DNA from: a virus | IMG/VR virus record: IMGVR_UViG_3300045988_138000 | Direction: 5' to 3' (one strand) | Length of the DNA stretch: 64,000 nt | Part shown: piece after piece, positions 1-64,000 of the stretch | How the letters are laid out: each line of letters begins with the position of its first letter | How positions within the stretch are numbered: the stretch's first letter is position 1 | Notes under the pieces: model-generated | Database searches by the model: none | What the model was told of the DNA's origin: nothing | What the model saw: only the letters and a program-made list of their open reading frames with translations | Program-made: the position numbers and the translations under genes

Positions 1-646
1 GTGCTGACCGCTGTGTCTCGCTGTCGTAGCAGATGATGTGAGGGTCGCCTAATGGGTCGGCAAAGTAGTTACACTGGCGTATCATAGCATGTTTCTGAGC
101 CGAAGCCCTGTATGATAGCGGGATGGTGGGAACACGGAGGCGGGTCTTGCGCTCCAGTCCGTAGAAGGCACGCAGATGCTCCTTGTGCCATAACTCCTTG
201 CGCTGCTCGCTCTTCTTGCGCAACATTCGCTTGTATTTTCGAGGATTGTTGGCTTTGAGTTGCTTTATCGGACAGAAGCCGGCGGCAGTGAGACGGTGTC
301 TGGCTTCTATACAAGCCTCGGATGGAGCCTTGCCCCGCAGGGAGTCGTAATAGCCGTTGCGCTCGCAAATCTTCTTCGTATCCTTGGCTTGCTGCTTACG
401 GATGGCCTTCATGTCCTTCTCAAGCCTTAACTCGCGCTTGAAGCGTTGCAGGGTGGAAAAGCCGATGCCGAACCACGTCATCATGCGGCGGTTGGAGTTC
501 TTGGGGAAGAGCTTGCAGAAACGCTCCTTCAGCTCGCCTTCGAGATAATACTCATCTTTGCCAGCTTTGTATTTCGGTCGCGTAGGTATCTGCCACTTGG
601 CTGGAGTGGTGGGCTTGTTGGGTGTCTTGGTATTACGGAAACTCAT
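1..646 (-). CDS. hypothetical basic protein, partial (3' end lies outside the window)
   Basis: Missing from the ORF track because it runs off the edge. Manual translation from the ATG at 646 (ATGA overlap with the stop of 643..1134) is stop-free down to position 1 (MSFRNTKTPNKPTTPAKWQIPTRPKYKAGKDEYYLEGELKERF...). It displaces the listed ORFs 69..368, 357..548, 446..844 and 558..965. Confidence 0.65.
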   Translation of the reverse strand, partial: MSFRNTKTPNKPTTPAKWQIPTRPKYKAGKDEYYLEGELKERFCKLFPKNSNRRMMTWFGIGFSTLQRFKRELRLEKDMKAIRKQQAKDTKKICERNGYYDSLRGKAPSEACIEARHRLTAAGFCPIKQLKANNPRKYKRMLRKKSEQRKELWHKEHLRAFYGLERKTRLRVPTIPLSYRASAQKHAMIRQCNYFADPLGDPHIICYDSETQRSA

Positions 647-1134
647 GATGGTTGTTCCTTATCTTCTTTTTGTAAATGCTCACCATATTGCTTCCACTCG
701 GGGTCATGGATATTGCCGACGACCTCGAAGTTCTTCATTCTCTCTCGCGAGACGCAATCGAGGATGCCGTCAGAAATTCCTTTTACGTCAGAGGCGGGAT
801 TCTTTACCTTCACGAGGTCAAAGCAAGCATCCTCCTCGCTGTAACACACTACGGCGTAGTAACTGTCGCGCTTGTTTAATCTTGAGCAACTGTACGGATA
901 TTCGTCCGATCGCAACACGTCGCCCTCGTAAATCTTCTTACCGTTCTTGTCGAGAAGACCGATAAACTGGCAGACGGTATCAGGGTCAATTTGATATACC
1001 CCAGTGAACCCCATTTTGCCTTCTTCTTCAACAAATCCCGAGATGTTTGATTTTCCATCAAGAGAATGGGCAAAATCACCTGACACCCACTGTCCATACA
1101 TAAGGCTCAAGCCTTTAAACTTAATTGTTCTCAT
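643..1134 (-). CDS. YopX-family phage protein
   Basis: N-terminus MRTIKFKGL..GQWVSGDF and core DPDTVCQFIGLLDKNGKKIYEGDVL match the YopX pattern. Paralog of 3019..3393. Confidence 0.85.
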   Translation of the reverse strand: MRTIKFKGLSLMYGQWVSGDFAHSLDGKSNISGFVEEEGKMGFTGVYQIDPDTVCQFIGLLDKNGKKIYEGDVLRSDEYPYSCSRLNKRDSYYAVVCYSEEDACFDLVKVKNPASDVKGISDGILDCVSRERMKNFEVVGNIHDPEWKQYGEHLQKEDKEQPS

Positions 1135-1168
1135 TGTTCTCTATCTTTTCGTTAATACTCATATCGTT

Positions 1169-1432
1169 TTATCTCTTTCTTCGCTTCGCCTTGCGTCGTT
1201 CTTGCAGGTTATGCTGCACCAGTGGCGTAATGGTAAACGATGGCGATCCATCGGGCATGATAAAACGGACAATCCTCTTTATATTGCCTTCAAGAAAATC
1301 GTCTATAGTATCCACTACAGCGCTGAGAATCTCGATTTGCGATTTCTTCTCACCAGTCTGCTGCTCATACAAATAACGGATATATTCCGAATTAACGGTC
1401 ACGATGTATTGTCTTCCTTTATGTATCTTCAT
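1169..1432 (-). CDS. hypothetical protein with basic C-terminus
   Basis: 87-aa ORF in the minus-strand gene train, tightly spaced with its neighbours. Confidence 0.6.
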   Translation of the reverse strand: MKIHKGRQYIVTVNSEYIRYLYEQQTGEKKSQIEILSAVVDTIDDFLEGNIKRIVRFIMPDGSPSFTITPLVQHNLQERRKAKRRKR

Positions 1433-1458
1433 AGTCCTCTATATTTTTGTTGATACAG

Positions 1459-1818
1459 TTATTTGAATTTTATGGTATCGAGCCATTTGTCGGGGCACAT
1501 ACCTTTCTTAGGCTTACCGATGCTGATACTGACAATCTCCTTCTTAACACGTGGACTATCCTTGCGATAGCCGTTGACGAAGAGGACGTGAGTCAGTGCT
1601 TTGCCACACTCTTTAAAAATGTCTTTTCTGTCTCTGATGACATTGTGTTGCAAAGCCAAAGAAATGGTATCTGCTCCAACCAATGCTCTTGACATATCAA
1701 ATATACGCCTTACCCAGTACGGCTTAATCTCCCGATACTCCTCGGTCTTTCCGCCAGCCACAATCATGTCGAACCATTGCTTGCTGACTGTGAGGGTAAG
1801 AACCTTTTTGGTTTCCAT
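1459..1818 (-). CDS. ASCH-domain protein
   Basis: VSKQWFDMIVAGGKTEEYREIKPYW contains the ASCH GxKxxExR signature (GGKTEEYR). Size is typical for the family. Confidence 0.7.
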   Translation of the reverse strand: METKKVLTLTVSKQWFDMIVAGGKTEEYREIKPYWVRRIFDMSRALVGADTISLALQHNVIRDRKDIFKECGKALTHVLFVNGYRKDSPRVKKEIVSISIGKPKKGMCPDKWLDTIKFK

Positions 1819-1821
1819 ACG

Positions 1822-2616
1822 CTACTCTTCTTTATCTTTCGGCTTTTCAATCAAGAACCCGATGTTGGCATGAATGTTACCAAGCTTATACCACTTTTGG
1901 CTGATAGTCATTACGTAACTGCTGAAGGCTTCATCTTCAATTTCCAATTCAAATTCCTCATCGGTATCAGGCTCGCCGTGTCTTACGTAACCTTTGCCAG
2001 GAGTATAGATTAGACGATGATAACCACCATTCTGACAGAGATACAGACCGCTGTTCTCATAATCCGAACTCCAAAATTCCGGCTTATTTATATAGCAGAG
2101 CATCACATCACCATCGTAGATAGGGATATGTGATTTCTTGCCTTCGTTCTCACCTACATACTCCCTGGCATCAACATAATCTACCTGTCGGGCGGTAGTC
2201 ATCAATACATAGCCATTTTTTATCATTTCGGCTATCTCGACAAACGAAGCCTGACATTGCAGATCAAACTCCTTCTGGATACATTCATCACCTTTTTCAA
2301 ATATGGCAAGGATTCTTGAATTTCCATACGCACCAGAGGCAGAGGAATCTTTGACAAGACTATTCAGCATCTGTAATTTGCGAGCTTCCTGCGCCATACT
2401 TATCATAGTGTGAAAATAGTCGTCTGATTTATCGTTGATACACCAATACAGCCCGGAAGCCACCTTGCGCAAATAGCCGTACATATCCATCGCCACACGC
2501 TCCGAAATGCCATGCTGCATACACACGAACTTGTATTGATCTGGATAAAAATGTTCTACCAAATTGCAGAATGCCTGCATATTTTTGATGGTGCTTACAT
2601 ATTCTTCTGTTTTCAT
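1822..2616 (-). CDS. hypothetical protein
   Basis: 264-aa ORF bounded on both sides by TAG-CGT-ATG junctions. Confidence 0.75.
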   Translation of the reverse strand: MKTEEYVSTIKNMQAFCNLVEHFYPDQYKFVCMQHGISERVAMDMYGYLRKVASGLYWCINDKSDDYFHTMISMAQEARKLQMLNSLVKDSSASGAYGNSRILAIFEKGDECIQKEFDLQCQASFVEIAEMIKNGYVLMTTARQVDYVDAREYVGENEGKKSHIPIYDGDVMLCYINKPEFWSSDYENSGLYLCQNGGYHRLIYTPGKGYVRHGEPDTDEEFELEIEDEAFSSYVMTISQKWYKLGNIHANIGFLIEKPKDKEE

Positions 2617-2619
2617 ACG

Positions 2620-3015
2620 CTACTCATTTATTTTTAACTTCTCAAAATAGAACACTACAGGGGCATCAAATGCAGGAATAAGTAAACCGTATGCAATACT
2701 CATGTTTACCTGGAATTTAGCTGCACCTCTCAGCAACCCTTCTGCCTGTTGCTTGATGGCATTTCTGAACTGTTCGACGCTCATATCACGTTTACGAAAA
2801 TTACAGGCACGGCAAGAAGGCATATAGTTGCTGATTTTATCTTCTCCGTGGGAAACTATGAATTTCCCATCCTTAGCACTCCAGCGAGAGTAATAACCTC
2901 TATTTTTGGGAACAATATGATCGACCTGCATGTCCTCGTACTTTATCGATTTTCCACAATAAGCACAATGACCATCATACATTTTGTAAACGCGAAGCCG
3001 TTCTTCTTTCTTCAT
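2620..3015 (-). CDS. HNH endonuclease
   Basis: CAYCGK...MQVDHIVPKNRG...CRACNFRKRD, i.e. Cys pairs plus the HNH His/Asn core. Confidence 0.85.
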   Translation of the reverse strand: MKKEERLRVYKMYDGHCAYCGKSIKYEDMQVDHIVPKNRGYYSRWSAKDGKFIVSHGEDKISNYMPSCRACNFRKRDMSVEQFRNAIKQQAEGLLRGAAKFQVNMSIAYGLLIPAFDAPVVFYFEKLKINE

Positions 3016-3018
3016 ACG

Positions 3019-3393
3019 CTACTTCTTGTTATCGAATTTATTGCCAATAACTTTACACGTTATCTTCCCGTCCCATGTTGTATAATTAGATAAAGAGTAC
3101 AAAGCATTATCATAAATAGAGTGAATAAGGAAAGCACCTTGGTTAAAACAGATTTCTCCTATATTAGGACCTTCAAGTATATCTCCTTCCCAAACCTCAT
3201 TGCCTTCACAATCTGTCAATCCTGTAAACTGACAGACGGTTTCATGGTCAACTCTGTGCACTATTGGTACATCAGAAAACTCGTCACTGGGGTAACTTAT
3301 GCCAACATAACTTGTGCTATGTATCAAGTCGCCTTTTACCCATTCTCCGTTATCAAGACGTTTTGCCTTAAACTTGATATTTTCTGTTTTCAT
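3019..3393 (-). CDS. YopX-family phage protein (second copy)
   Basis: MKTENIKFKAKRLDNGEWVKGDL and DHETVCQFTGLTDCEGNEVWEGDIL. Paralog of 643..1134. Confidence 0.85.
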   Translation of the reverse strand: MKTENIKFKAKRLDNGEWVKGDLIHSTSYVGISYPSDEFSDVPIVHRVDHETVCQFTGLTDCEGNEVWEGDILEGPNIGEICFNQGAFLIHSIYDNALYSLSNYTTWDGKITCKVIGNKFDNKK

Positions 3394-3629
3394 TCGCTAC
3401 TCTTCTTATTACAAGGACAACTCTTGGCGTGAATAACACAAACTCCATGTTTCGTGTCCACAAGCAGATAGTCATGCCCATTCTTTGAAAATACTGTTGT
3501 ACTAAAATCTTTCGCAGGTTCATTTCTTTTAACTAATGAGAAAAAACCTTCAAAAGCCAACGCGCTTACAAGCAAGCACAAGACGAACCAAATAGTTGAC
3601 TTGGCTAAGACTAAAATCTTATTCTTCAT
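3390..3629 (-). CDS. small membrane protein
   Basis: 79 aa with an N-terminal hydrophobic helix (TIWFVLCLLVSALAFEGFF). ATGA overlap with the downstream gene. Confidence 0.65.
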   Translation of the reverse strand: MKNKILVLAKSTIWFVLCLLVSALAFEGFFSLVKRNEPAKDFSTTVFSKNGHDYLLVDTKHGVCVIHAKSCPCNKKSSE

Positions 3630-3632
3630 ACA

Positions 3633-4019
3633 CTATTCCTCCAATTTAATACCGAAAGGAGTTCCGTCGAAGAAGGTGTTGTCTTGATAGCTATTTTTTG
3701 AAGCCAGCAAGATGGCGCTACCATCCTTATCGCCCAAGCCTGCATAAAAGTTATCAACAGATATGATATTTTGATAACCACCTTCTTTGGCTTTTATCCA
3801 GCCGAATGGTTGATGCTTCAGCATCTCCTGCAAACATTCTTCGGCATTTGCAAACGAGCGATACTTTGGCTCTGGCTTGATGCGGTAACTATCAGGCTTT
3901 CCTGCAAAGCTCATGTTTTCTATGCTCATCCAGCCTGAGCCTGTTTTGGTTTCAACATCTTTTCCGTCTGCAAATGCCTGAATAACAGGCATTAGTTTTT
4001 TAGCTTCTTCTCTTGTCAT
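3633..4019 (-). CDS. hypothetical protein, paralog of 5074..5481
   Basis: Start moved to MTREEAKK (ATG at 4019, preceded by AGGAGGA), which removes the overlap with 4052..4519. Shares QAFA(D/E)GK...YRIKPE..KYR.FANAEEC..EMLKHQPFGW..DGTPFG(I/V)KLEE with 5074..5481. Confidence 0.75.
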   Translation of the reverse strand: MTREEAKKLMPVIQAFADGKDVETKTGSGWMSIENMSFAGKPDSYRIKPEPKYRSFANAEECLQEMLKHQPFGWIKAKEGGYQNIISVDNFYAGLGDKDGSAILLASKNSYQDNTFFDGTPFGIKLEE

Positions 4020-4051
4020 GATCAATCCTCCTGTTCTTTCTATTATTATAA

Positions 4052-4519
4052 TTACTTTATGAACGCCATCCAAATAGTTTGATTCTTAGACGTAGTGCGA
4101 TGCCCGAATATCGGCTTATAATCAGTAATCGCATTGAGTATGTCGTGAACCTTTATCTGATTTTCGTTCCACTTGAATATTAGCGTTCCGTTCGTTTTTA
4201 GTACTCTCATACCTTCGTGGATTGAGTCGTTGATAAATACTTGCCAATTTTCGGGCAGCTTACCATATTTCTTACATAGCCAGGAGTGCTCCCCCACTTT
4301 TAACAGATGAGGAGGGTCGAAAACTACCATGTCGAATGTTTCGTCTTCAAATGGCAAATTAGTGCAATCGGCAATTATATCCGGCGCTATATCCAATTTC
4401 CTTCCATCACACAAAGTTTCATGAACTTCTCTTATATCTGCGAAGAGTACATGAGGGTCTTGCTTGTCGAAATAAAACATACGTGACCCACAACACATAT
4501 CTAATATTCTTTTCTTCAT
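4052..4519 (-). CDS. small SAM-dependent (probably DNA amino-) methyltransferase
   Basis: Motif I-like ILDMCCGS and motif IV-like VVFDPPH ((D/N/S)PP(Y/F/H) type). 155 aa. Confidence 0.65.
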   Translation of the reverse strand: MKKRILDMCCGSRMFYFDKQDPHVLFADIREVHETLCDGRKLDIAPDIIADCTNLPFEDETFDMVVFDPPHLLKVGEHSWLCKKYGKLPENWQVFINDSIHEGMRVLKTNGTLIFKWNENQIKVHDILNAITDYKPIFGHRTTSKNQTIWMAFIK

Positions 4520-4522
4520 ACG

Positions 4523-4729
4523 CTATTCTTCTTGAAGTTCTACAGGCTCATCGTTCCAAGATAATTCTCTTCCAATGAGCTTCTTGATGCTGCCTTTTGG
4601 CAGTTCTACGTAGTCGTACACTCTATTTTCGTATTCATAAAATGTTGGCGCCCATACACAATTAAGTCGTTCTGGAAATGCTTCAAAGATGTATTCGTCA
4701 CCATACCTATTAACTGCTACCCATGCCAT
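4523..4729 (-). CDS. hypothetical protein
   Basis: Start moved to MAWVAVNRYG (ATG at 4729), directly after the stop of 4732.. and preceded by GGAGGAATAGTT. Confidence 0.6.
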   Translation of the reverse strand: MAWVAVNRYGDEYIFEAFPERLNCVWAPTFYEYENRVYDYVELPKGSIKKLIGRELSWNDEPVELQEE

Positions 4730-4731
4730 AA

Positions 4732-4974
4732 CTATTCCTCCAATTTTGGGCTCCAGTATTTTTGCCCACAGTACTCTTCCCCACATAGCTCTCTACTGTT
4801 CTGATACTGACAATTAGAACAACTTCGCTCGCTTGGATTCCACAGCATGAAATAAATTGCATCATGAAAACCTTGGTCATATACCTCTTGTTCAAATGCG
4901 TCAAAATTTTCCTTATAAGCTCCTTCTTCTTTTGCTTGTTGAATTATTTCATTTATTTTTTCATCAATTTCCAT
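4732..4974 (-). CDS. hypothetical Cys-containing small protein
   Basis: Start moved to MEIDEKINE (ATG at 4974, preceded by GAGGAGGATTAGTT). Confidence 0.6.
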   Translation of the reverse strand: MEIDEKINEIIQQAKEEGAYKENFDAFEQEVYDQGFHDAIYFMLWNPSERSCSNCQYQNSRELCGEEYCGQKYWSPKLEE

Positions 4975-5073
4975 AACTAATCCTCCTCTTTCATATAAGG
5001 ACAAACAACTACCTTTCGATAGAATTTACATTTATCCTTGTAATCACAAAAATCATAAAAACACCAAGCTATA

Positions 5074-5481
5074 TTATTCCTCCAATTTTACACCGAAAGG
5101 AGTACCATCGGCAAAGGTGTAAATATCAAACAAACGCTCAAACAAAACAGAGCCACAACTAAACATAACCCCATCGTTATGTACATAGTTTATTACTGTT
5201 CGCACATTTCGTTCTTTTTCCTTCACCCACCCAAACGGCTGATGCTTTAGCATTTCCTTCCAACACTCTTCTGCGTTTGCAAATGGGCGATACTTTGGTT
5301 TTTGCTCTGGCTTGATGCGATACTCATGACCTTTCATATACCACAAATCTTTTACCTCAGTCCAATCATCCGAAAAACCAGAACCTTTTATAAAATCTGG
5401 TTTTAGCCTACACTCAATTACCTTTCCTTCAGCAAAAGCCTGCAGGATAGAATAAAATTCTTTTGCTTGATTTCTATCCAT
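5074..5481 (-). CDS. hypothetical protein, paralog of 3633..4019
   Basis: Shares sequence blocks with 3633..4019 and the same KLEE C-terminus. Confidence 0.75.
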   Translation of the reverse strand: MDRNQAKEFYSILQAFAEGKVIECRLKPDFIKGSGFSDDWTEVKDLWYMKGHEYRIKPEQKPKYRPFANAEECWKEMLKHQPFGWVKEKERNVRTVINYVHNDGVMFSCGSVLFERLFDIYTFADGTPFGVKLEE

Positions 5482-5534
5482 AATTAATCTTTTATATTCT
5501 TCCTATCCATTCTCCCATAAGGGATGGTTAGTTA

Positions 5535-5747
5535 CTAAAACTCATCAAACTCTTTCCGAAATCTCTGTTCTGTTTCTGATACAAGTTGCGAGAATTTAGC
5601 GTTGAACTCTTTGTCGCATTTGAGCAAAACATCAAGACACTCTCCAAGTGTTATCTTACCAGCAGTTTCTGGCATTGTTAGCCTTTCCGCTTTTGGAATT
5701 AAACTTTTAGCTAAAAAATTAGCACGTTCTAATTGTTCTTTATTCAT
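5535..5747 (-). CDS. hypothetical protein
   Basis: 70-aa ORF in the gene train. Confidence 0.55.
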   Translation of the reverse strand: MNKEQLERANFLAKSLIPKAERLTMPETAGKITLGECLDVLLKCDKEFNAKFSQLVSETEQRFRKEFDEF

Positions 5748-5778
5748 TGTTATTCTTTTTATGCCCGAGAGCGATTAG

Positions 5779-6531
5779 TTACTCAATACCGTATGCCTCT
5801 GGCAACTTCTTGATAATATCACCGCCATAAGCATCTTGCGTTAATTTGACGAACTCACGAACAGAAGTCTTACCATCAAGGGATAACCCTTTGTTTGACA
5901 TAAAAGCTTCTCTGCCCATACGACAGGAACCGGTAAGCACGTGGTGATAGACGAACAAATCCATATTGTCATACTTAACATCATACTCAGGAAACTGCTT
6001 CATGAAGGCTTCGATTCGTTCCTCTTCGGTGCTGTCGTCGTACAGCTTTTCCTGAAGAGACATGAAAGCATCTTTTAGAGTGTCGCCATGAGCAAATTGA
6101 TTGTTCTCTTTGACAATATAGCAAGGTTCAAATTGTAGGTCGTTTTTAACGATGAAGCCTTTCGCTATATTATTACGGATTGACTTAAATATAGTAGGAA
6201 TATTGTCTACCATATAGATTTCTTTACCATTAATTTCTTTTATGCCATCACCATAGCCTTTGCCAGAGCCTGTGCAATATAAGGATCCAGAGCCACAATC
6301 ATTGCCATCGTTATAGGTGCCATAGGTGCTATAGTTAGAGCCATGACCTAAGCCAGAGTCAGAGCCATCACCCATGCCATCACCCATGCCATCACCAGAG
6401 CCATCGCCATTTCCAGAGCAACCACCCCCAGAGCCTTTGCCATAGAAATCGCAAGAGCCAGCGCCAGCACCATTGCCATTGCCATTACTAATAGCCGAAA
6501 ACGCCCTTATCTTGTCTTCTAACATTTCCAT
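5779..6531 (-). CDS. hypothetical protein with Gly-rich low-complexity N-terminal half
   Basis: GNGNGAGAGS..GSGGGCSGNGDGSGDGMGDGMGDGSDSGLGHGS is followed by a non-repetitive ~150-aa C-terminal domain. Confidence 0.7.
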   Translation of the reverse strand: MEMLEDKIRAFSAISNGNGNGAGAGSCDFYGKGSGGGCSGNGDGSGDGMGDGMGDGSDSGLGHGSNYSTYGTYNDGNDCGSGSLYCTGSGKGYGDGIKEINGKEIYMVDNIPTIFKSIRNNIAKGFIVKNDLQFEPCYIVKENNQFAHGDTLKDAFMSLQEKLYDDSTEEERIEAFMKQFPEYDVKYDNMDLFVYHHVLTGSCRMGREAFMSNKGLSLDGKTSVREFVKLTQDAYGGDIIKKLPEAYGIE

Positions 6532-6818
6532 ACTTCAACATCCTCAATAGATTTGATTGCCTTGTCTGTGCAAGGAATAATCTCAATAGCATCTAAGATA
6601 GTGATGCTATCTACAGTTACCGTAAACTTGCAAGATGATGGATTCGTTGTTCCGTCCTTGGCAAGCTGAGACAAGGAAGCCGCTCCAGCCCAAAACCAAA
6701 TGCGGCGAGCATCCTTCAAAGTTACCTCTCTACCTTTGTGTTCTACAAGTTCTCCAAACTCCACTCCGCTTCTGTCGCCGCGGATAATTACTTTCTTTCC
6801 GATATTTGTTTCCATCAT
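6519..6818 (-). CDS. hypothetical protein
   Basis: 99-aa ORF with a short overlap onto the downstream gene. Confidence 0.65.
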   Translation of the reverse strand: MMETNIGKKVIIRGDRSGVEFGELVEHKGREVTLKDARRIWFWAGAASLSQLAKDGTTNPSSCKFTVTVDSITILDAIEIIPCTDKAIKSIEDVEVWKC

Positions 6819-6844
6819 TTAAATTACTTATTTTTTTGATTAAT

Positions 6845-7465
6845 TTATTTTTTGTTGTTTTGACTGAAGACGTAAACAGGGAGGGCGTTGGGATGAGGAA
6901 GATACCATCCAGGCTTGTTAATTTCGCAACGAGTGAAAATTTCTGTACCTTCTCCTGTTGTATAGACCAATAAATAACCGTAATCAGCAGGCACCTGCCA
7001 ACACTGCAATACTATCGTCCAATATAGCTGAACCTCCCAAGGCTTCTCGTTAGGGGAAGACACGGGACTCCGACAGACGTAGGGGATAATACTACGAAAA
7101 GGCATCACGTCACTTGCCAACTTGCTCGTCCAGAAAACTGGATCTTCGCACGCCGCATCATCCAAATGAAAGCCTAAAGGGTCACAATAATGAACACGGC
7201 GGTGGTGAGCCAGAGATATACTGTTATCAGAAGACAGGTCTAATTTTTGAGTGATTAAATCTCTTTTATCTGCTATCCACACGTCACAGCCAAGTCCTGA
7301 TGGTACTCCGTCTGCAGCGGTGTCCACGTCCACTTGAAGTCTCCTCCATGCTGAGTTCAGTTGTTCTTTATCATCAATGCCTCCTATTTTCATTGCACTG
7401 TCAATGAAGTCGGAAGGTAGGTCGAAAGTTTCCATCTCGTTAAAAAATACAGATTTCATATACAC
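6845..7465 (-). CDS. hypothetical protein
   Basis: 206-aa ORF in the gene train. Confidence 0.7.
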   Translation of the reverse strand: MYMKSVFFNEMETFDLPSDFIDSAMKIGGIDDKEQLNSAWRRLQVDVDTAADGVPSGLGCDVWIADKRDLITQKLDLSSDNSISLAHHRRVHYCDPLGFHLDDAACEDPVFWTSKLASDVMPFRSIIPYVCRSPVSSPNEKPWEVQLYWTIVLQCWQVPADYGYLLVYTTGEGTEIFTRCEINKPGWYLPHPNALPVYVFSQNNKK

Positions 7466-8079
7466 TCTGCCTGATCCTTGTTCAGTTCCTGGTACTCCTT
7501 CTCTTTCTGCTCCAACAGCTCTTCAAGCGACAGGGTGGTATTGACGAGTGGGGCAGTGATATAATTGTATGGCAGACAGAAGCTGTAACCTTCGTTGTCG
7601 GTAGTGCGGAAAGGATAATGGTCCTCACGGTCGTCCTTATTACGAAATATGGCAGCACGCCACTCGGAGTTTCGGAAGTCGCGGACCAACACTTTCTCGA
7701 AAGGATCAAACTCATATTCAGGCATCAATTCAATAAGCCTCTGCATCTCATGTCTGATGCCCTCATTAATCTTCTTATTCATTTCTGTAATAGTATCGGC
7801 GTCAGGATCATCATCGTGCTGCCTATCAGACTGATGGTGTTCCTTACTCAGAAATCTGCGCATAAGTGACATGATAAAATGACATACAAGTAACAATATA
7901 CAGAAAAAAGCAATAACGCTAACTACTGCCATACGCCCGGCATCATACGCTACAATAAAGGACGGATCAGGATTGATGCTTATTGCCATCTTTCTTAAAA
8001 CGATGCCAAAGGCCATCGCGAAAAAACCGAATGCTAATGAAGCACAGAACACAACAAAAATTTGCTTAAATTTCTTCAT
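7456..8079 (-). CDS. membrane protein (two N-terminal TM helices)
   Basis: FVVFCASLAFGFFAMAFGIVL and VVSVIAFFCILLLVCHFIM are followed by a charged soluble domain. Confidence 0.7.
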   Translation of the reverse strand: MKKFKQIFVVFCASLAFGFFAMAFGIVLRKMAISINPDPSFIVAYDAGRMAVVSVIAFFCILLLVCHFIMSLMRRFLSKEHHQSDRQHDDDPDADTITEMNKKINEGIRHEMQRLIELMPEYEFDPFEKVLVRDFRNSEWRAAIFRNKDDREDHYPFRTTDNEGYSFCLPYNYITAPLVNTTLSLEELLEQKEKEYQELNKDQAECI

Positions 8080-8127
8080 TCTTATTTGATATTAAATATT
8101 TAATAATAGGACATTGCTTTCTCTTTT

Positions 8128-8514
8128 TCAGTCTTCGGGGAAGAGTGACGGATTAGCCAGCTTCCGCTTCGCCTCCATCGCAGCCATCTCCTTGATGCGT
8201 TCCGACCGCAGGCGAAACTCCTCGGCCTTGAGTGCTTTCTTCAGTTCGGCGCGATCGACTCGGTTGTTGGCCTGTACGACACGGATGAAACGCTCCCTGC
8301 CCAACTTCTTGTAAGATGGAATAAACTCGCTGTCTATCAGGTCGGCTGGCTCCTTGGGCGGTATATAAGTCCAGTTTCGGCTGCCCTCCTTGTTGACAAC
8401 ATAAAAGGTATGTTGCTTGCCATCGTCGCCTTTCACGACGATACCGCCCGTATGTCGGGCGATGCTGAAGCAGGATGTCATCCAACTCTCCTTGGTCATT
8501 AATATACTTTTCAT
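8128..8514 (-). CDS. hypothetical protein
   Basis: 128-aa ORF. The alternative frame 8153..8530 looks compositionally spurious (Arg/Gly-rich). Confidence 0.65.
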   Translation of the reverse strand: MKSILMTKESWMTSCFSIARHTGGIVVKGDDGKQHTFYVVNKEGSRNWTYIPPKEPADLIDSEFIPSYKKLGRERFIRVVQANNRVDRAELKKALKAEEFRLRSERIKEMAAMEAKRKLANPSLFPED

Positions 8515-8675
8515 GCCGAAAACTCCTCACATTTTTCTATCCGTTGATACTGCACATACTTCTTATGGCGCAGGCAATAGATGCCTCCAACGCAAGCCCG
8601 GCTGAAACTACAGGTCAGACAAACGAGACAAGACAATGAAGTCTGCGATAAGTTGTAGTGGTTTTTGTTTACCAT
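8511..8675 (-). CDS. small Cys-rich protein (54 aa, below the ORF-track cutoff)
   Basis: Manual translation gives MVNKNHYNLSQTSLSCLVCLTCSFSRACVGGIYCLRHKKYVQYQRIEKCEEFSA. Its TGA overlaps the ATG of 8128..8514, and a TAAATTTG -7 box lies ~39 nt upstream. Confidence 0.5.
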   Translation of the reverse strand: MVNKNHYNLSQTSLSCLVCLTCSFSRACVGGIYCLRHKKYVQYQRIEKCEEFSA

Positions 8676-8713
8676 ATTGTAATATCACGGATATGTTATT
8701 ATTTATTTCGTTG

Positions 8714-8721
8714 CAAATTTA
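8714..8721 (-). promoter_or_regulatory. Bacteroidota-type -7 box (TAAATTTG on the minus strand)
   Basis: Lies inside a ~50-bp block (8709-8760) that recurs at 18859-18909. Confidence 0.5.
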
Positions 8722-8836
8722 AGAAATAAAGTCGTAATCACAAAATATCTCGGGTATTTTGTTGTACTTTTAGGTGATATTTAAGATATTTTTAACAATA
8801 GTCCGTTGATAATTGTTTTGTAAGTGGTTTTAGTAC

Positions 8837-8884
8837 GGGGCGTAATAGCCATCAGCAGCACGCCCTAAAGGGCGTGTAGGGAAG
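8837..8884. repeat. palindromic REP-like element (copy of part of 24944-24980)
   Basis: taatagccatcagcagcacgccctaaagggcgt matches taacagccatcagtagcacgccctgtaagggc at 24944. Contains the hairpin ACGCCC-TAAA-GGGCGT. Confidence 0.6.
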
Positions 8885-8897
8885 AACAACTTTATCA

Positions 8898-9062
8898 CTA
8901 CCCTTCTCGGTAGAAGTCGTCATTATCGCTAAACCGCGACTTGCTTGTGTCCTTCTTCTCGTCATCACCTGGCTCGGGCTTGCCGAACAGTGTGAGCAAA
9001 CAGGCAATGACGAAAGTACACAACATATAGATAAAAAACAAGTACACGATGAAATTCAACAT
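8898..9062 (-). CDS. small membrane protein (54 aa, below the ORF-track cutoff)
   Basis: Manual translation gives MLNFIVYLFFIYMLCTFVIACLLTLFGKPEPGDDEKKDTSKSRFSDNDDFYREG. It starts 7 nt after the stop of 9070..9663. Confidence 0.45.
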   Translation of the reverse strand: MLNFIVYLFFIYMLCTFVIACLLTLFGKPEPGDDEKKDTSKSRFSDNDDFYREG

Positions 9063-9069
9063 ACGCGTC

Positions 9070-9663
9070 CTAATCTTCGTCGCTGCCGTGGCTGCTCACG
9101 AGCGACGACTTGACATCATCATACATAGCCATTTCCAACTTCTCTCCGTCGTAATGACCAACAGCCAAGAGCTGTCCGTTCTCCTCGGTGGCAGAGTCGG
9201 CGGTGGTAGCAGACGCACGGATGATGAGAATGTCGAACTCACGTATCAGATTAGGCAGTTGCTCTAAGGGTATCTGCTCCATGAAGCTGCGGGCATGTTG
9301 TCGGATGCGCAATACATCAGCATCCGTCAGGGGCGCTCCCCTCTCCTCCTGGGCTTTACGGGCGGCTGCAACCTCTATCTCGATGCGCTTCTGCTCGTAA
9401 GCCTCGTTGATTAACTTAAAGTTCTGCCAGTCGCAAACTTTTTTCAGGAAACCTTCAAACAGGGCAGCGCCCAGTCCTAACTCCACCATGGCCAACGATT
9501 CCTCGATGAGAAGCATACGGTTCTTGACTTGCCAGAAAATGAGATTGCGCCGACTAAATTCGTCGATAATGGCAAAGGAGGCAGCCACGTTGCGAAGCTC
9601 ACGCTGCCGTGCTTTCTTGCTTATGCTTTTGCCCTTACTTTTTTTTCTGAATGGATTTTTCAT
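9070..9663 (-). CDS. hypothetical protein
   Basis: 197-aa ORF. The plus-strand ORFs over it are shorter and low-complexity. Confidence 0.7.
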   Translation of the reverse strand: MKNPFRKKSKGKSISKKARQRELRNVAASFAIIDEFSRRNLIFWQVKNRMLLIEESLAMVELGLGAALFEGFLKKVCDWQNFKLINEAYEQKRIEIEVAAARKAQEERGAPLTDADVLRIRQHARSFMEQIPLEQLPNLIREFDILIIRASATTADSATEENGQLLAVGHYDGEKLEMAMYDDVKSSLVSSHGSDED

Positions 9664-9943
9664 ATCTAATATTTTTAAAACGTTTTAAATAAGAACCCTT
9701 CTATTCTCACGAACCAAAGGGCGAAAGTATGAAATTCTTAAAAAACAACGATGCACAGACAAGCTGCGCTTTTTTTGATCTTTGTTCTCCAGCCCTTTCT
9801 CACGAGAGAGCTGGAGGAAATGTAACATTATAATTTCTTAAAAACCTAATACGGACCATTTCGCTAAATGGTACTAAGAACATTATATAAAAATTATATA
9901 GAAATGAATATAATAAGATAATTTCATTGATAAGGCGAGAAAA

Positions 9944-10258
9944 TTAGTGGGTGATAAACCTCGTGCCGTCAATCTCAAGCACCAGGATGTCGTTCACTAC
10001 CCTCACCTCGCCACTATCGACAAACTGCACCTTGCGCTGATGACGATTTACGTCAACAGACAGGCATACGCAGTTGCCTTCATCGACATGGCCTGTCTTG
10101 GTGAGAAACTTGATGTAGAACGGCACACGCTCCACCTTTCTCGCTGTCTGCGGATGTACGTAGCCTGTCACTACACGCCCGCTGCGTGGGTCTATCCATC
10201 GCCACTTCTCCGTGTAGCGACGTATCTCCGTATATGATTGTCGAGGTGTCTTATTCAT
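9944..10258 (-). CDS. hypothetical protein
   Basis: 104-aa ORF directly downstream of 10268..10942. Confidence 0.6.
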   Translation of the reverse strand: MNKTPRQSYTEIRRYTEKWRWIDPRSGRVVTGYVHPQTARKVERVPFYIKFLTKTGHVDEGNCVCLSVDVNRHQRKVQFVDSGEVRVVNDILVLEIDGTRFITH

Positions 10259-10267
10259 ATTCCTTCA

Positions 10268-10942
10268 TTATATATTGCCAAAATTGTGATGGTCGTGCGA
10301 GCTGTCCTCGCCCTCCTTATTCTTATAGGGTGGGAAGTCAGCCCGCAGAAAAGCCGCCAACTCTGCCTCGTTCACATCTCTTTTGTCCTTGTGCACGCGC
10401 TGTCGGTGTCGCAACACGTCGGGGAAGAGAATGTTCCTGATAGGATTGCCCCAGTCGAGGTCGTTGATGCTAAGACTGTAGTCGGGATAAAACATGAGTG
10501 TATAGCCCGACAACCTTCCGCTGGGTCGTTCCGTCATGTGCCCCTGCAGTATCAGCGCACGGGCATTGTTATACAATACCATGTGCGCCGCTACCGACGA
10601 CACATCGCCGTTAAAGGTGTAGAGTATCTTGTCCTTATAGTCCTTCAGATACTTATCCATCATGTCGTCTATGTTGCGCCCCGTCGAAAGAATGAGATGG
10701 GAAATCCAGTCTCGCTCAAAGCACTGCGCCAGGAATGCCAGCATCTCGTTGGAGACCACCGGCATCGCCAGTACAAGGACGTGCCGACTGATCATCTCAT
10801 AGCTGATGGCTCGATAGAACTTCTCTGCCGTCACGTCGCCGTGGGTATAGAAAGAAAGCATCCTGCGTGGAGCTTCCTTCATTGCCTTCGGCAACATCTT
10901 GTTCACACAGCAGGGAGGGATAAATAACAATGTGTCGTCCAT
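10268..10942 (-). CDS. hypothetical protein (directly downstream of the clamp gene)
   Basis: 224-aa ORF co-oriented with the replication genes. The antisense ORF 10238..10927 was judged spurious. Confidence 0.6.
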   Translation of the reverse strand: MDDTLLFIPPCCVNKMLPKAMKEAPRRMLSFYTHGDVTAEKFYRAISYEMISRHVLVLAMPVVSNEMLAFLAQCFERDWISHLILSTGRNIDDMMDKYLKDYKDKILYTFNGDVSSVAAHMVLYNNARALILQGHMTERPSGRLSGYTLMFYPDYSLSINDLDWGNPIRNILFPDVLRHRQRVHKDKRDVNEAELAAFLRADFPPYKNKEGEDSSHDHHNFGNI

Positions 10943-10963
10943 TTCTTCTTTTTCTAAAAGGGG

Positions 10964-12160
10964 TTATTCTTCAAGCAGTATAGGCATCAACAGCGTCAAC
11001 GTTGTCGGTGCTGGAGTGTTGGCTGTAAGTACTCCAGCACGGCTGGGGTCGGCGAGCTGAATGCGGATGGAATCGTCAGGAATGCCCGTTACGGTATCAA
11101 GCAGGTTATGGTAGTTGAAACCTATCGTAAATCCGTCGTTGCATTTGCTGTCCGTTATCAGCACCTGGTCTTCAGCTTTCTTGCTGAAGTCAATATCACT
11201 TGCGCAGATATTCAGGAACATTCCATCCTTCTTCAATGCCACGATATGGGAACTTGCACTACTGAAGAGCGCCACACGTTTGACGACAGAGATAAGTTCC
11301 TTCTTGTCAACGACCACGTAGTAGGGGTTATTGGTCGGGATGACAGACTTATAGTTGGGGTATTTGCCCTCCACGGCCTTGCACATGTACTCTATATCGT
11401 TGCCGGAAAAGAGGATAGCCTTTCCGTCGGTCTGGATGTCTATCTGTTCGCTGTCATCAAAGACAGACAATGTGCGGAAGAATGAGGAGTGGACCAATAT
11501 CTGTGTAGGTTCTCCACTGCGATAGAAATTGCTACCGCCAGTCTCGGGGTTGTTGCTGTGGGTCACCTTGAAAAGAATGCGTCCGTCGGTAGCGACAAAG
11601 ACCACTTCGCTGCGGTCCTCTGCTATATCGATGCACAGGGTGCTCAAGATAGGACGGAGGTCATCGTTGAGAACAAACTTGCCTGCCTTTGAAATGACTG
11701 ACTTAAAGACAGACGAAGGCAGAGAGATGTGCGTCTTCTCCTGATTGAGATCTCTCGCTTCTGGGAAGTCGTCGCCGGCAAAGAAGGGCAGAGAAATGTT
11801 GCCCGACTTCACATTGTCGCCATTATGAGTGCAATACTCAATATTCATCATGTGGCTTTCGTCTTCCGACAAGTCCATGGTGAGCACACACTCGGGAGGC
11901 AGAGTACCTAACAGGTTTGTGATGCTGACGATAGGCAATACGACGGGCTTAGAGAAGCTGCCCTCCACGATGTCGAGAGGCGCGGGGATGGTGAGCTGTG
12001 TATCGTCAGAGCCTGTGACGAAGAAGAATTTACCGTCCTTCTTGCTCTGTCGCAGAAGGACATCGGCAAGAAGGGCGACGGAAGGCTTGCTCTCAATGCC
12101 CTTTGCTGCCTTCTGCAGGGCTTGTCGAAGCAGAAGTACGGATGGAGTCTGTAATTTCAT
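10964..12160 (-). CDS. dnaN: DNA polymerase III beta sliding-clamp homolog
   Basis: 398 aa. Matches to conserved DnaN blocks: KPSVALLADVLL..FFFVTGSDDTQLTI (domain I), VFVATDGRILFKV (ATDGhRL block) and GFNYHNLLDTV. Confidence 0.85.
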   Translation of the reverse strand: MKLQTPSVLLLRQALQKAAKGIESKPSVALLADVLLRQSKKDGKFFFVTGSDDTQLTIPAPLDIVEGSFSKPVVLPIVSITNLLGTLPPECVLTMDLSEDESHMMNIEYCTHNGDNVKSGNISLPFFAGDDFPEARDLNQEKTHISLPSSVFKSVISKAGKFVLNDDLRPILSTLCIDIAEDRSEVVFVATDGRILFKVTHSNNPETGGSNFYRSGEPTQILVHSSFFRTLSVFDDSEQIDIQTDGKAILFSGNDIEYMCKAVEGKYPNYKSVIPTNNPYYVVVDKKELISVVKRVALFSSASSHIVALKKDGMFLNICASDIDFSKKAEDQVLITDSKCNDGFTIGFNYHNLLDTVTGIPDDSIRIQLADPSRAGVLTANTPAPTTLTLLMPILLEE

Positions 12161-12298
12161 ATACTGAATGTTTTATATTTTTACTAAGGAAAGAGTGAGG
12201 AGTCCGCTCTGCAATTCTGAAGGGGAAAGCATCCTTCGCAGAAACAGAGTCGGACTGCCTCGTCAAACAACTAAAGATTAGAAAATGAATATTCTTTT

Positions 12299-12907
12299 TT
12301 AGAATGGCAGGTCGTCGGGATTCATATCCGCATCTGGTACAAACGGATCGGAAGAGCCGTCGGCTGGTGGTACGTAAGTATTGGCGCCGTTGACTGCCGA
12401 ATAAGCCTGTGTAGGATAAGGCTGGCTGTTGCCTGTCGACTGTGGCTGGTATAATTGTGCGATACGCTTGTTCATCCTGGCACGGATAGCCTTGAAGAGA
12501 TGAGTGTTCTCATCATTGAAATTTTCATTCACGATGTTGGGATCTTTCTCTTTGTTGGCCTCTTTCACCTGCTCTACCAACTTAGGGAAGTTTTTAGCGA
12601 TAGCCTTGATATAGTCTACTGAGAAAGACAGTTGCATCTCGTGTGTAGGAACACTCACGTTACTGTCGCCTCGCTCCTGAGCAGACTGGCGCACCTTGTT
12701 CTTGTACTGTTCGTTGAAAGGCCAAATGTTCACTCTCAACTTAGCCATTTGTCTGTTTGCGTCATTCTTCGACACTTCCACTCTAATCTCGTTGAGGTCA
12801 CAAGGAATACAAACGTAGGGTCTTTGTGGATTTTTCGCATCGATACCTACAAGCACCTGTGTGCCATTCAACGATAACAAATCAATATTACCATTATAGC
12901 TTGCCAT
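12299..12907 (-). CDS. putative single-stranded DNA-binding protein (non-canonical body, SSB-type acidic C-terminal tip)
   Basis: Sits between the clamp and primase-helicase genes. It has a Gln/Pro-rich linker and ends in DADMNPDDLPF, like the bacterial SSB DDDIPF tip. Confidence 0.55.
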   Translation of the reverse strand: MASYNGNIDLLSLNGTQVLVGIDAKNPQRPYVCIPCDLNEIRVEVSKNDANRQMAKLRVNIWPFNEQYKNKVRQSAQERGDSNVSVPTHEMQLSFSVDYIKAIAKNFPKLVEQVKEANKEKDPNIVNENFNDENTHLFKAIRARMNKRIAQLYQPQSTGNSQPYPTQAYSAVNGANTYVPPADGSSDPFVPDADMNPDDLPF

Positions 12908-12956
12908 AATTTATTGTTTTTATGTTGTTAAAAAATTAATATCCTTTCCGATTCTG

Positions 12957-15900
12957 TCAGAATGGTAGACCATTGTCTTCCATCTTGGGTACCTGTTCCG
13001 CCAGGTTACTGCCATTGTTGGCGTTCTGATTACCTGTTCTTCTGCCCTGTCGACGGGAAACGAAAGTCTTCCATCGTTCTTCCTCCTCGGTGGTGAGTGT
13101 GATGATGTTGCCATCGTCATCACGGTAAGGCAATGGGTCTGGTCCCTCGACATATTCTTTTGCCATCCGTTTCAGGTCATCGTAATTGTCGGGTATATGG
13201 TCTTTACCTGAACGGAAGAAGAAATACACGTGCTTGCTGGTTTCCACCTTTCGGATGTATTTCGGCTCTACGGTATCGTCGTTCTCCCACTCCTTGCCGA
13301 CGAAGTATTCCTTCGTTACCCATGCACGGAGCTTAAAGCATCCATGCCGCTTGTTGTCCTCGCTCACCAGAAGGTGTTCGGGATTCACAATGATATTCAT
13401 GTTCTTGCAGTACTTGCGTATCTTCTTCTTGAAGGTGGCACGGCTATATTCCTTGCTCTTACCTTCGGAAGCATCCGCCCAATCGCGCATGAACTCATTA
13501 AACATCTCATCGGTACAGATAGGCGCGGCATACACCTCCTGCCGGGCAAAGAACCACTCAAAGTACTTCACGGAGTTCTCGGTCAGCTCTCTTACCATCA
13601 GTCGGCGCTGTACGTTCTTCTGCGGTGCGATGACGAACTCATGATATTTCATGATAAACTGCACGGACAAGGCACAGATGTATATCGCCTGGTTGCGGTC
13701 GTATTCATTCAACTGCTCGGGGTCAGTAGCGAGATTTTTCATGACCTCCTGTGGTGATCGGGCCAACTGATGCTGCATGTGGTTCGCACGACAGAAGCGG
13801 TCGGATAAAGACACCAAGGGGAAACGTCCGATCGTCGACGAGTCATCATCACTCAACTGCGAATTGCTGGTAATCACGTTGACAGGTGAGTCCTCCAACT
13901 TGAGTGTCACCGGGTCACCAAACTTTCGCTCTATCATCGCTCCTGCTGTAACCTTGTTGTAGAAGTACTTCATCGGGAATGAAGCAGGCTTATCTTCCCA
14001 ATGTATCAACCTATACTTACCTGGATATATCAGGAGGTTGGAAAGACTGAACTGGGCATTATTGATAGTCGTAAAATTCTTCATGTCGACACGCAGGACG
14101 TTGATAGCCGAAGCAACAAACGTGTTGACCAACAGCGATTTTCCAGAGCCGCCACTCGCCTCTTTCTCGTCTTCCACCTGATCTTCCAAGAGGTAAGGAC
14201 AGACACTCTGCATGTCCTTCCAGGAGCGATAGCAGATACGGCCAATGCAGGAAATCATGTTAGCGAAATGAGAATTGATGGTAGCCACTGCGGTGGAGTC
14301 CAATTCTTTCTTGTTGCGTATGGCATCCTGCTCCAGTCGCCATAATGTATTGGAACAGCCGCGTATGACTCGCAATACAGGCCACAGCTCTTTCTCCTGC
14401 TTGCCGTGCCAGTCAACTTGCCACCTGAAGGTCTGCGCCCATTCGCTTAACTCAACGCGCATCTGCGTGATTTCCTCGTTGCTGAAAACAGGCGATCCGT
14501 CCTCATTGCGCATGACCGCCTTTTGGTCAATAGCACTTTTGCGGTCGAGATATTCCTGACTCTCACTGATGGTGAAAGGCGCATGAAACACCCTCATCGT
14601 GAAGTCGTAAGGCTTCTTTGCCAAAGCTGGGATGAAGAAGTTGATATGGTCGTAACTGACAGGAGTGATGGCCTCCGGCGTGATTTTCAATGCCACGTTG
14701 CGGAAGAAGAAATATTCCATCCGCTCATTGAAAGACTCGTTGAAGTCAATGACCATCGACTGCAAACCTCCAGCCGATTTCTCTGAGAAGTTTTTGTCGA
14801 TAAGGTTGGCTGCATCCGACATCATGCGCTGTTCCTCATCGTTATATCGCCAACTTTGCTCGATAAACTCAAGGAGTTTGGTCTTCACAGCCTGGATAAT
14901 GCTCTTCGAGTCGATATACTCTACGAAGCATCGGTCAAGGTGTATGAATTGGCCCACGAGGTCGGTGCTCTCAGGGTCTATCATTCGATAATAGCCTAAC
15001 GAGGTCATAAAAAGCCACACCTTTGTAGGACTTACCTTACAGGTCGGTGGCTTGGGCTTACCGCTTCTTGGGTCACGGGGATATTCTATCTCGAAAGGGT
15101 CGGTATTGTTGGCACCGCGCAATTTTGAATACAGAGGCAAACGAATATCATGATCGAAACGGAAATTATCTGCATCGGTCATGCGAAACGTCAACATATA
15201 ATCGCGTACACTACGAGGGGAACAGCCATAGAGCCACTGCCATCGCTGGTTATATCTCACCCTGAAAGCATCAGGCAACATCGCATAACAAAGATCGCTA
15301 TACTTGGTGGCAATAGCACCGCAGTCGCGCTGACTGCTGATGTCGTTAGGGTATAGCATGATGATTTTTTCGGCGAAACGCTTCATCTTCTGGTACTGCA
15401 CAGCGTTGAAGTCCAGTTTCTCCTGTCGCCACTGACCGCGGTCGATATACCAGAAGTTTCTTCTTCCTACTGAGAAGGCTACATGATACCAGCATTTCTG
15501 CTGAAAATGAGTGTCGCCATCTTTATCCTTACGAAGGGACCGCATGGCATAATAGATGCTGATTGCATCCTCGGGAGTCCGGCAGAAAATGATGTTCTGC
15601 GCCTTGATGGCTGCTGCCGGAATTTCTTCGTCTTCCTGGTGGAAAGTACCTTTTGGCGTACCGTCCTTCAATTCATTCTCCACCCATATTTTTTTGTTTT
15701 CGGTGTAGACTTCATCGGGCTGCCACTTACTGATGGCAGCATGGACGCCCGTCGTGTTGGAGTCACGATGGTCCATGGCGTAAGTGAACACCTTGTCGCC
15801 CATCAGCCACCGGCTTACTTTTTTGACGGAGTGCTCTTCGGTAGTGGAAAAGACGATGGGGGACTGCTGCATGGCAGGACGGAAAAGGCAACCGCAAGAG

Positions 15901-16637
15901 CCCTGCGGCGCAATCACATCAGTAGCAAAACAGACAAAGAGGGGATTCCATGGCGTGCCATAAATAACCTCGCTTACCTGCTTGCCATCTCTTACGGCAT
16001 TAGGTAATGTCACTTGGTCAACCGCATAGATACGAAAATCGTCATTCAACATCTTTGTGTTGAAATCCCGACCGAAACCGAAAGAAGGCAAGCCTTTTAC
16101 CATTGTCACCTCGCAGCCCAAAGCAGCCAGTTCCTGTGGATTAAAATCAACCTTTGGGATAAAAGAAAAGGTGTCAATATTCTGCACGGCAATGGTGCGA
16201 TAGTCCATCTTGGAGAAGAGCATAGGATATTTCGCCCTCACGTTCTCAGCATCGCCGTACACTCTTACCACAAGATCGTGGCAAAGACGGAGCAGACTGG
16301 CTCCGTGCATAGGCAGATTGCGCATGGCAGCATATAGTTCCAGGGCTCCATATCCATGTTTGCCGGTCTTGGTACACATCCACCTCACGGCACCATGCTC
16401 TGCCTGTCTGTCATCATCCACCCCTACACCATTATAGAGACCACCTCGCTCGTCCTTATAAATAATAAGGTGCGGTGTCTGTTTCGCTTTGCTTCCGGCA
16501 TCGTCATTAGCTGCCTCCTTCTGGCAGAAGGGACAGAAACAAGCTGTCTGTCCCTCGATACACTGGTTCTCGGCAGGCTTCACGAGAAAAGTCATGTCGA
16601 GATTGGCAAGCTGGTTGATGATAGGATGAAATAACAT
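12957..16637 (-). CDS. primase / SF3 (D5/P4-type) helicase fusion protein
   Basis: 1226 aa with an N-terminal Cys cluster (CFCPFCQKE) and Walker A EASGGSGKSLLVNTF at about two-thirds of its length. Ends in EDNGLPF. Confidence 0.75.
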   Translation of the reverse strand: MLFHPIINQLANLDMTFLVKPAENQCIEGQTACFCPFCQKEAANDDAGSKAKQTPHLIIYKDERGGLYNGVGVDDDRQAEHGAVRWMCTKTGKHGYGALELYAAMRNLPMHGASLLRLCHDLVVRVYGDAENVRAKYPMLFSKMDYRTIAVQNIDTFSFIPKVDFNPQELAALGCEVTMVKGLPSFGFGRDFNTKMLNDDFRIYAVDQVTLPNAVRDGKQVSEVIYGTPWNPLFVCFATDVIAPQGSCGCLFRPAMQQSPIVFSTTEEHSVKKVSRWLMGDKVFTYAMDHRDSNTTGVHAAISKWQPDEVYTENKKIWVENELKDGTPKGTFHQEDEEIPAAAIKAQNIIFCRTPEDAISIYYAMRSLRKDKDGDTHFQQKCWYHVAFSVGRRNFWYIDRGQWRQEKLDFNAVQYQKMKRFAEKIIMLYPNDISSQRDCGAIATKYSDLCYAMLPDAFRVRYNQRWQWLYGCSPRSVRDYMLTFRMTDADNFRFDHDIRLPLYSKLRGANNTDPFEIEYPRDPRSGKPKPPTCKVSPTKVWLFMTSLGYYRMIDPESTDLVGQFIHLDRCFVEYIDSKSIIQAVKTKLLEFIEQSWRYNDEEQRMMSDAANLIDKNFSEKSAGGLQSMVIDFNESFNERMEYFFFRNVALKITPEAITPVSYDHINFFIPALAKKPYDFTMRVFHAPFTISESQEYLDRKSAIDQKAVMRNEDGSPVFSNEEITQMRVELSEWAQTFRWQVDWHGKQEKELWPVLRVIRGCSNTLWRLEQDAIRNKKELDSTAVATINSHFANMISCIGRICYRSWKDMQSVCPYLLEDQVEDEKEASGGSGKSLLVNTFVASAINVLRVDMKNFTTINNAQFSLSNLLIYPGKYRLIHWEDKPASFPMKYFYNKVTAGAMIERKFGDPVTLKLEDSPVNVITSNSQLSDDDSSTIGRFPLVSLSDRFCRANHMQHQLARSPQEVMKNLATDPEQLNEYDRNQAIYICALSVQFIMKYHEFVIAPQKNVQRRLMVRELTENSVKYFEWFFARQEVYAAPICTDEMFNEFMRDWADASEGKSKEYSRATFKKKIRKYCKNMNIIVNPEHLLVSEDNKRHGCFKLRAWVTKEYFVGKEWENDDTVEPKYIRKVETSKHVYFFFRSGKDHIPDNYDDLKRMAKEYVEGPDPLPYRDDDGNIITLTTEEEERWKTFVSRRQGRRTGNQNANNGSNLAEQVPKMEDNGLPF

Positions 16638-17167
16638 ATCTCGTTGTTAGTATATATTAGTTAAAAGAAAGAAAAACCGACCGAAGCGGACAGGCAAAAC
16701 TTTTAGAGACAACCATCGTCTTGGCTCATACACGAAGGCAAATGAATCAAAGATACTTTCTATCTTCAAGAATCCACTGTACTCCGCATATTTCCGAGGT
16801 CGTAGTGTACTTTCGTACTCTACTCCAGAGCTTTCGACAATGGTATATGAGTGAAGCCGCGGACATTTCTGTTACCGCTATCCGCTTCCATGGCTGAGGT
16901 CGGTCTTTCGTTTCTTTTCATATTTTTTCTTCTTAAAAGGAAAGGCAACAGCGATGCGCCAAACTTCAGAGTTGAACAACACTTTTTGATGCAGGTTTTC
17001 ATGACTATTCTCTCAGGCTTACCTACCTCGTTTTGTGCTGCCGTATGATTATCAGAGAGGTATTGCTACACTCTCCATCGCTGCGCCTTCCCCGTGAGTG
17101 GGACTCGCTCTAAGAACAAATCCCTATATATATGGAACACGATATGGCAAAAACGTGTTTAGGGCTT

Positions 17168-17662
17168 TTATAAATTCAGAAATGTTTCCAGCCGATAGTG
17201 CCGGACGGTGCAGTTGCATATCGCCTGGCACTTATATACAAGCAAGCGAGTGAACTCTGTAAGCGAGATAAACTGCTCGTCAAGTCCTATTATCTGCACT
17301 TCCGTTCTCCAGTAGCACTTCCTATTCTTCCATCGGCAGGAATGACTCTCCATGATGCGCAAGTCTTTCACTCTGCCCGCCATCAGGGGATAGAAGTATT
17401 GGCATACATCTTTCAGGAGCTCAAACGGCGCATAGAACAATAAGGTGGGTATCTCGTCATCCAATCCTCTCTTCGTCTCTGTGTAGGCGAGACGATGCAG
17501 GAAGTTGTGTTTGGAATGGCGTCCAGCCTTGGATATATTCTTGCGGTTGGGAACGTATGGCATCCACAGATAATCCTTTCGTATGATTTTTGCCACGGCT
17601 ACATTTCTGTTTGCAAACGACAAGAACTGAACGCATCGTGTACCATTCCCATCATCTTCCAT
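17168..17662 (-). CDS. hypothetical protein (start uncertain; overlaps the exonuclease 3' end)
   Basis: 164-aa ORF. An internal Met at ~17566 would remove the 64-nt overlap. Confidence 0.5.
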   Translation of the reverse strand: MEDDGNGTRCVQFLSFANRNVAVAKIIRKDYLWMPYVPNRKNISKAGRHSKHNFLHRLAYTETKRGLDDEIPTLLFYAPFELLKDVCQYFYPLMAGRVKDLRIMESHSCRWKNRKCYWRTEVQIIGLDEQFISLTEFTRLLVYKCQAICNCTVRHYRLETFLNL

Positions 17663-18306
17663 GTGGAAAGAATGCTGCGCTTACAATCATATATGGGAGA
17701 ATGGGTAGCCCCGTTGTTCAGTCCGTAGATAACGAAATCGGTCTCTCTTTCGTCCGTAAGCGCATAAGCTTTATCTGTTGTAAACTCTTCTTCGTCCGAG
17801 ATGAAACAACGAGCCATCTCCAAATAGTAAGTACGATGGTCACGAAAATTGGTGTGCTTAATGCCGAAGCGAAGCCCCATCTTGTGACAGATGTTGCGCA
17901 GTATCGCCACGTCAAAGTCGGTGCCCTGCGCCCAGAGATAAATCTCGTCTTCGTGAAGTTTCGTGCGGGTGTCCTCCATCCAGTCCATGAGGTCCTTTAC
18001 AACCACGTCGATGGGCTGGCAGGGGCAATCCTCGCTGTCGTTGTCAAGAAGGGCTGCCTTTGCTTCGTCATTCTGACGAGCCCACCAGTCTGCCGTACTC
18101 TGATCGAAGGTAAAGCCGTTCAGAAACTCGCTTCTCAAGTCTACATGTTCGGTAAACTCAGGAAAACTCAATCTACCGTCATTCTCGCCGAAGAATGGAC
18201 TTCTGTCACCATTCCGATCCCATGCCACTGCCGCAATACTCATTACTGCAGCAGTGGGGGCAAGCGAACACGTTTCAAGATCTACTGTAATATCAATCAT
18301 TTGCAA
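17599..18306 (-). CDS. DEDDh-type 3'-5' exonuclease
   Basis: Exo I ITVDLETCS, Exo II WAQGTDFDVAIL, Exo III GATHSPIYDC. Confidence 0.8.
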   Translation of the reverse strand: MQMIDITVDLETCSLAPTAAVMSIAAVAWDRNGDRSPFFGENDGRLSFPEFTEHVDLRSEFLNGFTFDQSTADWWARQNDEAKAALLDNDSEDCPCQPIDVVVKDLMDWMEDTRTKLHEDEIYLWAQGTDFDVAILRNICHKMGLRFGIKHTNFRDHRTYYLEMARCFISDEEEFTTDKAYALTDERETDFVIYGLNNGATHSPIYDCKRSILSTWKMMGMVHDAFSSCRLQTEM

Positions 18307-18347
18307 TTAAAACTCTATATATTATAATAAAGGTATAAGAAATCTTC

Positions 18348-18836
18348 TTACTTACTCATATACTCCCTCAGTAAAGAGGTGATGCCCTCCTGCTCCCAAG
18401 GTTTCCAATCATCGGAACTGAAGCGCTTGATGGTAACACCCATGCACATGCCTTTGTCTTGCATAAATCGGAAGAAACGAGTGCAAAGTCCCTTCTCTTT
18501 TTTCAGACAGGCATAGAACACACCAGGCTCGTCGCTACAAGCCATGTCATAGAGAGATTTTCCTTCTCCGTCATTGTCAGTATCAGGCGCAGTCTCGTGG
18601 CTCTTCAGTACTTCAGCTATTTCGGGGATAGACAGGAACTGGCGTTTGCACTCCTTTGTTCCCATAATCTCCCAAAGAGAAAAGCCCTTCTGAAAGAACC
18701 GCAGATAGAAGGTTGGACTGGTAAATCCTTTCTCAAGTAAGAAGCTCGATAAATGCTTCTTTTCATCGGGCGTCATGTCTTTGACATCTAACGCAGTACT
18801 TGGGATAGAGATTTTTTCTATATTTTCCTTTGTCAT
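18348..18836 (-). CDS. hypothetical protein
   Basis: Start moved to MTKENIEK (ATG at 18836). A TAAATTTG -7 box lies 27 nt upstream. Confidence 0.65.
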   Translation of the reverse strand: MTKENIEKISIPSTALDVKDMTPDEKKHLSSFLLEKGFTSPTFYLRFFQKGFSLWEIMGTKECKRQFLSIPEIAEVLKSHETAPDTDNDGEGKSLYDMACSDEPGVFYACLKKEKGLCTRFFRFMQDKGMCMGVTIKRFSSDDWKPWEQEGITSLLREYMSK

Positions 18837-18862
18837 TTGAAATCTTTTGATTAAATTTGTTG

Positions 18863-18870
18863 CAAATTTA
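18863..18870 (-). promoter_or_regulatory. Bacteroidota-type -7 box (TAAATTTG on the minus strand)
   Basis: Part of the block 18859-18909, which is shared with 8709-8760. Confidence 0.5.
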
Positions 18871-18896
18871 AGAATTAAAACCGAAACTATAATATA

Positions 18897-18983
18897 TCTC
18901 GGGTATTTTCTTTCTTTAATTTGCAAGATTTAACTTATCCGAGGTATTTTGAGATAAATAACGGCGAATAGCCGAGGTGTAAT
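18897..18983. promoter_or_regulatory. three operator-like repeats in the divergent control region
   Basis: tctcgggtatttt (18897), tatccgaggtatttt (18936) and tagccgaggtgtaat (18969). The first also occurs at 8748-8760. Confidence 0.45.
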
Positions 18984-19001
18984 ATTATAATTTTAACAAT
19001 T

Positions 19002-19715
19002 ATGAAGTACGAGTACAATTATTCCTTCCTTGAGAGATGGATGTCAGCCAACGAAAAGATAGATGGCAAGCGAATATTACAGGCTATTGGGTCTACCAGT
19101 AATCAAAGTCTAAGACTGTATCTGGACAGAAAATGTCCGATGCCTGTCATCAGCATTCTTCGCTTTTGCAACACGTTCCATGTACCTATCTCAGCTTTCA
19201 TTGTCGACAAAGAAAAATATCTTGGATATGCCGAAGATTCTAAAGGTATAGAGACAGAAAGTGAGGTCATCCCACTCGACAGCGACGCTTTTGAGCCTGT
19301 TGAAGGCTATATCAAGAACGGCGAGAAGCGGACACACGGCAGTCGTTCTCTTCGTAACCCGATAGACGTAGAACAGCAAACATCTATCGTTCCCGGCATC
19401 ATCTTCAAGAAGAATATCAGTTGTGAGCCATCGGGTTGCGCGACAATCACAGACCATAGAGCGGATGCTGAAGTGGTAGAGTCGAAGACTCCTGACGAAA
19501 ACACTCCCATCACTGATGTTACAGAAGCAAACTACAGCAGAAACTTGGTTGACCGTCTTTTGGGAATCATCAATGAGCAACAGAAACTGATGAATGACCA
19601 ACAAAAAGAGATTGCTGCACTCACCAAGCAGCTACTTGAGGTAAGAGCAAACGGCAATGCGATGGTACGAAATACGATGATGGGCATAGCCGCAGACGAC
19701 ATCCATCATGAGTGA
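19002..19715 (+). CDS. putative HTH (XRE-like) regulator with coiled-coil C-terminus; repressor candidate
   Basis: One of only three plus-strand genes and divergent from the early genes. The N-terminus ILQAIGSTSNQSLRLYLDRKCPMPVISILRFCNTFHVPISAFI fits the XRE HTH pattern. Confidence 0.55.
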   Translation: MKYEYNYSFLERWMSANEKIDGKRILQAIGSTSNQSLRLYLDRKCPMPVISILRFCNTFHVPISAFIVDKEKYLGYAEDSKGIETESEVIPLDSDAFEPVEGYIKNGEKRTHGSRSLRNPIDVEQQTSIVPGIIFKKNISCEPSGCATITDHRADAEVVESKTPDENTPITDVTEANYSRNLVDRLLGIINEQQKLMNDQQKEIAALTKQLLEVRANGNAMVRNTMMGIAADDIHHE

Positions 19716-19747
19716 GTGACATTTCACCCACAGGTATGAACAAAGAA

Positions 19748-19779
19748 GCAGCCATCTATCCTCACGGACGGATGGCTGC
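19748..19779. terminator. bidirectional hairpin between convergent genes (member of the conserved-loop hairpin family)
   Basis: gcagccatc / loop TATCCTCACGGACG / gatggctgc, a 9-bp perfect stem. Confidence 0.6.
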
Positions 19780-19858
19780 ATTGTAACTTAAAAAATCCGT
19801 AAACTTAAAAATAAAGAAATAACCGTCCCCTACGCTTAGGGGAAAATAATCTATTAAC

Positions 19859-20425
19859 CTATGAATAATCTTGTTCGTTAATGAAAGCCATACGACGACG
19901 GAAAAACTCTTTCTCGCCCGTAAGAATACAATCGGGCGACGTGCTCTCGTATGGAATATCTGTGTACCAGAATCCGTGATGCAAAAAGAGAGGCGGCGTA
20001 GTGTCGCCAAAGCTGAACGGAACGGGTACCTCGTTTCCTTCCTTGTCCTTTGCCGTAACAGGCTTAAAGGCAAAGATGTCAATTAGCTTTGTCTCGCTTA
20101 CAACGGGGAGCGCCTGCATCTCCTTCTCTAAGTCACTTCCTTTGATGGGAGTAAAGTAGGGCGTGCTCTGATAGCCTTCTGGTCTTGGTACTCTTACGTT
20201 TTCCCAGCCTTCCTTACTGACAGTATTTTTAAACTCGACAAAGAGAATGCCACCAGCATAGCCATCGCACGTTTCGTAGTAAGCATCAGCATGAACACTT
20301 TCTGCCCACGCACGAGCCTTTTCCTGGGCTTCCTTACATTCGTCGATAAACTCCTGCAGCTTCTTGCCTACCTCGCTGTCGGCTGCAAACTTGTAATAAT
20401 AATGGGGTCTTTTTTTGCTACTCAT
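19859..20425 (-). CDS. hypothetical protein
   Basis: 188-aa ORF. Confidence 0.7.
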   Translation of the reverse strand: MSSKKRPHYYYKFAADSEVGKKLQEFIDECKEAQEKARAWAESVHADAYYETCDGYAGGILFVEFKNTVSKEGWENVRVPRPEGYQSTPYFTPIKGSDLEKEMQALPVVSETKLIDIFAFKPVTAKDKEGNEVPVPFSFGDTTPPLFLHHGFWYTDIPYESTSPDCILTGEKEFFRRRMAFINEQDYS

Positions 20426-20444
20426 AACTTCTATATTTTATTAT

Positions 20445-20774
20445 TTAACGAAAAAATTTATCACCTTCTTCTCCAGTTCTGCGCATTCGGCAATAGATAA
20501 CAGGCTCACCGCTTTCGTCGTTTTTCATACTGAAACCACGAAGTGCCAACTCCTGAAGATAAAGGACAAGAGGGTCGCCATAAGGGCATACCACTGCCTT
20601 GAAGTAGGTCCTCAACTTCGAGTCGTTAAACACATCGCAGTCCTCCGTCCAAGCGCTCAGGGGCTTATAGGTCCGACAGAACGCCTCTATCTTGGATTCA
20701 ATCACGAAATCATCAAGCGTAACCACCGCCTGATCGTTATTGTCAATAAAATCGTCTTTCTTCTTTCTGCCCAT
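20445..20774 (-). CDS. hypothetical protein
   Basis: Start moved to MGRKKKDDFIDNN (ATG at 20774), which removes the overlap with 20798..21406. Confidence 0.6.
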   Translation of the reverse strand: MGRKKKDDFIDNNDQAVVTLDDFVIESKIEAFCRTYKPLSAWTEDCDVFNDSKLRTYFKAVVCPYGDPLVLYLQELALRGFSMKNDESGEPVIYCRMRRTGEEGDKFFR

Positions 20775-20797
20775 AACTATATTATATATAAGGAAAA

Positions 20798-21406
20798 CTA
20801 TTTCTTTGTCTGCTTTCGATATTTGGCGACCAATACGCAAACGACAATCATCATAAATGCCAGAACGAAGGCCCTCATCTGGATCTTGAATCTTCCCCAC
20901 CATGAAGTAGTACTGTCCATAGCAGTATTTTTTTCTTTATCCAGATAGTTGCTGTCGTTTTTCTCCCAGTGGGTGCCAACATTCATCTTATTGCTCAACA
21001 CCAGGCTGTCTATTGTAAGCTGCATCCGCGAGATGATTTCTTCCTGATGCTTCAGCCGTGCCTCGTAGGTGGCATTGCGCTCATAGTCGCCCTTACGGTG
21101 TATGGTTCGGTCGGTGGTGGTGGTCTTATTGCCCTGGGCATCCGTGCTCTCGGTCACTCGCTCAGTGATGGTCTCCTCGTTACTTCCCTTGTCGGTCATG
21201 GAGCCAGTAGTGAACTGTTCGGTGGTGGCAGCACTGATCGTACTGTCCATAGAAGTCTCCGACTTCACCACGCTGTCCTTAACGATGGCTACGACACTAT
21301 CGCGCCGTTGCTCACTGCTCCACTTCTCCACCTTACGGGAGGAAGCGCAGCTCGCAAACATGATTACAGCCAGAAGCCATAACATTGCTGATTTGATTTT
21401 TTCCAT
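20798..21406 (-). CDS. lipoprotein with C-terminal TM anchor
   Basis: Lipobox LLAVIMFASC at the N-terminus, a Ser/Thr-rich middle, and a C-terminal helix AFVLAFMMIVVCVLVA followed by KYRKQTKK. Confidence 0.7.
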   Translation of the reverse strand: MEKIKSAMLWLLAVIMFASCASSRKVEKWSSEQRRDSVVAIVKDSVVKSETSMDSTISAATTEQFTTGSMTDKGSNEETITERVTESTDAQGNKTTTTDRTIHRKGDYERNATYEARLKHQEEIISRMQLTIDSLVLSNKMNVGTHWEKNDSNYLDKEKNTAMDSTTSWWGRFKIQMRAFVLAFMMIVVCVLVAKYRKQTKK

Positions 21407-21431
21407 AATTCGTCTTGTTGATTTACGCCTA

Positions 21432-21439
21432 CAAAGTTA
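21432..21439 (-). promoter_or_regulatory. -7 box TAACTTTG (minus strand) upstream of the lipoprotein gene
   Basis: Lies 26 nt upstream of the ATG at 21406. Confidence 0.5.
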
Positions 21440-21469
21440 GAAAAAGCCGCTGACATCAACAGGACATAC

Positions 21470-21507
21470 TAAAACACCGCCTACCCTATGGAATGGGTAA
21501 GCGGTGT
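21470..21507 (-). terminator. rho-independent terminator after the rep gene
   Basis: 13-bp stem (acaccgcctaccc / gggtaagcggtgt, one G-U pair), 8-nt loop, followed by TTTT on the minus strand. Confidence 0.7.
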
Positions 21508-21512
21508 AATAA

Positions 21513-22658
21513 TCATTTATCCGATAAAGAATAATTCCAATTAACTATCTTGCCAAATACTTTGACGGAGCATTTTTTTACGTGCTTAATAACATCGTCG
21601 GTTAGACAACTCTCTACCCTTTCGCATTGCTCCCGACTTGCCTTTAAAAGTATAGTCTTTCCATCGTAGGACATAAACCCAACCTTTCGCAGTTCGTCAC
21701 CAGCCTCTCCATCAAGCATAGATAAGAGCTGCTGCCACTCTCTCTCCCCTGGCTGCTCATCAGCAAAGAGCAACGTCTGTTCCTTGGGCGCTGTCGCCTT
21801 CATCATCTCCTCGAAAGTATCGTAAACATTAAACTCGATAAAAGCAGGATTACCTACCTTGCGCTTACCATTGTAGACAGGTTCATACGACACGCAAACG
21901 TCGAGTTGACCCATCTGCTTCAGTCGGTTTATATCGGCAATGCTATTGTCGAGTACATTCTTCTTGAATTGCGAAAACTTAGGATAGGTCTCTTTCACAA
22001 TTTCCGTACCACTAAATTCAAGCATACCTAAATACTTCTTGATTTTACTGACCGTAAGCCGGATTTTGCGCTCTTTCCAGTTATTGCCGCTTGCATCGCG
22101 CAGAATGTAATATATCATTGGCATACGCGCCACCTCACCAATCAAAGCAATGTTATCAGGATGTGACACATATCCCTCGGTCATATTGAAGGCATAGTCC
22201 AATACATAAAGGTGTTTGTCGGGATCTATCACTTGCGGGTTAAGCCCAAAAACAACTCCCGTGTTCTTAATAGACGTTTCGCCACTCAGAAAAACATTAT
22301 ACATGTGCATACCCCATGTACCATCCTCATTCTTCTTCGGACCTTCCACCTTTACGTCCAACACTTCTTTCATCGCTTGCTTCACGGCAAAGAAATTGTT
22401 TTCTGGTACACCTAACTCAGCATAGGAGATGTATATCTGGGTGACACCCGAATTTTTCACTGCCTCGGAGAACAGGGATTTGGGTACCTTGCGCGACTTA
22501 GCCAAATCTGAACCAAAGAACTCTTTTATGAAGGGCTGCAACTGCTCACTCACCTTCACCAGCACCGCCTGCTGCAACAGCGACAGGTTCTTGCTCAACC
22601 TGGTGAAGGCAAAAGGCGTATTTATCCACTTTTGCGGTAATCGTTTCTCGTTTTCCAT
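21513..22658 (-). CDS. plasmid-type replication initiator (Rep_3/RepB-like)
   Basis: The N-terminus INTPFAFTRLSKNLSLLQQAVLVKVSEQL fits the Rep_3 pattern (N..i.a...LsL.eqR). Iterons lie immediately upstream. Confidence 0.65.
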   Translation of the reverse strand: MENEKRLPQKWINTPFAFTRLSKNLSLLQQAVLVKVSEQLQPFIKEFFGSDLAKSRKVPKSLFSEAVKNSGVTQIYISYAELGVPENNFFAVKQAMKEVLDVKVEGPKKNEDGTWGMHMYNVFLSGETSIKNTGVVFGLNPQVIDPDKHLYVLDYAFNMTEGYVSHPDNIALIGEVARMPMIYYILRDASGNNWKERKIRLTVSKIKKYLGMLEFSGTEIVKETYPKFSQFKKNVLDNSIADINRLKQMGQLDVCVSYEPVYNGKRKVGNPAFIEFNVYDTFEEMMKATAPKEQTLLFADEQPGEREWQQLLSMLDGEAGDELRKVGFMSYDGKTILLKASREQCERVESCLTDDVIKHVKKCSVKVFGKIVNWNYSLSDK

Positions 22659-22677
22659 ATCGTTTCCTTTCCTTTGA

Positions 22678-23042
22678 GGTAAAAAGTTACTAAATCTTTT
22701 TACCTATTTACTATTTCGTTTTACCTATTTACTAACTATTTTTCTTTACCTTGTACTTAAATCACTGAAAATCAGTAATTTCTCATAAACTCCTATAATA
22801 TAGATAAGAAGAAACATATTTTTTCTTTATATATATATTTTAATAGTAAGGTAAAAATATTTAGTATATAGGTAAAAAGATTTAGTAAGATTTTACCTTA
22901 TCGTCACCTTTCGAGTAAAGCAATTTAGTACTTCACATTTAAGGTAAAAAGATTTAGTAAAATTTTACCTTATCGTCACCTTATGGGTAAAGCGATTTTT
23001 CTTTCTTATGTTTGAGGTAAAAAGATTTAGTAAGATTTTACC
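22678..23042. repeat. iteron field plus AT-rich stretch (candidate theta-type origin)
   Basis: ggtaaaaagatttagtaaRattttacc occurs at 22871, 22943 and 23016 (72-73-bp spacing, internal dyad GGTAAAA/TTTTACC), with variants at 22678 and 22850. ttacctatttacta occurs twice (22699, 22720). The AT-rich run 22790-22850 lies within the field. Confidence 0.75.
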
Positions 23043-23399
23043 TTAACCTTGAGAATATCTGTCGATAAACTCTATCACTCCCTGGGCAGCCAGTTCCTGA
23101 AGCGTCTTACCCGTACATTCCTTCAGACGAGCCAAGCGGAAATAATAATCCATGGGGATTGTTACCTTTACACTTTTCTCTGTCTTTAAAGGTTGCATGG
23201 ATAATGACTGTTGCGCTTCGGCTGTTGGCTGTTGGCTGCCAGTGGAAGAGGTGGTGGTAGCACTACCGCTCGCCGTACCCGTTGAAGGCATAAAAAATGC
23301 CGACTGTTGCGAGGTCTGTCCTTGCTCGTATATTCCTTCTATTTTATCCATTGCGTCTGATTTATTCAAACCGAATTTTTTTACATTTGGTCTTGCCAT
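23043..23399 (-). CDS. ribbon-helix-helix ParG/CopG-like partition/regulatory protein
   Basis: The C-terminus VKVTIPMDYYFRLARLKECTGKTLQELAAQGVIEFIDRY has an RHH layout. It lies directly downstream of parA, and the N-terminus looks disordered. Confidence 0.65.
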   Translation of the reverse strand: MARPNVKKFGLNKSDAMDKIEGIYEQGQTSQQSAFFMPSTGTASGSATTTSSTGSQQPTAEAQQSLSMQPLKTEKSVKVTIPMDYYFRLARLKECTGKTLQELAAQGVIEFIDRYSQG

Positions 23400-23456
23400 A
23401 ATATTCTATTGATTAAAAGTCCTCAATTATTTGTATGAAATTATAACATGAGCTGC

Positions 23457-24329
23457 CTACTGAGGCATACTCTCTAAGATTTCTTTCGTAAATCGCTCAT
23501 AGTCCTGCCCTACCCTGCAGTAAGGTGCATAAGAAAAAATGTCGGTACCCATCGCCTGAGCTTCCACCATCTTGGTATCTCTGCGGGTATATGAATCGAA
23601 CACGTAGTCATCGAACTTCTCGCTCAGATATTCCTTGAACTGACGCGTCGCCTTGGTCTGGTCATTACTCATCACCTCCAACAGTCCACGAATATCCAGG
23701 TCCTCATTCAGGTCTTCCCTGGTCTCTATCACGGCATTGGTGATTTCTGCAATACCCTTTGTGGCCAACACTTCCAACTGGACGGGGATAACGACACTCG
23801 ATGCCGCCGCCAGCGCATTATAGGTAAGCAGCGACATGGCTGGAGGGCAGTCTATCAATACGTAGTCGAAGGCATCCAGGATGCTGCTTACGCCCTCGTC
23901 TGCGAGTTCTGTGCCCTGCATCTCCTGTAATGGCTTCAATAGGATTTTACGAAGGGCCTTGCGAGGCACCGCCATCTGGTTAAGAAAGGGCTCGATGCTG
24001 ACCATCTTCTGTGAGGCCGGAGCGAGGTAGATACCTTCCTGCATCTTATATACGGGCAGGGAGGTCTGGTTGATAAGAGCATCGTAGGTGGTAGGCTTAT
24101 TGTCGCTGTTCACCTGGTCCCAACCGAAAAGGAAAGACAGACTGACCTGTGGGTCGAGGTCTACGAGTAAGATACGTGGCTTTCGCTCCTTTCCGTCTGC
24201 ACCCTTTCCGAAGTACCCTTTACCGAAGCGACGCAGCCCTGTTGCTAAACTCTGTACCGTTGTGGTCTTGCCTACTCCACCTTTATGATTCACGAAGGCG
24301 AGTATTTCTTTCAATCTTGTTTCTGCCAT
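23457..24329 (-). CDS. parA: ParA/Soj-family partition ATPase
   Basis: Deviant Walker A FVNHKGGVGKTTT. 290 aa. Confidence 0.85.
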   Translation of the reverse strand: MAETRLKEILAFVNHKGGVGKTTTVQSLATGLRRFGKGYFGKGADGKERKPRILLVDLDPQVSLSFLFGWDQVNSDNKPTTYDALINQTSLPVYKMQEGIYLAPASQKMVSIEPFLNQMAVPRKALRKILLKPLQEMQGTELADEGVSSILDAFDYVLIDCPPAMSLLTYNALAAASSVVIPVQLEVLATKGIAEITNAVIETREDLNEDLDIRGLLEVMSNDQTKATRQFKEYLSEKFDDYVFDSYTRRDTKMVEAQAMGTDIFSYAPYCRVGQDYERFTKEILESMPQ

Positions 24330-24349
24330 AATCTTTTTATTTAATGAAT

Positions 24350-24930
24350 AATCTATTCGATAATGCTATAATGTGTAACCAAATACACCGAAGTACATAA
24401 GTACATTAGTACTAAAGTACGAACCTACGTATCTACGTACCTACATACGTACCTATGATTTTTCATACGTGCAAAGATACAACTAAAAAACATAACTACC
24501 AACTATTTTCCGTTTTATATTTTAAATATTAAGTATTTTTATAGGTTCGCATCTATGAACGAATGAAAATATGAACGTAGATACCTATCAGCATACGAAC
24601 CCACGTACCTACGTGCGAATAAACGTATGAACCTACGTACCTACGTGCATACGAAAGTGCATAAGTACGTAGGTGCAAAGATACGAAAGTACGAATGCGT
24701 GGAAGTTTGGACGTATCGAAGTGGAAAGGAGTGGACGTTGAAAGGTGCAATCGTATAAAGTACTAAAGTACTAAAGTGCAATAATATTAAAGTATAATGG
24801 TGTATTTGCATAAAAGTACAAAAGTACAATAGTTTTAAAGTGTAATTGTGTAAACGTATAAAAGTACTAAAGTACTAAAATACAATAACACAAAAGTACA
24901 ATGGTGCAAAAGTATAAAAGCGCAATGGTC
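24350..24930. repeat. centromere-like field of short repeats upstream of parA
   Basis: 8-bp periodic TAAAGTAC/AAAAGTAC runs (24758-24790, 24810-24830, 24858-24885), CTACGTAC runs (24423-24455) and a duplicated gaaccYacgtacctacgtgc (24597, 24629). No credible ORF. Confidence 0.6.
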
Positions 24931-24943
24931 ATCGCCATTAGGG

Positions 24944-25135
24944 GTAACAGCCATCAGTAGCACGCCCTGTAAGGGCAGAAGCTCTTAGCCCAGGGTAACA
25001 CCCTGGGTATAATGGCAAAAAGCAATGCGCCCTGTAAGGGCAAAAGCTTTATACATTGCCAGGAGATTTTAAGCTTTTGCCCTTACAGGGCGACAGGTTA
25101 CCGCATAAAATAACCCAGGGCGTGCTGGGGGAACT
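24944..25135. repeat. cluster of GC-rich palindromes (REP-like), including a 22-bp perfect inverted repeat
   Basis: GCCCT-gta-AGGGC (24963), CCCAGGGT-aac-ACCCTGGG (~25000) and cgccctgtaagggcaaaagctt (25028-25049) / aagcttttgcccttacagggcg (25071-25092). Confidence 0.7.
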
Positions 25136-25144
25136 CTTTTGAAT

Positions 25145-26131
25145 TTATATGTTAATATCATTACCTTCCTGTTGCCATTCATCTTTGATGGAAAGTGAGA
25201 GGGAGGCGCGGTGATTGTAAAATGAACCTGTAATAGTCGTTATCTTGTTGCGCTCCAGGCGGACGTTAGGTACCGTGATAGTTGCATAGGGCGTGGGGGT
25301 GTTCTTGCGGTTCATCGTGAAGGTGATGTCGGCTGAATAGCCGTCTTTCGGGCAAAGCACGAAGTAGGCAATGGTGGTGCCTACGGTACCGGCAAGAGAG
25401 GAAACATCAGAGCTGCGCTGATTTTTCACATGGTCCATAACGTCCAAGGTCTGCCAGTTGATAGTGCGGTATTCGTTGAATGTGGCATCGATGGTGCTGC
25501 AATCGTCCGGGAACGCATCGGTGCTGTTGATCACCATCTTCGCCACCAATCGTTCCAGGGAGATGACGGCCACCTCGTTCTGACCCACGGCAACCGTTAT
25601 GTCCTTCACTGCGCCGAAGCTGTCTGAGGTTTTGTCGCTCGTCCAGACGACGGGCTCCGTGGTGGATGATACAGGCGTCAGCAGGTTGTCAGTAAGTGCA
25701 AAGGGAGTGCTGGTTGCGTCGAGGAGGGTAGGGGCGGTGCTGCGAGTTGCTATCACCTTGAGGGTATGCTCGCCATAGTCGAGCGTCAGGTCAGGCTCGG
25801 CGAAGTCGGCTGCCGTGTTCGTCTGATGGAGCACTTGGAGCAACTTGCCTGTCGCCTTGTCGTAGTCCAGGATATACAGGTCTGTGAGCTCTTTGCCGTT
25901 GGCAACAAGGGAGGCTCGCGTAGTTGCATCGAACATTGGAGCTACGGCTGCCTTAGCAAAGGATGAGGGCTGTGAGGCACTAACGAAACGCAACTTGACG
26001 TGAGCCTTACCAGCAGGCTGTTCCTGTTGCTGCTCGTCCTGAAGGTGAAAACTCTCGCATGATGTCATCGTGGGCATCAGCAGAGCTGCAGCCATGGCCA
26101 TGGTGCAACAAACAAATAGTTTCTTTTTCAT
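25145..26131 (-). CDS. lipoprotein (possibly fimbrillin/Mfa-like; uncertain)
   Basis: Signal sequence and lipobox MKKKLFVCCTMAMAAALLMPTMTSC, followed by a beta-rich body. The fold assignment is only a guess. Confidence 0.7.
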   Translation of the reverse strand: MKKKLFVCCTMAMAAALLMPTMTSCESFHLQDEQQQEQPAGKAHVKLRFVSASQPSSFAKAAVAPMFDATTRASLVANGKELTDLYILDYDKATGKLLQVLHQTNTAADFAEPDLTLDYGEHTLKVIATRSTAPTLLDATSTPFALTDNLLTPVSSTTEPVVWTSDKTSDSFGAVKDITVAVGQNEVAVISLERLVAKMVINSTDAFPDDCSTIDATFNEYRTINWQTLDVMDHVKNQRSSDVSSLAGTVGTTIAYFVLCPKDGYSADITFTMNRKNTPTPYATITVPNVRLERNKITTITGSFYNHRASLSLSIKDEWQQEGNDINI

Positions 26132-26180
26132 TTTCTTTTAGTTTTTAGTTAATAAAAGAATTTAGTAGACGAAACGGATT

Positions 26181-26408
26181 TTACCCTACAAGCGACCTTA
26201 CCAGATTTTCGCCTTTCTCCGTCAACTTATACACATCCTCGCCGAACATTCTCTGATACCACGTCTCAAGATACCCTGCTTCTACGAGTTCCTCCAGTTC
26301 CGGACTTTTTGGCTTTTCGTCTACACGTCGATAAGCCGCAAATCCTTTCTTCTGAATGTGCTTCAATGTTTCAATCTGACTCTTTGAAAATTTCTCTGTT
26401 TCTGCCAT
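26181..26408 (-). CDS. hypothetical small protein
   Basis: 75-aa ORF. Confidence 0.6.
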   Translation of the reverse strand: MAETEKFSKSQIETLKHIQKKGFAAYRRVDEKPKSPELEELVEAGYLETWYQRMFGEDVYKLTEKGENLVRSLVG

Positions 26409-26434
26409 AATTCTCTAAATATTAAAAATATTGA

Positions 26435-26683
26435 TTATTTTCCGTTCACAATCTCGTTATACTCCTCTTCGGATATTACTCCCTTTTCCTTCTGCTCATA
26501 GAAAAAACGTCTCGCAAACAATCCCATCGTGTGCCTCAGACTCTCACATGCCAGTCGAAGGTTCTCGCCTTCGAGTGCATCCTGGGTAAAGTTCTCCCCG
26601 TCCTTCTGGCAACAAACGTCTGCCGTCACAGTCTTACCGTCGGTTTCCACAGAAATAACAATATCAAATAGTTTCTTTTTCAT
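26435..26683 (-). CDS. hypothetical small protein
   Basis: 82-aa ORF. Confidence 0.6.
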   Translation of the reverse strand: MKKKLFDIVISVETDGKTVTADVCCQKDGENFTQDALEGENLRLACESLRHTMGLFARRFFYEQKEKGVISEEEYNEIVNGK

Positions 26684-26702
26684 TTTCTTTTTGTATTAAT
26701 GT

Positions 26703-28286
26703 TTATTGTTTGAAAGCTCCTGCCAACAATGGCAAGAAGAAAACAGCAGCACCGATCATGGAGAAGAGAACAACACCCGTTGATACGATAGCCAAGGCCG
26801 CGAACATATAGGTCAACGCCTTTTTTATGCCACAAGAAGACATCTCCTGCTGTGCAGATACCGATTCTTCATTTCCTCGCAGTGTCGGCTCGCCTACCTG
26901 CGGATAGTTACGCTTGCGCTTCGGCTTCGGCTGAGGGTCAGGCTCCGGCTGAAGAATAGGTTCTGGCTCTGCTTCAGACTCCTGGCTCTGATTAATATCC
27001 TGCCCTATAACGTGAGGCTCTGGATGATGAACCATCCCCGACTCGTCTATAACAAGAGGCTCCTCGTCTATAACAAGAGGTTCTTCCTCAATGATAGATT
27101 CTTCCTCCACCTTTCCATCAACGCAAACAATCACATCGCCGTGCAAGCTAACCTCAATCTTGCATCCAGGTGTAAGATCCTTCTGAAGGAACGTGCGCTC
27201 GCTGCCACAGTTAGCATGGGCGAAAAGGTGTCCGTTCATTTCCACCTCGTCAAAGTCGGCAACATACGTCACCTTGCCAGTCTTTTCGCCTACCGTGGTA
27301 TGATGGCCGCGATAGGTGGTTACGGCCTTGAATACGGGACGGAACTTAAATGCGCAGTTATACTTTGCGTCATGGTCTGTCTGTCCGATGCGGTCGTAAT
27401 AGTCGTAGTTGTCAAACCTAAAGACAAGTCCGTCGGTAGGATAGGGCAGCTTCTCGCGCTCCACCTCGGCAGCACACACGATGTTCTCGATGTCCTGCTC
27501 CAGCTCGGCATCCGTATTCTCAAGATTGAGAGCCGACACGAAGCCCGAAGTCTTGAAACCGTTACGCTCAAGGGCTTGCATCGCCGACATGTGTCTTATC
27601 ACGCCGTCCATAATAAGACGGAAAGGATGAAACTCCAGGCGCTTGCACTCGTCAGCCACAGCCACCTTCTTAGCCATGATGCCATTGCTCGTAGAACGAG
27701 GTGATTTGCCAGCCTTGCTATAACGGGCAAACTCCTCAAGCGAAATGATTACCTCACCTCTCACCTCTACTCGGTCGTACTGGCTCCATACGTCCACCTG
27801 GGCAGGAACACCCTGCACATGCTTGATATGGTCCAGGCAGTCGTTGCCAAACAACTCCTTGCCGTGTCCGTAGGTGGCTTCTGCCAATACTCCCTGACGA
27901 TATACTAAGCTCACGGTCTCGCCGTCAAACTTCCACTCTACAGCCACCTCCGTGCCCTTGCTGCCGATATTGGCAGCTCTCTGCTGCGCTCTCAGGTATT
28001 TCACTACCGCCTTGGCATCATGCAGCTTCTTCATCGAGAGGCAAGCCGTGCGACGTGCCACCGTGTGCTTGCCGTTGCCGTTCTCGCTGTAGCACTGCTG
28101 AGTAGGAGAGTCTGGCAATATCTCGTCCGTGTGTTGATCTTCATACTCCTGCAGGGCAAAGTACATCGCGTCGTATTCCTCGTCGCTGATGGTCGGGCGG
28201 TTCAGCCCGAAATATCTATAGTCGTGCATCTTCACCACGTCCACCAGCGCACGATAATCGTCGAAATTCTCTATTGTTTTCATCAT
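26703..28286 (-). CDS. NAD-dependent DNA ligase core (Ia + adenylation + OB) fused to a low-complexity linker and hydrophobic C-terminus
   Basis: ISDEEYDAMY..LPDSPTQ (Ia domain), KxDG motif VEWKFDGETVSLVY, EVRGEVIIS, and an OB-like VGEKTGKVTYVA. The protein then continues as IIEEEPLVIDEEPLVIDE, EPEPILQPEPDPQPKPKRKR and ALTYMFAALAIVSTGVVLFSMIGAAVFFLPLLAGAF. Confidence 0.8.
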   Translation of the reverse strand: MMKTIENFDDYRALVDVVKMHDYRYFGLNRPTISDEEYDAMYFALQEYEDQHTDEILPDSPTQQCYSENGNGKHTVARRTACLSMKKLHDAKAVVKYLRAQQRAANIGSKGTEVAVEWKFDGETVSLVYRQGVLAEATYGHGKELFGNDCLDHIKHVQGVPAQVDVWSQYDRVEVRGEVIISLEEFARYSKAGKSPRSTSNGIMAKKVAVADECKRLEFHPFRLIMDGVIRHMSAMQALERNGFKTSGFVSALNLENTDAELEQDIENIVCAAEVEREKLPYPTDGLVFRFDNYDYYDRIGQTDHDAKYNCAFKFRPVFKAVTTYRGHHTTVGEKTGKVTYVADFDEVEMNGHLFAHANCGSERTFLQKDLTPGCKIEVSLHGDVIVCVDGKVEEESIIEEEPLVIDEEPLVIDESGMVHHPEPHVIGQDINQSQESEAEPEPILQPEPDPQPKPKRKRNYPQVGEPTLRGNEESVSAQQEMSSCGIKKALTYMFAALAIVSTGVVLFSMIGAAVFFLPLLAGAFKQ

Positions 28287-28329
28287 GCTATAATATGTTT
28301 CTAAATTAAAAGTATGTTGTTGCTATTTT

Positions 28330-28503
28330 TTATTCGTTTCCCTGCTGCACTGCCATAATCGTGCGCATGGTGTCTGTGATATACTGACCGCCTCCGTGCT
28401 GGAGAATCCACTCGTGCACATCATCGGCTACGATATATTTTCGTGTCCTGCCCTCCATGGCAGGGCGACCTGATCTTGAATTTTCAGTCTTGATTATTTC
28501 CAT
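28330..28503 (-). CDS. small hypothetical protein (57 aa, below the ORF-track cutoff)
   Basis: Manual translation gives MEIIKTENSRSGRPAMEGRTRKYIVADDVHEWILQHGGGQYITDTMRTIMAVQQGNE. It fills the gap between 28516.. and the ligase gene. Confidence 0.5.
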   Translation of the reverse strand: MEIIKTENSRSGRPAMEGRTRKYIVADDVHEWILQHGGGQYITDTMRTIMAVQQGNE

Positions 28504-28515
28504 ATTTCCCTCGTT

Positions 28516-29133
28516 TTATTTTTTGTCTATAATATCATCATCTGCGGTCTCAGACTCTTTCAGATCCGTTGGCAACCATACAGGCCACCAGGTCACGTCC
28601 AAAGCCCATTGGAACATGTCGCCCTGGTCAGCCTTGTAGTTCCAAAAGACGTGCAGGATTTTGAACACTTCCCAGGCTTCTGCGTCCGTCAGTTCCGACA
28701 ACACGCCTTTCAGGTTTTCCTCCTCGGCTTTCGTCAGGTCCACTGTCTTCTCCATTTCCAACCAGTCGCACACCTCTGCGCACAACATACAAGCCGCGTT
28801 TTCTGCGTCCTTGTCCGATAACAGAAGGCTGTTGGTAGCTGCTGCCATCGCCAGCCAGTATTTCTCGTTGCTCAACTTCCAGATAGCAGAGCGACGAGTG
28901 CGCCAGTCGCTAAGAGCCACCTCCACGTGTTTCTCTGCCATCCAGTCGCCAATCTCGCGCATGATACGTGCCATTTCTGACGCATCAAAAGGAACGAAGT
29001 CGACAAGGACTTTCACCTCCTGACTCTCATTAAACAAACCTTCGCGGAAATCAATCGCGATGCCACTCTCATTGTCTGTCACTGTCCACATCAGATCCTT
29101 GCCCGATGTCAACTCAAATCTTTCTTTTGCCAT
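28516..29133 (-). CDS. hypothetical protein
   Basis: Start moved to MAKERFEL (ATG at 29133). Confidence 0.7.
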   Translation of the reverse strand: MAKERFELTSGKDLMWTVTDNESGIAIDFREGLFNESQEVKVLVDFVPFDASEMARIMREIGDWMAEKHVEVALSDWRTRRSAIWKLSNEKYWLAMAAATNSLLLSDKDAENAACMLCAEVCDWLEMEKTVDLTKAEEENLKGVLSELTDAEAWEVFKILHVFWNYKADQGDMFQWALDVTWWPVWLPTDLKESETADDDIIDKK

Positions 29134-29219
29134 AATCTGTCGTTTTTTTACTTTTTGTTTTGAAATCAGCAAGAAGGCTCTTTTTACCTTTTTACTTTTT
29201 TACTTTTTTACCTTTAAAA

Positions 29220-29444
29220 TTACCTTTCCACCATTCTCAGCTCCGCACCAAGTGCTCCTGCAATCTTGTTGAGTACGTCGATATTGACGGCATACTTGCC
29301 GGCTTCCACACTGCGAATGTTTGAAATAGAGATGCCCGCAATCTTGGCGAGCTGCTCTTGCTCCCAACCCTGGGCGGTACGCATCGCGCGGATGCTCTCG
29401 CCCATGGCCTTACGCTTGTCATAAATGATTTGGTCTTTTTCCAT
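29220..29444 (-). CDS. XRE-family HTH transcriptional regulator
   Basis: IRAMRTAQGWEQEQLAKIAGISISNIRSVEAGKYAVNIDVLNKIAGALG is a classic HTH_3 sequence. Confidence 0.85.
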   Translation of the reverse strand: MEKDQIIYDKRKAMGESIRAMRTAQGWEQEQLAKIAGISISNIRSVEAGKYAVNIDVLNKIAGALGAELRMVER

Positions 29445-29463
29445 ATTGTCTATAATAAATCAA

Positions 29464-30246
29464 TTAATTGTCGTTCTGTTCTATCTGTTCAAGTTTCATA
29501 TACACCAAAGTGTTCTTGTCGTAATATCTTCGAGGCGCAGCCGAGGAAAAGTAGGTGTTCTTACTCTCTTTGATGTAGGGAGCTGCATCCACTAATTTCT
29601 TTCCGAAGCTTGTCAGGGCGTGCGTTTTACCGATGATGTTTATGCCAGACTCGTAAGCCTTCCGCACAGCAACGGCAAAACGATGTAAAGCGGCTTTACT
29701 ATTCTTCTCCTCCTTCGTCACCTTTGCCAACACCTTCAGATGGTCGGTCGTTCGTGCTTTCGTGCGCAACTCCACCGTGCCCTTTTTCCTATAGTTGATG
29801 CAAACGACATACTCACCAGGCTTCAGTTGTTCCAGATGTTCCTCTAAGAGGTCGTACCGCTGCAACACCTCAATAGGCTTAACACATACGCTGTCCTTCG
29901 TGCCGGCAAGCGCAGCCCTAATCTCCTGAGCCTTCTGTAAAGCCTTCGCTTTAGCTTCGGCTTCCGCTTTCAGGCGAAACTCCTCACGCTCTCGCTGCGC
30001 AGTCTCCTCGGCTATCTCACGATCCACGGCAGCGCGTATCTCAGCAACATCGTTGCCCATGTCCCTGCAAGCTGCCCAAAGACCACCACTATGACTCTCA
30101 TGCCCTTTTATTATCGACTTTTCGTTGGTGCATTTGGTGCCATCCATCCGAGTGACACGCAGCCTCCCCGTCAGCTCGTCTCTATATACAAGCATATAGG
30201 TGGAGCGTAGATTCTTCGACTTCCAAACTCTAATCTGTTCTGCCAT
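29464..30246 (-). CDS. hypothetical protein with central coiled coil
   Basis: 260-aa ORF. Confidence 0.7.
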   Translation of the reverse strand: MAEQIRVWKSKNLRSTYMLVYRDELTGRLRVTRMDGTKCTNEKSIIKGHESHSGGLWAACRDMGNDVAEIRAAVDREIAEETAQREREEFRLKAEAEAKAKALQKAQEIRAALAGTKDSVCVKPIEVLQRYDLLEEHLEQLKPGEYVVCINYRKKGTVELRTKARTTDHLKVLAKVTKEEKNSKAALHRFAVAVRKAYESGINIIGKTHALTSFGKKLVDAAPYIKESKNTYFSSAAPRRYYDKNTLVYMKLEQIEQNDN

Positions 30247-30328
30247 AATAAGATTATTTTCTAAATATTTGTTAATAATACAGCCAATTTCTTTGTCCGT
30301 ATTGTTTTATTTCTTATATTTGCAACTG

Positions 30329-30499
30329 TCTCCGGAGGCTTTTAATCGTACCTTTATGGAATAGAAAGAAAACAACAACTTCCGTTGACAGTCAGGCGTC
30401 AGCCTGTGGATTTAAACGTTCTCCAAAGAACGAATTTCTACTATCGTAGATTCGAGCCAGATGGCTCGCGTAGCCCGGCTTAGGTCGGGCTATTTTATT
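30329..30499 (+). ncRNA. candidate structured small RNA (antisense orientation relative to neighbouring genes)
   Basis: TTTG (30292) - 19 nt - TATATTTG (30315-30322) on the plus strand. Hairpins follow at 30393-30406, 30417-30432 and 30453-30468, ending in the terminator tagcccg/cgggcta + TTTTATT (30471-30499). No ORF. Confidence 0.35.
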
Positions 30500-31052
30500 C
30501 CTCCTCGTCTTCCTCCTCACAAGTATTCTGATATTTGTCGCTGTTGCTCACAAGGTCATCAATAGCAGATTTTAGAGTATAATCCTTTTTGGGATAATAG
30601 ACTATATCGCTTTCTAAATCATCATAGAAGTCGGATCCGCGTTCATCCTCAGAGGCTCTTAATATACCTCCGTCAGGATCTAAACAGAAGCCAAAGATAT
30701 ATTCATCTTTACTCCAGCCCCCATAGATATTGATTTCAAAACCATCATAATCAACAGTAACATGGTCAATATATCCTATAAACTTTAGACCATCATTATC
30801 ACCAACACCAATATAAAGAATCCCTTCCTCGTCCTCGCGCAAATCATACCATGCTTCGTCCTCGTGATTCTTGTACCACTTAGACACCTCGCCGTCGTAT
30901 TTAAAAGACGACCACAGATAATAATATAAACGATCTTCTAATATCTCGCTATCGAAAAGGTCTTCACCAAACTTCTTGTATTCCGTGTTATCAGGCGAAC
31001 TGTTTACGCTTTTCAATTCATTAAAACCTGCTATCTCATCTATTTCAAACAT
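30495..31052 (-). CDS. highly acidic hypothetical protein
   Basis: 185 aa, Asp/Glu-rich throughout, ending in CEEEDEEE. Confidence 0.7.
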   Translation of the reverse strand: MFEIDEIAGFNELKSVNSSPDNTEYKKFGEDLFDSEILEDRLYYYLWSSFKYDGEVSKWYKNHEDEAWYDLREDEEGILYIGVGDNDGLKFIGYIDHVTVDYDGFEINIYGGWSKDEYIFGFCLDPDGGILRASEDERGSDFYDDLESDIVYYPKKDYTLKSAIDDLVSNSDKYQNTCEEEDEEE

Positions 31053-31128
31053 ATCTTATGACTTAACCGTGATGTCAAGGGCTGAAACTTGTAATTAAAA
31101 AACCTTGCTATAACAAAGATGTTGCTCT

Positions 31129-31431
31129 TTATTTTAATTGTTTTTTAAGTAAATCTAAAATTATATCCTCTTCTGCTTCGTCAAGATTATAACAAGCATG
31201 AGGGACGATGGTTGTTCTCAGGTTGTCTTTATGTAGATAGATGATGTTTGCGTTCTCGTTCCAAGTGCGAGGCTTATAGCACCTCTTCAACATTTCGGAG
31301 AATGATTTATTCTCCTTCTTTGCATAGTCGGTGTTCCAGATGTTCATAAGAGCAATAAGCTGCTTCCAACTTAATTCGTTCAACTCTATATTGCCATTTG
31401 CTTTTACGATTTTCTCTAATATATTCTCCAT
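31129..31431 (-). CDS. hypothetical protein
   Basis: 100-aa ORF. Confidence 0.65.
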   Translation of the reverse strand: MENILEKIVKANGNIELNELSWKQLIALMNIWNTDYAKKENKSFSEMLKRCYKPRTWNENANIIYLHKDNLRTTIVPHACYNLDEAEEDIILDLLKKQLK

Positions 31432-31521
31432 AAGATTCCCGCTTGCCGTGATGCGGTAGGGCAGAATGGTTTATGTTATTTTTTGTGATTACCCACAGCC
31501 TCCATAAAGAGGCTGCAAGGC

Positions 31522-32925
31522 TTAATGATTAAGTGCATACTCGATGGCCTGCTCTGCATAATATTCAACACCGAACTGCTTGGCATACTTACGGAGGTCT
31601 GCTATTGAGATAGATGTAGCCTTATGGCCTATGGCTTCCTCGTACTTGTGCTTGAACTCCTGAGTACCAGGGCGACAGTTGCCAGCATTCAGCGAGTCGG
31701 CAAAGGTGATCTTCAGGCTGCCGTTCTGTTTCTCTTCCTCGCGTCTCTCGGCTCTCTTGCGCTTGCTCAATATGCGAGCCAGCTTCATGGCTCGGTGCTC
31801 CTCGTTGATGCGGACAGCCTCACGCAGACTCTTAGCCTCGATGTGCTCACCTCTTACAAGGTAGCCCGTATGCTTAGTGATGTCGGCTATAGAGCGTCCC
31901 TGCTCTATCCATTCCACTTTCATTCCTTGGCGATTAAACTCGCCCTTATAGAAGGTAATCAGACCGCCTACATTACGAACCCTGAAGCCCTTCTTGATGT
32001 TCAGGGTGAAGAAACGGCGTATCATTGCGAACTTGCAACTCCGAGAATAACCATCAAAATCTCGTTCCTCATCGCAGACGATATTGTTCTCGTCGGCAAT
32101 ATGACCAGAGATGTTGCCGGTATTTTCACCCGTGCGCAAATTTGCTATAACAAATCCAAATACCGAGAAGTAGTCGTCAATCATCATACTAACGCGCTTC
32201 TGCTCTTCCTCGTAAGCCTTGCGAGCCTTTTCCTCGGCTTTCTCTCTCGCCTTCTGCTCCTTCTCCTGCTCCTTCTTCAACTGCTTCTGATACTTGAGCC
32301 ACATCTTCGCACCTTCTTCAAGCGATAGGCCCTTAGTGTCAATCTCCTTGCATCTGCCCAGAACGCCACGTATGTACGACTGATATTTCTGCACTTGTTG
32401 GGCAATAACTTCCTTAGCCTCCTGACGTGTAGCGAAATCCGCACGTCCCTTATAATAAGGAGTTTCTACGCGCTGAATGATGCCACGCACTTGCTTTCCG
32501 CGGAGGTCAAGCAGCTGGCTGCATGACTTACCCAGAACACGACGTATCATTTCCGCAGTCACCTTATAAGGATATTGACTTGCAACGATACCCTTCCGAA
32601 GGCTATAGTAGTCACAGATTAACGCAACAAAAATGTCGTCGCCATTGTCTTCGAGATTACGATAATCATAAAGACACTTTTCGCCGTAATATCCGAACAC
32701 GTCCTCGTTAAAGGTCTTCTGTAATACCTTATTATTAGAGAGACCAGCCGAGAATGAATAAACATCGAATACTGCTTCGCCAGGGAGCATGTCTATAAAT
32801 TTCCAGATGTCCTCAACGTCTGGAATGTTATAAACAACGTCTGCGTAATAAGGATACACGAATGCGATAGAATCCTTCTTGTCGCCAAACTTCTCTATGA
32901 ACTGCTGTTTGTTGTAAGTCTTCAT
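31522..32925 (-). CDS. hypothetical protein with Lys/Glu coiled-coil segment
   Basis: 467-aa ORF. The antisense ORF 31624..32328 is Leu-rich and judged spurious. Confidence 0.75.
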   Translation of the reverse strand: MKTYNKQQFIEKFGDKKDSIAFVYPYYADVVYNIPDVEDIWKFIDMLPGEAVFDVYSFSAGLSNNKVLQKTFNEDVFGYYGEKCLYDYRNLEDNGDDIFVALICDYYSLRKGIVASQYPYKVTAEMIRRVLGKSCSQLLDLRGKQVRGIIQRVETPYYKGRADFATRQEAKEVIAQQVQKYQSYIRGVLGRCKEIDTKGLSLEEGAKMWLKYQKQLKKEQEKEQKAREKAEEKARKAYEEEQKRVSMMIDDYFSVFGFVIANLRTGENTGNISGHIADENNIVCDEERDFDGYSRSCKFAMIRRFFTLNIKKGFRVRNVGGLITFYKGEFNRQGMKVEWIEQGRSIADITKHTGYLVRGEHIEAKSLREAVRINEEHRAMKLARILSKRKRAERREEEKQNGSLKITFADSLNAGNCRPGTQEFKHKYEEAIGHKATSISIADLRKYAKQFGVEYYAEQAIEYALNH

Positions 32926-32994
32926 ATTCTAATTGCCGCTTATAGGTTGCCGCCCTGTTCTAATGATTAATATTGTTTTCTTTATTTTCTGATG

Positions 32995-33002
32995 CAAAGA
33001 TA
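32995..33002 (-). promoter_or_regulatory. -7 box TATCTTTG (minus strand) upstream of 31522..32925
   Basis: ~70 nt upstream of the ATG at 32925, with a TTTG ~20 nt further upstream. Confidence 0.45.
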
Positions 33003-33119
33003 GTGATAATTTTTGAAACTACCAAAATAAAAAGGACTTTTATTCAGAATAAAATGCACTTTTATTATTTTCTTTACATTTTCCGTCATATTTCACAGAT
33101 TTCGCGAGTTTTTTCGTGT

Positions 33120-33320
33120 CTTCCGTGTCGTATGTCGGTTCACGTTGTCACTCCTTCGGGTGTCGAGCCCTCACATGCCAGCCGTGGGGAGTGGTGCGCT
33201 GCTGCTATCCTCACGGACTGCCAGCAGCTAAAAAACAAAAATACTCAGATGATGATTATGATAGCTCCCGCCGAAGGGGTCGATCCTTCGCAAGGCCGTG
33301 CCGGGCGCGGGATAGGGTGT
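33120..33320. other. GC-rich non-coding island with nested stem-loops
   Basis: cactcc...ggagtg (33150s-33190s), hairpin 33198-33228, and a Y-shaped tcccgc[gaagg-ggtcgat-ccttc][..]gcggga (33256-33307). Only compositionally odd plus-strand ORFs cover it. Confidence 0.5.
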
Positions 33321-33637
33321 TATCTAAGCTCGGACAATTCCAGATGTCCGTATATTATTTTGTCCTGCAGGTCACGCAAGAAGGTCGTTGCACATTCTCT
33401 CTTTTCGTCCTCCTTGAACGTCAGAATCTGTTCCTCACGCGACATGCTTTCATCTTCATACGCGAATGTGCCGTTTTTAATGCCTTAGCACTCCACATCT
33501 GTAATAACTCTCACCTTAACGTGATAATTATCAGCTTGCTTAAAAGCCGCATCAGTAATAGCTTTATAAATTGCATTGTAGGCATGTATGTTGTTGTGAA
33601 ATATTTCAATAATAATCGTTTCTTTTTCATTATTCAT
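33320..33637 (-). pseudogene. small ORF pair separated by an in-frame TAA (either two tiny genes or one interrupted ~105-codon gene)
   Basis: Manual translation gives MNNEKETIIIEIFHNNIHAYNAIYKAITDAAFKQADNYHVKVRVITDVEC-TAA-GIKNGTFAYEDESMSREEQILTFKEDEKRECATTFLRDLQDKIIYGHLELSELR. Confidence 0.35.
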
Positions 33638-34013
33638 AATTTTCCGTCGTTTTTTTAAGGGTTCTTATAATATTTGTCTCATACCACACCGCCGCCTGAG
33701 CCATCGTGTCCTTCAGCTCCTCGATGATCTGCTTGTAGTTGTTCTGAGTGATGGCAATGTGCCGTTCTGGGTGCTTCCCGTCGTGGTCGCCGCTTGCCAG
33801 GTGGATGATGCAGAATGTGCGGTCGGTATCGTGATGAGCTACCATGCCTCGTTGCTTGAGAGCTGCCACCGTGCGGTCGAAGTCTGCAGGAGTGGTGGGT
33901 ATCACCTGCAACACGCTCCAGGGGCGTTCCTGAGCCGTGAGGAGGATGTTCCCTTCCTGCTCACTAAGCAGGAAGGAATGAATTGTTTTAGATGTTTTCA
34001 TACAATTAAGCAA
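33630..34013 (-). CDS. hypothetical protein
   Basis: 127-aa ORF. Confidence 0.65.
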   Translation of the reverse strand: MLNCMKTSKTIHSFLLSEQEGNILLTAQERPWSVLQVIPTTPADFDRTVAALKQRGMVAHHDTDRTFCIIHLASGDHDGKHPERHIAITQNNYKQIIEELKDTMAQAAVWYETNIIRTLKKTTENYE

Positions 34014-34632
34014 CTTTTTCGATGTCCTTCATATATGATGTTATACTAATATCTTCACATATTCGACCGTACACTTCGTATTCAAGACTTTCAGTTTCAC
34101 CTTTCGCTATATATTCTGCCTTAACAATATAATAGAGCATACAAAAGAGATAGGCAGGTTGGAAAGTCTCGTTGTCATCGAACAAGCGGCGTGGCCACTG
34201 GTCGATGTCGTTGGATAGATTGGAAAAGAAGCCATCATAGTTTGTATGGTTCTTCTTTATCCACTTAGCCAACTGATTGCGGTGTTTCCCTATCTTTGCT
34301 ATAATAGCATCCTCCGCAGCCTGTGTCAAGCGAATTTTTACACGACAAGAATCATTTTCAAAATTGTAGTATCGTGGACTGACTACCTCTAAGAACTCCA
34401 GCTCTATATCATCGCTAATAAACTCCTGCATCCACAATTCCCACACCTCCGTATATGCTTGGCAGATGTCGTTCTGGTACTGCTTATAGTCGAAAGTAAA
34501 GTCAACATCCTCCTTCAGACCTTCTTCCTCACACTCATAATATATTGTGTCGTTAGGACTCCAGATGGAGTCGTAAAAGCCTACGAAACTCTGCAATATA
34601 CCTATAGTCTCATTTACAAAAATCTTTTCCAT
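34006..34632 (-). CDS. hypothetical acidic protein
   Basis: 208-aa ORF. Confidence 0.7.
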   Translation of the reverse strand: MEKIFVNETIGILQSFVGFYDSIWSPNDTIYYECEEEGLKEDVDFTFDYKQYQNDICQAYTEVWELWMQEFISDDIELEFLEVVSPRYYNFENDSCRVKIRLTQAAEDAIIAKIGKHRNQLAKWIKKNHTNYDGFFSNLSNDIDQWPRRLFDDNETFQPAYLFCMLYYIVKAEYIAKGETESLEYEVYGRICEDISITSYMKDIEKVA

Positions 34633-34644
34633 AATTCTAATATT

Positions 34645-34896
34645 TTAGTCGTCTATAATAGAGATTCGAGACAACTCATTGTCCACGTGAATCTCGTACC
34701 CTTTATAATTGATGCTATAGCCTATACGGCCATAGCTGCAGAACAGCGGTTCACAAATCATACGAAAACCGTACCAGGCGAAGCGCCATGGATCTTGATT
34801 ATATCCATCAAGCCATTTTTCGCAATCGCCAGAACGTTTCAATATTGCATTGATAAGGCGTTTTAGTTCTGCGGGTATATCTTTTGGTACTCTCAT
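34645..34896 (-). CDS. hypothetical protein
   Basis: 83-aa ORF. Confidence 0.6.
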   Translation of the reverse strand: MRVPKDIPAELKRLINAILKRSGDCEKWLDGYNQDPWRFAWYGFRMICEPLFCSYGRIGYSINYKGYEIHVDNELSRISIIDD

Positions 34897-34948
34897 AATT
34901 GTAATATTTTTATTTGTCTATAATAGGGGCAAATGCCCCCGTGATACC

Positions 34949-35632
34949 TTATTTCCGATTTTCCGCTAATATTTTTCTCACGCTATAATAAGGCGTATTA
35001 AACGGATATTTCACTTCGTTGATGACGTACACCACCATCGGCTCATTCATGCGCAATGTATCTCGACACTCCACACGGCCATACATGCCATGTGCCATGA
35101 GATTCAGGGCGCACATCTTGCAAGCAATAGGATCGCTGTCCTGTGCCACATACTCGAAGCGGCGGCCAGCCGAATGGTCCAGTTTGCTCTTATCCATGTA
35201 GTGAGCCAGGAGCAAACGTCCGCTACCTGCTGCGCAGTCGTTCACCTTGCCATGATTCCCCGCTCCCAAGGCACTAATCCGTGCCATAAGGTCCGAAATA
35301 CTCTGAGGCGTGAAGAACTGCCCCGTTTTCGATGCCTTGCCACGGCTCAAATACATTTCTTCATACAGGATACCGAACACGTCCAGCCACTCGCCACGAT
35401 TCATCGCTGTTGCCACATCGCCCAGCCACTGGAGGGCGAGAGCGGAAAACTCAGGATTCTGCTCTGTGCAACTCAAAATGTGCTGGCTATATTCAACGGT
35501 GCCAGCCTTGAAAGCGTCAATGCTGAAGAACTCTATAAGATAGTCGCAAAAGTCGCTCAGAGCCAGTTCCTGCGGTCTGCTATGCTTGTTAGCCTGTTCG
35601 GTCAATACGTCGATATACTTCTTTTTATCCAT
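34949..35632 (-). CDS. HsdM-like N6-adenine methylase fragment (SAM-binding half; no NPPF/NPPY motif seen)
   Basis: Motif X TGQFFTPQSISDLMA and motif I VNDCAAGSGRLLL are present. The protein ends ~35 aa after VECRDTL without a (N/D)PP(F/Y) motif. Confidence 0.7.
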   Translation of the reverse strand: MDKKKYIDVLTEQANKHSRPQELALSDFCDYLIEFFSIDAFKAGTVEYSQHILSCTEQNPEFSALALQWLGDVATAMNRGEWLDVFGILYEEMYLSRGKASKTGQFFTPQSISDLMARISALGAGNHGKVNDCAAGSGRLLLAHYMDKSKLDHSAGRRFEYVAQDSDPIACKMCALNLMAHGMYGRVECRDTLRMNEPMVVYVINEVKYPFNTPYYSVRKILAENRK

Positions 35633-35650
35633 GATTTTCTCAAAATTTTA

Positions 35651-35706
35651 TGTGTTCTATAATAGGGCTGCCCTACTGCCAGGTGCAGCCCCGTGAATGA
35701 TGATTT
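35651..35706. repeat. intergenic cassette, copy 1 (CTATAATA + hairpin)
   Basis: ttctataatagggctgccctactgccaggtgcagccccgtgaatgatgatt. Stem gggctgc/gcagccc at 35665-35691. Confidence 0.8.
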
Positions 35707-36511
35707 AATAACCCTTCCAAAAGTAAGAGTGATGGCTATACTGGCTTAATGCCTTCTCCTTGGCAAACTCGCGGATCTCGTAGTCGTAGCCTTCCATCTC
35801 CTTCATAATCGCCTCCGCTTTTCGTGCCAGGCGCAGATAGGCTGCATACTTCTTCTTGGATGCCTTCAGATTATCAATAACCGCCAAACGCTCTTTTTTA
35901 TACTGTTCTATAACAGCAACCGCCTTTTCGGCCTCCAGACGGTCGCCAGTGTTCCACTGCCATTCGTTCGGATTCACTTCTTTCTTCTTACCGGTGTAAC
36001 GGTTGATGCCGTGGCTCCAGTCTGCGGATATTGAAACGTTTGGGCGATATTCCACAATACGGTAATAATCCCAGCAATTCAGCTCGAAGCGGTTTTCACC
36101 AAACGAACTATAAAAGCCCGTCGCCTCCTTCACGGCATCGTGGAAGCGTTTATTCAGGACCTTTTCATCAAACTTTCGGCATACCTGAATAAGTCCGTCC
36201 AGGGCCTTGATTTCAAGTTTTCTGCGCTCTATCAATGCGTCCGCGTGCTTGCAATACTCCTTCACCTCGTTGACCTTTTTGTCGGCTTCATGTTTTTTTG
36301 CAGCCGCCATAAAGTCCGCCTCCGTACCGATACTGTAGGACTTCTCTTTCCATCCATTCTCGCGACTAAACTGGTGATATAAATCTATATACCTCTGCGC
36401 ATCATCCTTTGTGGCAAAGTGGCACACGCCGTCCAATGTTTCAGACTTCCACAACCACACATCGCCATCGTTGCAAATAAGATTTTTTGCTTCAACAAAT
36501 ATCTGGAACAT
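35705..36511 (-). CDS. hypothetical protein
   Basis: 268-aa ORF. Confidence 0.75.
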   Translation of the reverse strand: MFQIFVEAKNLICNDGDVWLWKSETLDGVCHFATKDDAQRYIDLYHQFSRENGWKEKSYSIGTEADFMAAAKKHEADKKVNEVKEYCKHADALIERRKLEIKALDGLIQVCRKFDEKVLNKRFHDAVKEATGFYSSFGENRFELNCWDYYRIVEYRPNVSISADWSHGINRYTGKKKEVNPNEWQWNTGDRLEAEKAVAVIEQYKKERLAVIDNLKASKKKYAAYLRLARKAEAIMKEMEGYDYEIREFAKEKALSQYSHHSYFWKGY

Positions 36512-36530
36512 AATATTCTCAATTTTTTAT

Positions 36531-36585
36531 GTATTCTATAATAGGGCTGCCCTGCTGCCAGGTGCAGCCCGTGAATGATGATTAG
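36531..36585. repeat. intergenic cassette, copy 2 (CTATAATA + hairpin)
   Basis: ttctataatagggctgccctgctgccaggtgcagcccgtgaatgatgatt. Near-identical to 35651-35706. Confidence 0.8.
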
Positions 36586-36974
36586 TAAGACAAAACGGCT
36601 ATACGGTAATACTCCGTTTCTCCATCCTCCGGAATGTTGGCAATACACAGATCGCCTGTAGGTGCCTCGTAAATATACGAGCTGCCTATAATATCATGCA
36701 CCGTAAACTCGCCTCGCTGCTGGCTGTGTTCGCCGCTGTTGGCTATACATGTGATGCCGTTGTGATAGCCTCCAGCCGGTGCAGGAAAATCCCCGGCTAC
36801 CATCCTGTCCTGAAGGAAGCGAGACGAGCGGCGGCCCGCCTCCTTGCTGTGCTGTCTGAGTACCTGAGCCATGAGGCGCTTTGCCTCGGTCCATCGTGCC
36901 TCGTTAAACATATCCCGACGCTGTGGGAAATACTTCTGGTCGTTGCTAACGTTATATAATACTATCTGTGCCAT
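36582..36974 (-). CDS. hypothetical protein
   Basis: 130-aa ORF. Confidence 0.65.
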   Translation of the reverse strand: MAQIVLYNVSNDQKYFPQRRDMFNEARWTEAKRLMAQVLRQHSKEAGRRSSRFLQDRMVAGDFPAPAGGYHNGITCIANSGEHSQQRGEFTVHDIIGSSYIYEAPTGDLCIANIPEDGETEYYRIAVLSY

Positions 36975-37029
36975 AATCTTAAAATATTAAAAGTCTGTGA
37001 TATTTTTATCTGCCTATAATAAGGCGTTA

Positions 37030-37287
37030 TTAATACTCGATGCAGAGCAATATTGCCACTACAGCTGCAATGATGTTGTAGCCGACAAACTGCCAGCCGG
37101 TGCACTTTATGGGGTCGCCATCCTGGCCATAAAAGCTGTGCTTGGTTTGGAGCCACTGGCAGACAGTTTTCAGGGCCGCCAGGGCATTCTTAGCCATGCG
37201 AGTGGCGAGTAACACGATAACGGCAAATAAGGCCGTCAGAAGGGCACGTGTGCCCGTTGTGCGTGATATTGTGATATTCTGTGCCAT
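37030..37287 (-). CDS. small membrane protein (two TM helices)
   Basis: ALLTALFAVIVLLA and FVGYNIIAAVVAILLCI. Confidence 0.6.
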   Translation of the reverse strand: MAQNITISRTTGTRALLTALFAVIVLLATRMAKNALAALKTVCQWLQTKHSFYGQDGDPIKCTGWQFVGYNIIAAVVAILLCIEY

Positions 37288-37299
37288 GATGATATTGTT

Positions 37300-37974
37300 T
37301 TATGCGATTTTCTTCTTCTGTTCTTCCACTTCCTGCCAAAGGCGCTTGTCCGTTCTGCCATAGCCGGCCTCGCCATTGGAGCATAGATAGGCGCGATACA
37401 TTTCCTCGTCGCAATACATTGAGAAAGCCAGCTCAGCCTCGTTTTTCAGCTCGTCTATAATAGCCTCGATCTTGCGAATAATGTGCGCGGCGTGAATCTT
37501 ACTGAGCCCCTTATTGTCGTACCAGTTGTCGCGGATCACGTCGTCGGCCTCCAGCTCGTCGTGCTCATACTCAAACGTCTCTATATAGCCGTCTATCATG
37601 CCGATAACCTTCACTTTCGCGAACCAGTCAAAATTAGCTGCCTCGTAATAGCCGGACGTGCAACCGGCCTGTATAGTAATATCTATTGACGTACTGCCAA
37701 ACCAGAAAGTTTTAGTCTTTTCTGAAAATAGAGTTGTAGGGTAATAGCGATCCCCGTCGCATTCCTCTATATCGTTCCAGCCCTTTGCCTTCAACTCACA
37801 AGCCACATTCTCTTTGTCGGCTTCATAATAAGCCTCCGTGTCCAGTTCATCATACTCGCCTAAAAGGTCCTGGTCGAGTTCGCGCTCGTCAATTTCCTCC
37901 TGTGTGTAAAAAACAGGCATACCGAAAACGAAATAACGTGAGGCGTTTTTTAATGCAAAATTAGGTGTACTCAT
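37300..37974 (-). CDS. acidic hypothetical protein
   Basis: 224-aa Asp/Glu-rich ORF. Confidence 0.7.
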   Translation of the reverse strand: MSTPNFALKNASRYFVFGMPVFYTQEEIDERELDQDLLGEYDELDTEAYYEADKENVACELKAKGWNDIEECDGDRYYPTTLFSEKTKTFWFGSTSIDITIQAGCTSGYYEAANFDWFAKVKVIGMIDGYIETFEYEHDELEADDVIRDNWYDNKGLSKIHAAHIIRKIEAIIDELKNEAELAFSMYCDEEMYRAYLCSNGEAGYGRTDKRLWQEVEEQKKKIA

Positions 37975-38048
37975 AATCTAAAGTATTTTTTATGTTAGTG
38001 ATTTTATATGTAGTCTATAATAGGGAGGCCGGAGTCTCCCTGGTATGG

Positions 38049-38324
38049 TTAGGCGCAGCGCATGAAATCGTCCAGATAATAACGCGTTCCGTATATGGTA
38101 AAATACGGACGGCATTCAGCTTCAGGATCACGCGGGCAAGTGTATTTGATGCGCTGCCATCGTTGTGCCGTGTGCTCGTTTCTGCTGGTGCAGTCGCGCC
38201 ACAATACCCCTTCTCCTCCATCGTCTATAACGATGCAATAACCGCCATAATTGTTAGTCTGAAGAAAAGCGCAGCCGAACTTTAAAAGCTCGTCGAACTC
38301 CTGTTTTTTAGTGATACGTGCCAT
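38049..38324 (-). CDS. hypothetical protein
   Basis: 91-aa ORF. A TAATTTTG -7 box (38390-38397, minus strand) lies upstream. Confidence 0.6.
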   Translation of the reverse strand: MARITKKQEFDELLKFGCAFLQTNNYGGYCIVIDDGGEGVLWRDCTSRNEHTAQRWQRIKYTCPRDPEAECRPYFTIYGTRYYLDDFMRCA

Positions 38325-38628
38325 AATCTATAAGCCGAATTGCTGTTGCCGCCAGATCTAAATTGTTATTTGTTTCTTATTTTCGTTTGCAAAATTACTA
38401 TATACATTTGAAATAGCCAAATATTTAAATTAAAAAGTTATCAAATACATTTATTTTTAACGTTTATACACAATTATATGTATTTGTAATAGGTATTATT
38501 TACATTTGTTTACAATTCCCTGATCTCTGTGATATGCTATAAAGTCTATAACGAGCTGCCAGGAGTGGGGGCACCGCTGCAAAATCTCTAAAATCTGTGA
38601 TATACTATAATATGTATAACGTAACAAA

Positions 38629-39064
38629 GTGGGCACCATTGAGGCGCACCAGGAACGGCGCAACGGTGCAACGGGCAACACTCCACACCTGGCAGCATCG
38701 AGGCACCAGGACGGCGCAAAATGGTGCAACGGACAACACTCCACGCCTGGCAGCATCGAGGCACACCAGGAAGGCGCAAATGGCACGGCGGCAATACTCC
38801 ACACCTGGCAGCATTGAGGCGCCAGGAACGGCGCAAAAGGGCACGGCGGCAATACGTCCACACCTGGCAGCATCGAGGCGCACCAGGAACGGCGCAAAGG
38901 GTGCACGGGTAACACTCCACACCTGGCAGCATTGAGGCGCACCAGGAAGGCGCAAATGGCACGGCGGCAATACTCCACACCTGGCAGCATTGAGGCGCAC
39001 CAGGAAGGCGCAAATGGCACGGCGGCAATACTCCACACCTGGCAGCATTGAGGCGCACCAGGAA
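38629..39064. repeat. GC-rich tandem array 1: about 7.4 copies of a 58/59-bp unit, non-coding
   Basis: The anchor CCTGGCAGCAT recurs at 38688, 38746, 38804, 38863, 38922, 38980 and 39038. The last two units are identical. Confidence 0.9.
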
Positions 39065-39065
39065 C

Positions 39066-39099
39066 GAAAAAAAACGGGCTGCAAACAATTTGCAGCCCG
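39066..39099 (-). terminator. rho-independent terminator after 39107..39457
   Basis: cgggctgcaa-acaat-ttgcagcccg (10-bp stem) followed by a T8 run on the minus strand. Confidence 0.75.
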
Positions 39100-39106
39100 C
39101 GAACGG

Positions 39107-39457
39107 TTAAAACATCCGATATAATTCATTATACATATTATATGTATTATCTTGATTCAAGAACTCAAGGAAGGCCGCGGCGCGTTTTTTAGTTAAAACT
39201 TTGTAGTTATGCAAAGTTAAAAACGCTTTCTTTGCGGCCGCCTTAATCTTCTCGAGTACGTCAATAATAACGTTTTTTATTGCGCTTTGGTACAGGTAAC
39301 TTTCCCACGTTCTGTTATAATAACGTATCTTTGTGCGGGCAACTTTGAACGTGTTATTTTTATATAATGTAACTTCGTGTCCCCAACTGGTGCGAGTTCT
39401 CCAGGACTCGCACACAAATGTAAATTTTACGCCGTTTATTTCTTTGTTATAAATCAT
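39107..39457 (-). CDS. hypothetical protein
   Basis: 116-aa ORF. Confidence 0.65.
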   Translation of the reverse strand: MIYNKEINGVKFTFVCESWRTRTSWGHEVTLYKNNTFKVARTKIRYYNRTWESYLYQSAIKNVIIDVLEKIKAAAKKAFLTLHNYKVLTKKRAAAFLEFLNQDNTYNMYNELYRMF

Positions 39458-39492
39458 AATATTAAGTATTTTTGTTATTGTTAGATATTTAT

Positions 39493-39825
39493 TTATTTTT
39501 CGCAGAAGGTACGAGCCCAGAAGCTGCAGACCTCGAAAGACGAGCGGCGACCATTGCAGAAAGCGGGAAAAAGACGCTCAACCACTGCCAAGGCATTTGT
39601 TTCGATATTCATTGCCACCTCAAACGCAGGACCAAGCAAGAAAAAGAAGGAGAGAACGACACGCGCGGCGATACCGGTAATACAAAATACACTAATTAAT
39701 GAAACAAGGAGATAGACACAACCTAACAGAGCGGAAACAGTTAGGACGATCACAACGAGGAGAGAGAGAAGGAAGGCGGCACGCTTGGCGGCCTTTACTG
39801 AATTATTTACAAAATTTGTCTTCAT
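39493..39825 (-). CDS. membrane protein
   Basis: 110 aa with several hydrophobic helices (AAFLLSLLVVIVLTVSALLGCVYLLVSLISVFCI..). Confidence 0.6.
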   Translation of the reverse strand: MKTNFVNNSVKAAKRAAFLLSLLVVIVLTVSALLGCVYLLVSLISVFCITGIAARVVLSFFFLLGPAFEVAMNIETNALAVVERLFPAFCNGRRSSFEVCSFWARTFCEK

Positions 39826-39857
39826 AATCTATATATTTTTTTAAGTTGTTAGATGAA

Positions 39858-39876
39858 GGACCGGCGGCGCCGGTCC
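39858..39876. repeat. GC hairpin ggaccggc-ggc-gccggtcc (copy 1; part of a ~45-bp intergenic repeat)
   Basis: The same 8-bp stem recurs at 40298-40316 with the complementary loop. Confidence 0.7.
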
Positions 39877-39886
39877 CTGGTTATTT

Positions 39887-40264
39887 CTATTTTTGCAAAC
39901 TTGCTATAAAAGCATCTACAGAATCGAAATCATTTTTATTTGAATGATCGTGCAAAAAATTCACTCTAAACTTTTCATAACTCGTTATACAATCTTTTCT
40001 AACTTTGCCGTTTAAAAAGACACGTTCACCACACGCACCACCACGGGGCGAAACGTTCATAGAGCCACACGCAACCTTTAAACGATACAAAACGTTTATA
40101 ACGTCGAATGTTTCAACGTGTTTTGTGTTTTTGTCGCTGTATCCCGTTGTAGCTATACCAAAAACAGCAAGACGACAAATTGCTTTATAAACGCGTGAAT
40201 TTTTACGGATTCCATAATTAAATGGATTCTTTATAAAGCTATGTAATTTATCTATTTGTCTCAT
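39887..40264 (-). CDS. hypothetical protein
   Basis: 125-aa ORF. Confidence 0.6.
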   Translation of the reverse strand: MRQIDKLHSFIKNPFNYGIRKNSRVYKAICRLAVFGIATTGYSDKNTKHVETFDVINVLYRLKVACGSMNVSPRGGACGERVFLNGKVRKDCITSYEKFRVNFLHDHSNKNDFDSVDAFIASLQK

Positions 40265-40297
40265 AATTATAATTATTAAAAAATTGTTTGATGTAAG

Positions 40298-40316
40298 GAC
40301 CGGCGCCGCCGGTCCT
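40298..40316. repeat. GC hairpin ggaccggc-gcc-gccggtcc (copy 2)
   Basis: See 39858-39876. Confidence 0.7.
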
Positions 40317-40325
40317 GGTTCTTGT

Positions 40326-40700
40326 TTAAAGTTTTATTTCTTTCATGTTCGCCAGATCAAAAATAGCTATCTGGTTGTTATAACGTCCAAGATCTTTTGC
40401 GGTTTGCAAATCGTCTACGATTACGGTTGCGTCAAAATAAAATTGATTATTGTCTCCATTATACCAGCCGCCAAAGGCGTTTATTTCTGGATGCTCAGAA
40501 ACGTATTTTACGACGTTTGCCAGACCATCCAGGCCAAAAGAGTCTTGCGTATCTGCAACGGCTACAGCGTAACCGCTTGTCACCGGCTGCAAGTTGGCAG
40601 CGTCCACGGTAAAGCCTTCTTTGTTAGCCATTGCGATCGCTGCAAGTGCGATCAATACTTTAGTTTGTTGTTTATTCATTGTTTTAATGCGGAATTTCAT
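40326..40700 (-). CDS. hypothetical protein, possibly secreted
   Basis: 124-aa ORF (alternative start MNKQQTK at 40679) with the N-terminal hydrophobic stretch VLIALAAIAMA. A TACTTTTG -7 box lies at 40747-40754 on the minus strand. Confidence 0.6.
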   Translation of the reverse strand: MKFRIKTMNKQQTKVLIALAAIAMANKEGFTVDAANLQPVTSGYAVAVADTQDSFGLDGLANVVKYVSEHPEINAFGGWYNGDNNQFYFDATVIVDDLQTAKDLGRYNNQIAIFDLANMKEIKL

Positions 40701-40896
40701 ACTGTTGCCCCCAGCTTTATATTATTTGTTTCTTGTTTTACAGTTGCAAAAGTACTACATATAATTGTAATAGCCAAATTTTTCGATTAAAAAGTTATCA
40801 AATGTATTTATTTTTAACCTCCTTAAACAAATATATATGATTTGTTTACACTTATTTGCAAATAGATATAATTGCATACCTTATTATATATAGGGT

Positions 40897-41350
40897 CGTT
40901 GCGGTTCTGGTGGCTGGTGGCTCCCTGGTGGCCGCCTCCCTGGTTCCAGTGGTGGAGGTGCCTCCCTGGTGGCTGGTGCCTCCCTGGTGGCTGCCTTCCT
41001 GGTGGTGCTGGTGGCCGCCTCCCTGGTTCCAGTGGTGGAGGTGCCTCCCTTGGTGGCTGGTGGCTCCCTGGTGGCCGCCTTCCTGGTGGTGTTGGTGGTG
41101 CCTCCCTGGTTCCAGTGGTGGAGGTGCCTCCCTGGTGGCTGCCTTCCTGGTGGTGCTGGTGGTGCCTCCCTGGTTCCAGTGGTGGAGGTGCCTCCCTTGG
41201 TGGCTGGTGTCCTCGTGGCTGGTGGCTGCCTTCCTGGTGGTGTTGGTGGTGCCTCCCTGGTTCCAGTGGTGGAGGTGCCTCCCTTGGTGGCTGGTGTCCT
41301 CGTGGCTGGTGGCTGCCTTCCTGGTGGTGCTGGTGGTGCCTCCCTGGTTC
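40897..41350. repeat. GC-rich tandem array 2: composite 64-87-bp units, non-coding, CCTGG-dense
   Basis: The anchor TGGTTCCAGTGGTGGAGGTGCCTCCC recurs at 40941, 41024, 41107, 41171 and 41258, with a truncated copy at 41345 (spacing 83, 83, 64, 87, 87). Confidence 0.9.
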
Positions 41351-41724
41351 CTCGCCCGCATATTCACAGCCGGACACGCGGGCGGGGGCACGCAAGGCTC
41401 CTCAGTGCGGCGGCGCTCTCGCTTGTGAATCGAAGTTGCAAGGAAAGTTTGCTGGATGCGATTGCTCTAATTATCAATTATTTAGGTTTTCCTTTCGGGA
41501 TGGCTTTTACAGGTTGGCTTTTCTGTTAAGCCTTTGATTATTAACTATTTATAGGGGCGAAAGAATAATTCAGATACAACAAAACAGATTATATACCTCT
41601 CTTTTTTTACAAAAAAATACAAAAGAAAACGCTGCAAACAGATAAAACTATACTCTTTTGAACAGAAATAAACGTATATAATAATTATTTTTCAGAAAAA
41701 CTTGCAAAATACAAATATATGTAT

Positions 41725-41732
41725 TAACTTTG
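41725..41732 (+). promoter_or_regulatory. -7 box TAACTTTG (plus strand) upstream of 41758..42051
   Basis: Lies 26 nt upstream of the ATG. Confidence 0.5.
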
Positions 41733-41757
41733 CAGCCAAAACAATACAAATATAAAC

Positions 41758-42051
41758 ATGAGAACGAAAATTGACATTCGTCGCGCCATAAAAGAGCGCG
41801 GTTACACCATTACGTCTTTCTGTCAGAAGTTCGACCTAAAGACGCAGAACATCATTCAGAATTACATCAAAGGAAACCCTACAATAAAACGTTTGGAGGA
41901 CCTTTGCGAGAAACTGGATTGCGACATCACTGATTTGTTCTATCCAATAGGCGATTCGAGCGATGCACAGCCTACTATCAACACCACCGCCTTCTGTCCT
42001 CATTGTGGTGCAAAGGTTCGTGTCGGTGTGATGCTCCTGCCCGAAGAATAA
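41758..42051 (+). CDS. HTH (XRE-like) regulator with C-terminal CxxC element
   Basis: IKERGYTITSFCQKFDLKTQNIIQNYIKGNPTIKRLEDLCEKLDCDITDLF, followed by FCPHCGAKV. Confidence 0.7.
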   Translation: MRTKIDIRRAIKERGYTITSFCQKFDLKTQNIIQNYIKGNPTIKRLEDLCEKLDCDITDLFYPIGDSSDAQPTINTTAFCPHCGAKVRVGVMLLPEE

Positions 42052-42117
42052 AAAATCCCACGGCAAGCCGTGTGCCTACCGTGGGAAATGTTAAGGCCTT
42101 TGTGTGCAAGCCAGCCT

Positions 42118-42555
42118 TTAAGACTCCAGCTCGCCGCCAGGCTTCTGACCGCCGCCTTCAGTTGTGGAGCCGCCTGGCTTCACGCCACCCGTGAGGTCGT
42201 TGCCGGCAAGGATGACCTTGAGGTCGTCGGTGACGAGGGAGCGCATGAAGCTGTAGGGGTTGCCGATCTTGTGCTGCGCCTTGTAGGCCTTCATCACGGC
42301 GAGGTAAGCCTCCGTGCCCTTCGCCGACGTTGCCGACGGGCGGTTCTGCTTCCACCAAGAGGAGGCAAATTACGATTTCTTCGTAAACGAAGATTTCACC
42401 GTCTGCTGTTTCTCACTGTTCGGCTGCACGCATCCGTGATAGCCAGCCGAATACATCTTACCCGTGCGCTTGTTGACACCAATGTAAGTGGTGTCCTTCT
42501 TGCACAGTTTGCCACTGATTGAACTAATCAAATGGCTGGGTGTAATTTTTGCCAT
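42118..42555 (-). pseudogene. gene interrupted by an in-frame TAA (61 + 83 codons)
   Basis: The listed ORF 42370..42555 stops at TAA. The same frame then continues FASSWWKQNRPSATSAKGTEAYLAVMKAYKAQHKIGNPYSFMRSLVTDDLKVILAGNDLTGGVKPGGSTTEGGGQKPGGELES. This tail resembles the C-terminus of 62707..63261. Confidence 0.45.
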
Positions 42556-42614
42556 AGTTGCAATAGAATTACGTGAAACATTGCCCCTAAAAGGGGGCGT
42601 TAATTAACTCAGAG

Positions 42615-42650
42615 CAAGTACTACGAAAGTACTATGAAAGTACTACGACG
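42615..42650. repeat. 3 x 11-bp AGTACTAYGAA repeats upstream of 42118..42555
   Basis: agtactacgaa agtactatgaa agtactacgac. Shares the GAAAGTAC core with the par-proximal repeats. Confidence 0.6.
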
Positions 42651-42733
42651 TTGCTCATAGTGTAAAGGTACAAAAAACGTGCGTGAAACATCGGACATAA
42701 AAAATAATTACTAACTAAAATAACAGATTTATT

Positions 42734-43318
42734 ATGAAGAAAATTTTCAGTTTTTTGCTCATGTTAGCCATGATGCTTGCCATGGGCGAGAGTGTAGCGA
42801 GTTGTAGCAGTAGCAGTGACGATGAAGGTGGGGAGAATAAACCTCCAAAAGAAGAGTATGTCGCAAAAGAAAGCAAATTTTGCGATGCCTTGAGAAAATT
42901 CAAGGTATCAGGGTTTGACTACTATCAATACCAATATGTCAGTAAATTCTCGCTGCATAGCGAGGCTCGCAGTGGAAGAGATGCCACCGACAGATGGGAG
43001 ATTGGAATGTATATAGCAAACGACCCAGGTTTGGATAAGTGGGACGGCACATACCAGTTAGACCAACTTTGGGGTACGCTCTACGGCTTTGAAAATGGGT
43101 ACGAGGTGACAAAAGCATATTTAGGTACAGCAGATACTCTCCCAGTGAAAGGAGCATGGATAAAATTCACCTACTTGCACAAAAACGACAAATACGGCAA
43201 TAAAATATACACCATAGAGTTGCATATCGACGAAATGAAGGAGAAAAACGGAGACTACGCACGCGACATCAACATCACATACACGGGTTCGATTAGCGGC
43301 GGCATGATAGAATATTAA
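42734..43318 (+). CDS. lipoprotein
   Basis: Signal sequence and lipobox MKKIFSFLLMLAMMLAMGESVASC. Plus strand. Confidence 0.75.
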   Translation: MKKIFSFLLMLAMMLAMGESVASCSSSSDDEGGENKPPKEEYVAKESKFCDALRKFKVSGFDYYQYQYVSKFSLHSEARSGRDATDRWEIGMYIANDPGLDKWDGTYQLDQLWGTLYGFENGYEVTKAYLGTADTLPVKGAWIKFTYLHKNDKYGNKIYTIELHIDEMKEKNGDYARDINITYTGSISGGMIEY

Positions 43319-43359
43319 AGATATATGGTAGAAAGTTTGCACATTTCGCAAACTTTGCT

Positions 43360-43367
43360 TACCTTTG
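43360..43367 (+). promoter_or_regulatory. -7 box TACCTTTG with TTTG 20 nt upstream (plus strand)
   Basis: Lies downstream of the lipoprotein stop and ~65 nt before the hairpin at 43430-43459. Confidence 0.35.
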
Positions 43368-43429
43368 CAGTGCTATAATGTGACTCGAAGTTTCAAATAG
43401 AGAGTCATAATCTAAAATTAAAAGTATGG

Positions 43430-43466
43430 ATCCCTGCCATTCGTGAGAATAGCAGGGATTGTTTTA
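43430..43466 (+). terminator. hairpin + T-rich tail (member of the conserved-loop hairpin family, inverted orientation)
   Basis: atccctgc / cattcgtgagaata / gcagggat, followed by tgtttta. Confidence 0.6.
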
Positions 43467-43556
43467 TATGTTTTTTCTTGAAACGACCAAATTTTTTCGT
43501 TTCCAATTATTTCCTAAGAAATAAAAGGAAATAAATGGAAACGAGTTCTGCCGCAA

Positions 43557-43826
43557 TCAACAGAGCACGACAATATGATTCATCTTCAAGATATAAGCAA
43601 AGATGAAATAGTTGATGATGCTTCCCAGGATGATGACGAGGGTGTATCGCACAATATCCTCCCACTCAAACTTTGCCAAATGATAGTGTTTGTATTGATA
43701 TACCTCTCTACATATCATTACAGGCAAAGCAAGCGGACCTACAAATATACTGACAAACAGCCAACAGGCGAGACCGATGAGGTCGCGCTTGTTGAGAGTG
43801 ATGAGGTTTCGGAGAAAGGTCTTCAT
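43557..43826 (-). CDS. small membrane protein
   Basis: Start moved to MKTFLRN (ATG at 43826, ATGA overlap with the stop of 43823..44347). Has hydrophobic helices. Confidence 0.6.
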   Translation of the reverse strand: MKTFLRNLITLNKRDLIGLACWLFVSIFVGPLALPVMICREVYQYKHYHLAKFEWEDIVRYTLVIILGSIINYFIFAYILKMNHIVVLC

Positions 43827-44347
43827 ACGCAGAGCCAATAGGTGAAATATACGTCAATGAAGCCCGCCATCTCTGCCCAATACCAGGGTTTGTAGTATGA
43901 AGCCCTGCGGTCGAAGATGTAGAGGCAGAGAAGGTACTCTGCCAGTACGATGAGTGTCATCATCCAGCATACGGACAGACTCCAACCTACACATCCTATG
44001 GCGGCTACGATGGCTCCTCCCTTATGGACAGGAAGGGCGTCGGCATCGAGATAGTTGGGTGCCGCACCGACAAACATCAGTCCTGCGCAACCTATGAAGG
44101 CGAGGCACTGAATGCCCTTACCTGTGTCGAGCATACACACCATCATCAGTACCGCACACGTAACCATAACGGCCGTGAATACCCAGCCATAATTTCGCTT
44201 GCGCTTGTCTCCGATGATTTCACTTCCAGTACAGTTCTGTAACTGGTAATACACGTCACTTACCATCGCTGGAACACCAAAGCGCATGGCTGCGAGAAGC
44301 AGAAACCCTCCAAGTAAGAGGAAAGAAATAACACTTAGTATATACAT
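43823..44347 (-). CDS. polytopic membrane protein (about 5 TM helices)
   Basis: 174 aa, hydrophobic throughout. Confidence 0.7.
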   Translation of the reverse strand: MYILSVISFLLLGGFLLLAAMRFGVPAMVSDVYYQLQNCTGSEIIGDKRKRNYGWVFTAVMVTCAVLMMVCMLDTGKGIQCLAFIGCAGLMFVGAAPNYLDADALPVHKGGAIVAAIGCVGWSLSVCWMMTLIVLAEYLLCLYIFDRRASYYKPWYWAEMAGFIDVYFTYWLCV

Positions 44348-44520
44348 AGTCTTTTTTATTTTAGTTGTGTTAAACTATCTCAAACGCAAGAGGTATGCGC
44401 TTGAACTTCTGTGCAGGCAGGCAGAGGGAAAGCCTGTGGTCTTCCCTCTACCATCTTCATCACTGGAATCCTCAGCGTGAAGTCATTACCTTTAACGATT
44501 TTCTTCATATAGCTATAAAA

Positions 44521-45066
44521 TTAAATTGTTAGTCGTACTTTTTCGGGATAACCTGCCGTAATATCATAAGCTATCAATGCGCCTATCGTCTGTAGCTCCA
44601 CAACCTTGTCAAGATGGGTCTGCGTAACATTGTAGCAGTCTTTGGCGTATACTTCTATCTTACTGATGAGGTTTTGGGCTGTATCAATAGGCAGGGTATA
44701 GCACTCGCCGTCGAGCCATAGGGTTGTTTCCGTTCTCCCCATTCGTCTCAGTCGCTCGTTGCCCTGATACACTCTGTCTCTTGTCTCGAAGTCGAGCCAG
44801 TACGCCTTGTCGTTGAGATAAAACGTATTCACCTCTGCGCTCTTATCGTACTCCGTTATCTGCTCGATGCACTTGTTTCTCAGAGCCTCTGCCAGCTGTT
44901 CTTCAGTAGGCTCCGCATCGGTATTCATATCGAGCAACACGCAGTCGTACAGATACTCACCGTCTTCTGTCTTGCGTTCGTTCACAGCAAGACGCACCTC
45001 ATTATTTTTCCATGTCGCAACCTTCGTTTCCAAAGGCGTAGCATACAATTCCTTATATGTTATCAT
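44521..45066 (-). CDS. hypothetical protein directly downstream of the large fibre gene (possible fibre assembly/accessory protein)
   Basis: 181-aa ORF, 6 nt after the stop of 45073..47718. The function is inferred from position only. Confidence 0.65.
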   Translation of the reverse strand: MITYKELYATPLETKVATWKNNEVRLAVNERKTEDGEYLYDCVLLDMNTDAEPTEEQLAEALRNKCIEQITEYDKSAEVNTFYLNDKAYWLDFETRDRVYQGNERLRRMGRTETTLWLDGECYTLPIDTAQNLISKIEVYAKDCYNVTQTHLDKVVELQTIGALIAYDITAGYPEKVRLTI

Positions 45067-45072
45067 ATCCGC

Positions 45073-47718
45073 TTAGTAATTATTATTGTTGCTCATTATT
45101 CCTGCGTCAAGATTACCGAAAGTGGTTTCCGTCTGTATTGAATAGATTTTTTCGTGAAATTCGGGTGCCATGTACGTTGCGCTAAAGGAAGCTATCTGTA
45201 CATAGAAGGATGGCCTTGTCACGCTCTGTCCCTTTTTGATGGCAGGCACCAGCTTTGTGTTGTCGTAGACCTTGGCATCCGCAGTAAGGAACACGCCATC
45301 CGCAAGATTTGTCAGCGCACCATTCTTCACCATTGTGCGGCTCGTAAACGTCCTTCCGTCGGCTGCACTCGCAAGGTCGTAGGTACTCAATCCGTTAGCC
45401 GAGTCGGCTACTATCTTTCCGTTCACCCTTGGTGCTGAGTAACGATACAGGGTTGTCTGTTTTCCCGTCGCACCCTTAACGAAAAGAATGTAGTTGTTAT
45501 CCTTCATTGCCGTGTACCACGTCTTAGTGGTGTCAACCCACGGAAGATCTACATTCTCTCCAAGCGGAGTCGTCAGTCCTGCATCCTCTGCTTTGATATA
45601 TCGCGCAGAAGTTATCTTCGCGTCGGTCTTGCTGAGCGAGGCGACACCAGCAGGGCCGAGGTCGTAGAGAAAGTTTCCGTTGTCGTCGTAGTACGACAGC
45701 ACGGCCTGTCCCGAACTGTTCAGACCGAAGCGGATGTTTGCAGTTCCTGCCTTTCCGTAGATATTGATAAGGCCATCGGCTATCCTTACCATCTGTCCGT
45801 TGAGTCCTTGCGATGTAAGCATCTGCGCCAGTATCAGAGCCGCATTGATGGCTCCGTCTGTAAAGAGCGCGGCTGTCGTAGTCTGACCGGTAGAGAGTGT
45901 GTTCTCTACCTTGATTTTCTCGCCATACAGAGTTACTCCGCTCGACGTAATCTCCAGTCCCGCCGCCTTGGCTGTGGCTCTGTCGATGAGGTCGGTCTTC
46001 CGTTCTGTATAATCAGTAAGTTGCGCGCCTTCCTCCAGCTTCGGCTTTGTCACCCAAGCTTCAGTATCGCCTGGAACACGTATCAGCACCTTGTCTGGAA
46101 TCACCTCTGCTCCCTCGCCGGTATAGTCCTCTATTCGCCAATGCACCCAGTACCGCTTATAGGTCGAGGTGAGTGCGAGCTGTGCGTATCCGTCAGCCCT
46201 GCCGTCCGTATATTCGTTTCCTTCACAGGTTTCTGTATATACATTTGCATGAACGCTGTCTCCATAGAGAAAAACGTTGATGTTCCCGCTGCCCTTGGCA
46301 ACGAAGGAGAACACATAGTCCTGATTCTTTACTATTCTCGCCTGCCCAGAAAGGGTAGCCGTTGTTGGAAATTTATATTGCAAGGCTTCTGTGAACTGAG
46401 ACTCTGCCGAGTTGTTTTTGTTGTACAATATACCGTAGCAGCCTTCGTATTTTTCAAACATAATCAGTCCGCTGGCAAACTGGAGATTGCTTTTGTCAGA
46501 CGATTTGGTCAGTGCCATCGTGTCCTCCAAAAGGTTTCCGCCCACATAGTCGTAGTCCGTTTCCGCAGGAGTCCAGCCTGTGTACTCGCTTCCTTCCTCC
46601 AACATCGGCATACATATCCATCCGTTACCAGAGGCAGTATAACCAAAGGTTCCGTCCACGGTTATGCCATTGTAGACAAAGATATTAACTTCGATAAACT
46701 CTGCGTTGCCCGTATTGAAGGTGTAGTTCACCTGCCTCCACCGATTCACCTCGTTCTCCTTCGTCAGCCAATCCATTTTACCCGAGGTGGCAGTAATTCT
46801 GTCCCCTCTATTGCCATTCAGCGCAGCCATCTTGAAAACTTCTGAATGAACCTGTAAGTCCTTCGTGTCGCACTTTATCCATGCGGAAAATGTATAATCG
46901 GTGTTCTTCTTCACAGCGATGCCGTTGATGGTCTGTCCCCAGAAAAGTCCCTTGTACTGAGGCGTTCCGTTACCCGTCACCGAGAAGCGGATGGCATTAT
47001 GTCCGTTCACGCCCTGTGTTATCGTAGGCTGGAATAGTCCGTCCGAATAATATATATCACCCTTCCTCGTCAGTGCCGTATCTCGCAGTAGGTTATGCCG
47101 TCCTTGCTGGCTCTGAGTAACACTGAGAGTAATCTCCTTAGCTGTCTGCTTGATAGTAGATGTGTAGGCGTTGAGAACGGTAGGATTACTTCCTTTGAGG
47201 TCGTTCTCCAATGCCTTAAATTGCGACTGATACTGCTTTGCCGTAACCTTTACACTACCCATATACTTCGACACGTTCACCGAGAATGGAACCTGCGCAA
47301 AATAGACAACACCAGCGTAAACAAATTGTGCGACCGCATAGCCTGATGTTGCAGAAACCTGTCCTTGATTTACCCCGTCAACAATTACATCGTTCTTTGC
47401 AATATTACTGCCTGATACAGATACTTCGATATATCCATCCTTCTGTATTGCACCACATTTACAATTTACACACAAATCATCCCTTGAGTTAATATTGCTG
47501 CATTCATTAGAGATATTCAGGTTACCCTTCATTATCTTTACCTTCGCAACCTTTGATATGCTAACAGGTACAATTCCATTGTCATCTGTGTCAAAAACGA
47601 GCGGAGCGTCTTCGACAATAATAGAAACGGCATCCTTGCCAGGCTTGCCTTGCGGACCTGGCGCACCATCCTTTATCGCCGCTATCGTTATCTGGCCCCT
47701 CGCCAATAATACTGCCAT
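45073..47718 (-). CDS. tail fibre / receptor-binding-like protein
   Basis: 881 aa. N-terminus GQITIAAIKDGAPGPQGKPGKD (short collagen-like triplets), then a long beta-rich body. Confidence 0.75.
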   Translation of the reverse strand: MAVLLARGQITIAAIKDGAPGPQGKPGKDAVSIIVEDAPLVFDTDDNGIVPVSISKVAKVKIMKGNLNISNECSNINSRDDLCVNCKCGAIQKDGYIEVSVSGSNIAKNDVIVDGVNQGQVSATSGYAVAQFVYAGVVYFAQVPFSVNVSKYMGSVKVTAKQYQSQFKALENDLKGSNPTVLNAYTSTIKQTAKEITLSVTQSQQGRHNLLRDTALTRKGDIYYSDGLFQPTITQGVNGHNAIRFSVTGNGTPQYKGLFWGQTINGIAVKKNTDYTFSAWIKCDTKDLQVHSEVFKMAALNGNRGDRITATSGKMDWLTKENEVNRWRQVNYTFNTGNAEFIEVNIFVYNGITVDGTFGYTASGNGWICMPMLEEGSEYTGWTPAETDYDYVGGNLLEDTMALTKSSDKSNLQFASGLIMFEKYEGCYGILYNKNNSAESQFTEALQYKFPTTATLSGQARIVKNQDYVFSFVAKGSGNINVFLYGDSVHANVYTETCEGNEYTDGRADGYAQLALTSTYKRYWVHWRIEDYTGEGAEVIPDKVLIRVPGDTEAWVTKPKLEEGAQLTDYTERKTDLIDRATAKAAGLEITSSGVTLYGEKIKVENTLSTGQTTTAALFTDGAINAALILAQMLTSQGLNGQMVRIADGLINIYGKAGTANIRFGLNSSGQAVLSYYDDNGNFLYDLGPAGVASLSKTDAKITSARYIKAEDAGLTTPLGENVDLPWVDTTKTWYTAMKDNNYILFVKGATGKQTTLYRYSAPRVNGKIVADSANGLSTYDLASAADGRTFTSRTMVKNGALTNLADGVFLTADAKVYDNTKLVPAIKKGQSVTRPSFYVQIASFSATYMAPEFHEKIYSIQTETTFGNLDAGIMSNNNNY

Positions 47719-47762
47719 ACTCTTTCATTTTTTTATTAATAAAAAATAAGGGTGAGGTGCCC

Positions 47763-48806
47763 TTATTTAGACACCTCACAAGTAAACGTGCCTCTCACTG
47801 CCACGTCAGCGTTGGACACCGTGACGTAAGGCTTGTTCGAAGCATTCACCGCACTTGATGTACCGTTCCAGTTCGTGGCTACACCGCTGGCATTGTACTT
47901 CGTCCATTTGTAGATGTAGTTCGAGGCATGGTTGCTGTCTGCCTTCACCGCTGCACCATCCTCCACTACCTTGCCGTCTTTCCAGAGTCGGGCGTAAAGC
48001 TCCGTCGACTGCGCACCGTTCACTATCTTGTCGCCGGTCAGCGAATACACCTCCACCACGTACGGGTCGCTCGCATCGAAGAACGTGATGATAGCGCTGG
48101 CGGTATCAGCACCGTCCTTCACCGTACAGCGGAAAGTCTGGAAGTTAAGCACGTCGTTGGCGCTCACATTCAGAGTGCTCACGCCGCCCGAAGTGCTCAC
48201 GTTGCCCGAAGCCACGGCGTCCCATGTTCCTGCACTGATATTCAGCACCTCCCAAGTCATTGATGTCATGGTGGTGTCCTGCACGTTGCCACGGAAGAAC
48301 TTGGCTATAGCACGCAGCTTCTTGCTGTTGTTGGTCGAGTCGAACGTATTGCCGTCGGGGGTCTCAATCTGCACCGTCTGAAGCGCACCGCCACTCTTGG
48401 CCAGTGAAATGGTCTTGTAGCCGATACACGTAGTCGTAGCCTTTGTCTCCGGGTCTGTGTATTTGCACGACCACTCGATGTTCTTCACGCTGCCGTTCTT
48501 GTCGATGTTGCTGGCGAGGTTAAGCTGATACGACTTGCCGCTCACAGGAGTGGCAGCCACACCATCCAACTTCCACGACCATCCCGTACAAGCCGAGGTC
48601 GGAGCCTGGTCTGTAGCACTGCCCGTCACATATACACGGGCTGTTATCACGTTTGGTTCACTCGACGAGTAGTTCGGAGTGTACACACCCGTGTCGGGGG
48701 TGTAAATCTGAGTCTCGCCCTTAGAGCATTGTGTAAAACACTGAACGGCCTTGCCGTCATTGAGGTCAACGATAGTAATCTGACCATTAGCTAATACTTT
48801 TGCCAT
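47763..48806 (-). CDS. tail fibre-associated protein with repeated Ig-like modules
   Basis: The N-terminus NGQITIVDLNDG parallels that of the 881-aa protein. Modules recur, each ending in F(R/T)C(T/E)V. Confidence 0.7.
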   Translation of the reverse strand: MAKVLANGQITIVDLNDGKAVQCFTQCSKGETQIYTPDTGVYTPNYSSSEPNVITARVYVTGSATDQAPTSACTGWSWKLDGVAATPVSGKSYQLNLASNIDKNGSVKNIEWSCKYTDPETKATTTCIGYKTISLAKSGGALQTVQIETPDGNTFDSTNNSKKLRAIAKFFRGNVQDTTMTSMTWEVLNISAGTWDAVASGNVSTSGGVSTLNVSANDVLNFQTFRCTVKDGADTASAIITFFDASDPYVVEVYSLTGDKIVNGAQSTELYARLWKDGKVVEDGAAVKADSNHASNYIYKWTKYNASGVATNWNGTSSAVNASNKPYVTVSNADVAVRGTFTCEVSK

Positions 48807-48830
48807 AATCGTTTGTTTGTTTTAATATTA

Positions 48831-51146
48831 TTATATGTTACTATTAATAGTCTTTGTATCTGATACGCACACACTACATCCGAATTGTGCCTGTCTGTCT
48901 ACGTCGTCACGTGTTATAAGACAGTTCCGGCCAATCCCCTCATGCAGCTTATTCCATACAGCATCATCTTCGGCATCAGCCGATTGTCGCCACCACGACC
49001 ATGAGCTGTTGCCCACGGTGTCGCTTATGTCCTCGCCATTGCGTAGCAGCGTTGCCTTCAGCGTCATTTCGCCCGAACCGTTAATCATCACCGTGCCCGT
49101 ATCGCTCGTTATCATTATCTGATAAGCCACGCCGTCCTCGCCCTTGTCTCCCTTCTCGCCTTTGCTTCCAGATAGAACTTTTTTCCATTGTGTCGAGCCG
49201 TCAGAAGGCTCACCTGTTACGTCCTCCTCTGAATTGGCAACACACACCCAAACGGCATTATTGTGATTTACTTGGTCGTTCTTATGATAGGTATTTCCTT
49301 CTACCCAGTCACCTCTATAATTGATGATATTAATAGTACTGCCGTCATCCGAAATCAATTCAAAGTGTGAGGAATTGATTTTCGTTCCACCCTTCGGTGA
49401 AGTCTCGAATACCGACAGAGATACTTCTTTGTTCTCGCCATTTACGCTTTTTGTGATAGTATGCTTGTACTCAGAGATATTAGCATAGCAAGCGATACGA
49501 GGAGCATAGTCGCCAGTTGTCTCAAGGATAATCACGTTCTGCCTGTCCGTCTTGTCGTACTCAAGATTGCCATTACGATGTCTGTTGCCGTCCAGCACGA
49601 TTGTGTCGCCCTCAGCAGGGTCTCCCTTTATCTCAACAGGCGCATTCTTCTCTGTATATCCGTCTAAGCCTTCGGAATGCTTGCCAACGACAATCCAAGC
49701 AAACGCCTGACCATCGTACAATTCCACCTGTTCTTCTCTCGTCTGCTCCTTACCAGCTTCGTCAAGATAAGTCTCCGTTTTAGTGCCGTATATCTTCTCA
49801 TTTTGCGTAGATACGCCACCATCAGGAATAGTACGCCAGTAACTCTTATTACTTGTATCACTATATGCTCCACCAGCCACAATCTCGCCAATAGTCTGAC
49901 AGCGCACTTGGTCGCCCTCCTGCCAGTAGTTCATCGTGGCAGTAGTTCCGTTGTCAGCTAAGAGATAGCATTTCCAGCCAGCGCATTCTGCATCATCCGC
50001 AGTTGTTTCTACCCAAAATATAACACCGTCAGCAGATACCGATTCCTTGACAGGCACAACTTTGATAAGCTTGCTACCAGCTCCAGATAAATAGATGTTG
50101 CCTCCAGAATAAGACAGCTTGCGTACATCTAATTCGTGGAATATCGCCTTGCCCCAGATGGTGAGGTTCGTAACGAAGGCGTGATATTTTCCGTTATCCT
50201 TCTTAACAGCGAAACCCTGCTCTGCTTCGTTGTCGTAGTCGATGGACTGTAACGACTCAAAGATGGCACGTCCTGCCTCGTCTATCAACGCTCCTCCCTT
50301 ACCAAAGTAAGCACCTCTGTTCAGCTTTACTAAAGCCTCGCTCACCAGTCCTTTGATAAAGGTAATCATGCCGTTTACCGTGTCATCATTCTCTTTGGAT
50401 AAGAAATGGCGTACACCAAACTGCCCAAGGAACTCAGGAGTAACCACTTTGTTGGCTGACGTATCATCGGTGTTTTCTGTCGCTACGCCAACGATTTTAT
50501 GTCCATTCAAGAAAAGGGTGGCGATAGTGGCTGTCGCTGCCTTGAGCGTAGTAAATGCTGCCACAGAGATGGTCTTCAGGAACTTGATGGTGTCGTGTAC
50601 TGACTCATATCTCCACCACTGACCCTCGCCGCCGGAAGCTATCGCTTCGTCGGTGGCAAGAGAACCGTATTCCACAGTGAGAGTCCACTCACGATACTTT
50701 TCTATGATGTCCTGATCGTTCTCATCCTTACCTACATTTTTGGTCAGGACCTCAGAGATTTCTCCTTGCAGATACACATAGTAATAGTCCTCGTTGCCCA
50801 CCTGCTTGTCCGGAGATGCAATAGACTTACCGTAGATGTCAATGCGCTCGCTGGGGAATACCACCATTGCCGTACCGTTGACGCCATTGCTGACGCGCGG
50901 AATGGCTACGTAAACATACTTAGCCTTTGCATCAGGAAAGAGAGAGGGATAAGCCACTAACGGCCAACGCTGATAGTTGTGCCCGGCATCGTAGCCCAGA
51001 CCCTCAATGTCCTGCATATAGCATAGAATAGAAGCACCACTCGCCACGCTACACTGGATGTAGTTAGGCTCACCCATTGCGTTGAGTTGGATATAGAGCG
51101 CACTGCTCGAAATCCAATAATTCGTAAGTTTGACTTCTGTTGCCAT
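48831..51146 (-). CDS. tail fibre/spike-like protein
   Basis: 771 aa, with GSKGEKGDKGEDG triplets near a C-terminal Ig-like module. Confidence 0.7.
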   Translation of the reverse strand: MATEVKLTNYWISSSALYIQLNAMGEPNYIQCSVASGASILCYMQDIEGLGYDAGHNYQRWPLVAYPSLFPDAKAKYVYVAIPRVSNGVNGTAMVVFPSERIDIYGKSIASPDKQVGNEDYYYVYLQGEISEVLTKNVGKDENDQDIIEKYREWTLTVEYGSLATDEAIASGGEGQWWRYESVHDTIKFLKTISVAAFTTLKAATATIATLFLNGHKIVGVATENTDDTSANKVVTPEFLGQFGVRHFLSKENDDTVNGMITFIKGLVSEALVKLNRGAYFGKGGALIDEAGRAIFESLQSIDYDNEAEQGFAVKKDNGKYHAFVTNLTIWGKAIFHELDVRKLSYSGGNIYLSGAGSKLIKVVPVKESVSADGVIFWVETTADDAECAGWKCYLLADNGTTATMNYWQEGDQVRCQTIGEIVAGGAYSDTSNKSYWRTIPDGGVSTQNEKIYGTKTETYLDEAGKEQTREEQVELYDGQAFAWIVVGKHSEGLDGYTEKNAPVEIKGDPAEGDTIVLDGNRHRNGNLEYDKTDRQNVIILETTGDYAPRIACYANISEYKHTITKSVNGENKEVSLSVFETSPKGGTKINSSHFELISDDGSTINIINYRGDWVEGNTYHKNDQVNHNNAVWVCVANSEEDVTGEPSDGSTQWKKVLSGSKGEKGDKGEDGVAYQIMITSDTGTVMINGSGEMTLKATLLRNGEDISDTVGNSSWSWWRQSADAEDDAVWNKLHEGIGRNCLITRDDVDRQAQFGCSVCVSDTKTINSNI

Positions 51147-51178
51147 GATGATTTTTGATTATTTATTTTTAGATGTAG

Positions 51179-51186
51179 CAAAGTTA
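51179..51186 (-). promoter_or_regulatory. -7 box TAACTTTG (minus strand) upstream of the fibre genes
   Basis: Lies 33 nt upstream of the ATG at 51146, in a 166-bp gap. Confidence 0.5.
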
Positions 51187-51312
51187 CCGAAAACACTTTT
51201 CTTGATAGGGACAAAGCATGACGGGAGGGTGACACTTAGATACAAAAAAACGAAGAACACAGCCCTAAAGCCGATGTCCTTTGCCAAACAAACTAAGAAA
51301 AAAAGTATTCTA

Positions 51313-52365
51313 TCAAAGTAAAAGCGAACCATTAATATCGATCACTACTTTAAACGACAAAGCATACATGTTGGTGTTGGTGTCATCCTGGATAGTGGTC
51401 TCGTCTTCCAAAAGAATGGTGCATGGAATCCAAATGCCGTGCGATAGAATCCATGCGTGTTCGCTCATGGCAAACTCGTGCAGATACCAGTCGAGCCAAC
51501 TCTCGTCGAGCGGGTCAGTAGTGAGATTCCAAGTTTCCTGATCATTCTGCTTCTTGACCGACGCACGAGAGAAGGAGTTAAAAGTCTCCTGCTTTGCCAC
51601 AATATACGATTCTGTTGTAAGCGCCATCTTACGGCTGTAGGATTTCGGCAGACTGACACTCTCAAGTACACCAAACAGATTGATGAAGCGTATGGTGTAA
51701 CGGTTGCTCGCCTCTGTAGCAGGAAGCGCATAGAGTTGGTGAGTACCGACGGTCTGCAGTCCTTCCTGCGTAATCTCCTTAGAGACAGACGTGGGAGGAA
51801 CCAGGGTCGGACTGTTACTGAGCAGTTGTTCCGTCTCGTAGGGTGTAGTATAAATAAAGGTGTCACCCACAACGACGGGTTGCGGCAAAGTGTTCGGCTT
51901 TCGGGTGAAAGAAATGACTCCCTTACTGGGTCCAGACTGAAGGCGCACCATATCAGAGAAAGCACCCGCAATGCAGCGAAGGTTCGTGTTGCCGGTTTCG
52001 TCGGGCTCTTGAGGATAAAACACCTCGCCTACATTGGTAAATATCTCACCATTGTTATCCATATATTCATCGTAGGCATGGACGTACCAGCTCACGAAAG
52101 GATAGGTTGTCGGCTCGGGAGTATATTTATAGGAGTCGAGTGCCGCACGCAAAGCTGACGATACATCAAGCGATACATCAGTGCCCTCTTTGGTGACGGG
52201 TTCATTGAGTTTTATGACATCATAGCTGCCGTCATTGTCGAACACGACCTCTACGACGACACGATGAAAAGAAGGCGTATTCTCAAAAGCTGACGGAGAG
52301 ATGGTAAAAGTAATCGGGTTGCCAGCAAGGATTGAACCAGATGTAAGTAAAATTTTCTGTGCCAT
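51313..52365 (-). CDS. hypothetical structural-like protein
   Basis: 350-aa beta-rich ORF between the ACP gene and the fibre genes. Confidence 0.7.
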   Translation of the reverse strand: MAQKILLTSGSILAGNPITFTISPSAFENTPSFHRVVVEVVFDNDGSYDVIKLNEPVTKEGTDVSLDVSSALRAALDSYKYTPEPTTYPFVSWYVHAYDEYMDNNGEIFTNVGEVFYPQEPDETGNTNLRCIAGAFSDMVRLQSGPSKGVISFTRKPNTLPQPVVVGDTFIYTTPYETEQLLSNSPTLVPPTSVSKEITQEGLQTVGTHQLYALPATEASNRYTIRFINLFGVLESVSLPKSYSRKMALTTESYIVAKQETFNSFSRASVKKQNDQETWNLTTDPLDESWLDWYLHEFAMSEHAWILSHGIWIPCTILLEDETTIQDDTNTNMYALSFKVVIDINGSLLL

Positions 52366-52428
52366 ATCTATAGATAAAACAGGAGATGAATGTATGTGCT
52401 GAGATTTTTCTTGGGGCTACGAAAGTCG

Positions 52429-52677
52429 CTAAGACATTTTTTTCTCTACGATAGCTGTCACATCAGACACAAGTTGTAAGTCTTTTGCCTCTTCGGGCGA
52501 AATCTTGATATGGAACATGGTTTCGGTCTGAAGAACGAGATCGAGAAAGTCGATAGACTCAAGAGCGAGATCATCACGCAGGTTAGAGCTGTCGGTCACT
52601 TCTGCTGTCGATGCCCAAGGTGTGCGCAGGCCTTCAACTATATTGAACACCCGCTGGCGAATATCTTCTTTGTTCAT
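52429..52677 (-). CDS. acyl carrier protein
   Basis: 82 aa. RDDLALESIDFLDLVLQTE aligns with the ACP D-S-L phosphopantetheine-attachment helix. ATGA overlap with the KAS gene. Confidence 0.8.
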   Translation of the reverse strand: MNKEDIRQRVFNIVEGLRTPWASTAEVTDSSNLRDDLALESIDFLDLVLQTETMFHIKISPEEAKDLQLVSDVTAIVEKKMS

Positions 52678-53888
52678 AATGATTGGAATTTAGAAATGAT
52701 GAATGACGAGTTGGTGCCTCCGAAGCCAAAGGCATTACAAAGAATATGGTGTGATAAGTACTCGCGTGACTGCATGACGAGATTGAGCTTAGGAAAAGCA
52801 TTCTCGGCTGTGGTAGCCGCACCGAAGATAGTGTCTGTGTTGAGCATCATGGCGGCTTGAACGGCCTGCGATACACCAGCCATCCAGCACTCGTGACCCG
52901 TCATACCCTTGGTGGCTACGATATAAGGGCTCTCGGGGAACACCTTTCCGATGGCTTCTGCCTCTGCAGCATCGCCCTGCTCCGTACCTGTGGCATGGGC
53001 GAGGAGTACATCTATCATTCCGGCATCGAGTCCAGCCGACTCTATGGCCTTAATCATTGCCACCTCTTCCTGATAAGCATCCGGGGTACAGATGCTGGTG
53101 CCATTAGTGGAAAAGCCGTAGCCTGAAAGTTCTGCCACGGGCGAGACTTCATAATCCTCAAAACGCAAGCTGTCGGAAGGCTCAAGAATGACACAGGCTG
53201 CACCACCCGAAGGAGCAAGACCATTGCGGGCTTTGCCGAAAGGCTGCACCTTGTCGGGCGAGAAAACGCCCATGGCATCAAACGACAGCATGGAGAAGGG
53301 ACCAGTCTCCTGTGCTCCAACGACAATCACCATGTCGGTTTGGCGCGCATCAAGAAGCATCTTGGCAAGACCGATGGCATGACCTCCTCCGGCACAAGCC
53401 CCGCTGACGGTAAGCGAGAGTCCTTTCAGTCCGTAGATAGAGGCGAGGCTCATGCTGACGGTGGAATTGAGTGTGCGGAACACTGCACCTGCCCCTAAAC
53501 GTCGGGTGTCGCGCTGTGTAATGGCAGTGGTCATTGCCTGATAGTTGTCTCCCGCCGTAGAGTCGTTGCTGACGATGACCGATACATTGTGAGACTGCAA
53601 GAACTCGGGAAGAATATTGGCTTCCACCAGAGCCTCGTTGACGGCAGATAAGGAATATAGGGTCGGTTCGGAAAGACATTGCCGTTGACCCCTGGTGAGT
53701 TTTGAAAACTTCCAAGGGTTCGGATCATTTATCTTTCCGCACAGGTCGGACTGATAACCTTTCTCGCTGCGCGCGGGGTCGTGGTGCAGACCGCACTCTC
53801 CATACGCCAGCTTCTGTGCGACGGAAAAGGTATCGTTGCCAAGACTGGAAACAATACCTGTGCCTGTGATTAATATTTTTCTATCCAT
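52674..53888 (-). CDS. beta-ketoacyl-ACP synthase (KAS I/II, Cys-His-His type)
   Basis: Start moved to MDRKILITGTGIV (ATG at 53888). Active-site Cys in VSGACAGGGHAIG, His residues in HATGTEQGD and GMTGHECW, and a C-terminal NAFGFGGTNSS. Confidence 0.85.
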   Translation of the reverse strand: MDRKILITGTGIVSSLGNDTFSVAQKLAYGECGLHHDPARSEKGYQSDLCGKINDPNPWKFSKLTRGQRQCLSEPTLYSLSAVNEALVEANILPEFLQSHNVSVIVSNDSTAGDNYQAMTTAITQRDTRRLGAGAVFRTLNSTVSMSLASIYGLKGLSLTVSGACAGGGHAIGLAKMLLDARQTDMVIVVGAQETGPFSMLSFDAMGVFSPDKVQPFGKARNGLAPSGGAACVILEPSDSLRFEDYEVSPVAELSGYGFSTNGTSICTPDAYQEEVAMIKAIESAGLDAGMIDVLLAHATGTEQGDAAEAEAIGKVFPESPYIVATKGMTGHECWMAGVSQAVQAAMMLNTDTIFGAATTAENAFPKLNLVMQSREYLSHHILCNAFGFGGTNSSFIISKFQSL

Positions 53889-53917
53889 GATTATGTTTGT
53901 TTGATTAAAGAATACTC

Positions 53918-56731
53918 TTACAAGGCATAGACGGTCAGTTCTACCTCTCCAATGCCTTCCTTGGCCGTGATAGTTGTATTCACCTTGTCGATAAGACATT
54001 TCACACCTCCGATGTTCCACCACGTCTTCCAGTGGTTAGGTATGTCGGCTATCTGTGCGACAGAAGCCGAACAGCGGATGATGTACTTCTTGCGGTTAAG
54101 CAGGAAATAGGCGTAGGGCAGAATGAAGGTATCGAAAAGACCGCGTGAGCGTATCTTGGTTATCACATTGCCGTTAGTGTCCACCTCGTCGGGGGCGCAG
54201 AGTGAAACATCCTTATATTCAGGCTTACTGAGCCATGACGGCTCTTTGAAAGCACGTATCTTGAGCGAGAAACGTTCACCTTTGCCTCTGCCTTCCTGAA
54301 TACCATTATAGTCGAAGACATTGCCCATCATGTCAATAGAGTCGCAAGCAAGAGCATATTCGCCTGCTGCCGTGCGCCACTTGGAAGTACCGAAGTGGTC
54401 GTAGTTATAGTCATAGGGCTCTGTAGTTGCATTCGTACCGCCGCCTCGCATCATGGCCAAGGCAAAGCCCCATCGTGAATCGTCTTGAAGAGGCGAGTTG
54501 CCGTCTTCGGTGTTTGACGGGTCGTAGCTCTCGACGAGTTTCAACGACTGCTGCATATAGAAGTCGCAGAAAGGCGAGGAGATGGTCTGGTTGATGATTT
54601 GCTCGACAAACTCATGCTCCATGTCCTCATCGACATAGGCGCAGAGGATAGGCTGTCCTTCCTTGATAACGACACCATAGGTTGTTGTCTTTGAATCGTC
54701 ATAGTACTTTGCCGTATGAGAGCCGTAAGCAGCCTCTATCTCCTTGAAATAGTTGACATCATTGAACGGCACGGGGGTGAAGTCGATGGTGATGTCGTGG
54801 ATGAAGTCTTCATTCTCCTCGCTGCAATCGCCATACTCCACACCCTTGTACTGGCCTACCTCGAAAAGCACAGGCTTGAGGTCGGCTGTAGTAGTGGCGT
54901 CGCCATTCACCTTCACGCGATAGGCATTGCCCGTCTTCGGGTCGATGTAGCATCTTTTATCGCCAGAACTTAAATTATGAAAGAAGTCAACGTAATCTCG
55001 ATCGTAAACCGTTTCGTTGTCTCCACTTCCCGGTTCGGGATAGTCGATATAGTCGTAGTCGGTAGCATAGCCCATATTTTTATTCTTGCGGCTGTCCTTG
55101 ACGTTCTGCTGCTGATCCTTGGCATCGCTCTCTTCGGAGTATCGCATACGTACACCCGTTATCTTCTCGCTGACGGGAATGATAGAATGAACGTCTGCGC
55201 GAAACGTGCGTGCTGGCTGTCCACTCTCGCGAAGCACGTCACGGATGAGGTAGGCCGTGACTTTCTTTTGCTCATAGTCGTAGGAAAACTTGATGCCGAA
55301 GGCGCTCTCCAAGGATGAGATAATCGTGCTGACACTCTCATCGGGGAAGTTGTCGCTGTTGGCCACCATATAGAGCACGTTGGCCTGCACGTTGAACTTA
55401 GAGATTTGCGCCTCGATGCTGATACCTGTCACCTTTCCGCCCTCTTTTGTCGTCTCTCCCACCTGTATGTGTTCGGAAGTTCCTTCGTTAGTGGTAAGGG
55501 TGAGCTCGTTGACCGTCTTGTCCTCTGCCTTTACGATGTTGATTTTTCCACCACAACCGCGCGACTCCAACCAGGAGTTGATATGATCTTGCTTCTTGAA
55601 ATATCCTTCCTTAATCTCGCCTGCCTTCTTTTTCTTGGCGATGACTTCGGGGTCTTTATCCTCATAGTATGTTCCGTGATGTGGATGCTCTTTGGTGTCG
55701 TAGGCGCAAACGGTGGTGAAGAAACAGAGGTGCTTCATATCCTCTATCTGCATCAGTGCCGACTTGTCGAAGGTGACACCCAGGTGAGCAAACAGGCAGT
55801 CGAGAAAATAGAGTACATAGAAACAGATGCCCGACTGCGGACGGCGTGCGTCCAACACCCAATAGGGATAAAGATCCTCGTTGGTCCACTTGCAGTCCTT
55901 CGTGCTGATAACGTCGCTCGATGTGGTGCCATCGTCAGCAAGTCCGTGGTGCTTGTAGCAGATACGGGCGTTGCAATAAGCTGCCGGACGGCCTGCGCCA
56001 TCTGTCTCGCCATAGGCTGCCGACGTGTTGATATAGTCGCCATTCTTGGCGATGGCGGGCTCGTTGACTGTATTTCCGTTGGGGTAGGCTCGTGACGACT
56101 TTCTCTTAGCGTCGGCCTTCATGTGTAAAGGATAAAGGATATTGGTGGTGTACTCCTGGCACGATGCAGGATAGGAGAAGCCAAGAGCCTGCGGTTCGAG
56201 CACTTTACTTACACTTACGTGCTCGGCATGAATGGTTCGGGTGACAGTCTCATCATCCTTATGCTTTCCTCCCTCCACAAACACACTGACATTTACAACA
56301 GGGTCGCTCTCGATGTCTACCCTTACGTTGCCTATCTTCTCGCCGATGATCAGTTCATCCTTGATGGGGATGTCACGACAGTTGAGCGAACCGATGAGGT
56401 CGCTGAAACTCTGTCTGCCTGCATTAATACTCATAGAGAGCGAGTCTTTTATCTCTTCAGCATCCTGCATGACGAGCGTACCGTTGCGGAAGGGCAGTCC
56501 GTCGGCATGAATGCGCGTAGGCAAATGCTCCATATTGACAGCACGAAACGATGCCCGCACGTCATCGATGTTCTTTACCAGCCATCGGTTGCCGTCGAGC
56601 GGAATGGAAAACGGATAGGCGAACATCTCGTTATCATTGAACACAGGGTTCTGGTCCTCTATATCGATAGAGAAATCATCGGGCAGCGACACAGGTCGGT
56701 CGTTGATAAGTATGGTGAGATGTGAGTTCAT
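53918..56731 (-). CDS. large virion (baseplate/tail-like) protein
   Basis: 937-aa ORF, translationally coupled (ATGA) to 56728..57396. The function is inferred from size and context only. Confidence 0.7.
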   Translation of the reverse strand: MNSHLTILINDRPVSLPDDFSIDIEDQNPVFNDNEMFAYPFSIPLDGNRWLVKNIDDVRASFRAVNMEHLPTRIHADGLPFRNGTLVMQDAEEIKDSLSMSINAGRQSFSDLIGSLNCRDIPIKDELIIGEKIGNVRVDIESDPVVNVSVFVEGGKHKDDETVTRTIHAEHVSVSKVLEPQALGFSYPASCQEYTTNILYPLHMKADAKRKSSRAYPNGNTVNEPAIAKNGDYINTSAAYGETDGAGRPAAYCNARICYKHHGLADDGTTSSDVISTKDCKWTNEDLYPYWVLDARRPQSGICFYVLYFLDCLFAHLGVTFDKSALMQIEDMKHLCFFTTVCAYDTKEHPHHGTYYEDKDPEVIAKKKKAGEIKEGYFKKQDHINSWLESRGCGGKINIVKAEDKTVNELTLTTNEGTSEHIQVGETTKEGGKVTGISIEAQISKFNVQANVLYMVANSDNFPDESVSTIISSLESAFGIKFSYDYEQKKVTAYLIRDVLRESGQPARTFRADVHSIIPVSEKITGVRMRYSEESDAKDQQQNVKDSRKNKNMGYATDYDYIDYPEPGSGDNETVYDRDYVDFFHNLSSGDKRCYIDPKTGNAYRVKVNGDATTTADLKPVLFEVGQYKGVEYGDCSEENEDFIHDITIDFTPVPFNDVNYFKEIEAAYGSHTAKYYDDSKTTTYGVVIKEGQPILCAYVDEDMEHEFVEQIINQTISSPFCDFYMQQSLKLVESYDPSNTEDGNSPLQDDSRWGFALAMMRGGGTNATTEPYDYNYDHFGTSKWRTAAGEYALACDSIDMMGNVFDYNGIQEGRGKGERFSLKIRAFKEPSWLSKPEYKDVSLCAPDEVDTNGNVITKIRSRGLFDTFILPYAYFLLNRKKYIIRCSASVAQIADIPNHWKTWWNIGGVKCLIDKVNTTITAKEGIGEVELTVYAL

Positions 56732-57396
56732 TGTTTCTTGATATTTACTTGAGCGTTGTCGTATATAGAGATAAACTGACGGGTGAAGGAGTTGACGACG
56801 GCATTACCGAAAGCGTAGACAGCTCTGTGGCCATGGTCGGTGAGTGTGCCTGCCGTAATGTTGACCACCGACATGTCATAACACTCGGCAGAGACATTGG
56901 TGGTCAGTCGGGACTGGTTGCGTGCAACGGCGTGACCTTCCTTGACGGTGGCACGTGAGAAGTCGCGCAACTCTACATGGCAGTCGGGATTCATAACCAG
57001 GGCAGAGGCGATGTTGTGCAGCACGACACGGGCGTTGCCCAGGATATAGGCCGTGTGGGCATGATAGAGGTGGATGGTCTCTGTGCTGTCGCCGATGAGC
57101 ACGTTGCCCGTAGGCGAGTCCTCATTATAGAAAATGCCGGCAGCATTGATCTCGCTCTTATAGTCAGGATAGAAGTCACGAAAAGCTGCCATGACCTGTT
57201 GTGGCACTTCGGTTATCATGCCGTGCCAATATTTGTGCCAGGCAGCGCACATCTGCTGTATGCTCTCCGTGCCACGGAAGGCAAGTTGCGACTCCTGGCA
57301 GTTGCCGCTCTGGGCAAGGATGGCGATACACAATGCCTTGAACTTTTCGGACTTCTCCATATTCTGACTCTTCTCTATTATCGAATTTCCAGTCAT
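56728..57396 (-). CDS. hypothetical virion-module protein
   Basis: 222-aa ORF. Confidence 0.65.
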   Translation of the reverse strand: MTGNSIIEKSQNMEKSEKFKALCIAILAQSGNCQESQLAFRGTESIQQMCAAWHKYWHGMITEVPQQVMAAFRDFYPDYKSEINAAGIFYNEDSPTGNVLIGDSTETIHLYHAHTAYILGNARVVLHNIASALVMNPDCHVELRDFSRATVKEGHAVARNQSRLTTNVSAECYDMSVVNITAGTLTDHGHRAVYAFGNAVVNSFTRQFISIYDNAQVNIKKQ

Positions 57397-57433
57397 TTCT
57401 GACTAAAATAAGCACTAAAAACAAAACGACATC

Positions 57434-58510
57434 TTAGACTCCCGCTTCGGCGATGGTCTTGGTAAGGATGGCCTCGTAGCCAGTGAGTTCGTCCTCGGTT
57501 ACGATGTCGGCATACTCCTGGCGCAAACGGTCGATACGCTCCTTCAGTCCATTTACTCTTGCCTTGGTACTGGGCTTGTCCTTTCGGATGATATACTTGA
57601 TGATGGCATCGGCTTCGGCCTTGTGCTTGGCTGCCTTGTCGCGTGCGGCTTTCACCTCTGGGCGGTCGGCAGCGATTTTCTCTGCTATGATGACGGCAAA
57701 ACGAGGGTCGCGCTCTTGTGCTTTCTCATAGAAGGGCTTGAGCTGGGTACGCAGTTCCTGTGGCGACAAACTGAAAGTCTTTTCCACATAAGCGATGTAT
57801 TCAGGGTCGCCATTGCGCTGATTCAATCGGAGATAGACTTCGCCCATTTCACGGTCCACTGCCATGTAAATATCGGGCAGGATTTGGCTCTCTATCTCTG
57901 TTGCGCGGGTTGCGAGCAGCGCTATCTCGGCTTCAGTGTAGAGGATGCCCTTGTTCTGCTGTTGTGATTTCTCGTTGGCTTCTGCCATCGTCTTGGCTTG
58001 CTCGGCCTTGCTTGCCATCTCGTTGCGGAGGTCACGCACGGTATTGACGCGCTGTTGAAGGGCAGGACTGAGGAAGGGACGTATCTGTGCGAGGTTGGGC
58101 ATGGTGGCGGCGATGCTCTCGCCGTTGGGATTGGCCACGATGCCGCCGTAGGTGAGTGGCTGTACGGCCACGTTGGGCTTTATCTCGGGGAAGAGCGACT
58201 GGCGGGCTTCGTCGAGGGCTTTCTGCTTCTGCTGTTCGTTGTATCGTTCCTGCTCCTCCTTGGTGGGTCGGCCCACGTGGCGCTTGGCTTCGGCAGCCTC
58301 TGGGATAGGGATAATCTGCAGGCTGGTGATCAACTGGCGCACACGGCGGTGGTAGTCACGAAAACGATGTGAGTCGCGCACGAAAGCCTGTGCACTGGGC
58401 ACGCTTTCGAGCAGTGTCAGTCCCTGCTCGAAGGCTTCTTTCTGTTCGGCTGTCAGCATTCGGGTGTTGAGTGCCGGCGTGAGTATCTGGATGATTTGCT
58501 CTTTGTTCAT
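57434..58510 (-). CDS. hypothetical helical, charged protein (scaffold-like composition)
   Basis: 358-aa ORF rich in Ala, Glu, Lys, Gln and Arg. Confidence 0.65.
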   Translation of the reverse strand: MNKEQIIQILTPALNTRMLTAEQKEAFEQGLTLLESVPSAQAFVRDSHRFRDYHRRVRQLITSLQIIPIPEAAEAKRHVGRPTKEEQERYNEQQKQKALDEARQSLFPEIKPNVAVQPLTYGGIVANPNGESIAATMPNLAQIRPFLSPALQQRVNTVRDLRNEMASKAEQAKTMAEANEKSQQQNKGILYTEAEIALLATRATEIESQILPDIYMAVDREMGEVYLRLNQRNGDPEYIAYVEKTFSLSPQELRTQLKPFYEKAQERDPRFAVIIAEKIAADRPEVKAARDKAAKHKAEADAIIKYIIRKDKPSTKARVNGLKERIDRLRQEYADIVTEDELTGYEAILTKTIAEAGV

Positions 58511-58540
58511 ATTGTTGTGTCTTTTATTGTTGTCGGGGTT

Positions 58541-59596
58541 TTAGAACATGAGTGGTGTGACGAATATCTTGCCGCCCTCCTGGTTGTTCTCGTAGCCGCC
58601 GGATTTGTCTGCAGCGGATGATGAGGGAGCGGTGGTGGAAGTGGAGGAGGACGCGGTGGTGTCGGCGGCTTCCTGAGCCTGCTTCTCGGCCTTGAGGAGG
58701 CGATAGACGGAATCACGGAGCGAGATGGATTCGTTGTGCGCCAACAGACGGGTAGCCTTGTCGAAGGCGATGACGGTGGTTCGCTCCACGAGGTAGGCGG
58801 TCATCAGGCGGCGCACCTTGCGGAGGAGTTTGTCGCGGTCGTCGGCGTGCTGAAGACGGTCGATGAGCTCGTCGCCGAACACGTCGGCTATGTATTCGTC
58901 CTGTACGTAGCGGAGGTCGGGCAGCAGACGGATGAACTTGTCGCGGTTGTCGTAAACGTCGAGGTACTGCTGCAGGATGCTGCACGTGGGGATGAGGAGG
59001 TCGTGGTGCAGATAGTAGTACTTGCTCTCCTGCCACAACAGCACTATCTCCTCGATGGCTGTGTGTACTTCGGTACTTTCGTCTTTTGGTACTTCGGTAC
59101 TTGCGCTGCCGTCTTTCGGGGCGGTTGCTTCGGCTGGTGTGTTGATGCTGACGGCCCAGTTTTCGAGAAGTATGAGGAGGTTGTTGAGCGACACCATGGC
59201 CTCCTTTTTATATCCAGCCACTCCCTTGTCGAGGAGCTTTTCTGTAGCGGGGTCGTAGTCGGTAGAGGAGGCGATGTTGACGCCTGCGCCGTTGACCGAA
59301 AGGATTTGCTGGTAGGCGTATCGCGCCATGGCATCGTTGACCACCATACGCTGTGCGAGGTCAAGGAGGACGCTCCATGGTTTCTTGGCATAGGAGCCGT
59401 CGGTCTTCTGCTGATAGAAGCCGTCGCCGCCCAGGGTGGTGTAGTATTCGCAGAGCCGTGTGTAGAGCGGCTTGCCCAACTTGTCCTGCAGGAAGTCCTT
59501 CTCGCTGTTGTCGAGCACGCCCTGCAGGTTGGCTATCTCGTCCACGGCATTGCTGGGCAGGATAAGCCGGAGTTCTTGATTGGTGGAAAGTATCAT
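58541..59596 (-). CDS. hypothetical virion-module protein
   Basis: 351-aa ORF with a Ser/Thr-rich C-terminal tail. The long antisense ORF 58736..59866 was judged spurious. Confidence 0.65.
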   Translation of the reverse strand: MILSTNQELRLILPSNAVDEIANLQGVLDNSEKDFLQDKLGKPLYTRLCEYYTTLGGDGFYQQKTDGSYAKKPWSVLLDLAQRMVVNDAMARYAYQQILSVNGAGVNIASSTDYDPATEKLLDKGVAGYKKEAMVSLNNLLILLENWAVSINTPAEATAPKDGSASTEVPKDESTEVHTAIEEIVLLWQESKYYYLHHDLLIPTCSILQQYLDVYDNRDKFIRLLPDLRYVQDEYIADVFGDELIDRLQHADDRDKLLRKVRRLMTAYLVERTTVIAFDKATRLLAHNESISLRDSVYRLLKAEKQAQEAADTTASSSTSTTAPSSSAADKSGGYENNQEGGKIFVTPLMF

Positions 59597-59662
59597 GATG
59601 TGTTGTGCTGTTATGTGCTGGGTGAAAAAAGATGTTATTGTCAGGCGAAAGTCAGGGGAGGG

Positions 59663-61459
59663 TTACTCCTGTCCCTGCTTCGTGACGCCTGTCTTCGAGT
59701 TGTCGAGGGTGGTAAGCACCTCACGGTCTATCTGCCATTCGAGGTGTGGGTCCCATTCATTGATTTCGTCGGTTACCTCCAAGGAGCGGAGCATGAGCTG
59801 CTGCAATGGGGCAAACTGTATCTGCTTGACGAGGAAACGCTCGCGGAGGTCAGTGCCGCCCGATGAGGTTGCGTCGCCTGGGGTGTTGCCGATGAGCTTG
59901 GAGTCGAGACCCATAGCGAAGAAGATGATGCTTGTGATTTCCTGCAGCTCGGTCTTCTCGGCTTGCGCTTGCGAGTTGGCCTTGCTCTCTATCTCCACAA
60001 TTTCCCAAGCCTTGTGCTCCTTGCCGTCGGTGCCGTTGAACACGGCAGAGATGAGCGCCTGACCCGCATTGTCGGGATTGGAGAGCCACGTGTTGATGTC
60101 GTTGAACACCTCCTGCTGAAGCTGCGCCATGGTCTTGGTCTTCTTGTCGCCCTGCTGGGTGTAAAGGTTCTTGAGATATTCCTGGTGAATGTAGATGACG
60201 CGACCGATGATGTTGGAGTTGCGCTTACGGGTGAGTCGGTCGTCGACGATGGTGAAGGCATACTCGTAGATGCTTCCGGCAAAGATGCTGTGCCAAAGGG
60301 CATCGGCATAGTAGGGACCGCCGTAGTCGCGTGGCGACATGATGAAACGGGTGGGGCGGTCCTTGCGGCTTACCCGCTGCTGACGGGCACGGCGCACGGC
60401 GGCCTGGAGGTCTTTCACTGCCGACACGGCGGGAAGATAGGGCACGGCGGCGATGCTCTTGTCGAGGTCGGCAAACTGAGCGGTGCGGTCTTGCGTGGGG
60501 TCGAGCCACTGGTTCGACAAGTAGGCATAGTTGATGCGATAGTTGGTGTCCTGTCGCTCCAGTCGGGTGGTGAAGATGCTGCGGTGTTTCAGTCCCACTA
60601 CCTTGGGTGTCCACTGGCTTGTGGGTACCGGCTTGCCCTCGTCGGAGAGTTGTCGCTGGTTGAGTTGCAACTCGACGAAGCACTGCGACATGAGCGCCAT
60701 GTCGCCCGCCATGTTGAGGAAGGTCTGCATCAGGTCGTTGTCCTTCATGAATTTCTGCACCTCGCGGTTGGTCTGTTCCCACTTGGCGAGGGCATCCTTC
60801 AGGGCTTTCATCTCGTCGCTGTCCTTGGGCTGCTGACTTTCAGACTGCTGGCTGACGGAATGCAGAGGGTCGTCGGGGTCGCCGCTGATGCCGTTCTGCT
60901 GTTGCTCCTGAAGGTCGGCTTTCTCCTGTGCCTTGAGGTCGGCTATCTGTCCGCGGAGCAGTGTGCCAGCCGATGCGTATGGGATGTATTTCTCGGTGAT
61001 GTTGCCGCCTACGTACTGGGTGTAGTGGTACTTGGGCGAGGGTCCGTGGCCTACGAGTATCTTCTTGATGAAGTCGACACCGGCTGCGGTGAAGGGCGAC
61101 ATTCGTGAGAGAATCCAGACGAGGTTGGGCAGTCGGTTGCCCACGCCCCATTCCATGTAGCCCAGTCCGGGTGTTCCCACGCCGTTGGGCTTGGCCTTGT
61201 TCTCGCCGCCGCTGGAGGCGAAGATGGTGGAAATCTGTCGTCGGGCTCCCGATGAGGTGGACGAGCTGCCCTGCGCTGTCATGCCGGCTGTCTCGAAGAG
61301 CATGGAGCGGACGTAATCGTTCCATGAGAATACTTGAGCGCCGCTGTTGGGATTGATGAAAGCAGAGGGCGACACGGCCACATATCCATTTTGCTTCAGC
61401 TCCTCACTACGATCTTGGAACTGCTGTAAGTTGGTAACTCTGTTCTTGTTGCGTGACAT
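59663..61459 (-). CDS. large virion-module protein (possible portal; unverified)
   Basis: 598 aa and the first gene after a strong promoter-like block. The portal call rests on size and position only. Confidence 0.6.
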   Translation of the reverse strand: MSRNKNRVTNLQQFQDRSEELKQNGYVAVSPSAFINPNSGAQVFSWNDYVRSMLFETAGMTAQGSSSTSSGARRQISTIFASSGGENKAKPNGVGTPGLGYMEWGVGNRLPNLVWILSRMSPFTAAGVDFIKKILVGHGPSPKYHYTQYVGGNITEKYIPYASAGTLLRGQIADLKAQEKADLQEQQQNGISGDPDDPLHSVSQQSESQQPKDSDEMKALKDALAKWEQTNREVQKFMKDNDLMQTFLNMAGDMALMSQCFVELQLNQRQLSDEGKPVPTSQWTPKVVGLKHRSIFTTRLERQDTNYRINYAYLSNQWLDPTQDRTAQFADLDKSIAAVPYLPAVSAVKDLQAAVRRARQQRVSRKDRPTRFIMSPRDYGGPYYADALWHSIFAGSIYEYAFTIVDDRLTRKRNSNIIGRVIYIHQEYLKNLYTQQGDKKTKTMAQLQQEVFNDINTWLSNPDNAGQALISAVFNGTDGKEHKAWEIVEIESKANSQAQAEKTELQEITSIIFFAMGLDSKLIGNTPGDATSSGGTDLRERFLVKQIQFAPLQQLMLRSLEVTDEINEWDPHLEWQIDREVLTTLDNSKTGVTKQGQE

Positions 61460-61500
61460 ATTCTGTTATCCTTTTTTAGAGGGGTTAATATATGTTGTTG

Positions 61501-61597
61501 TTGCTTTTTTCGACTACAAAAGTAGGGAGAATTATTTTAATGGTACGGACATGAGTCAGAATAGCGAGAGCTGCACGGCTCGGTTGCCTCTTTCGGC
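61501..61597. repeat. ~97-bp direct repeat, copy 1 (promoter block plus a remnant of the Dam-like gene 3' end)
   Basis: About 80 percent identical by eye to 63391-63488. Contains the minus-strand -7 box TACTTTTG (61517-61524). Confidence 0.8.
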
Positions 61598-61817
61598 GTA
61601 CCGCGTCTGAGCGAAAAAACTGCGGTCCCGTCGGTTCTCCCTTCCCTTTTCCGCCCACTTCATAGAATTGGAAAGTTCGAGAGTGTTGGTAGTCTTCGGG
61701 AATGGAGCCGTGCGAGCCGCAGTTAATCTAACAATATGTTTCACGTTTTTGCATTATGGCCTATATCAAAATGTATTCGGGGTGTCGTGTTGCGTCCGCC
61801 TACATATCGTAGTCGTA

Positions 61818-62636
61818 CTATCGTTTGATATTCCACATGTGCTCTGCCGGACCAACGAGCACGTCTATGTTTGCGCCCTGCTTCAGAGCCACCGTTTCCA
61901 CCCATTTAAGCTGAATAAACTGCTGCGGGCTAAGATTCATCTCGCTCATATACGCCTTATCTGCCACAGCCTTTTGGCGCTCGGCCTTCTCGCGAGCCAC
62001 CTGAACCTCATACTCACGTTCCTGTGTCTGCTTGGCCTGTACCATCTTTGCCGTGCGGTTCATTTCGGCAAGCTGTTCCTTGTTGGGTGTAGCCTTGCCG
62101 ATGATAACGTCCTTGATGATGACGGGCATCGGCTTGTGCTTGGAGAGGGTAGCCACGTAATCCTGCATCTGCTTCAGAATCTTCTTGTCGATGGTGCTCA
62201 ATACCTGACGGTTGGACATCAAATCAAACGGACTATACTGTGAGATATGGTCTCTGACAAGATTGCAGAAATAGTTGTAGAGGTTGGTGTCAAACCAGTC
62301 GCGTCCATAGTTCTGCAACAGCACGGGCGACTTGCCTTGCTCCACCTGAGTGACTATGACAGAATGGAAGTCGAGCGGCGTGTTGTCGTCGGAGAAGATG
62401 TCGTCAAGAACAACCTCGTGACGTACAGGCACTATCTTGAATGTTTCTGCATGAGTACTCAGGGCACACCATGTCAGGCCACTCTGTACTGGGTCGTTGT
62501 CAACACCTCCGTGTCCGAAGAACCAAGGTTTCTTTACCAACACGGTTTCCTCGTCGGCATCGGGCGACACAAAACAGCACGAGGATAACATCACTACTGC
62601 GACAAGCGCAAAAAGAATTGAAAATAATTTTCTCAT
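61818..62636 (-). CDS. SPFH/band-7 (prohibitin-like) lipoprotein
   Basis: Start moved to MRKLFSILFALVAVVMLSSC (lipobox). The body and the C-terminal Glu/Lys/Ala coiled coil (QTQEREYEVQVAREKAERQKAVADKA) fit the SPFH architecture. Confidence 0.6.
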   Translation of the reverse strand: MRKLFSILFALVAVVMLSSCCFVSPDADEETVLVKKPWFFGHGGVDNDPVQSGLTWCALSTHAETFKIVPVRHEVVLDDIFSDDNTPLDFHSVIVTQVEQGKSPVLLQNYGRDWFDTNLYNYFCNLVRDHISQYSPFDLMSNRQVLSTIDKKILKQMQDYVATLSKHKPMPVIIKDVIIGKATPNKEQLAEMNRTAKMVQAKQTQEREYEVQVAREKAERQKAVADKAYMSEMNLSPQQFIQLKWVETVALKQGANIDVLVGPAEHMWNIKR

Positions 62637-62706
62637 AATTGTATTTTGTTTATATTGATTCATTAAAATCCTTATATATGACTATCGTACATTGCACCCG
62701 CTGCCT

Positions 62707-63261
62707 TTACGACTCAATCTCGGGAGGGTTACCGCCAGGCTTCTGCTCGCCGCCACCCGTGGTGCCGGAGTCGCCTGTGCCGGGAGCTGCGGGAGCATCC
62801 GTTGCAGCAGCATCGCCCACTCGCTTGAACGAGCCGTGCTGTGCGAAGGCAGCGTTGAATTTCTTGGAGAAGTCGATGGCAACACCTGCGGTGAGGTCCT
62901 TTGTGGTGAGATCGGCGGCGGTAATCTCTCGGTTCACGTCAACGTCCTCGCCTGCTGCCTTACGTGCTTCGAGCTTCGCCTTGAGCTGGCTCTGAGTGAG
63001 CGAACCGCTGACGGTAGGACGTACCGTCATGCCCTCGGCAGACACCTGTACCTTGGTGCCCAGTGCCAACAGAAGCGGCAGCTTTTTCTCCAACTGCGTC
63101 ATCACGGCCATTACGTCCGCTGCGCCTACTGTAGAGTCCTGCGCCATGTAGTCGCAAAACTCAGGGAATGACATCTGCTGCAAGTCAACGATCTGTGCGC
63201 TTGCCAACTTCTCCTGTGTGAGGTGGTTCACACGAACTGCAATTCTTGTTTTAATTGCCAT
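62707..63261 (-). CDS. Bacteroidales-type HU-like DNA-binding-domain protein with Gly/Pro tail
   Basis: FPEFCDYMAQDSTVGAADVMAVMTQLEKKLPLLLALGTKVQV fits the HU-like pattern of Bacteroidales histone-like proteins. The tail is GGGEQKPGGNPPEIES. Confidence 0.55.
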   Translation of the reverse strand: MAIKTRIAVRVNHLTQEKLASAQIVDLQQMSFPEFCDYMAQDSTVGAADVMAVMTQLEKKLPLLLALGTKVQVSAEGMTVRPTVSGSLTQSQLKAKLEARKAAGEDVDVNREITAADLTTKDLTAGVAIDFSKKFNAAFAQHGSFKRVGDAAATDAPAAPGTGDSGTTGGGEQKPGGNPPEIES

Positions 63262-63332
63262 AGGTTATTTTTTGTTTGGGCGTTAATACTTTCCTCTCTA
63301 TTTTTACCCGATTCTACAAAGAGGCTTTTTGC

Positions 63333-63394
63333 AATGTGCTAACACTTTTCATCAAATGTGCTAACACTTTTCGTCAAATGTGCTAACACATTGC
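63333..63394. repeat. 2.8 copies of a 22-bp tandem repeat in the leader of 62707..63261
   Basis: aatgtgctaacacttttcRtca x2, plus a partial copy. Confidence 0.85.
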
Positions 63395-63488
63395 TTTTTT
63401 CGACTACAAATGTAGGGAGAAAATTTTGAGCGGTGCGGACATAAATTCAGAACAGCGTGAGCTGCACGGTGCGGTTGCCTCTTTCGGC
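63391..63488. repeat. ~97-bp direct repeat, copy 2
   Basis: Contains the minus-strand -7 box TACATTTG (63407-63414) and the true 3' end of the Dam-like gene. Confidence 0.8.
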
Positions 63489-64000
63489 TTGGTGCTTGGG
63501 GACGTAGATGCGCTCCGTCACGAGGTTGTTGGCTGTAGCCGACAAGGTGGAACGATGGGTAAACTCTTCTATGCAGTCGAAGCGGTCTTCGGGCATTTGA
63601 TAAGAGGATATGAATACGGGGTGCGTTTGCTGCTCACACCACTGATAGAATCGTTCATAGTCGAAACCTTCCGCCTTGTTATATACGTTGGTATCTTCGT
63701 ATGGAATGTCGCAATAAATCACGCTGTCTTCGGGTATCGTGACTTCTTCGTAATCAAGCACAGAGGACGTGATAGGTAGAAACTGCCCCCCCCGAATACC
63801 TGGGCAGACTGTGCTGCCGTTCTCGGTATTGCAAGCGATGCAACTCGCTCTGTCCGCTCGCCGTGCTCGACTTGTCCTGTGATTTTTTTTTTTTTGAAAG
63901 ACTGGATTTGACAGCCTTTCCAAGGGGTGATATTCCGAAATGTATTGAGCCTTTCGTTTGTCTCCAATCTCGGCAAGTCTTTTCTGCCCCCCCAATTCTG
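63447..64000 (-). pseudogene. D12-class Dam-like N6-adenine methyltransferase, reading frame broken at homopolymer tracts; 5' end outside the window
   Basis: The catalytic half is intact in one frame (VIYCDIPYEDT, VFISSYQ). The FGGG SAM-motif (AQVFGGGS) is encoded in another frame upstream of a C8 run (63786-63793). A T13 run (63883-63895) and a C7 run (63987-63993) also lie in the gene. Confidence 0.6.

Follow-up and report, generated by a model that had tools for sequence, protein, structure and literature searches.

Paralogous early promoter modules and hypervariable, non-coding tandem arrays in a phage-plasmid of a Bacteroidota-type host

Introduction

The OL/PL and OR/PR regions of phage lambda are among the closest described counterparts of the locus reported here. 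The likeness lies in two similar promoter regions ~2.3 kb apart, in their early operons, in a Cro/CI-type gene nearby and in a similarity of the copies that is maintained within each genome. Here, however, the copies are direct rather than divergent, and their promoters are of the Bacteroidota type (TTTG / TAnnTTTG).

A GC-rich tandem array stands upstream of each promoter module, and these arrays recall several other described elements. Like minisatellites (VNTRs), they consist of head-to-tail units of 10–140 nt, homogenised within an array, vary in copy number and sequence, and cause breaks in assemblies. Unlike minisatellites, they are fixed at two syntenic promoter-upstream sites across a phage family, fill their gap exactly and show an extreme depletion of a single base on one strand. 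The function of rut sites, such as that of lambda tR1, depends on composition and not on sequence, which would allow free sequence turnover. Array 2, read leftward, is similarly long, C-rich, G-poor, almost U-free and untranslatable, and its RNA folds no better than shuffles (z = +0.2); array 1, in contrast, has no excess of C over G, and rut sites are not known to be tandem repeats.

Plasmid iterons and centromeres (P1 incA/incC, R1 parC, pB171 parC1/parC2, pSM19035) share with our locus the direct repeats beside promoters in a plasmid-like replicon, the two arrays bracketing an operon and, in the site-1 arrays of many relatives, a 10-nt phasing. The arrays described here differ in being GC-rich, hypervariable and without a co-varying protein, and the Rep3-like and ParA modules of the element lie ~15 kb off. 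With CRISPR loci the sole resemblance is an AT-rich flank beside a repeat array with tandem periodicity: spacers and a conserved repeat are absent here, and Pfam and PHROGs revealed no Cas domain in the ten genes nearby (34.9–42.1 kb). Literature searches on Bacteroidales phage-plasmids and on a Bacteroides Chi sequence turned up no account of arrays of this kind.

Results

The element and its relatives

The stretch analysed, 64,000 nt of IMG/VR record IMGVR_UViG_3300045988_138000 (hereafter the window), belongs to a phage-plasmid of ~100 kb with a Bacteroidota-type host, found in human-gut and other metagenomes. About 60 related loci with an identical layout were collected from IMG/VR and human-gut metagenomes, the distinct phages being fewer. 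The lineage is present in dozens of human-gut metagenome contigs, with a contig coverage of up to ~1,285x in one, and a single metagenome holds many co-occurring related variants. A DNA search of GenBank phages gave no match to the element, a protein-level search gave remote matches only, and no GTDB genome carrying the 91-aa protein was found.

The features of the locus are collected in Table 1. Among the ten neighbouring genes (34.9–42.1 kb), domain matches in Pfam and PHROGs are confined to the Cro/CI-type helix-turn-helix (HTH) protein and an N6-methyltransferase. The 91-aa protein, encoded by the first gene of the operon started by P1, has no family assignment. The gene content of the early cassette differs among relatives, and its proteins found nothing in a PDB sequence search, Pfam, PHROGs or NCBIfam; the 124-aa protein has a hydrophobic N-terminal stretch that looks signal-peptide-like by eye, and the hydrophobic 110-aa protein is probably a membrane protein.

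Table 1 Features of the window discussed in the text
Feature	Position	Strand	Remarks
Rep3-like gene	21513–22658		AT-rich iterons at 22687–23071
ParA	23457–24329		8-nt phased arrays beside the gene, 24.4–24.9 kb
91-aa gene	38049–38324	-	predicted to be driven by P1; 95% conserved across relatives
Flank 1, promoter module P1	38340–38515	-	predicted -33/-7 boxes, ~100 nt AT-rich upstream region, 5' UTR of gene 38324–38049
Block 1	38516–38631	-	spacer between array 1 and flank 1; two TTATAG..ATATCACAGA modules; kept in all relatives, whatever the array type
Array 1	38632–39066		~7.4 GC-rich units of 58 nt, between the terminator T-run and block 1
Intrinsic terminator of the 124-aa to 116-aa operon	39066–39100	-	12-bp stem and T8; array 1 abuts the T-run
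Variable early cassette	39107–40700	-	predicted to be driven by P2; 124-aa, 125-aa, 110-aa and 116-aa proteins
Flank 2, promoter module P2	40696–40851	-	predicted -33/-7 boxes, AT-rich upstream region, 5' UTR of gene 40700–40326
CCTTATTATAT motif	40879–40889	+	directly abuts array 2; kept in all relatives
Array 2	40907–41351		nested units of 64/83/87 nt
Block 2	41352–41565		~215 nt between array 2 and the promoter of the HTH gene; near-invariant GATGCGATTGCTCTAATTATCAATTATTTA
Cro/CI-type HTH regulator gene	41758–42051	+	points away from the early cassette (divergent)

The two flanks are paralogous promoter modules

An earlier note on this DNA had proposed that the two loci share a ~95-bp flank, and proper alignment bears this out. 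Globally aligned, segments 38367–38461 and 40723–40818 are identical at 82/96 positions (85.4%), against a shuffle background of 55.5 ± 2.5% with a maximum of 62.5%. Elsewhere in the window, 58 further -7-box regions reach a mean of 54.8% and at most 69.5%, and a 49-nt degenerate flank pattern matches at these two places only, where 0 matches are expected. The similarity extends over ~175 nt, the whole of the two modules as delimited in Table 1, at 71% identity with one indel.

Each flank contains, as the note had claimed, the -7 box of the adjoining minus-strand gene. In P1 (+ strand coordinates), the -33 element TTTG at 38418–38421 is separated by a 20-nt spacer from the -7 box TAATTTTG at 38390–38397; in P2, TTTG at 40775–40778 is separated by the same distance from TACTTTTG at 40747–40754. 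Both flanks show the hallmarks of Bacteroidota sigma-A promoters (TTTG, ~19–21 nt, TAnnTTTG and a gene on the same strand), 65 nt (P1) and 46 nt (P2) upstream of the ATG, and the -33/-7 arrangement recurs in relatives. Each copy thus reads as a canonical Bacteroidota promoter (-33 TTTG, 20 nt, -7 TAnnTTTGCA), P1 being predicted to drive gene 38324–38049 and P2 gene 40700–40326. The sequence tttgtttaca is likewise present in both copies (38505–38514 and 40841–40850). A leader role with respect to the array, also suggested earlier, is not supported: the flank is the promoter of a gene pointing away from the array.

Two copies in the same genome are more alike (76.7% identity) than P1–P2 pairs taken across genomes (66.1%), and orthologous copies are 71.2% and 68.8% identical, in a comparison of 22 loci of which some are duplicate assemblies. 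The higher identity within than between genomes points to gene conversion between the copies. Flank 1 resembles flank 2 in L002 and L003, and L009, L015 and L019 each carry two almost identical copies. Promoter duplication is in itself ordinary; here a single early promoter module is present as two paralogous copies, which, to judge from these identities, evolve in concert.

Two arrays with opposite strand asymmetry

The two arrays are GC-rich, fast-evolving, non-coding minisatellites (VNTRs). Their units are contiguous, with no spacers, as the earlier note had it, and no spacer periodicity, and 85–98% of matched positions agree within each array. Array 1 fills the entire gap open to it and is poor in T on the + strand (9% T); array 2 is poor in A on the same strand (2% A). 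On the minus strand of array 2, C exceeds G, with (C-G)/(C+G) of +0.16 in the leftward sense, and start and stop codons are absent. In array 1, A or T amounts to 9–13%, C about equals G in both senses, and start codons occur on both strands, as do a few stops.

The arrays had been described as quite different in sequence. On the same strand they are (score 7), but the reverse complement of array 1 aligns with array 2 at a score of 59, a value reached in 2/500 tiled-shuffle trials and in 54/1000 trials of a unit-against-unit null; the arrays resemble each other weakly, and only with one of them inverted. Since their strand polarity relative to the flanks is opposite, the arrays of the window are no direct duplicates that have since diverged. 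The two small adjacent genes are also unrelated (BLASTP E = 0.23), so that no gene was duplicated. In the proposed unit of gene, promoter, leader and array, duplicated and since diverged, the flanks are true paralogues.

Some finer points of the same description stand in part. The arrays do follow tttgtttaca, at 118 nt (array 1) and 57 nt (array 2) rather than at the 80–170 bp given there. They are dense in CCWGG in the window, where 15 sites fall in array 1, 16 in array 2 and 95 outside, for ~100 expected in the whole window; as a general feature the density fails, since most relatives' arrays lack the site and the count outside the arrays is about that expected, and we rejected it as a key property. 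The 9-mer ACCTGGCAG occurs six times in array 1 (+ strand) and also in the hairpin loops at 35676–35684 and 36555–36563 (- strand). The two hairpins (35.7 and 36.6 kb) are themselves paralogous. One extra copy of the 9-mer is expected ~0.45 times by chance, so that the link is not significant, and we set it aside as a chance-level coincidence.

The arrays vary among close relatives

A search for related loci showed that the layout, an array upstream of a promoter module, is kept at both sites in relatives. Among near-identical relatives, unit length ranges from 10 to 140 nt and total array length from 0 to 520 nt, copy number and variation being read from short-read assemblies that may collapse arrays. 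Among genomes ~90–97% identical in aligned DNA, array 1 has a length of 435 nt in the window, of ~366 nt in L001 and of ~1.3 units in L002; at site 2, L001 has a different 69-nt unit and L002 almost no array. The unit families of site 1 are 57–60-mers or 10-nt-based, and many site-1 arrays are strictly 10-nt phased (periods of 10/20/30/40/50/60); site-2 units measure 12–140 nt and have the core CCACCGAGGACACC. Arrays are present at site 1 in 33/39 listed loci and at site 2 in 21/35, counts that include some genomes more than once, as duplicate assemblies. One or both arrays are missing in L003, L013, L017 and L044. Collapse by assemblers is an alternative explanation for the missing arrays.

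Position, tandem character and strand-asymmetric composition are kept, sequence is not: as a feature the arrays are conserved, yet they vary. Their fit to the gap between fixed elements is always exact. Site-2 arrays, in the sense of the genes, contain T at ≤7% and 0–5 start codons, and (C-G)/(C+G) lies between +0.16 and +0.51 in 16/16. The G/T-rich strand is + for array 2 and - for array 1 in the window and most relatives, and the polarity is reversed in a few (L016-type at site 2; L049, L062 and L073 at site 1). In L073, units of the array-2 type occupy both sites with the same orientation, a case of exchange between the loci. Among relatives, neither the 116-aa nor the 91-aa nor the HTH protein was seen to co-vary with array type, and in L018 the 116-aa gene is absent and the array nonetheless long.

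The resemblance to a leader-array (CRISPR) locus raised in the earlier note thus fails. Spacers are absent, unit length varies between close relatives as given above and unit families differ between them; with neither cas genes among the ten neighbouring genes nor a conserved repeat, the class was rejected.

Possible roles of the arrays

The most likely role of the arrays, as their composition suggests, is that of a composition-defined transcriptional buffer. The whole account, in which gene-converted early promoter modules are combined with arrays acting in cis as sequence-nonspecific transcriptional buffers, is put forward tentatively, as somewhat short of an even chance. The anatomy, promoters, paralogy, concerted evolution, hypervariability, non-coding nature and composition are established by the sequences; any selection on the arrays and their buffering or terminating role are what we infer. 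P2 would fire the variable cassette of small, partly hydrophobic proteins, and P1 the next early operon, which begins with the highly conserved 91-aa protein. Ectopic gene conversion would keep the P1 and P2 copies alike, and the arrays would turn over fast through slippage or unequal exchange, with occasional copying from one site to the other. The fixed element bounding array 1 is the cassette terminator, and that of array 2 the conserved block beside the Cro/CI-type gene. With one strand lacking A and the other T, a TAnnTTTG box should be nearly impossible in the most extreme arrays, an effect weaker for array 1. Leftward RNA running through array 2 into the cassette would be almost U-free, richer in C than in G and no better folded than shuffles, like a Rho-loading zone, and the arrays would shield P1, P2 and the cassette against transcription entering from outside.

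Several observations weigh against such a buffer. A strong intrinsic terminator predicted at 42086–42056 would already stop leftward late transcription ahead of array 2. A Rho-type role suits the 58-mers less well than it does array 2 and the 10-nt families: on a rut-type test of composition, array 2 read leftward agrees and array 1 of the window does not, having C about equal to G and start codons in both senses. The relatives that lack one or both arrays imply that any array role is dispensable, and the polarity is reversed in a few others. The conserved composition may, moreover, reflect common descent of the units and not selection, related arrays not being independent samples. The arrays lie at the borders of the most variable early cassette, beside the Cro/CI-type gene; a role in cis, if they have one, would be a function encoded by base composition and tandem structure alone.

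The arrays may instead be neutral minisatellites, a slippage-prone filler of two permissive gaps whose strand bias is inherited from ancestral units and whose persistence is a balance of expansion and contraction. We consider this rather doubtful. It would account for the free change of unit sequence, length and copy number among close relatives, some of them without arrays, for the occasional reversals of polarity and for the lack of any structure or coding signal found. Phage genomes, however, are compact and biased toward deletion, and the arrays are nevertheless present in most listed loci at both sites. They also fill their gaps exactly, up to the T-run of a terminator, and several distinct-looking unit families share the extreme base asymmetry.

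It is unlikely, in our estimate, that the arrays represent an undescribed cis element set by composition and polarity, bracketing an immunity-proximal early cassette in a phage-plasmid family abundant in the human gut, with a hypervariability that is adaptive. Such an element could take the form of U-free, C-rich factor-loading or insulator arrays, or of rapidly diversifying arrays akin to incompatibility determinants or centromeres. If this adaptive reading were true, the arrays would determine early transcription or whether related elements coexist, and their hypervariability would be a read-out and not noise.

Decidedly unlikely is a role as binding platforms for a phage or host protein, whether as a second centromere, in incompatibility, in iteron-like control or as an upstream architectural element, with fast divergence stemming from diversifying selection among co-resident relatives. 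Centromere and operator arrays at promoters, such as R1 parC, pB171 parC1/parC2 and the pSM19035 heptads, lend support to it. So do the strict 10-nt phasing of many site-1 arrays, which is compatible with a centromere, the position of the arrays 130–215 nt upstream of two co-evolving promoters and the many related variants found together in one metagenome. On the other side, no neighbouring protein co-varies with the arrays: the 91-aa protein is 95% conserved, the relative without the 116-aa gene still has a long array, and HTH types do not follow array types; units differ between genomes whose flanking DNA is ~90–97% identical. No par gene adjoins either array. The window has its replication and partition repeats at 22.7–24.9 kb, ~15 kb away, and these separate Rep3-like/iteron and ParA/repeat modules make an assignment of the arrays as origin or centromere unlikely. 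An iteron origin was rejected for arrays that are GC-rich, adjoin no rep gene and differ among relatives despite conserved neighbours.

We think it improbable that the arrays are transcribed as repeat RNAs serving as regulators, sponges or the leader of the HTH gene, a reading close to the leader-array idea of the earlier note. Rightward promoters in or beside the flanks would yield a G/U-rich RNA from array 2 and an A/C/G-rich RNA from array 1. Candidates are TACATTTG at 38501–38508, conserved in relatives by eye, and TTTACA-16-TATAAT at 40845–40872; in addition, array 2 is abutted by the oriented CCTTATTATAT motif, which repeats in inverted orientation the CCYTATTATAG found ahead of minus-strand genes at 34.9–38.0 kb. 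Read in the + sense, array 2 gives an RNA with better folding than shuffled controls (z = -3.0). The RNAs of array 1, however, do not stand out on its two strands (z = -1.2 and 0.1), unit sequences are unconserved, a downstream terminator in the + sense is absent and the two RNAs would be opposite in composition. Rfam gave nothing at the gathering score and only chance-level matches at E ≤ 5, no conserved unit structure was found, RNAalifold covariation was about zero for the 58-nt unit and for both strands of block 2, and block 2 showed no convincing RNA structure on either strand. A known RNA family or structured RNA was accordingly rejected.

Highly improbable, in turn, are polar elements of DNA metabolism that face outward from the cassette, either clusters for Chi-like recombination and protection from exonuclease or G-rich R-loop or priming zones flanking a lytic origin. 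The orientation of the G/T-rich strand would suit them, as would seven exact copies of GCTGGTGG and five of GSTGGAGG on the + strand of array 2 and the GGTGG-type cores that recur in site-2 arrays. GCTGGTGG, however, does not occur in array 1 or in the arrays of many relatives, neither motif shows enrichment or skew elsewhere in the window, the polarity is reversed in some relatives and a Rep/iteron origin is already present. The enzyme of Bacteroides fragilis is AddAB, for which no Chi sequence is known (PMC2887965). An E. coli-type Chi was rejected on the lack of conservation and of a genome-wide skew, the likely host enzyme being AddAB.

The notion that stop-free frames encode low-complexity repeat proteins is effectively refuted and was rejected: long open reading frames do cross both arrays in five or six frames, and a minus-sense ATG (conserved CAT at 41359–41361) precedes array 2 in all relatives, but the missing A or T makes open frames trivial and no evidence of coding, most unit lengths (among them 10, 20, 22, 23, 50, 58, 62 and 64 nt) are not divisible by 3, one DNA core is read in different frames across relatives (PPRTP versus HHHRG) and the T-poor strand of array 2 has no internal start codons.

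With the promoter paralogy come two early promoters that are clean candidates for building genetic tools for phages of Bacteroidota. Should the arrays prove neutral, they would still be usable as strain-typing VNTRs and would call for caution in virome assembly and in the use of repeat or CRISPR callers. Many assemblies break at the arrays, which are the main cause of short-read assembly breaks in these genomes.

Genomic setting of the arrays

The window carries genes for a DNA polymerase III beta clamp, an NAD-dependent ligase, tail-fibre-like proteins and a YopX protein, and Bacteroidota-type promoters precede its gene starts. Its Rep3-like/iteron and ParA/repeat modules, together with a Cro/CI-type HTH gene, indicate that the element is a phage-plasmid. 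The Rep3-like gene and the iterons (21513-23071) are probably the origin for the plasmid mode, and the 8-nt repeats beside the ParA gene are likely the centromere. No tRNA was found in the window and no Rfam family reached its gathering score there; a search of 50,697 GenBank phage records returned no DNA match to the array region. Related loci (L001-L077), all from IMG/VR and human-gut metagenomes, were fetched via the 124-aa protein (22), block 2 (13), the flank pattern (2) and the 91-aa protein (40), and include some duplicate assemblies and separate pieces of one genome. The order of elements is the same in all of them.

Features of the array region, read leftward, followed by the plasmid-type modules
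Feature	Position	Strand	Remarks
Cro/CI-type HTH gene	41758-42051		divergent; first element leftward
AT-rich region			carries the HTH gene's promoter; between HTH gene and block 2
Block 2	41565-41352		conserved
Array 2	41351-40907		site 2
CCTTATTATAT motif	40879-40889		rightward orientation; between array 2 and flank 2
Flank 2 with promoter P2	40851-40696	-	
Cassette genes			124-aa, 125-aa, 110-aa and 116-aa, in that order after P2; minus strand
Strong intrinsic terminator	39100-39066		after the 116-aa gene
Array 1	39066-38632		site 1; abuts the terminator T-run
Block 1	38631-38516		conserved; two TTATAG..ATATCACAGA modules
Flank 1 with promoter P1	38515-38340	-	
91-aa gene	38324-38049	-	followed by further early genes
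Rep3-like initiator gene	21513-22658		Rep3_C winged-helix match; directly adjoins the iterons
AT-rich iterons	22687-23071		periods of 21 nt and 72 nt
ParA-type ATPase gene	23457-24329		adjoins the 8-nt repeats
Dense 8-nt phased repeats	24414-24925		CTACGTAC and AAAGTACn, >20 copies

The flanks are paralogous promoter modules

The two ~95-bp segments that an earlier note had matched (38367-38461 and 40723-40818) are indeed similar: pairwise alignment gives 82/96 identities (85.4%), against 55.5 +/- 2.5% for shuffles and, for the window's 58 further -7-box regions, a mean of 54.8% and a maximum of 69.5%. A 49-nt degenerate pattern derived from the flanks matches just these two sites. The similarity spans ~175 nt: it begins in the 5' UTR (ctgttgcc.ccag), takes in the promoter and reaches TGTAAACAAAT. 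Each copy has a canonical minus-strand promoter around the -7 box noticed before, laid out as a -33 TTTG, 20 nt, a -7 box TAATTTTG or TACTTTTG and then CA; tttgtttaca likewise lies where it had been placed, at 38505 and 40841.

Both copies are found in nearly all genomes spanning the region. Within a genome, P1 and P2 are on average 76.7% identical, compared with 71.2% (P1) and 68.8% (P2) for orthologues across genomes and 66.1% for P1-P2 pairs across genomes. In two relatives, L002 and L003, flank 1 now bears flank 2 sequence. The higher identity within genomes and this replacement are hallmarks of modules that undergo gene conversion with each other. On direct sequence evidence, the flanks are two copies of a predicted early promoter module for host RNA polymerase, and gene conversion has kept them similar. 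The genes next to them, which encode the 91-aa protein and the 124-aa cassette protein, are unrelated to each other.

A perfect + strand TACATTTG box also lies in flank 1 (38501-38508), seemingly conserved in relatives compared by eye; it could be a divergent promoter, for rightward transcription through block 1 and array 1. Elsewhere in the window, 8690-8763 and 18839-18912 form a second promoter-like paralogous pair (78% identity over 74 nt, both with GTTGCAAATTTAAGAA), which resembles flank 2 too (61%).

The arrays are fixed in place and variable in sequence

Both arrays are present as first described, including their density of CCWGG (15 sites in array 1, 16 in array 2). The 9-mer ACCTGGCAG of array 1 does recur in the intergenic hairpins at 35672-35684 and 36551-36563, but the link drawn from it is not meaningful, because the hairpins copy each other and ~0.45 occurrences are expected by chance.

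The arrays are the region's least conserved sequence. In close relatives, which share ~90-97% identity with the window over aligned DNA, array 1 measures ~366 nt (L001) or ~1.3 units (L002) against the window's 435 nt, and array 2 consists of a different 69-nt unit lacking CCWGG (L001) or is nearly absent (L002). Units at site 1 are of two kinds: GC-rich ones of 57-60 nt with TGGAGTATTRC and TTTGCGCC in common, and 10-nt-based ones such as GTGGCTATCT, GCTGTATCTC, TGGCGCTCTA and TGCTTGGATG/CTCTTGTACG. Those at site 2 measure 12-140 nt and are built around the core CCACCGAGGACACC. An array was detected at site 1 in 33 of 39 listed loci and at site 2 in 21 of 35, and arrays always take up the whole gap between the fixed elements. 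Contigs that seem to lack arrays (L003, L013 and L044) may owe this to collapse during assembly. What is kept is their place, tandem character, GC-richness and depletion of a single base; their sequence is not conserved. No neighbouring protein was seen to co-vary with array type.

The arrays are also systematic assembly breakpoints in this phage family. Relatives' contigs of 98-105 kb start or finish in them, and a 100,781-nt contig from IMG/VR has both ends inside array 2, which makes it a circular genome opened within the array. About half of the metagenome contigs terminate in or beside array 1; with both arrays counted, over loci L004-L024 and L038-L077, the figure is ~10 of 22 IMG/VR contigs and about half of the metagenome contigs.

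Several identities were rejected or judged unlikely. Coding arrays are contradicted by unit lengths that are mostly not multiples of three and by a conserved core lying in differing frames among relatives; the many open frames arise because one strand lacks A and the other T. Nothing recognisable as a structured RNA emerged: Rfam gave no match, and covariation is near zero for the 58-nt unit and for block 2, where it is convincing on neither strand. Folding is better than in shuffles just for the + sense of array 2 (z = -3.0), and a G/U-rich repeat would be expected to behave so. CRISPR-like arrays were likewise dismissed: units are contiguous and have no spacers, and Pfam and PHROGs revealed no Cas domain in ten neighbouring genes (34.9-42.1 kb). 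Nor are the arrays, probably, an origin or centromere: the Rep3-like/iteron and ParA/repeat modules are 15 kb off.

The two arrays resemble each other weakly and in inverted orientation

On the + strand array 1 contains 9% T and array 2 contains 2% A, so, measured against the flanks, which are direct repeats, the arrays have opposite polarity. They align with a score of 7 on the same strand and of 59 when array 1 is reverse-complemented, with the 13-mer CGCCTTCCTGGTG in common; a score of 59 was reached in 2/500 cases by a tiled-shuffle null and in 54/1000 by a stricter unit-against-unit null. The resemblance is weak, inverted and at the level of motifs. In most relatives, in gene sense, site 1 is A-poor and site 2 T-poor, with a few reversals. 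One related locus, L073 (4210-4450), has T-poor units of the array 2 type copied into site 1, after a single remnant 58-mer and in the same orientation; this shows directly that array sequence is exchanged ectopically between the two sites. The loci are paralogous, as had been claimed, in their promoter module and occasionally in their arrays; the idea that gene, promoter, leader and array were simply duplicated together does not hold.

Possible role of the arrays

In gene sense, site-2 arrays have at most 7% T and more C than G in 16 of 16 cases ((C-G)/(C+G) from +0.16 to +0.51). They contain 0-5 start codons and 0-3 stop codons, the window's array 2 having none of either, and the leftward RNA of array 2 is not more structured than shuffles. 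The 10-nt families of site 1 share these compositional features in the antisense direction. The window's 58-mers have no C excess (C ~ G), and array 1 is less extreme, as both its strands contain start codons and some stops occur as well.

The most extreme tracts could hardly form a TAnnTTTG box, and leftward transcripts of array 2 would offer no translation signals and would have the composition of a Rho-loading region. These properties lead us to favour arrays that would act as a sequence-nonspecific buffer, excluding outside transcription from the cassette and both early promoters. We put the whole picture, the promoter anatomy as shown and the arrays as a putative transcriptional buffer, forward tentatively, at somewhat less than an even chance. 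Against the buffer, late transcription running leftward is already halted by a strong terminator (42086-42056), arrays are lost or reversed in polarity in some relatives, and the common composition may be inherited, not selected. The main rival would make the arrays neutral minisatellites, which we consider somewhat less likely still. Platforms for protein binding (incompatibility or centromere-like arrays, for example) are improbable, and transcribed repeat RNAs slightly more so. Chi-like, R-loop or origin elements we regard as very improbable. Array 2 has seven exact copies of GCTGGTGG; these are not conserved in relatives, and no Chi sequence is known for Bacteroides AddAB (PMC2887965).

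As kinds of feature, duplicated promoter regions and VNTRs are already known. New are their pairing, which is fixed throughout a gut phage-plasmid family that is abundant and undescribed, and the extreme, composition-only conservation of the arrays.

Neighbouring genes and other features

The cassette proteins have no family and no solved relative in Pfam, PHROGs, NCBIfam or the PDB. The 91-aa protein, also without a known family, has several conserved cysteines and is 95% identical among relatives, against 70-85% for neighbouring proteins; it is a predicted early protein under strong constraint. Two cassette genes are each followed by a palindromic hairpin of nearly the same sequence, GGACCGGCGGCGCCGGTCC (39858-39876 and 40296-40316). 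These hairpins, which relatives also have, may serve as attenuators or affect RNA stability within the P2 operon.

CCYTATTATAG (minus sense; 10 matches against 1.6 expected) stands after a GC-rich hairpin and 25-45 nt upstream of the ATG in six consecutive minus-strand genes (34918-38025), and one copy at 40879-40889, in inverted orientation, lies directly against array 2. The motif is a candidate phage-specific promoter, terminator tail or processing signal. Block 2, well conserved in relatives (L025-L037) and non-coding, contains the near-invariant 30-mer GATGCGATTGCTCTAATTATCAATTATTTA; it is a possible operator or regulatory region that would serve the HTH gene and the early switch.

Among the tail and structural genes lies a beta-ketoacyl synthase (KAS) gene (52674-54023), an unusual phage cargo. 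Finally, a 95-nt direct repeat (3783-3877 and 5212-5306, 78% identity), seemingly within two minus-strand ORFs, suggests that the window's left part has paralogous genes.

Follow-up and report, generated by a model that had tools for sequence, protein, structure and literature searches.

A non-coding variable-number tandem repeat fills the gap between a terminator and an early promoter in an uncultured gut phage

Results

The window analyzed here is a 64,000-nucleotide stretch of viral DNA (IMG/VR record IMGVR_UViG_3300045988_138000). It contains a tandem repeat without assigned strand (array 1, 38632..39064), which is a real, non-coding variable-number tandem repeat (VNTR) filling the gap between a terminator and an early promoter. 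Its head-to-tail units fall in the 10–100-bp range of VNTRs, its copy number differs among relatives, and it does not encode a protein. Comparison of the sequences indicates that the array is fast-evolving and apparently dispensable. Read jointly, its VNTR nature and a role as a tunable cis-acting DNA element are the explanation that we favor, with a confidence slightly better than even.

The host element is an uncultured gut phage of about 90–105 kb. The window encodes tail and head proteins (45–61 kb), a 1226-aa primase-helicase-like protein, DnaN, and an NAD ligase. It also holds a plasmid-type module composed of a Rep3-like initiator (21513–22658, identified by domain search), iteron-like 21/72-bp repeats detected beside this gene with Tandem Repeats Finder (TRF; 22687–23045), a ParA-like ATPase (23457–24329; phrog_164, E=5e-48), a small ORF between these repeats and the ATPase gene (23043–23399), and a dense field of short AAGTAC / CTACGTAC repeats flanking the ParA-like gene (24391–24920). 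The presence of this module together with tail and head genes suggests a phage that can apparently be maintained also as a plasmid. AAGTAC / GTACTT clusters were also seen at 42616–42638 and 59018–59097; speculatively, these might be centromere-like or operator sites scattered along the genome, similar to those of some linear plasmid prophages.

The phage is common in human-gut assemblies, and the exact 116-aa protein encoded next to array 1 was listed in 325 blocks of an assembly index, its family amounting to 319 protein clusters. This family is widespread in uncultured phages of many environments. GenBank phages gave no DNA match, and tblastn with the primase-helicase reached only ~20% identity. 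A scan of species-representative genomes revealed no close relative, so the host was deduced from the promoter type only. A scan of viral contigs with the flank motif was unspecific, and our literature search found no description of the array 1 locus.

Structure and coding potential of the array

TRF reported a period of 58, 7.4 copies, 85% matches, 7% indels, and a score of 580 for array 1. A preliminary description of this DNA, made from the sequence alone, had proposed about 7.4 units of 58/59 bp, and both the TRF run and the unit alignment bore this out. The anchor CCTGGCAGCAT occurs seven times with spacings of 58, 58, 59, 59, 58, and 58 nt, reproducing those described, and a 22-nt unit pattern had seven matches compared with none in 100 shuffles. 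The units are contiguous, head-to-tail, and 69–100% identical along their whole length; on the minus strand they are arranged as B B C D E F G plus a partial unit. Units 6 (38925–38982) and 7 (38983–39040) are identical, as had been claimed for the last two.

The GC content of the array is 63%, and T makes up only 9% of its plus strand, which explains the scarcity of stop codons: the minus strand has none in any frame and the plus strand has one to three. ORFs of 112–180 aa were consequently called on both strands of the window's array, and in several public contigs gene callers predicted ORFs of 139–225 aa over it. We attribute next to no probability to a protein-coding repeat or an assembly artifact. 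The stop-free minus strand and the predicted ORFs would speak for coding, but the unit length varies from 56 to 61 bp and is not a multiple of 3, so that the frame drifts; moreover, the length of the ORF tracks copy number, the ORF is missing in relatives, and it would cross a 12-bp terminator hairpin. The ORFs had already been regarded as artifactual in the preliminary description. Array 1 was recovered in independent assemblies produced with different assemblers and therefore is not an assembly artifact, a reading also opposed by its diverged units and by identical alleles in independent assemblies.

CRISPR arrays, phage mini-arrays, and solitary repeat units share with array 1 an AT-rich "leader" beside a regular repeat. 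Array 1 differs from them in its 58-bp contiguous units without spacers. It had no match in Rfam, including CRISPR-DR families, at the gathering score or at E<5, and no cas domain was found in the 30 window ORFs scanned with Pfam or PHROGs. The locus was thus correctly described as something other than CRISPR.

As previously stated, each unit carries one CCAGG and one CCTGG. The array holds eight CCAGG and seven CCTGG, that is, 15 CCWGG in 435 bp, and this density of 34/kb is 17-fold above that of the window (2/kb). Such an enrichment would favor a decoy or target cluster for a CCWGG-recognizing host enzyme, but equally long arrays of relatives carry only 0–4 of these sites, with 3 in 492 bp (L199), 0 in 482 bp (L007), and 0 in at least 360 bp (L015), and the 65-bp arrays of relatives contain none. 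CCWGG richness is specific to the window's lineage, and we find the decoy proposal hardly credible.

Flanking genes and control elements

The order on the minus strand is 116-aa gene, terminator, array 1, direct repeats, AT-rich promoter stretch, and 91-aa gene. The intrinsic terminator of the 116-aa gene (39067..39100, minus strand; 12-bp stem, 3-nt loop, T8) was located where the preliminary description had it, adjoining the array, with its hairpin at 39100–39074. Seven pairs of the stem are G-C, a T-run follows, and array 1 begins immediately past this T-run. Relatives also have this hairpin ahead of their array, one of them with a different upstream gene.

The 116-aa gene itself (39107..39457, minus strand) encodes a protein modeled very confidently by AlphaFold as four beta strands followed by three helices (pLDDT 93.5). 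Its best matches in the PDB were to a PUR-alpha repeat and were nonsignificant (E=0.08); matches in a viral structure library were uncharacterized proteins. At one locus (L227), the terminator, array, direct repeats, and promoter are present without the 116-aa gene. This shows that the array is tied to the terminator/direct-repeat/promoter cassette and not to that gene, and the 116-aa neighbor was rejected as a binding partner for the same reason.

Between the array and the promoter lies a control element that is not part of the array (38514..38621, no strand). It is formed by direct repeats at 38514–38553 and 38582–38621 with 78% identity, which read ..TTATAG..ATCACAGA.. on the minus strand, around a GC-rich spacer. 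The spacer contains an inverted partial unit (38555–38568) of 14 nt that is 93% complementary to every array 1 unit. The inverted partial unit and the two direct repeats had been reported as preceding the array, and both are present. In the window the direct-repeat motif is confined to 38514..38621, and in relatives the element is kept regardless of array type. An invertible segment operating through the inverted partial unit was discarded as a candidate, since no inverted leader/direct-repeat element appeared in the 42 related loci searched.

The Bacteroides promoter consensus is TTTG / TAnnTTTG. By sequence reading, a Bacteroidota-type module for the 91-aa gene was recognized at 38390..38446 on the minus strand; its TTTG (38421–38418), 20-nt spacer, and TAATTTTG (38397–38390) match the consensus and are predicted to be a promoter. 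The upstream 18-mer ATTTGATAACTTTTTAAT (38446–38429) occurs exactly twice in the window. The preliminary description had placed an AT-rich leader beside the array; the AT-rich stretch exists, but because the promoter module lies in it, it is the promoter region of the next gene rather than a leader.

At the position of this downstream gene (91 aa; 38049..38324, minus strand), gene content varies among relatives. The genes neighboring array 1 had no Pfam or PHROG match. The early region at 33600–40700 and the matching parts of L003–L022 and L188–L218 form a hotspot of variable small genes without family matches. In this hotspot are an acidic 224-aa protein (37300–37974) and a 227-aa protein (34949–35632) with a Pfam match limited to the first 121 of the 311 positions of the N6_Mtase model. 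From its gene content, the early region looks like an accessory or anti-defense region.

A second GC-rich tandem array (array 2, 40907..41351, no strand; periods 18/59/83/87/151) has 2% T on the minus strand and is free of stops. It is situated between the divergent promoters of an HTH gene (41758–42051) and gene 40326–40700. The latter is predicted to be driven by a paralogous promoter module (40747..40803, minus strand) that consists of TTTG, 20 nt, and TACTTTTG, with the identical 18-mer at 40803–40786. Array 2 stands upstream of this module as array 1 stands before its own. These paralogous early-promoter modules are ~80% identical over ~110 bp and number two to three per genome, a third, reversed copy lying near the HTH gene in relatives (e.g., L009 4820–4908). 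Their repetition suggests co-regulated early transcription units.

In relatives, the array 2 slot is occupied by other units (periods 15, 22, 23, 39, 48, 62, and 69), and no array was detected there in L191 and L193. Some contigs end in array 2. In the window, CACCAGGRAGGC is found on opposite strands of arrays 1 and 2. A motif common to both arrays was rejected: in ten genomes the longest shared k-mers stayed within the shuffled range, with none in L018 and L019. The plus strand of array 2 has seven exact copies of the octamer GCTGGTGG, which is the E. coli Chi sequence. A Chi-like array 2 was also rejected, because the octamer is missing in relatives and the orientation logic does not fit. 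The Chi sequence of Bacteroides AddAB is not known (PMC2887965).

Variation of the array between genomes

Behind an identical 116-aa protein, the same slot contained 7.4 units, 6.4 units in four contigs, or 4.2 units in two contigs, relatives with a 98% or 96% identical protein had 6.2 or ~1.4 units, and a second lineage (83% protein identity) had 3.1, 4.2, 5.2, 7.2, and 8.2 copies of 59-bp units behind an identical protein, all of these exact numbers being approximate, as they come from short-read assemblies that are possibly collapsed and that include two ENA scaffolds (L188 and L198) in which array 1 is interrupted by runs of N. The common 6.4-unit allele reads B C D E F G and that of the window B B C D E F G; the latter has gained one B, and the extra B adjoins the terminator. 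This confirms the recent expansion that had been suggested from the last two units: the commoner allele in other samples is short of exactly one of them.

The array is almost lost in otherwise near-identical genomes (L003 and L016), and its slot measures only 47 bp in L016 and L013. One lineage (ENA contigs L206–L210) retains a single decayed unit, and a deletion has removed its direct repeats, promoter, and 91-aa gene; both the remaining unit and the terminator are altered at otherwise invariant positions. The deletion (e.g., L206 2852–3041) joined the decayed unit and the weakened terminator to the hairpin/leader of the 224-aa gene. The array thus grows and shrinks by whole units, and a genome can be otherwise intact with a single unit or nearly none.

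The type of unit also turns over between lineages. Relatives at 62–85% identity have a tandem array of a different unit in the same slot, extending from the terminator T-run to the conserved flank ..GGTGCCCYACTCCATCA.., and in most lineages sampled the array exceeds 100 bp. The family of 57–60-bp units was found in at least eight lineages and is inverted in one of them (L017). Four families built on a 10-bp base period (10/20-bp units) place loosely similar units in this slot: TGTATCTCGC/TGTATGGTGC with 2.5 to at least 36 units, TGCTTGGATG/CTCTTGTACG with up to 47, GTGGCTATCC/GTGGCTACTC, and TGGCTCTGCA/TGGTGCTGCA. A 10-bp helical phasing is clear in these 10/20-bp families; in the 58-bp family it was not the dominant harmonic. 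Matches of the unit-block pattern in L219, L228, and L235 lie within coding sequence and were set aside as chance.

These observations have to be weighed against a neutral, slippage-prone spacer, unconstrained and functionless, in which the hairpin and the existing repeats keep generating duplications. We regard this as possible and on the whole somewhat unlikely. It would account for a copy number of ~1 to >8 among near-identical genomes, for unit families that differ by lineage with one array inverted, and for the failure to find a partner protein, an RNA fold, or co-variation. The near-loss in L003 and L016 and the inverted array of L017 would be just as expected of a neutral repeat. Arrays of >100 bp in most lineages sampled are at odds with the usual compactness of phage genomes. 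The second array before a paralogous promoter and a strand-biased composition common to all families also oppose neutrality: the gene-sense strand is A-poor in all five families (8–13% A), which leaves the arrays without stop codons and Bacteroides-type promoter motifs.

A further argument against neutrality is that blocks of the unit stay invariant where synonymous sites close by have almost reached saturation. Fourteen arrays were examined, and 12 of them supplied 23 distinct units; ~26 positions, forming the blocks TTGCGCC, CTGGTGC, and TGGAGTATT, were conserved in at least 95% of these units. The identity of unit consensuses between most lineages was 0.70–0.80, compared with 0.43–0.59 at the four-fold degenerate sites in the gene next to the array. 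The internal inverted repeat of the unit is preserved when CTCCAT..ATGGAG changes on both sides to CTTCAT..ATGAAG. The decay of the blocks in the one lineage without the downstream control region (L206–L210) also points to some constraint. The invariant blocks hint at a protein-binding or insulating role of array 1. Recombination that carries arrays from one lineage to another could account for part of this conservation; histories are visibly mosaic, as in L008 and L197, with a unit identity of 0.95 and a four-fold identity of 0.50.

We found no partner protein for the array units, either through HTH co-variation or in the 116-aa neighbor. The type of array did not co-vary with the adjacent HTH regulator: one regulator type, 65–72% identical to that of the window, accompanies four array families, and one array subfamily accompanies three unrelated HTH regulator types. 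An operator array of the neighboring HTH regulator was therefore rejected.

Replication, partition, packaging, and RNA

An origin or centromere had been proposed for array 1, and such a role is unlikely on the sequence comparisons. The F plasmid sopC centromere consists of 12 × 43 bp and works also with one unit, and P1 incA and F incC are iteron arrays. Array 1 resembles these loci in its spacer-free units of 20–60 bp with internal inverted repeats, in belonging to a plasmid-like replicon, in its fast sequence evolution, and in a dispensable unit number. A protein-loading array of the iteron type, serving as a second (lytic) origin for the 1226-aa primase-helicase or as a sopC-like centromere, would agree with GC-rich repeats adjoining an AT-rich stretch of ~300 bp, with the short inverted repeats within units, with a primase-helicase, a Rep3-like initiator, and a ParA-like ATPase encoded on the same element, and with the single functional unit of sopC.

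Unlike those loci, however, array 1 lies at least 10–15 kb from every replication or partition gene found, and the Rep3-like and ParA-like genes have their own repeat fields (22687–23045 and 24391–24920) 15 kb away, which are unrelated to it in sequence and are the better candidates for an origin and a centromere. The array is 16 kb from the Rep3-like gene, has no motif of the AAGTAC type that marks the ParA-proximal field, and is not beside the ParA-like gene; DnaA boxes showed no enrichment. The AT-rich stretch is explained by a promoter module that is duplicated elsewhere. A 99%-identical primase-helicase goes with 6.2 or 1.4 units, and in relatives the array is reduced to about one unit or replaced; unit families change without a matching change in any neighboring protein tested, and none of the proteins tested co-varied with the array; few contigs overlapped in the comparison of primase-helicase divergence with array family. 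We consider protein loading quite improbable.

A pac-like site had been offered as another possible role. Of ~20 contigs from close relatives, eight stop within the array, and the same holds for most of the array-bearing loci compared separately. At least three near-complete IMG/VR contigs (104445, 121434, and 108651) have both ends inside it, and other contigs read through. Contigs of these two kinds show the pattern of assembly breaks and not demonstrated genome termini, and they do not support a pac-like role.

The last of the proposed roles was a repeat RNA. Such an RNA would be a protein sponge, a ToxI-like antitoxin, or a CRISPR-repeat mimic, transcribed on the plus strand from the AT-rich leader. 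The plus-strand hexamers TTTACA-18-TATGCT (38509–38538) resemble a promoter and face array 1, and the plus-strand RNA would be U-poor with one CAGGA per unit. These hexamers, however, are of the sigma-70 type and not of the Bacteroidota consensus, and no plus-strand terminator was found past array 1. RNAalifold on the 23 distinct units stayed near the column-shuffled control, scoring the sense strand at −15 against −7.3 ± 3.8 and the antisense strand at −3.3. The MFE z-scores of the whole array were −1.4 and +0.1, so that neither analysis detected a conserved structure; a match in Rfam was absent even at E<5. The 10/20-bp families and the inverted array of relatives do not suit a conserved RNA, and the array lies between a terminator and the next promoter. 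On this evidence a repeat RNA is very improbable.

The ToxI antitoxin array has 5.5 × 36 nt, and the order of ToxIN is promoter, repeats, terminator, and toxin gene. Like array 1, ToxI is a tandem spacer-free repeat beside an intrinsic terminator in a mobile element. Array 1 differs in that no conserved RNA fold was found for it, that the terminator lies before and the promoter after it, and that its neighbors include no ToxN/AbiQ-like gene and have no Pfam or PHROG match. A type III antitoxin-like array was rejected on the order of the elements and the lack of a toxin gene in the neighborhood.

Discussion

Copy-number polymorphism at a fixed position, different units in the same slot, and the hints of constraint in the units are the evidence for the reading that we favor, a VNTR that is also a tunable cis-acting element. 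A function is opposed by the dispensability of the array, the replacement of unit families, the inversion in L017, and the mosaic histories; the failure to find a binding protein, co-variation with the HTH regulator, or a motif consistently shared by arrays 1 and 2 weighs on the same side. The units resemble the conserved flank at its GC-rich edge (..CTGGTGCC..ACTCCATCA..), are probably copies of it, and would multiply by slipped-strand mispairing or unequal recombination in replication, perhaps aided by the adjacent hairpin. If the array acts at all, it would act as DNA in cis. It may multiply a short recognition segment (TTGCGCC, CTGGTGC, TGGAGTATT) for a putative DNA-binding factor; alternatively, it may be a promoter-free, stop-free spacer that separates the terminator from the early-promoter control region. 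In either case, copy number would tune early expression rather than enable it.

A bolder proposal is that the terminator, array, direct repeats, and promoter form a portable control element set by copy number, a contingency locus in a plasmid-like gut phage. The array would then multiply binding sites (TTGCGCC / CTGGTGC / TGGAGTATT) for a putative phage or host factor. We hold this to be doubtful. If true, expansion and contraction would provide heritable, reversible variation in early, possibly anti-defense, expression or in the decision between lysis and plasmid carriage.

Intergenic minisatellites or VNTRs include the mycobacterial MIRU loci, the dru repeats of SCCmec, and the herpesvirus reiterations. 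The diversity of herpesvirus VNTRs is reportedly the topic of one published study. Like array 1, bacterial and viral VNTR loci lie in non-coding DNA separating transcription units and are made of units of tens of bp arranged head to tail; their copy number differs stepwise from strain to strain, their units are homogenized per lineage, and short-read assemblies break in them. Array 1 differs from them in that the slot is kept across the phage lineage while the unit family is replaced, in its precise bounds (a terminator and a conserved promoter control element), and in the second array before a paralogous promoter. Since intergenic VNTRs are well known, the conserved slot with a replaced repeat family and a second array is a new example and not a new type of system.

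For this widespread group of gut phages, the array 1 slot and its sister array systematically break short-read assemblies. Such breaks can be mistaken for genome termini or direct terminal repeats, and gene callers place spurious ORFs of 139–225 aa on the array. The locus can also serve directly as a marker for typing strains of this phage lineage. Should the conserved blocks turn out to be a binding site, array 1 would illustrate how copy number can tune the control of early genes in a Bacteroidota phage.

Follow-up and report, generated by a model that had tools for sequence, protein, structure and literature searches.

What kind of element is a 454-nt stretch of phage DNA that nearly lacks one base, stands open in all six reading frames and consists of repeats of uneven length? 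In the window, by which we mean the whole 64,000-nt stretch of DNA analyzed here, this stretch (array 2) reads as a non-coding, fast-evolving minisatellite that supplies a conserved leader module with its variable 3' body. The module appears to head an early or accessory gene region, beside a predicted Cro/CI-type repressor gene. The finding as a whole would pair a regulatory-region minisatellite in an extrachromosomal element, which is of a known kind, with a conserved and putatively non-coding leader that is undescribed. As for what the module does, we favor, at a probability of roughly 0.4, a reading in which slippage amplified the arm of a hairpin and the product is a uridine-free, C-rich leader RNA that would attenuate or insulate transcription of the early operon. 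The main rivals to this leader-RNA reading are a role as double-stranded DNA, a slippage product that has no function and a trans-acting RNA sponge. The features on which the argument turns are collected in Table 1.

Table 1. Features of the window that bear on array 2 and its module, in order of position.
Feature	Position	Strand	Description
Rep_3-type initiator	21513-22658		own iterons just upstream, at 22660-23050
ParA ATPase	23457-24329		short GTAC-type repeats upstream, at 24340-24920
Array 1	38632-39066	+	58-nt units, T-poor on the + strand
Downstream gene	40326-40700	-	124 aa; 117 aa if the start is 40679
Promoter block P2	40700-40836	-	three predicted TTTG / TAnnTTTG promoters; -7 boxes at 40835, 40806 and 40754
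End motif	40878-40892	-	TATATATAATAAGGT; closes the variable body in nearly all relatives
Array 2	40897-41350	-	composite tandem repeat, units of 83, 83, 64, 87 and 87 nt; hypervariable body of the module
Junction hairpin	41353-41384	-	CGCCCGC / GCGGGCG; encloses the conserved ATATGC; 3' arm enters the first array unit
Leader	41353-41591	-	conserved, non-coding, ~240 nt; blocks CCCCTATAAATAGTTAATAATCAA, TAAATAATTGATAATTAGAGCAATCG, GAAACTTCGATTCA and CCGCCGCACTGAGGAG
Leader promoter	41712-41740	-	TTTG-N17-TATATTTG; predicted, Bacteroidetes type; points to leader and array 2
HTH gene	41758-42051	+	Cro/CI-type, divergent; HTH_26 / HTH_3 plus a weak zinc-ribbon match

Array 2 is built around a 26-nt anchor, TGGTTCCAGTGGTGGAGGTGCCTCCC, of which complete copies stand at positions 40941, 41024, 41107, 41171 and 41258 of the window, and the series closes, after a further 87 nt, with a truncated sixth copy (TGGTTCC) at 41345. 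The composite structure and the spacings described in the earlier note were borne out by these positions and by TRF, which returned overlapping periods of 83, 64, 87 and 151 nt with matches of 86-98%. The units are assemblies of common sub-repeats (repeat finder; families D1, D2 and D4 between the anchors); a CRISPR array was considered and rejected, as there are no unique spacers and the stretches between anchors are built from shared sub-repeats. On the + strand, the 454 nt comprise 179 G, 137 T, 128 C and 10 A, and all 10 A fall within CCAGTGGTGGAGG, in agreement with the previous observation that A is almost confined to one motif. No other 454-nt stretch of the window is as depleted of A (the median stretch holds 109). 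Read on the minus strand, the array has 39% C, 30% A, 28% G and 2% T, that is, it is in effect thymine-free, and its G+C content is 68%. CCTGG occurs 16 times, or about 35 per kb, whereas CCWGG has a density of 1.5 per kb elsewhere in the window.

The array was also found in an independent assembly, whose lack of it had been named beforehand as grounds for doubt. A near-identical element assembled from short reads (L083, Logan run SRR29664296; a 1195-bp contig, in 5 samples) carries parts of both arrays of the window, starting inside the last unit of array 2 and ending inside array 1. Since this contig opens inside a unit of array 2, the array exists outside the IMG/VR assembly. An exact search of IMG/VR for the anchor gave no match, and neither did blastn of the array region against a phage collection and a plasmid collection.

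Because a predicted Rep_3-type initiator with iterons and a ParA ATPase lie alongside phage genes, we assign the host element to the phage-plasmids, in an uncultivated group of Bacteroidales phages. The large ORFs of the window include a DnaN-like clamp, an NAD-dependent ligase, tail proteins and a ketoacyl synthase; most genes are on the minus strand, and the promoters are of the Bacteroidetes type (TTTG / TAnnTTTG). A close cultured phage, sought by way of the ligase, was not found (best identity only ~28%, no annotated relative). The lineage appears common in gut metagenomes. A replication origin or centromere was rejected as an identity for array 2, the Rep_3 gene with its iterons and the ParA gene with its repeats being located at 21.5-24.9 kb and no such gene standing beside the array. 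The neighborhood of array 2 is instead that of the HTH gene, which would mark an immunity or regulatory region. On the other side, the 117/124-aa protein has more than 1000 homologues but belongs to no Pfam or PHROG family, and the AF2 model of the 117-aa form (pLDDT 92) has no PDB match at E <= 0.001; with neither a family nor a fold match, it was set aside as an RNA-binding partner or toxin. In relatives, the cassette region carries accessory genes, HicAB toxin-antitoxin pairs included.

Along the minus strand, the divergent HTH gene is followed by a promoter, about 100 nt of AT-rich sequence, the leader, the hairpin, array 2, the end motif, further promoters and the 117/124-aa gene. The hairpin had been described as the place where the array ends; its site was confirmed, but on the promoter-bearing minus strand it is the start of the array, and the end is TATATATAATAAGGT. 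A leader profile (nhmmer) matched the window only once, at the leader itself (minus strand, E = 7e-74), and thus gave no second leader copy beside array 1. Searches of the leader from the window and 10 related loci against Rfam, at gathering and at permissive thresholds, returned no match, and elsewhere in 38300-41800 there were just three chance-level Rfam matches (E about 4). RNAalifold on 11, 14 and 24 leaders did not find a convincing consensus structure. The leader is conserved strongly in primary sequence, without covarying structure. The ATATGC within the junction hairpin (41363-41358, with its ATG at 41361-41359) is invariant or nearly so in 24 aligned relatives; hairpins across it are predicted in L046 and L075 and not in L001 and L011.

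The 190 nt that follow array 2 contain three predicted promoters, and the sequence downstream of the array shows neither a terminator nor a 3' end. Block P2, in this region, is repeated directly, at 81% identity, as block P1 (38340-38480), located upstream of the next cassette (family D6), and we take P2 to be the predicted promoter region of the 117/124-aa gene. It follows from the direct repeat that the sequence shared beside both arrays would represent minus-strand promoters of the neighboring genes and not promoters of the arrays. Array 1 itself comes immediately after an intrinsic terminator on the minus strand (39074-39100). The two arrays of this genome are related to each other in inverted orientation (inverted pairs I4-I8), and they flank one cassette. 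Neither this kinship nor the place of array 2 as the variable part of a conserved leader module had been recognized in the earlier note. The 58-nt unit of array 1 was inspected for a conserved RNA hairpin, and its candidate helices are not kept between relatives.

To place array 2 among its relatives, IMG/VR was searched with the 124-aa protein, which gave 22 loci, and a DNA pattern of the leader was searched for, which gave 48 stretches plus 3 on MAG contigs binned as Bacteroidales, Tannerella and Prevotella. With redundancy removed, 41 modules remained, on contigs of related uncultivated Bacteroidales phages. Across these, the leader blocks, ATATGC and the end motif are kept and the flanks are nearly identical; everything from CCGCCGCNCTGA to CTATATATAATAAGG is hypervariable in length, unit length (10-87 nt), sequence and orientation. 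C-rich bodies with at most 8% T are found in 21 modules (mean C 0.42 and G 0.25, a C/G of 1.8), and the bodies of L011 and L001 have 10-11% T. The T-poor bodies are mostly tandem arrays, with periods that include 10, 15, 23, 39, 48, 50, 62 and 69 nt. About 15 of the 41 modules carry G-rich, A-poor bodies, made up either of degenerate GNGAGGGTGYGC repeats with GT-rich tails or of long hairpins with a purine arm and a pyrimidine arm. These G-rich bodies resemble the T-less arrays best in inverted orientation, which, together with array 1, indicates that orientation relative to the leader is not fixed. The CCTGG density emphasized in the earlier note is real in this array but does not extend to the group as a conserved feature: it is lineage-specific, and the homologous arrays of L020, L022, L051 and L006 lack CCWGG.

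Comparison of close relatives shows how such bodies change. One and the same 117-aa protein (100% identical) is found in L073, where the array measures 370 nt, and in L075, where the body is a single copy of 110 nt. The unit of the window's array aligns to the single copy of the L075-type body, which is already T-poor (7% T), so that array 2 represents an expansion of a pre-existing T-poor segment. Matching flanks likewise enclose unlike bodies in L010 (199 nt) and L011 (30 nt) and in L019 (148 nt) and L022 (524 nt), and L073 and L075/L077 are identical in the start of the HTH gene and the leader and completely different in their bodies. Within 12 arrays, the substitutions counted were 21 C>T, 14 A>T and 53 A<->G. 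Because T-introducing variants do occur within arrays, selection against T would be moderate at most.

In 8 modules the contig ends inside the body. A telomere or protelomerase site was rejected, the contigs ending at variable points inside the arrays and not at a fixed palindrome. We regard the arrays, from these comparisons, as real, variable in populations and prone to break assemblies. In practical terms, the two arrays break the short-read assemblies of this phage group, leaving public collections with many contigs of 1 kb and with viral contigs that are cut short; this is also why homologues of the 117-aa gene are mostly found on contigs of about 1 kb.

The reading that we favor begins with a single-copy, GC-rich, T-poor segment, the 3' arm of a hairpin centered on ATATGC. 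Amplification of this arm through replication slippage or unequal recombination produced the 5-6 composite units of this phage, and repeated independent amplification in relatives led to quite different unit lengths and copy numbers. Transcription of the module would most likely proceed from the leader promoter along the minus strand. The resulting array RNA would be uridine-free and C-rich, with no A-U or G-U pairs, start or stop codons or U-tracts inside, and might act in cis to attenuate transcription from the promoter near the repressor gene or to insulate that promoter from the promoter block that serves the downstream cassette. More speculatively, a long ribosome-free stretch with C in excess of G would suit the loading of Rho in this phage, and stable hairpins would serve the same purpose in the relatives with a G-rich body.

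Several observations favor this leader-RNA reading. The leader promoter stands back to back with that of the HTH gene, and TTTG-N17-TATATTTG recurs in 17 of 35 non-redundant loci, the window included, at a fixed offset from block 2 (-264 to -272). No Bacteroidetes-type promoter in the window is aimed into array 2 from the opposite side, and we infer transcription of the module along the minus strand. However, only about half of the loci showed this promoter, whose spacer of 17 nt is rather short. Furthermore, in the long hairpins of L025 and L034, the positions that depart from Watson-Crick pairing comprise, on the sense strand, 16 G.T and 3 A.C, an excess expected if the hairpin was selected, or mutated, as a sense-strand single strand. 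The low T content and the C/G ratio of the 21 C-rich bodies also fit, as does the L051 array, which as sense RNA is predicted to be nearly unstructured (-0.155 kcal/mol per nt).

Other observations weigh against it. Since orientation is not fixed, a purely sense-RNA function in Rho loading would not carry over to the G-rich modules; a role as double-stranded DNA that does not depend on orientation, or the lack of any role, would be the simpler fit for them. U need not be absent for Rho to load, so this function does not explain why the arrays are thymine-free. With respect to Rho utilization, array 2 has C in excess of G and a promoter upstream, but its 28% G includes GGAGG/CCUCC pairs that allow some folding, and as sense RNA it folds more than its shuffles (-158 versus -140.5 +/- 7.8 kcal/mol). 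The T-introducing variants and the sequence past the array, where neither a terminator nor a 3' end is visible, likewise speak against the leader-RNA reading.

A possible but unlikely alternative is that the body works as double-stranded DNA, either as a multivalent array of sites for a phage or host protein or as an inert GC-rich spacer; in either orientation it would shield the promoter beside the repressor gene from the promoter block downstream. This would agree with one sequence family occurring in both orientations, with arrays 1 and 2 as inverted copies that flank a cassette, and with a duplex which, having no thymine on one strand and no adenine on the other, cannot hold TTTG / TAnnTTTG on either. 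Short motifs, namely GAGG(A/C)CACC, CACC and GCCCTGAATGATCC (the last in L010, L073 and L075), also recur in otherwise different arrays, and many arrays at the array-1 position have a base period of 10 nt. The complete difference between bodies beside identical HTH gene starts and leaders, however, means that the bodies are not operators matched to that repressor, and unit lengths of 15, 23, 39, 48, 50, 62, 69 and 83-87 nt have no common helical phasing. Arrays of the plasmid binding type (iterons and ParA-associated repeats) sit elsewhere in the window, and the excess of G.T over A.C in the hairpins of relatives points to a constraint on a single strand, the sense strand.

We hold it doubtful, to a similar degree, that the array has no function of its own and is a low-complexity stretch, prone to slippage or template switching, that is tolerated in a spacer and owes its strand asymmetry to the hairpin arm from which it grew. 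Near-identical phages do vary in copy number and unit boundaries, inversions and hairpin-type rearrangements occur at the same place, the single-copy ancestor was already at 7% T, and L001, L011 and L075 have a single copy or a 30-nt remnant with no apparent loss of the module. Against this, the majority of T-poor bodies, as judged by eye and from TRF, are expansions, with independent unit boundaries and lengths of 150-620 nt. Additionally, the 17 relatives with an array at the array-1 position have unrelated unit sequences there that keep one polarity, and, even with C as the most frequent base, C<->T variants (21) are fewer than A<->G variants (53). Some constraint on the arrays is suggested by these points, none of which is decisive.

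It is improbable that the array RNA acts in trans, as a decoy or sponge whose uridine-free repeats would titrate a host factor (Rho, a binder of C-rich RNA, or an RNase or toxin, after the manner of type III antitoxin or pseudo-ToxI RNAs) under arms-race turnover. Many endoribonucleases prefer AU-rich or U-dependent sites, which U-free RNA would lack. The array is multicopy, weakly structured and devoid of start and stop codons on the promoter-bearing strand, and its extreme variation between strains beside a highly conserved leader would suit such turnover. A partner protein is not identifiable, however: the 117-aa protein has no ToxN, CptN or TenpN signature. Unit lengths are irregular within one array, unlike those of type III antitoxins, and the inverted G-rich bodies of relatives would not bind the same factor. 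Moreover, the G/U-rich 'anti' segment of the leader pairs with its own array no better than with those of other phages (-35.0 versus -31.8 +/- 6.5 kcal/mol, with scattered ranks), and co-evolution of the two was not supported. We likewise give little credence to the wider proposal that the module is an undescribed phage ncRNA gene, in which a conserved 5' scaffold would carry a nuclease-resistant, multivalent, uridine-free sponge for a host RNA-binding factor (e.g., Rho), its copy number and sequence driven by an arms race of gut Bacteroidales with their phage-plasmids.

Array 2 does not read as a gene, in keeping with the earlier note, which had judged translation unlikely, and comparison of frames, stops and ATGs among relatives strengthens that judgment. 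The six open frames, with their five overlapping ORFs of 170-220 aa, are present as described and are a trivial by-product of composition, because stop codons need T on one strand or A on the other. The opposite case would be a frame-tolerant, disordered protein rich in Pro, His, Thr and Gly (MRARNQGGTTSTTRK...), read from the ATG at 41361-41359 through about 169 stop-free codons. Its attractions are that 40 of 41 sequences have an ATG immediately before the thymine-free run, that the conserved end motif contains a TAA-TAA pair, that the ORF stays open to the end in thymine-free arrays and that thymine-free codons give only disorder-promoting residues. This openness, though, follows automatically from the missing T, and the ORF from the conserved ATG ends well short of the end motif in L005, L010, L025, L034 and L038; in L012 the ATG is ATT. 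The same DNA unit, CCACCGAGGACA, reads HHHRG in L016 and PPRTP in L020, so that the frame is not conserved, and the C-terminal tail depends on the frame as well. The conserved ATG sits in a GC-rich hairpin, unlike the starts of real genes here, which have an A/T-rich context. That the unit lengths are not multiples of 3 had been used as an argument against translation; the lengths hold, and within array 2 itself units of 83 and 64 nt change the frame, but the argument is weak alone, as the period is a multiple of 3 in 6 of 12 related arrays, a share not clearly above the one-third expected by chance. We consider a translated product very improbable.

A role through non-B DNA or a cluster of Dcm/CCWGG sites, for which 17 overlapping two-tetrad (G2) motif starts on the + strand and the 16 CCTGG sites might speak, deserves almost no weight and appears largely refuted already by the relatives (no CCWGG in four homologous arrays, and arrays of 10/20-nt units such as TGTATCTCGC without G runs), and the G-quadruplex, i-motif and triplex potential raised in the earlier note is negligible in array 2 itself, which has no G3- or C3-type motif and, with purine runs of at most 5 and pyrimidine runs of at most 8, no triplex-forming mirror repeat. 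A Chi-like reading of GCTGGTGG was rejected too, the octamer being lineage-specific and arrays with unrelated units sharing no G-rich core.

The module matters because of where it lies and what it keeps. It is at the regulatory heart of a phage-plasmid lineage, beside the repressor gene and at the head of the accessory cassette region, its conserved leader is absent from Rfam, and the unusual three-letter composition of its body turns up again in units of unrelated sequence. Action as RNA would make the body a new kind of phage leader, attenuator or sponge, and action as DNA would make it a new insulator-like repeat.

This element was not described in the literature that we searched on phage tandem repeats, on phage-plasmids and on the promoters and RNA-binding proteins of Bacteroides; several known systems share parts of its design. 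Phage-plasmids have immunity RNAs embedded in leaders, such as P1 c4, P4 CI and the N15 CA RNA. Like these, the module belongs to a phage-plasmid (Rep_3, ParA), has a non-coding leader beside an immunity-type repressor and contains a G/U-rich leader segment complementary to the downstream repeats. Unlike them, it gives no Rfam C4 match, its cognate pairing is not better and it has no conserved secondary structure. The leaders that contain rut sites, as in lambda nutR-tR1, offer a second parallel, in that array 2 lies between a repressor-controlled early promoter and early genes and is predicted to yield a long untranslated RNA with C in excess of G. Known rut sites are about 70-80 nt, not tandemly repeated and not U-free, whereas array 2 is tandem and U-free and its relatives carry G-rich bodies at the same place.

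Type III antitoxin arrays (ToxI, CptI and TenpI) and phage pseudo-ToxI repeats, whose copy number can expand in phages, are a third parallel, on which the literature search turned up PMC12283969. As in those systems, a tandem array, with transcription inferred here, stands upstream of a small protein gene. Their units are uniform (34-37 nt), unlike the irregular, GC-rich 64-87-nt units of array 2, and they have a terminator before the toxin gene, where here a promoter block separates the array from the gene. A type III antitoxin was therefore rejected, on the composite units, the lack of a following terminator and a neighbor with no ToxN/AbiQ, CptN or TenpN family or fold.

The nearest described phenomenon is that of the fast-evolving intergenic tandem repeats of Borgs (PMC9879509). 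Those repeats run head to tail, are enriched in A and depleted of T on the gene strand and vary in unit number within populations; their units arise independently in close relatives, and intergenic units mostly have lengths not divisible by three (PMC9879509). Their function is unknown, and a regulatory RNA has been suggested (PMC9879509). Borg repeats are perfect, very A-rich and scattered genome-wide in elements of an archaeal host; those described here are imperfect (86-98%), composite and GC-rich, belong to an element of a bacterial, Bacteroidales host and form just two arrays in 64 kb, tied to a repressor-side leader and a post-terminator site. What the two have in common is a large extrachromosomal element with strand-biased, head-to-tail repeats whose copy number and units vary between close relatives.

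Array 2 is the composite tandem repeat that forms the variable body of the leader module. In the T-poor bodies of related phage contigs (loci L010, L073, L075, L012, and L008), the few thymines that interrupt an otherwise T-free sequence fall repeatedly in a single conserved motif, GCCC(T/C)(G/C)(A)ATG(A/G)TCCA. This recurrence suggests a sequence-specific site within the repeats. The type of body may be correlated with the identity of the next cassette. In four loci with a G-rich body (L030, L038, L041, and L065), the first downstream cassette, judged by eye, encodes a HicA-like toxin and then a HicB-like antitoxin; it lies approximately 100 to 700 nt downstream of the body and replaces the 117-aa gene found downstream of array 2 in the window.

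Two sequence blocks stand out in the conserved leader: a near-invariant one of 26 nt, TAAATAATTGATAATTAGAGCAATCG, in which TAATT-GAT-AATTA forms an inverted repeat, and CCGCCGCACTG. The leader had no match in Rfam and showed no covarying structure; it could function either as DNA, in the form of an operator-rich region, or as an RNA element defined by its primary sequence.

Features of the window discussed in the text, with their positions
Feature	Position (nt)	Strand	Description
Rep_3-type replication initiator gene and upstream repeats	21513-23050		Rep3_C domain
ParA-type ATPase gene and upstream non-coding region	23457-24920
Palindrome-like motif GCCCTGTAAGGGC(A)	24940-25130		Three copies, just past the ParA-associated repeats
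N-6 DNA methylase domain protein	34949-35632		227 aa, phage-plasmid-encoded
Direct repeat	38340-38480 and 40700-40836		~140 nt, 81% identity; Bacteroidetes-type promoters predicted on minus strand
Array 1	38632-39066		58-nt unit, 7.4 copies; T-poor on plus strand
Conserved leader	41353-41591	minus	~240 nt, non-coding
Beta-ketoacyl synthase	52674-54023		FabF/KAS-like, both Pfam domains
Tandem repeat	63333-63389		22-nt unit AATGTGCTAACACTTTTCATCA, 2.6 copies, 97% matches; close to right end of window

With these predicted promoters, the direct repeat serves as a reusable promoter block heading successive small-gene cassettes. Hairpins of GGACCGGCGGCGCCGGTCC at 39857-39876 and 40297-40316 divide the cassettes. 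Array 1 is related to array 2 but in inverted orientation; it is immediately preceded by a minus-strand terminator (39074-39100) and followed by a conserved 150-nt stretch carrying two copies of ATCACAGATATTAGRGAATT. Among the 17 relatives with an array at this position, the array is always A-poor on the gene strand, and its units are either conserved 58- to 60-nt sequences or unrelated 10- or 20-nt ones (TGTATCTCGC, GTGGCTATCC, and TGCTTGGATGCTCTTGTATG).

Elsewhere in the window, the beta-ketoacyl synthase gene sits amid phage structural genes. Upstream of the Rep_3-type gene are 2.4 copies of AGGTAAAAAGATTTAGTAAGATTTTACCTTA, with a 72-nt period, as well as 21-nt repeats; this region is probably the element's plasmid-type origin. 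The 580 non-coding nucleotides upstream of the ParA gene are dense in short repeats (AAAGTAC and ACGTACCTACGT), with 8-nt and 48-nt periods. Similar GTAC-containing 8-mers are also found at 29180-29215, 42616-42648, and 59065-59102, and repeats of CCCAGGGT lie between the three palindrome-like motifs. The repeat-packed region upstream of the ParA gene probably serves as a centromere or operator.
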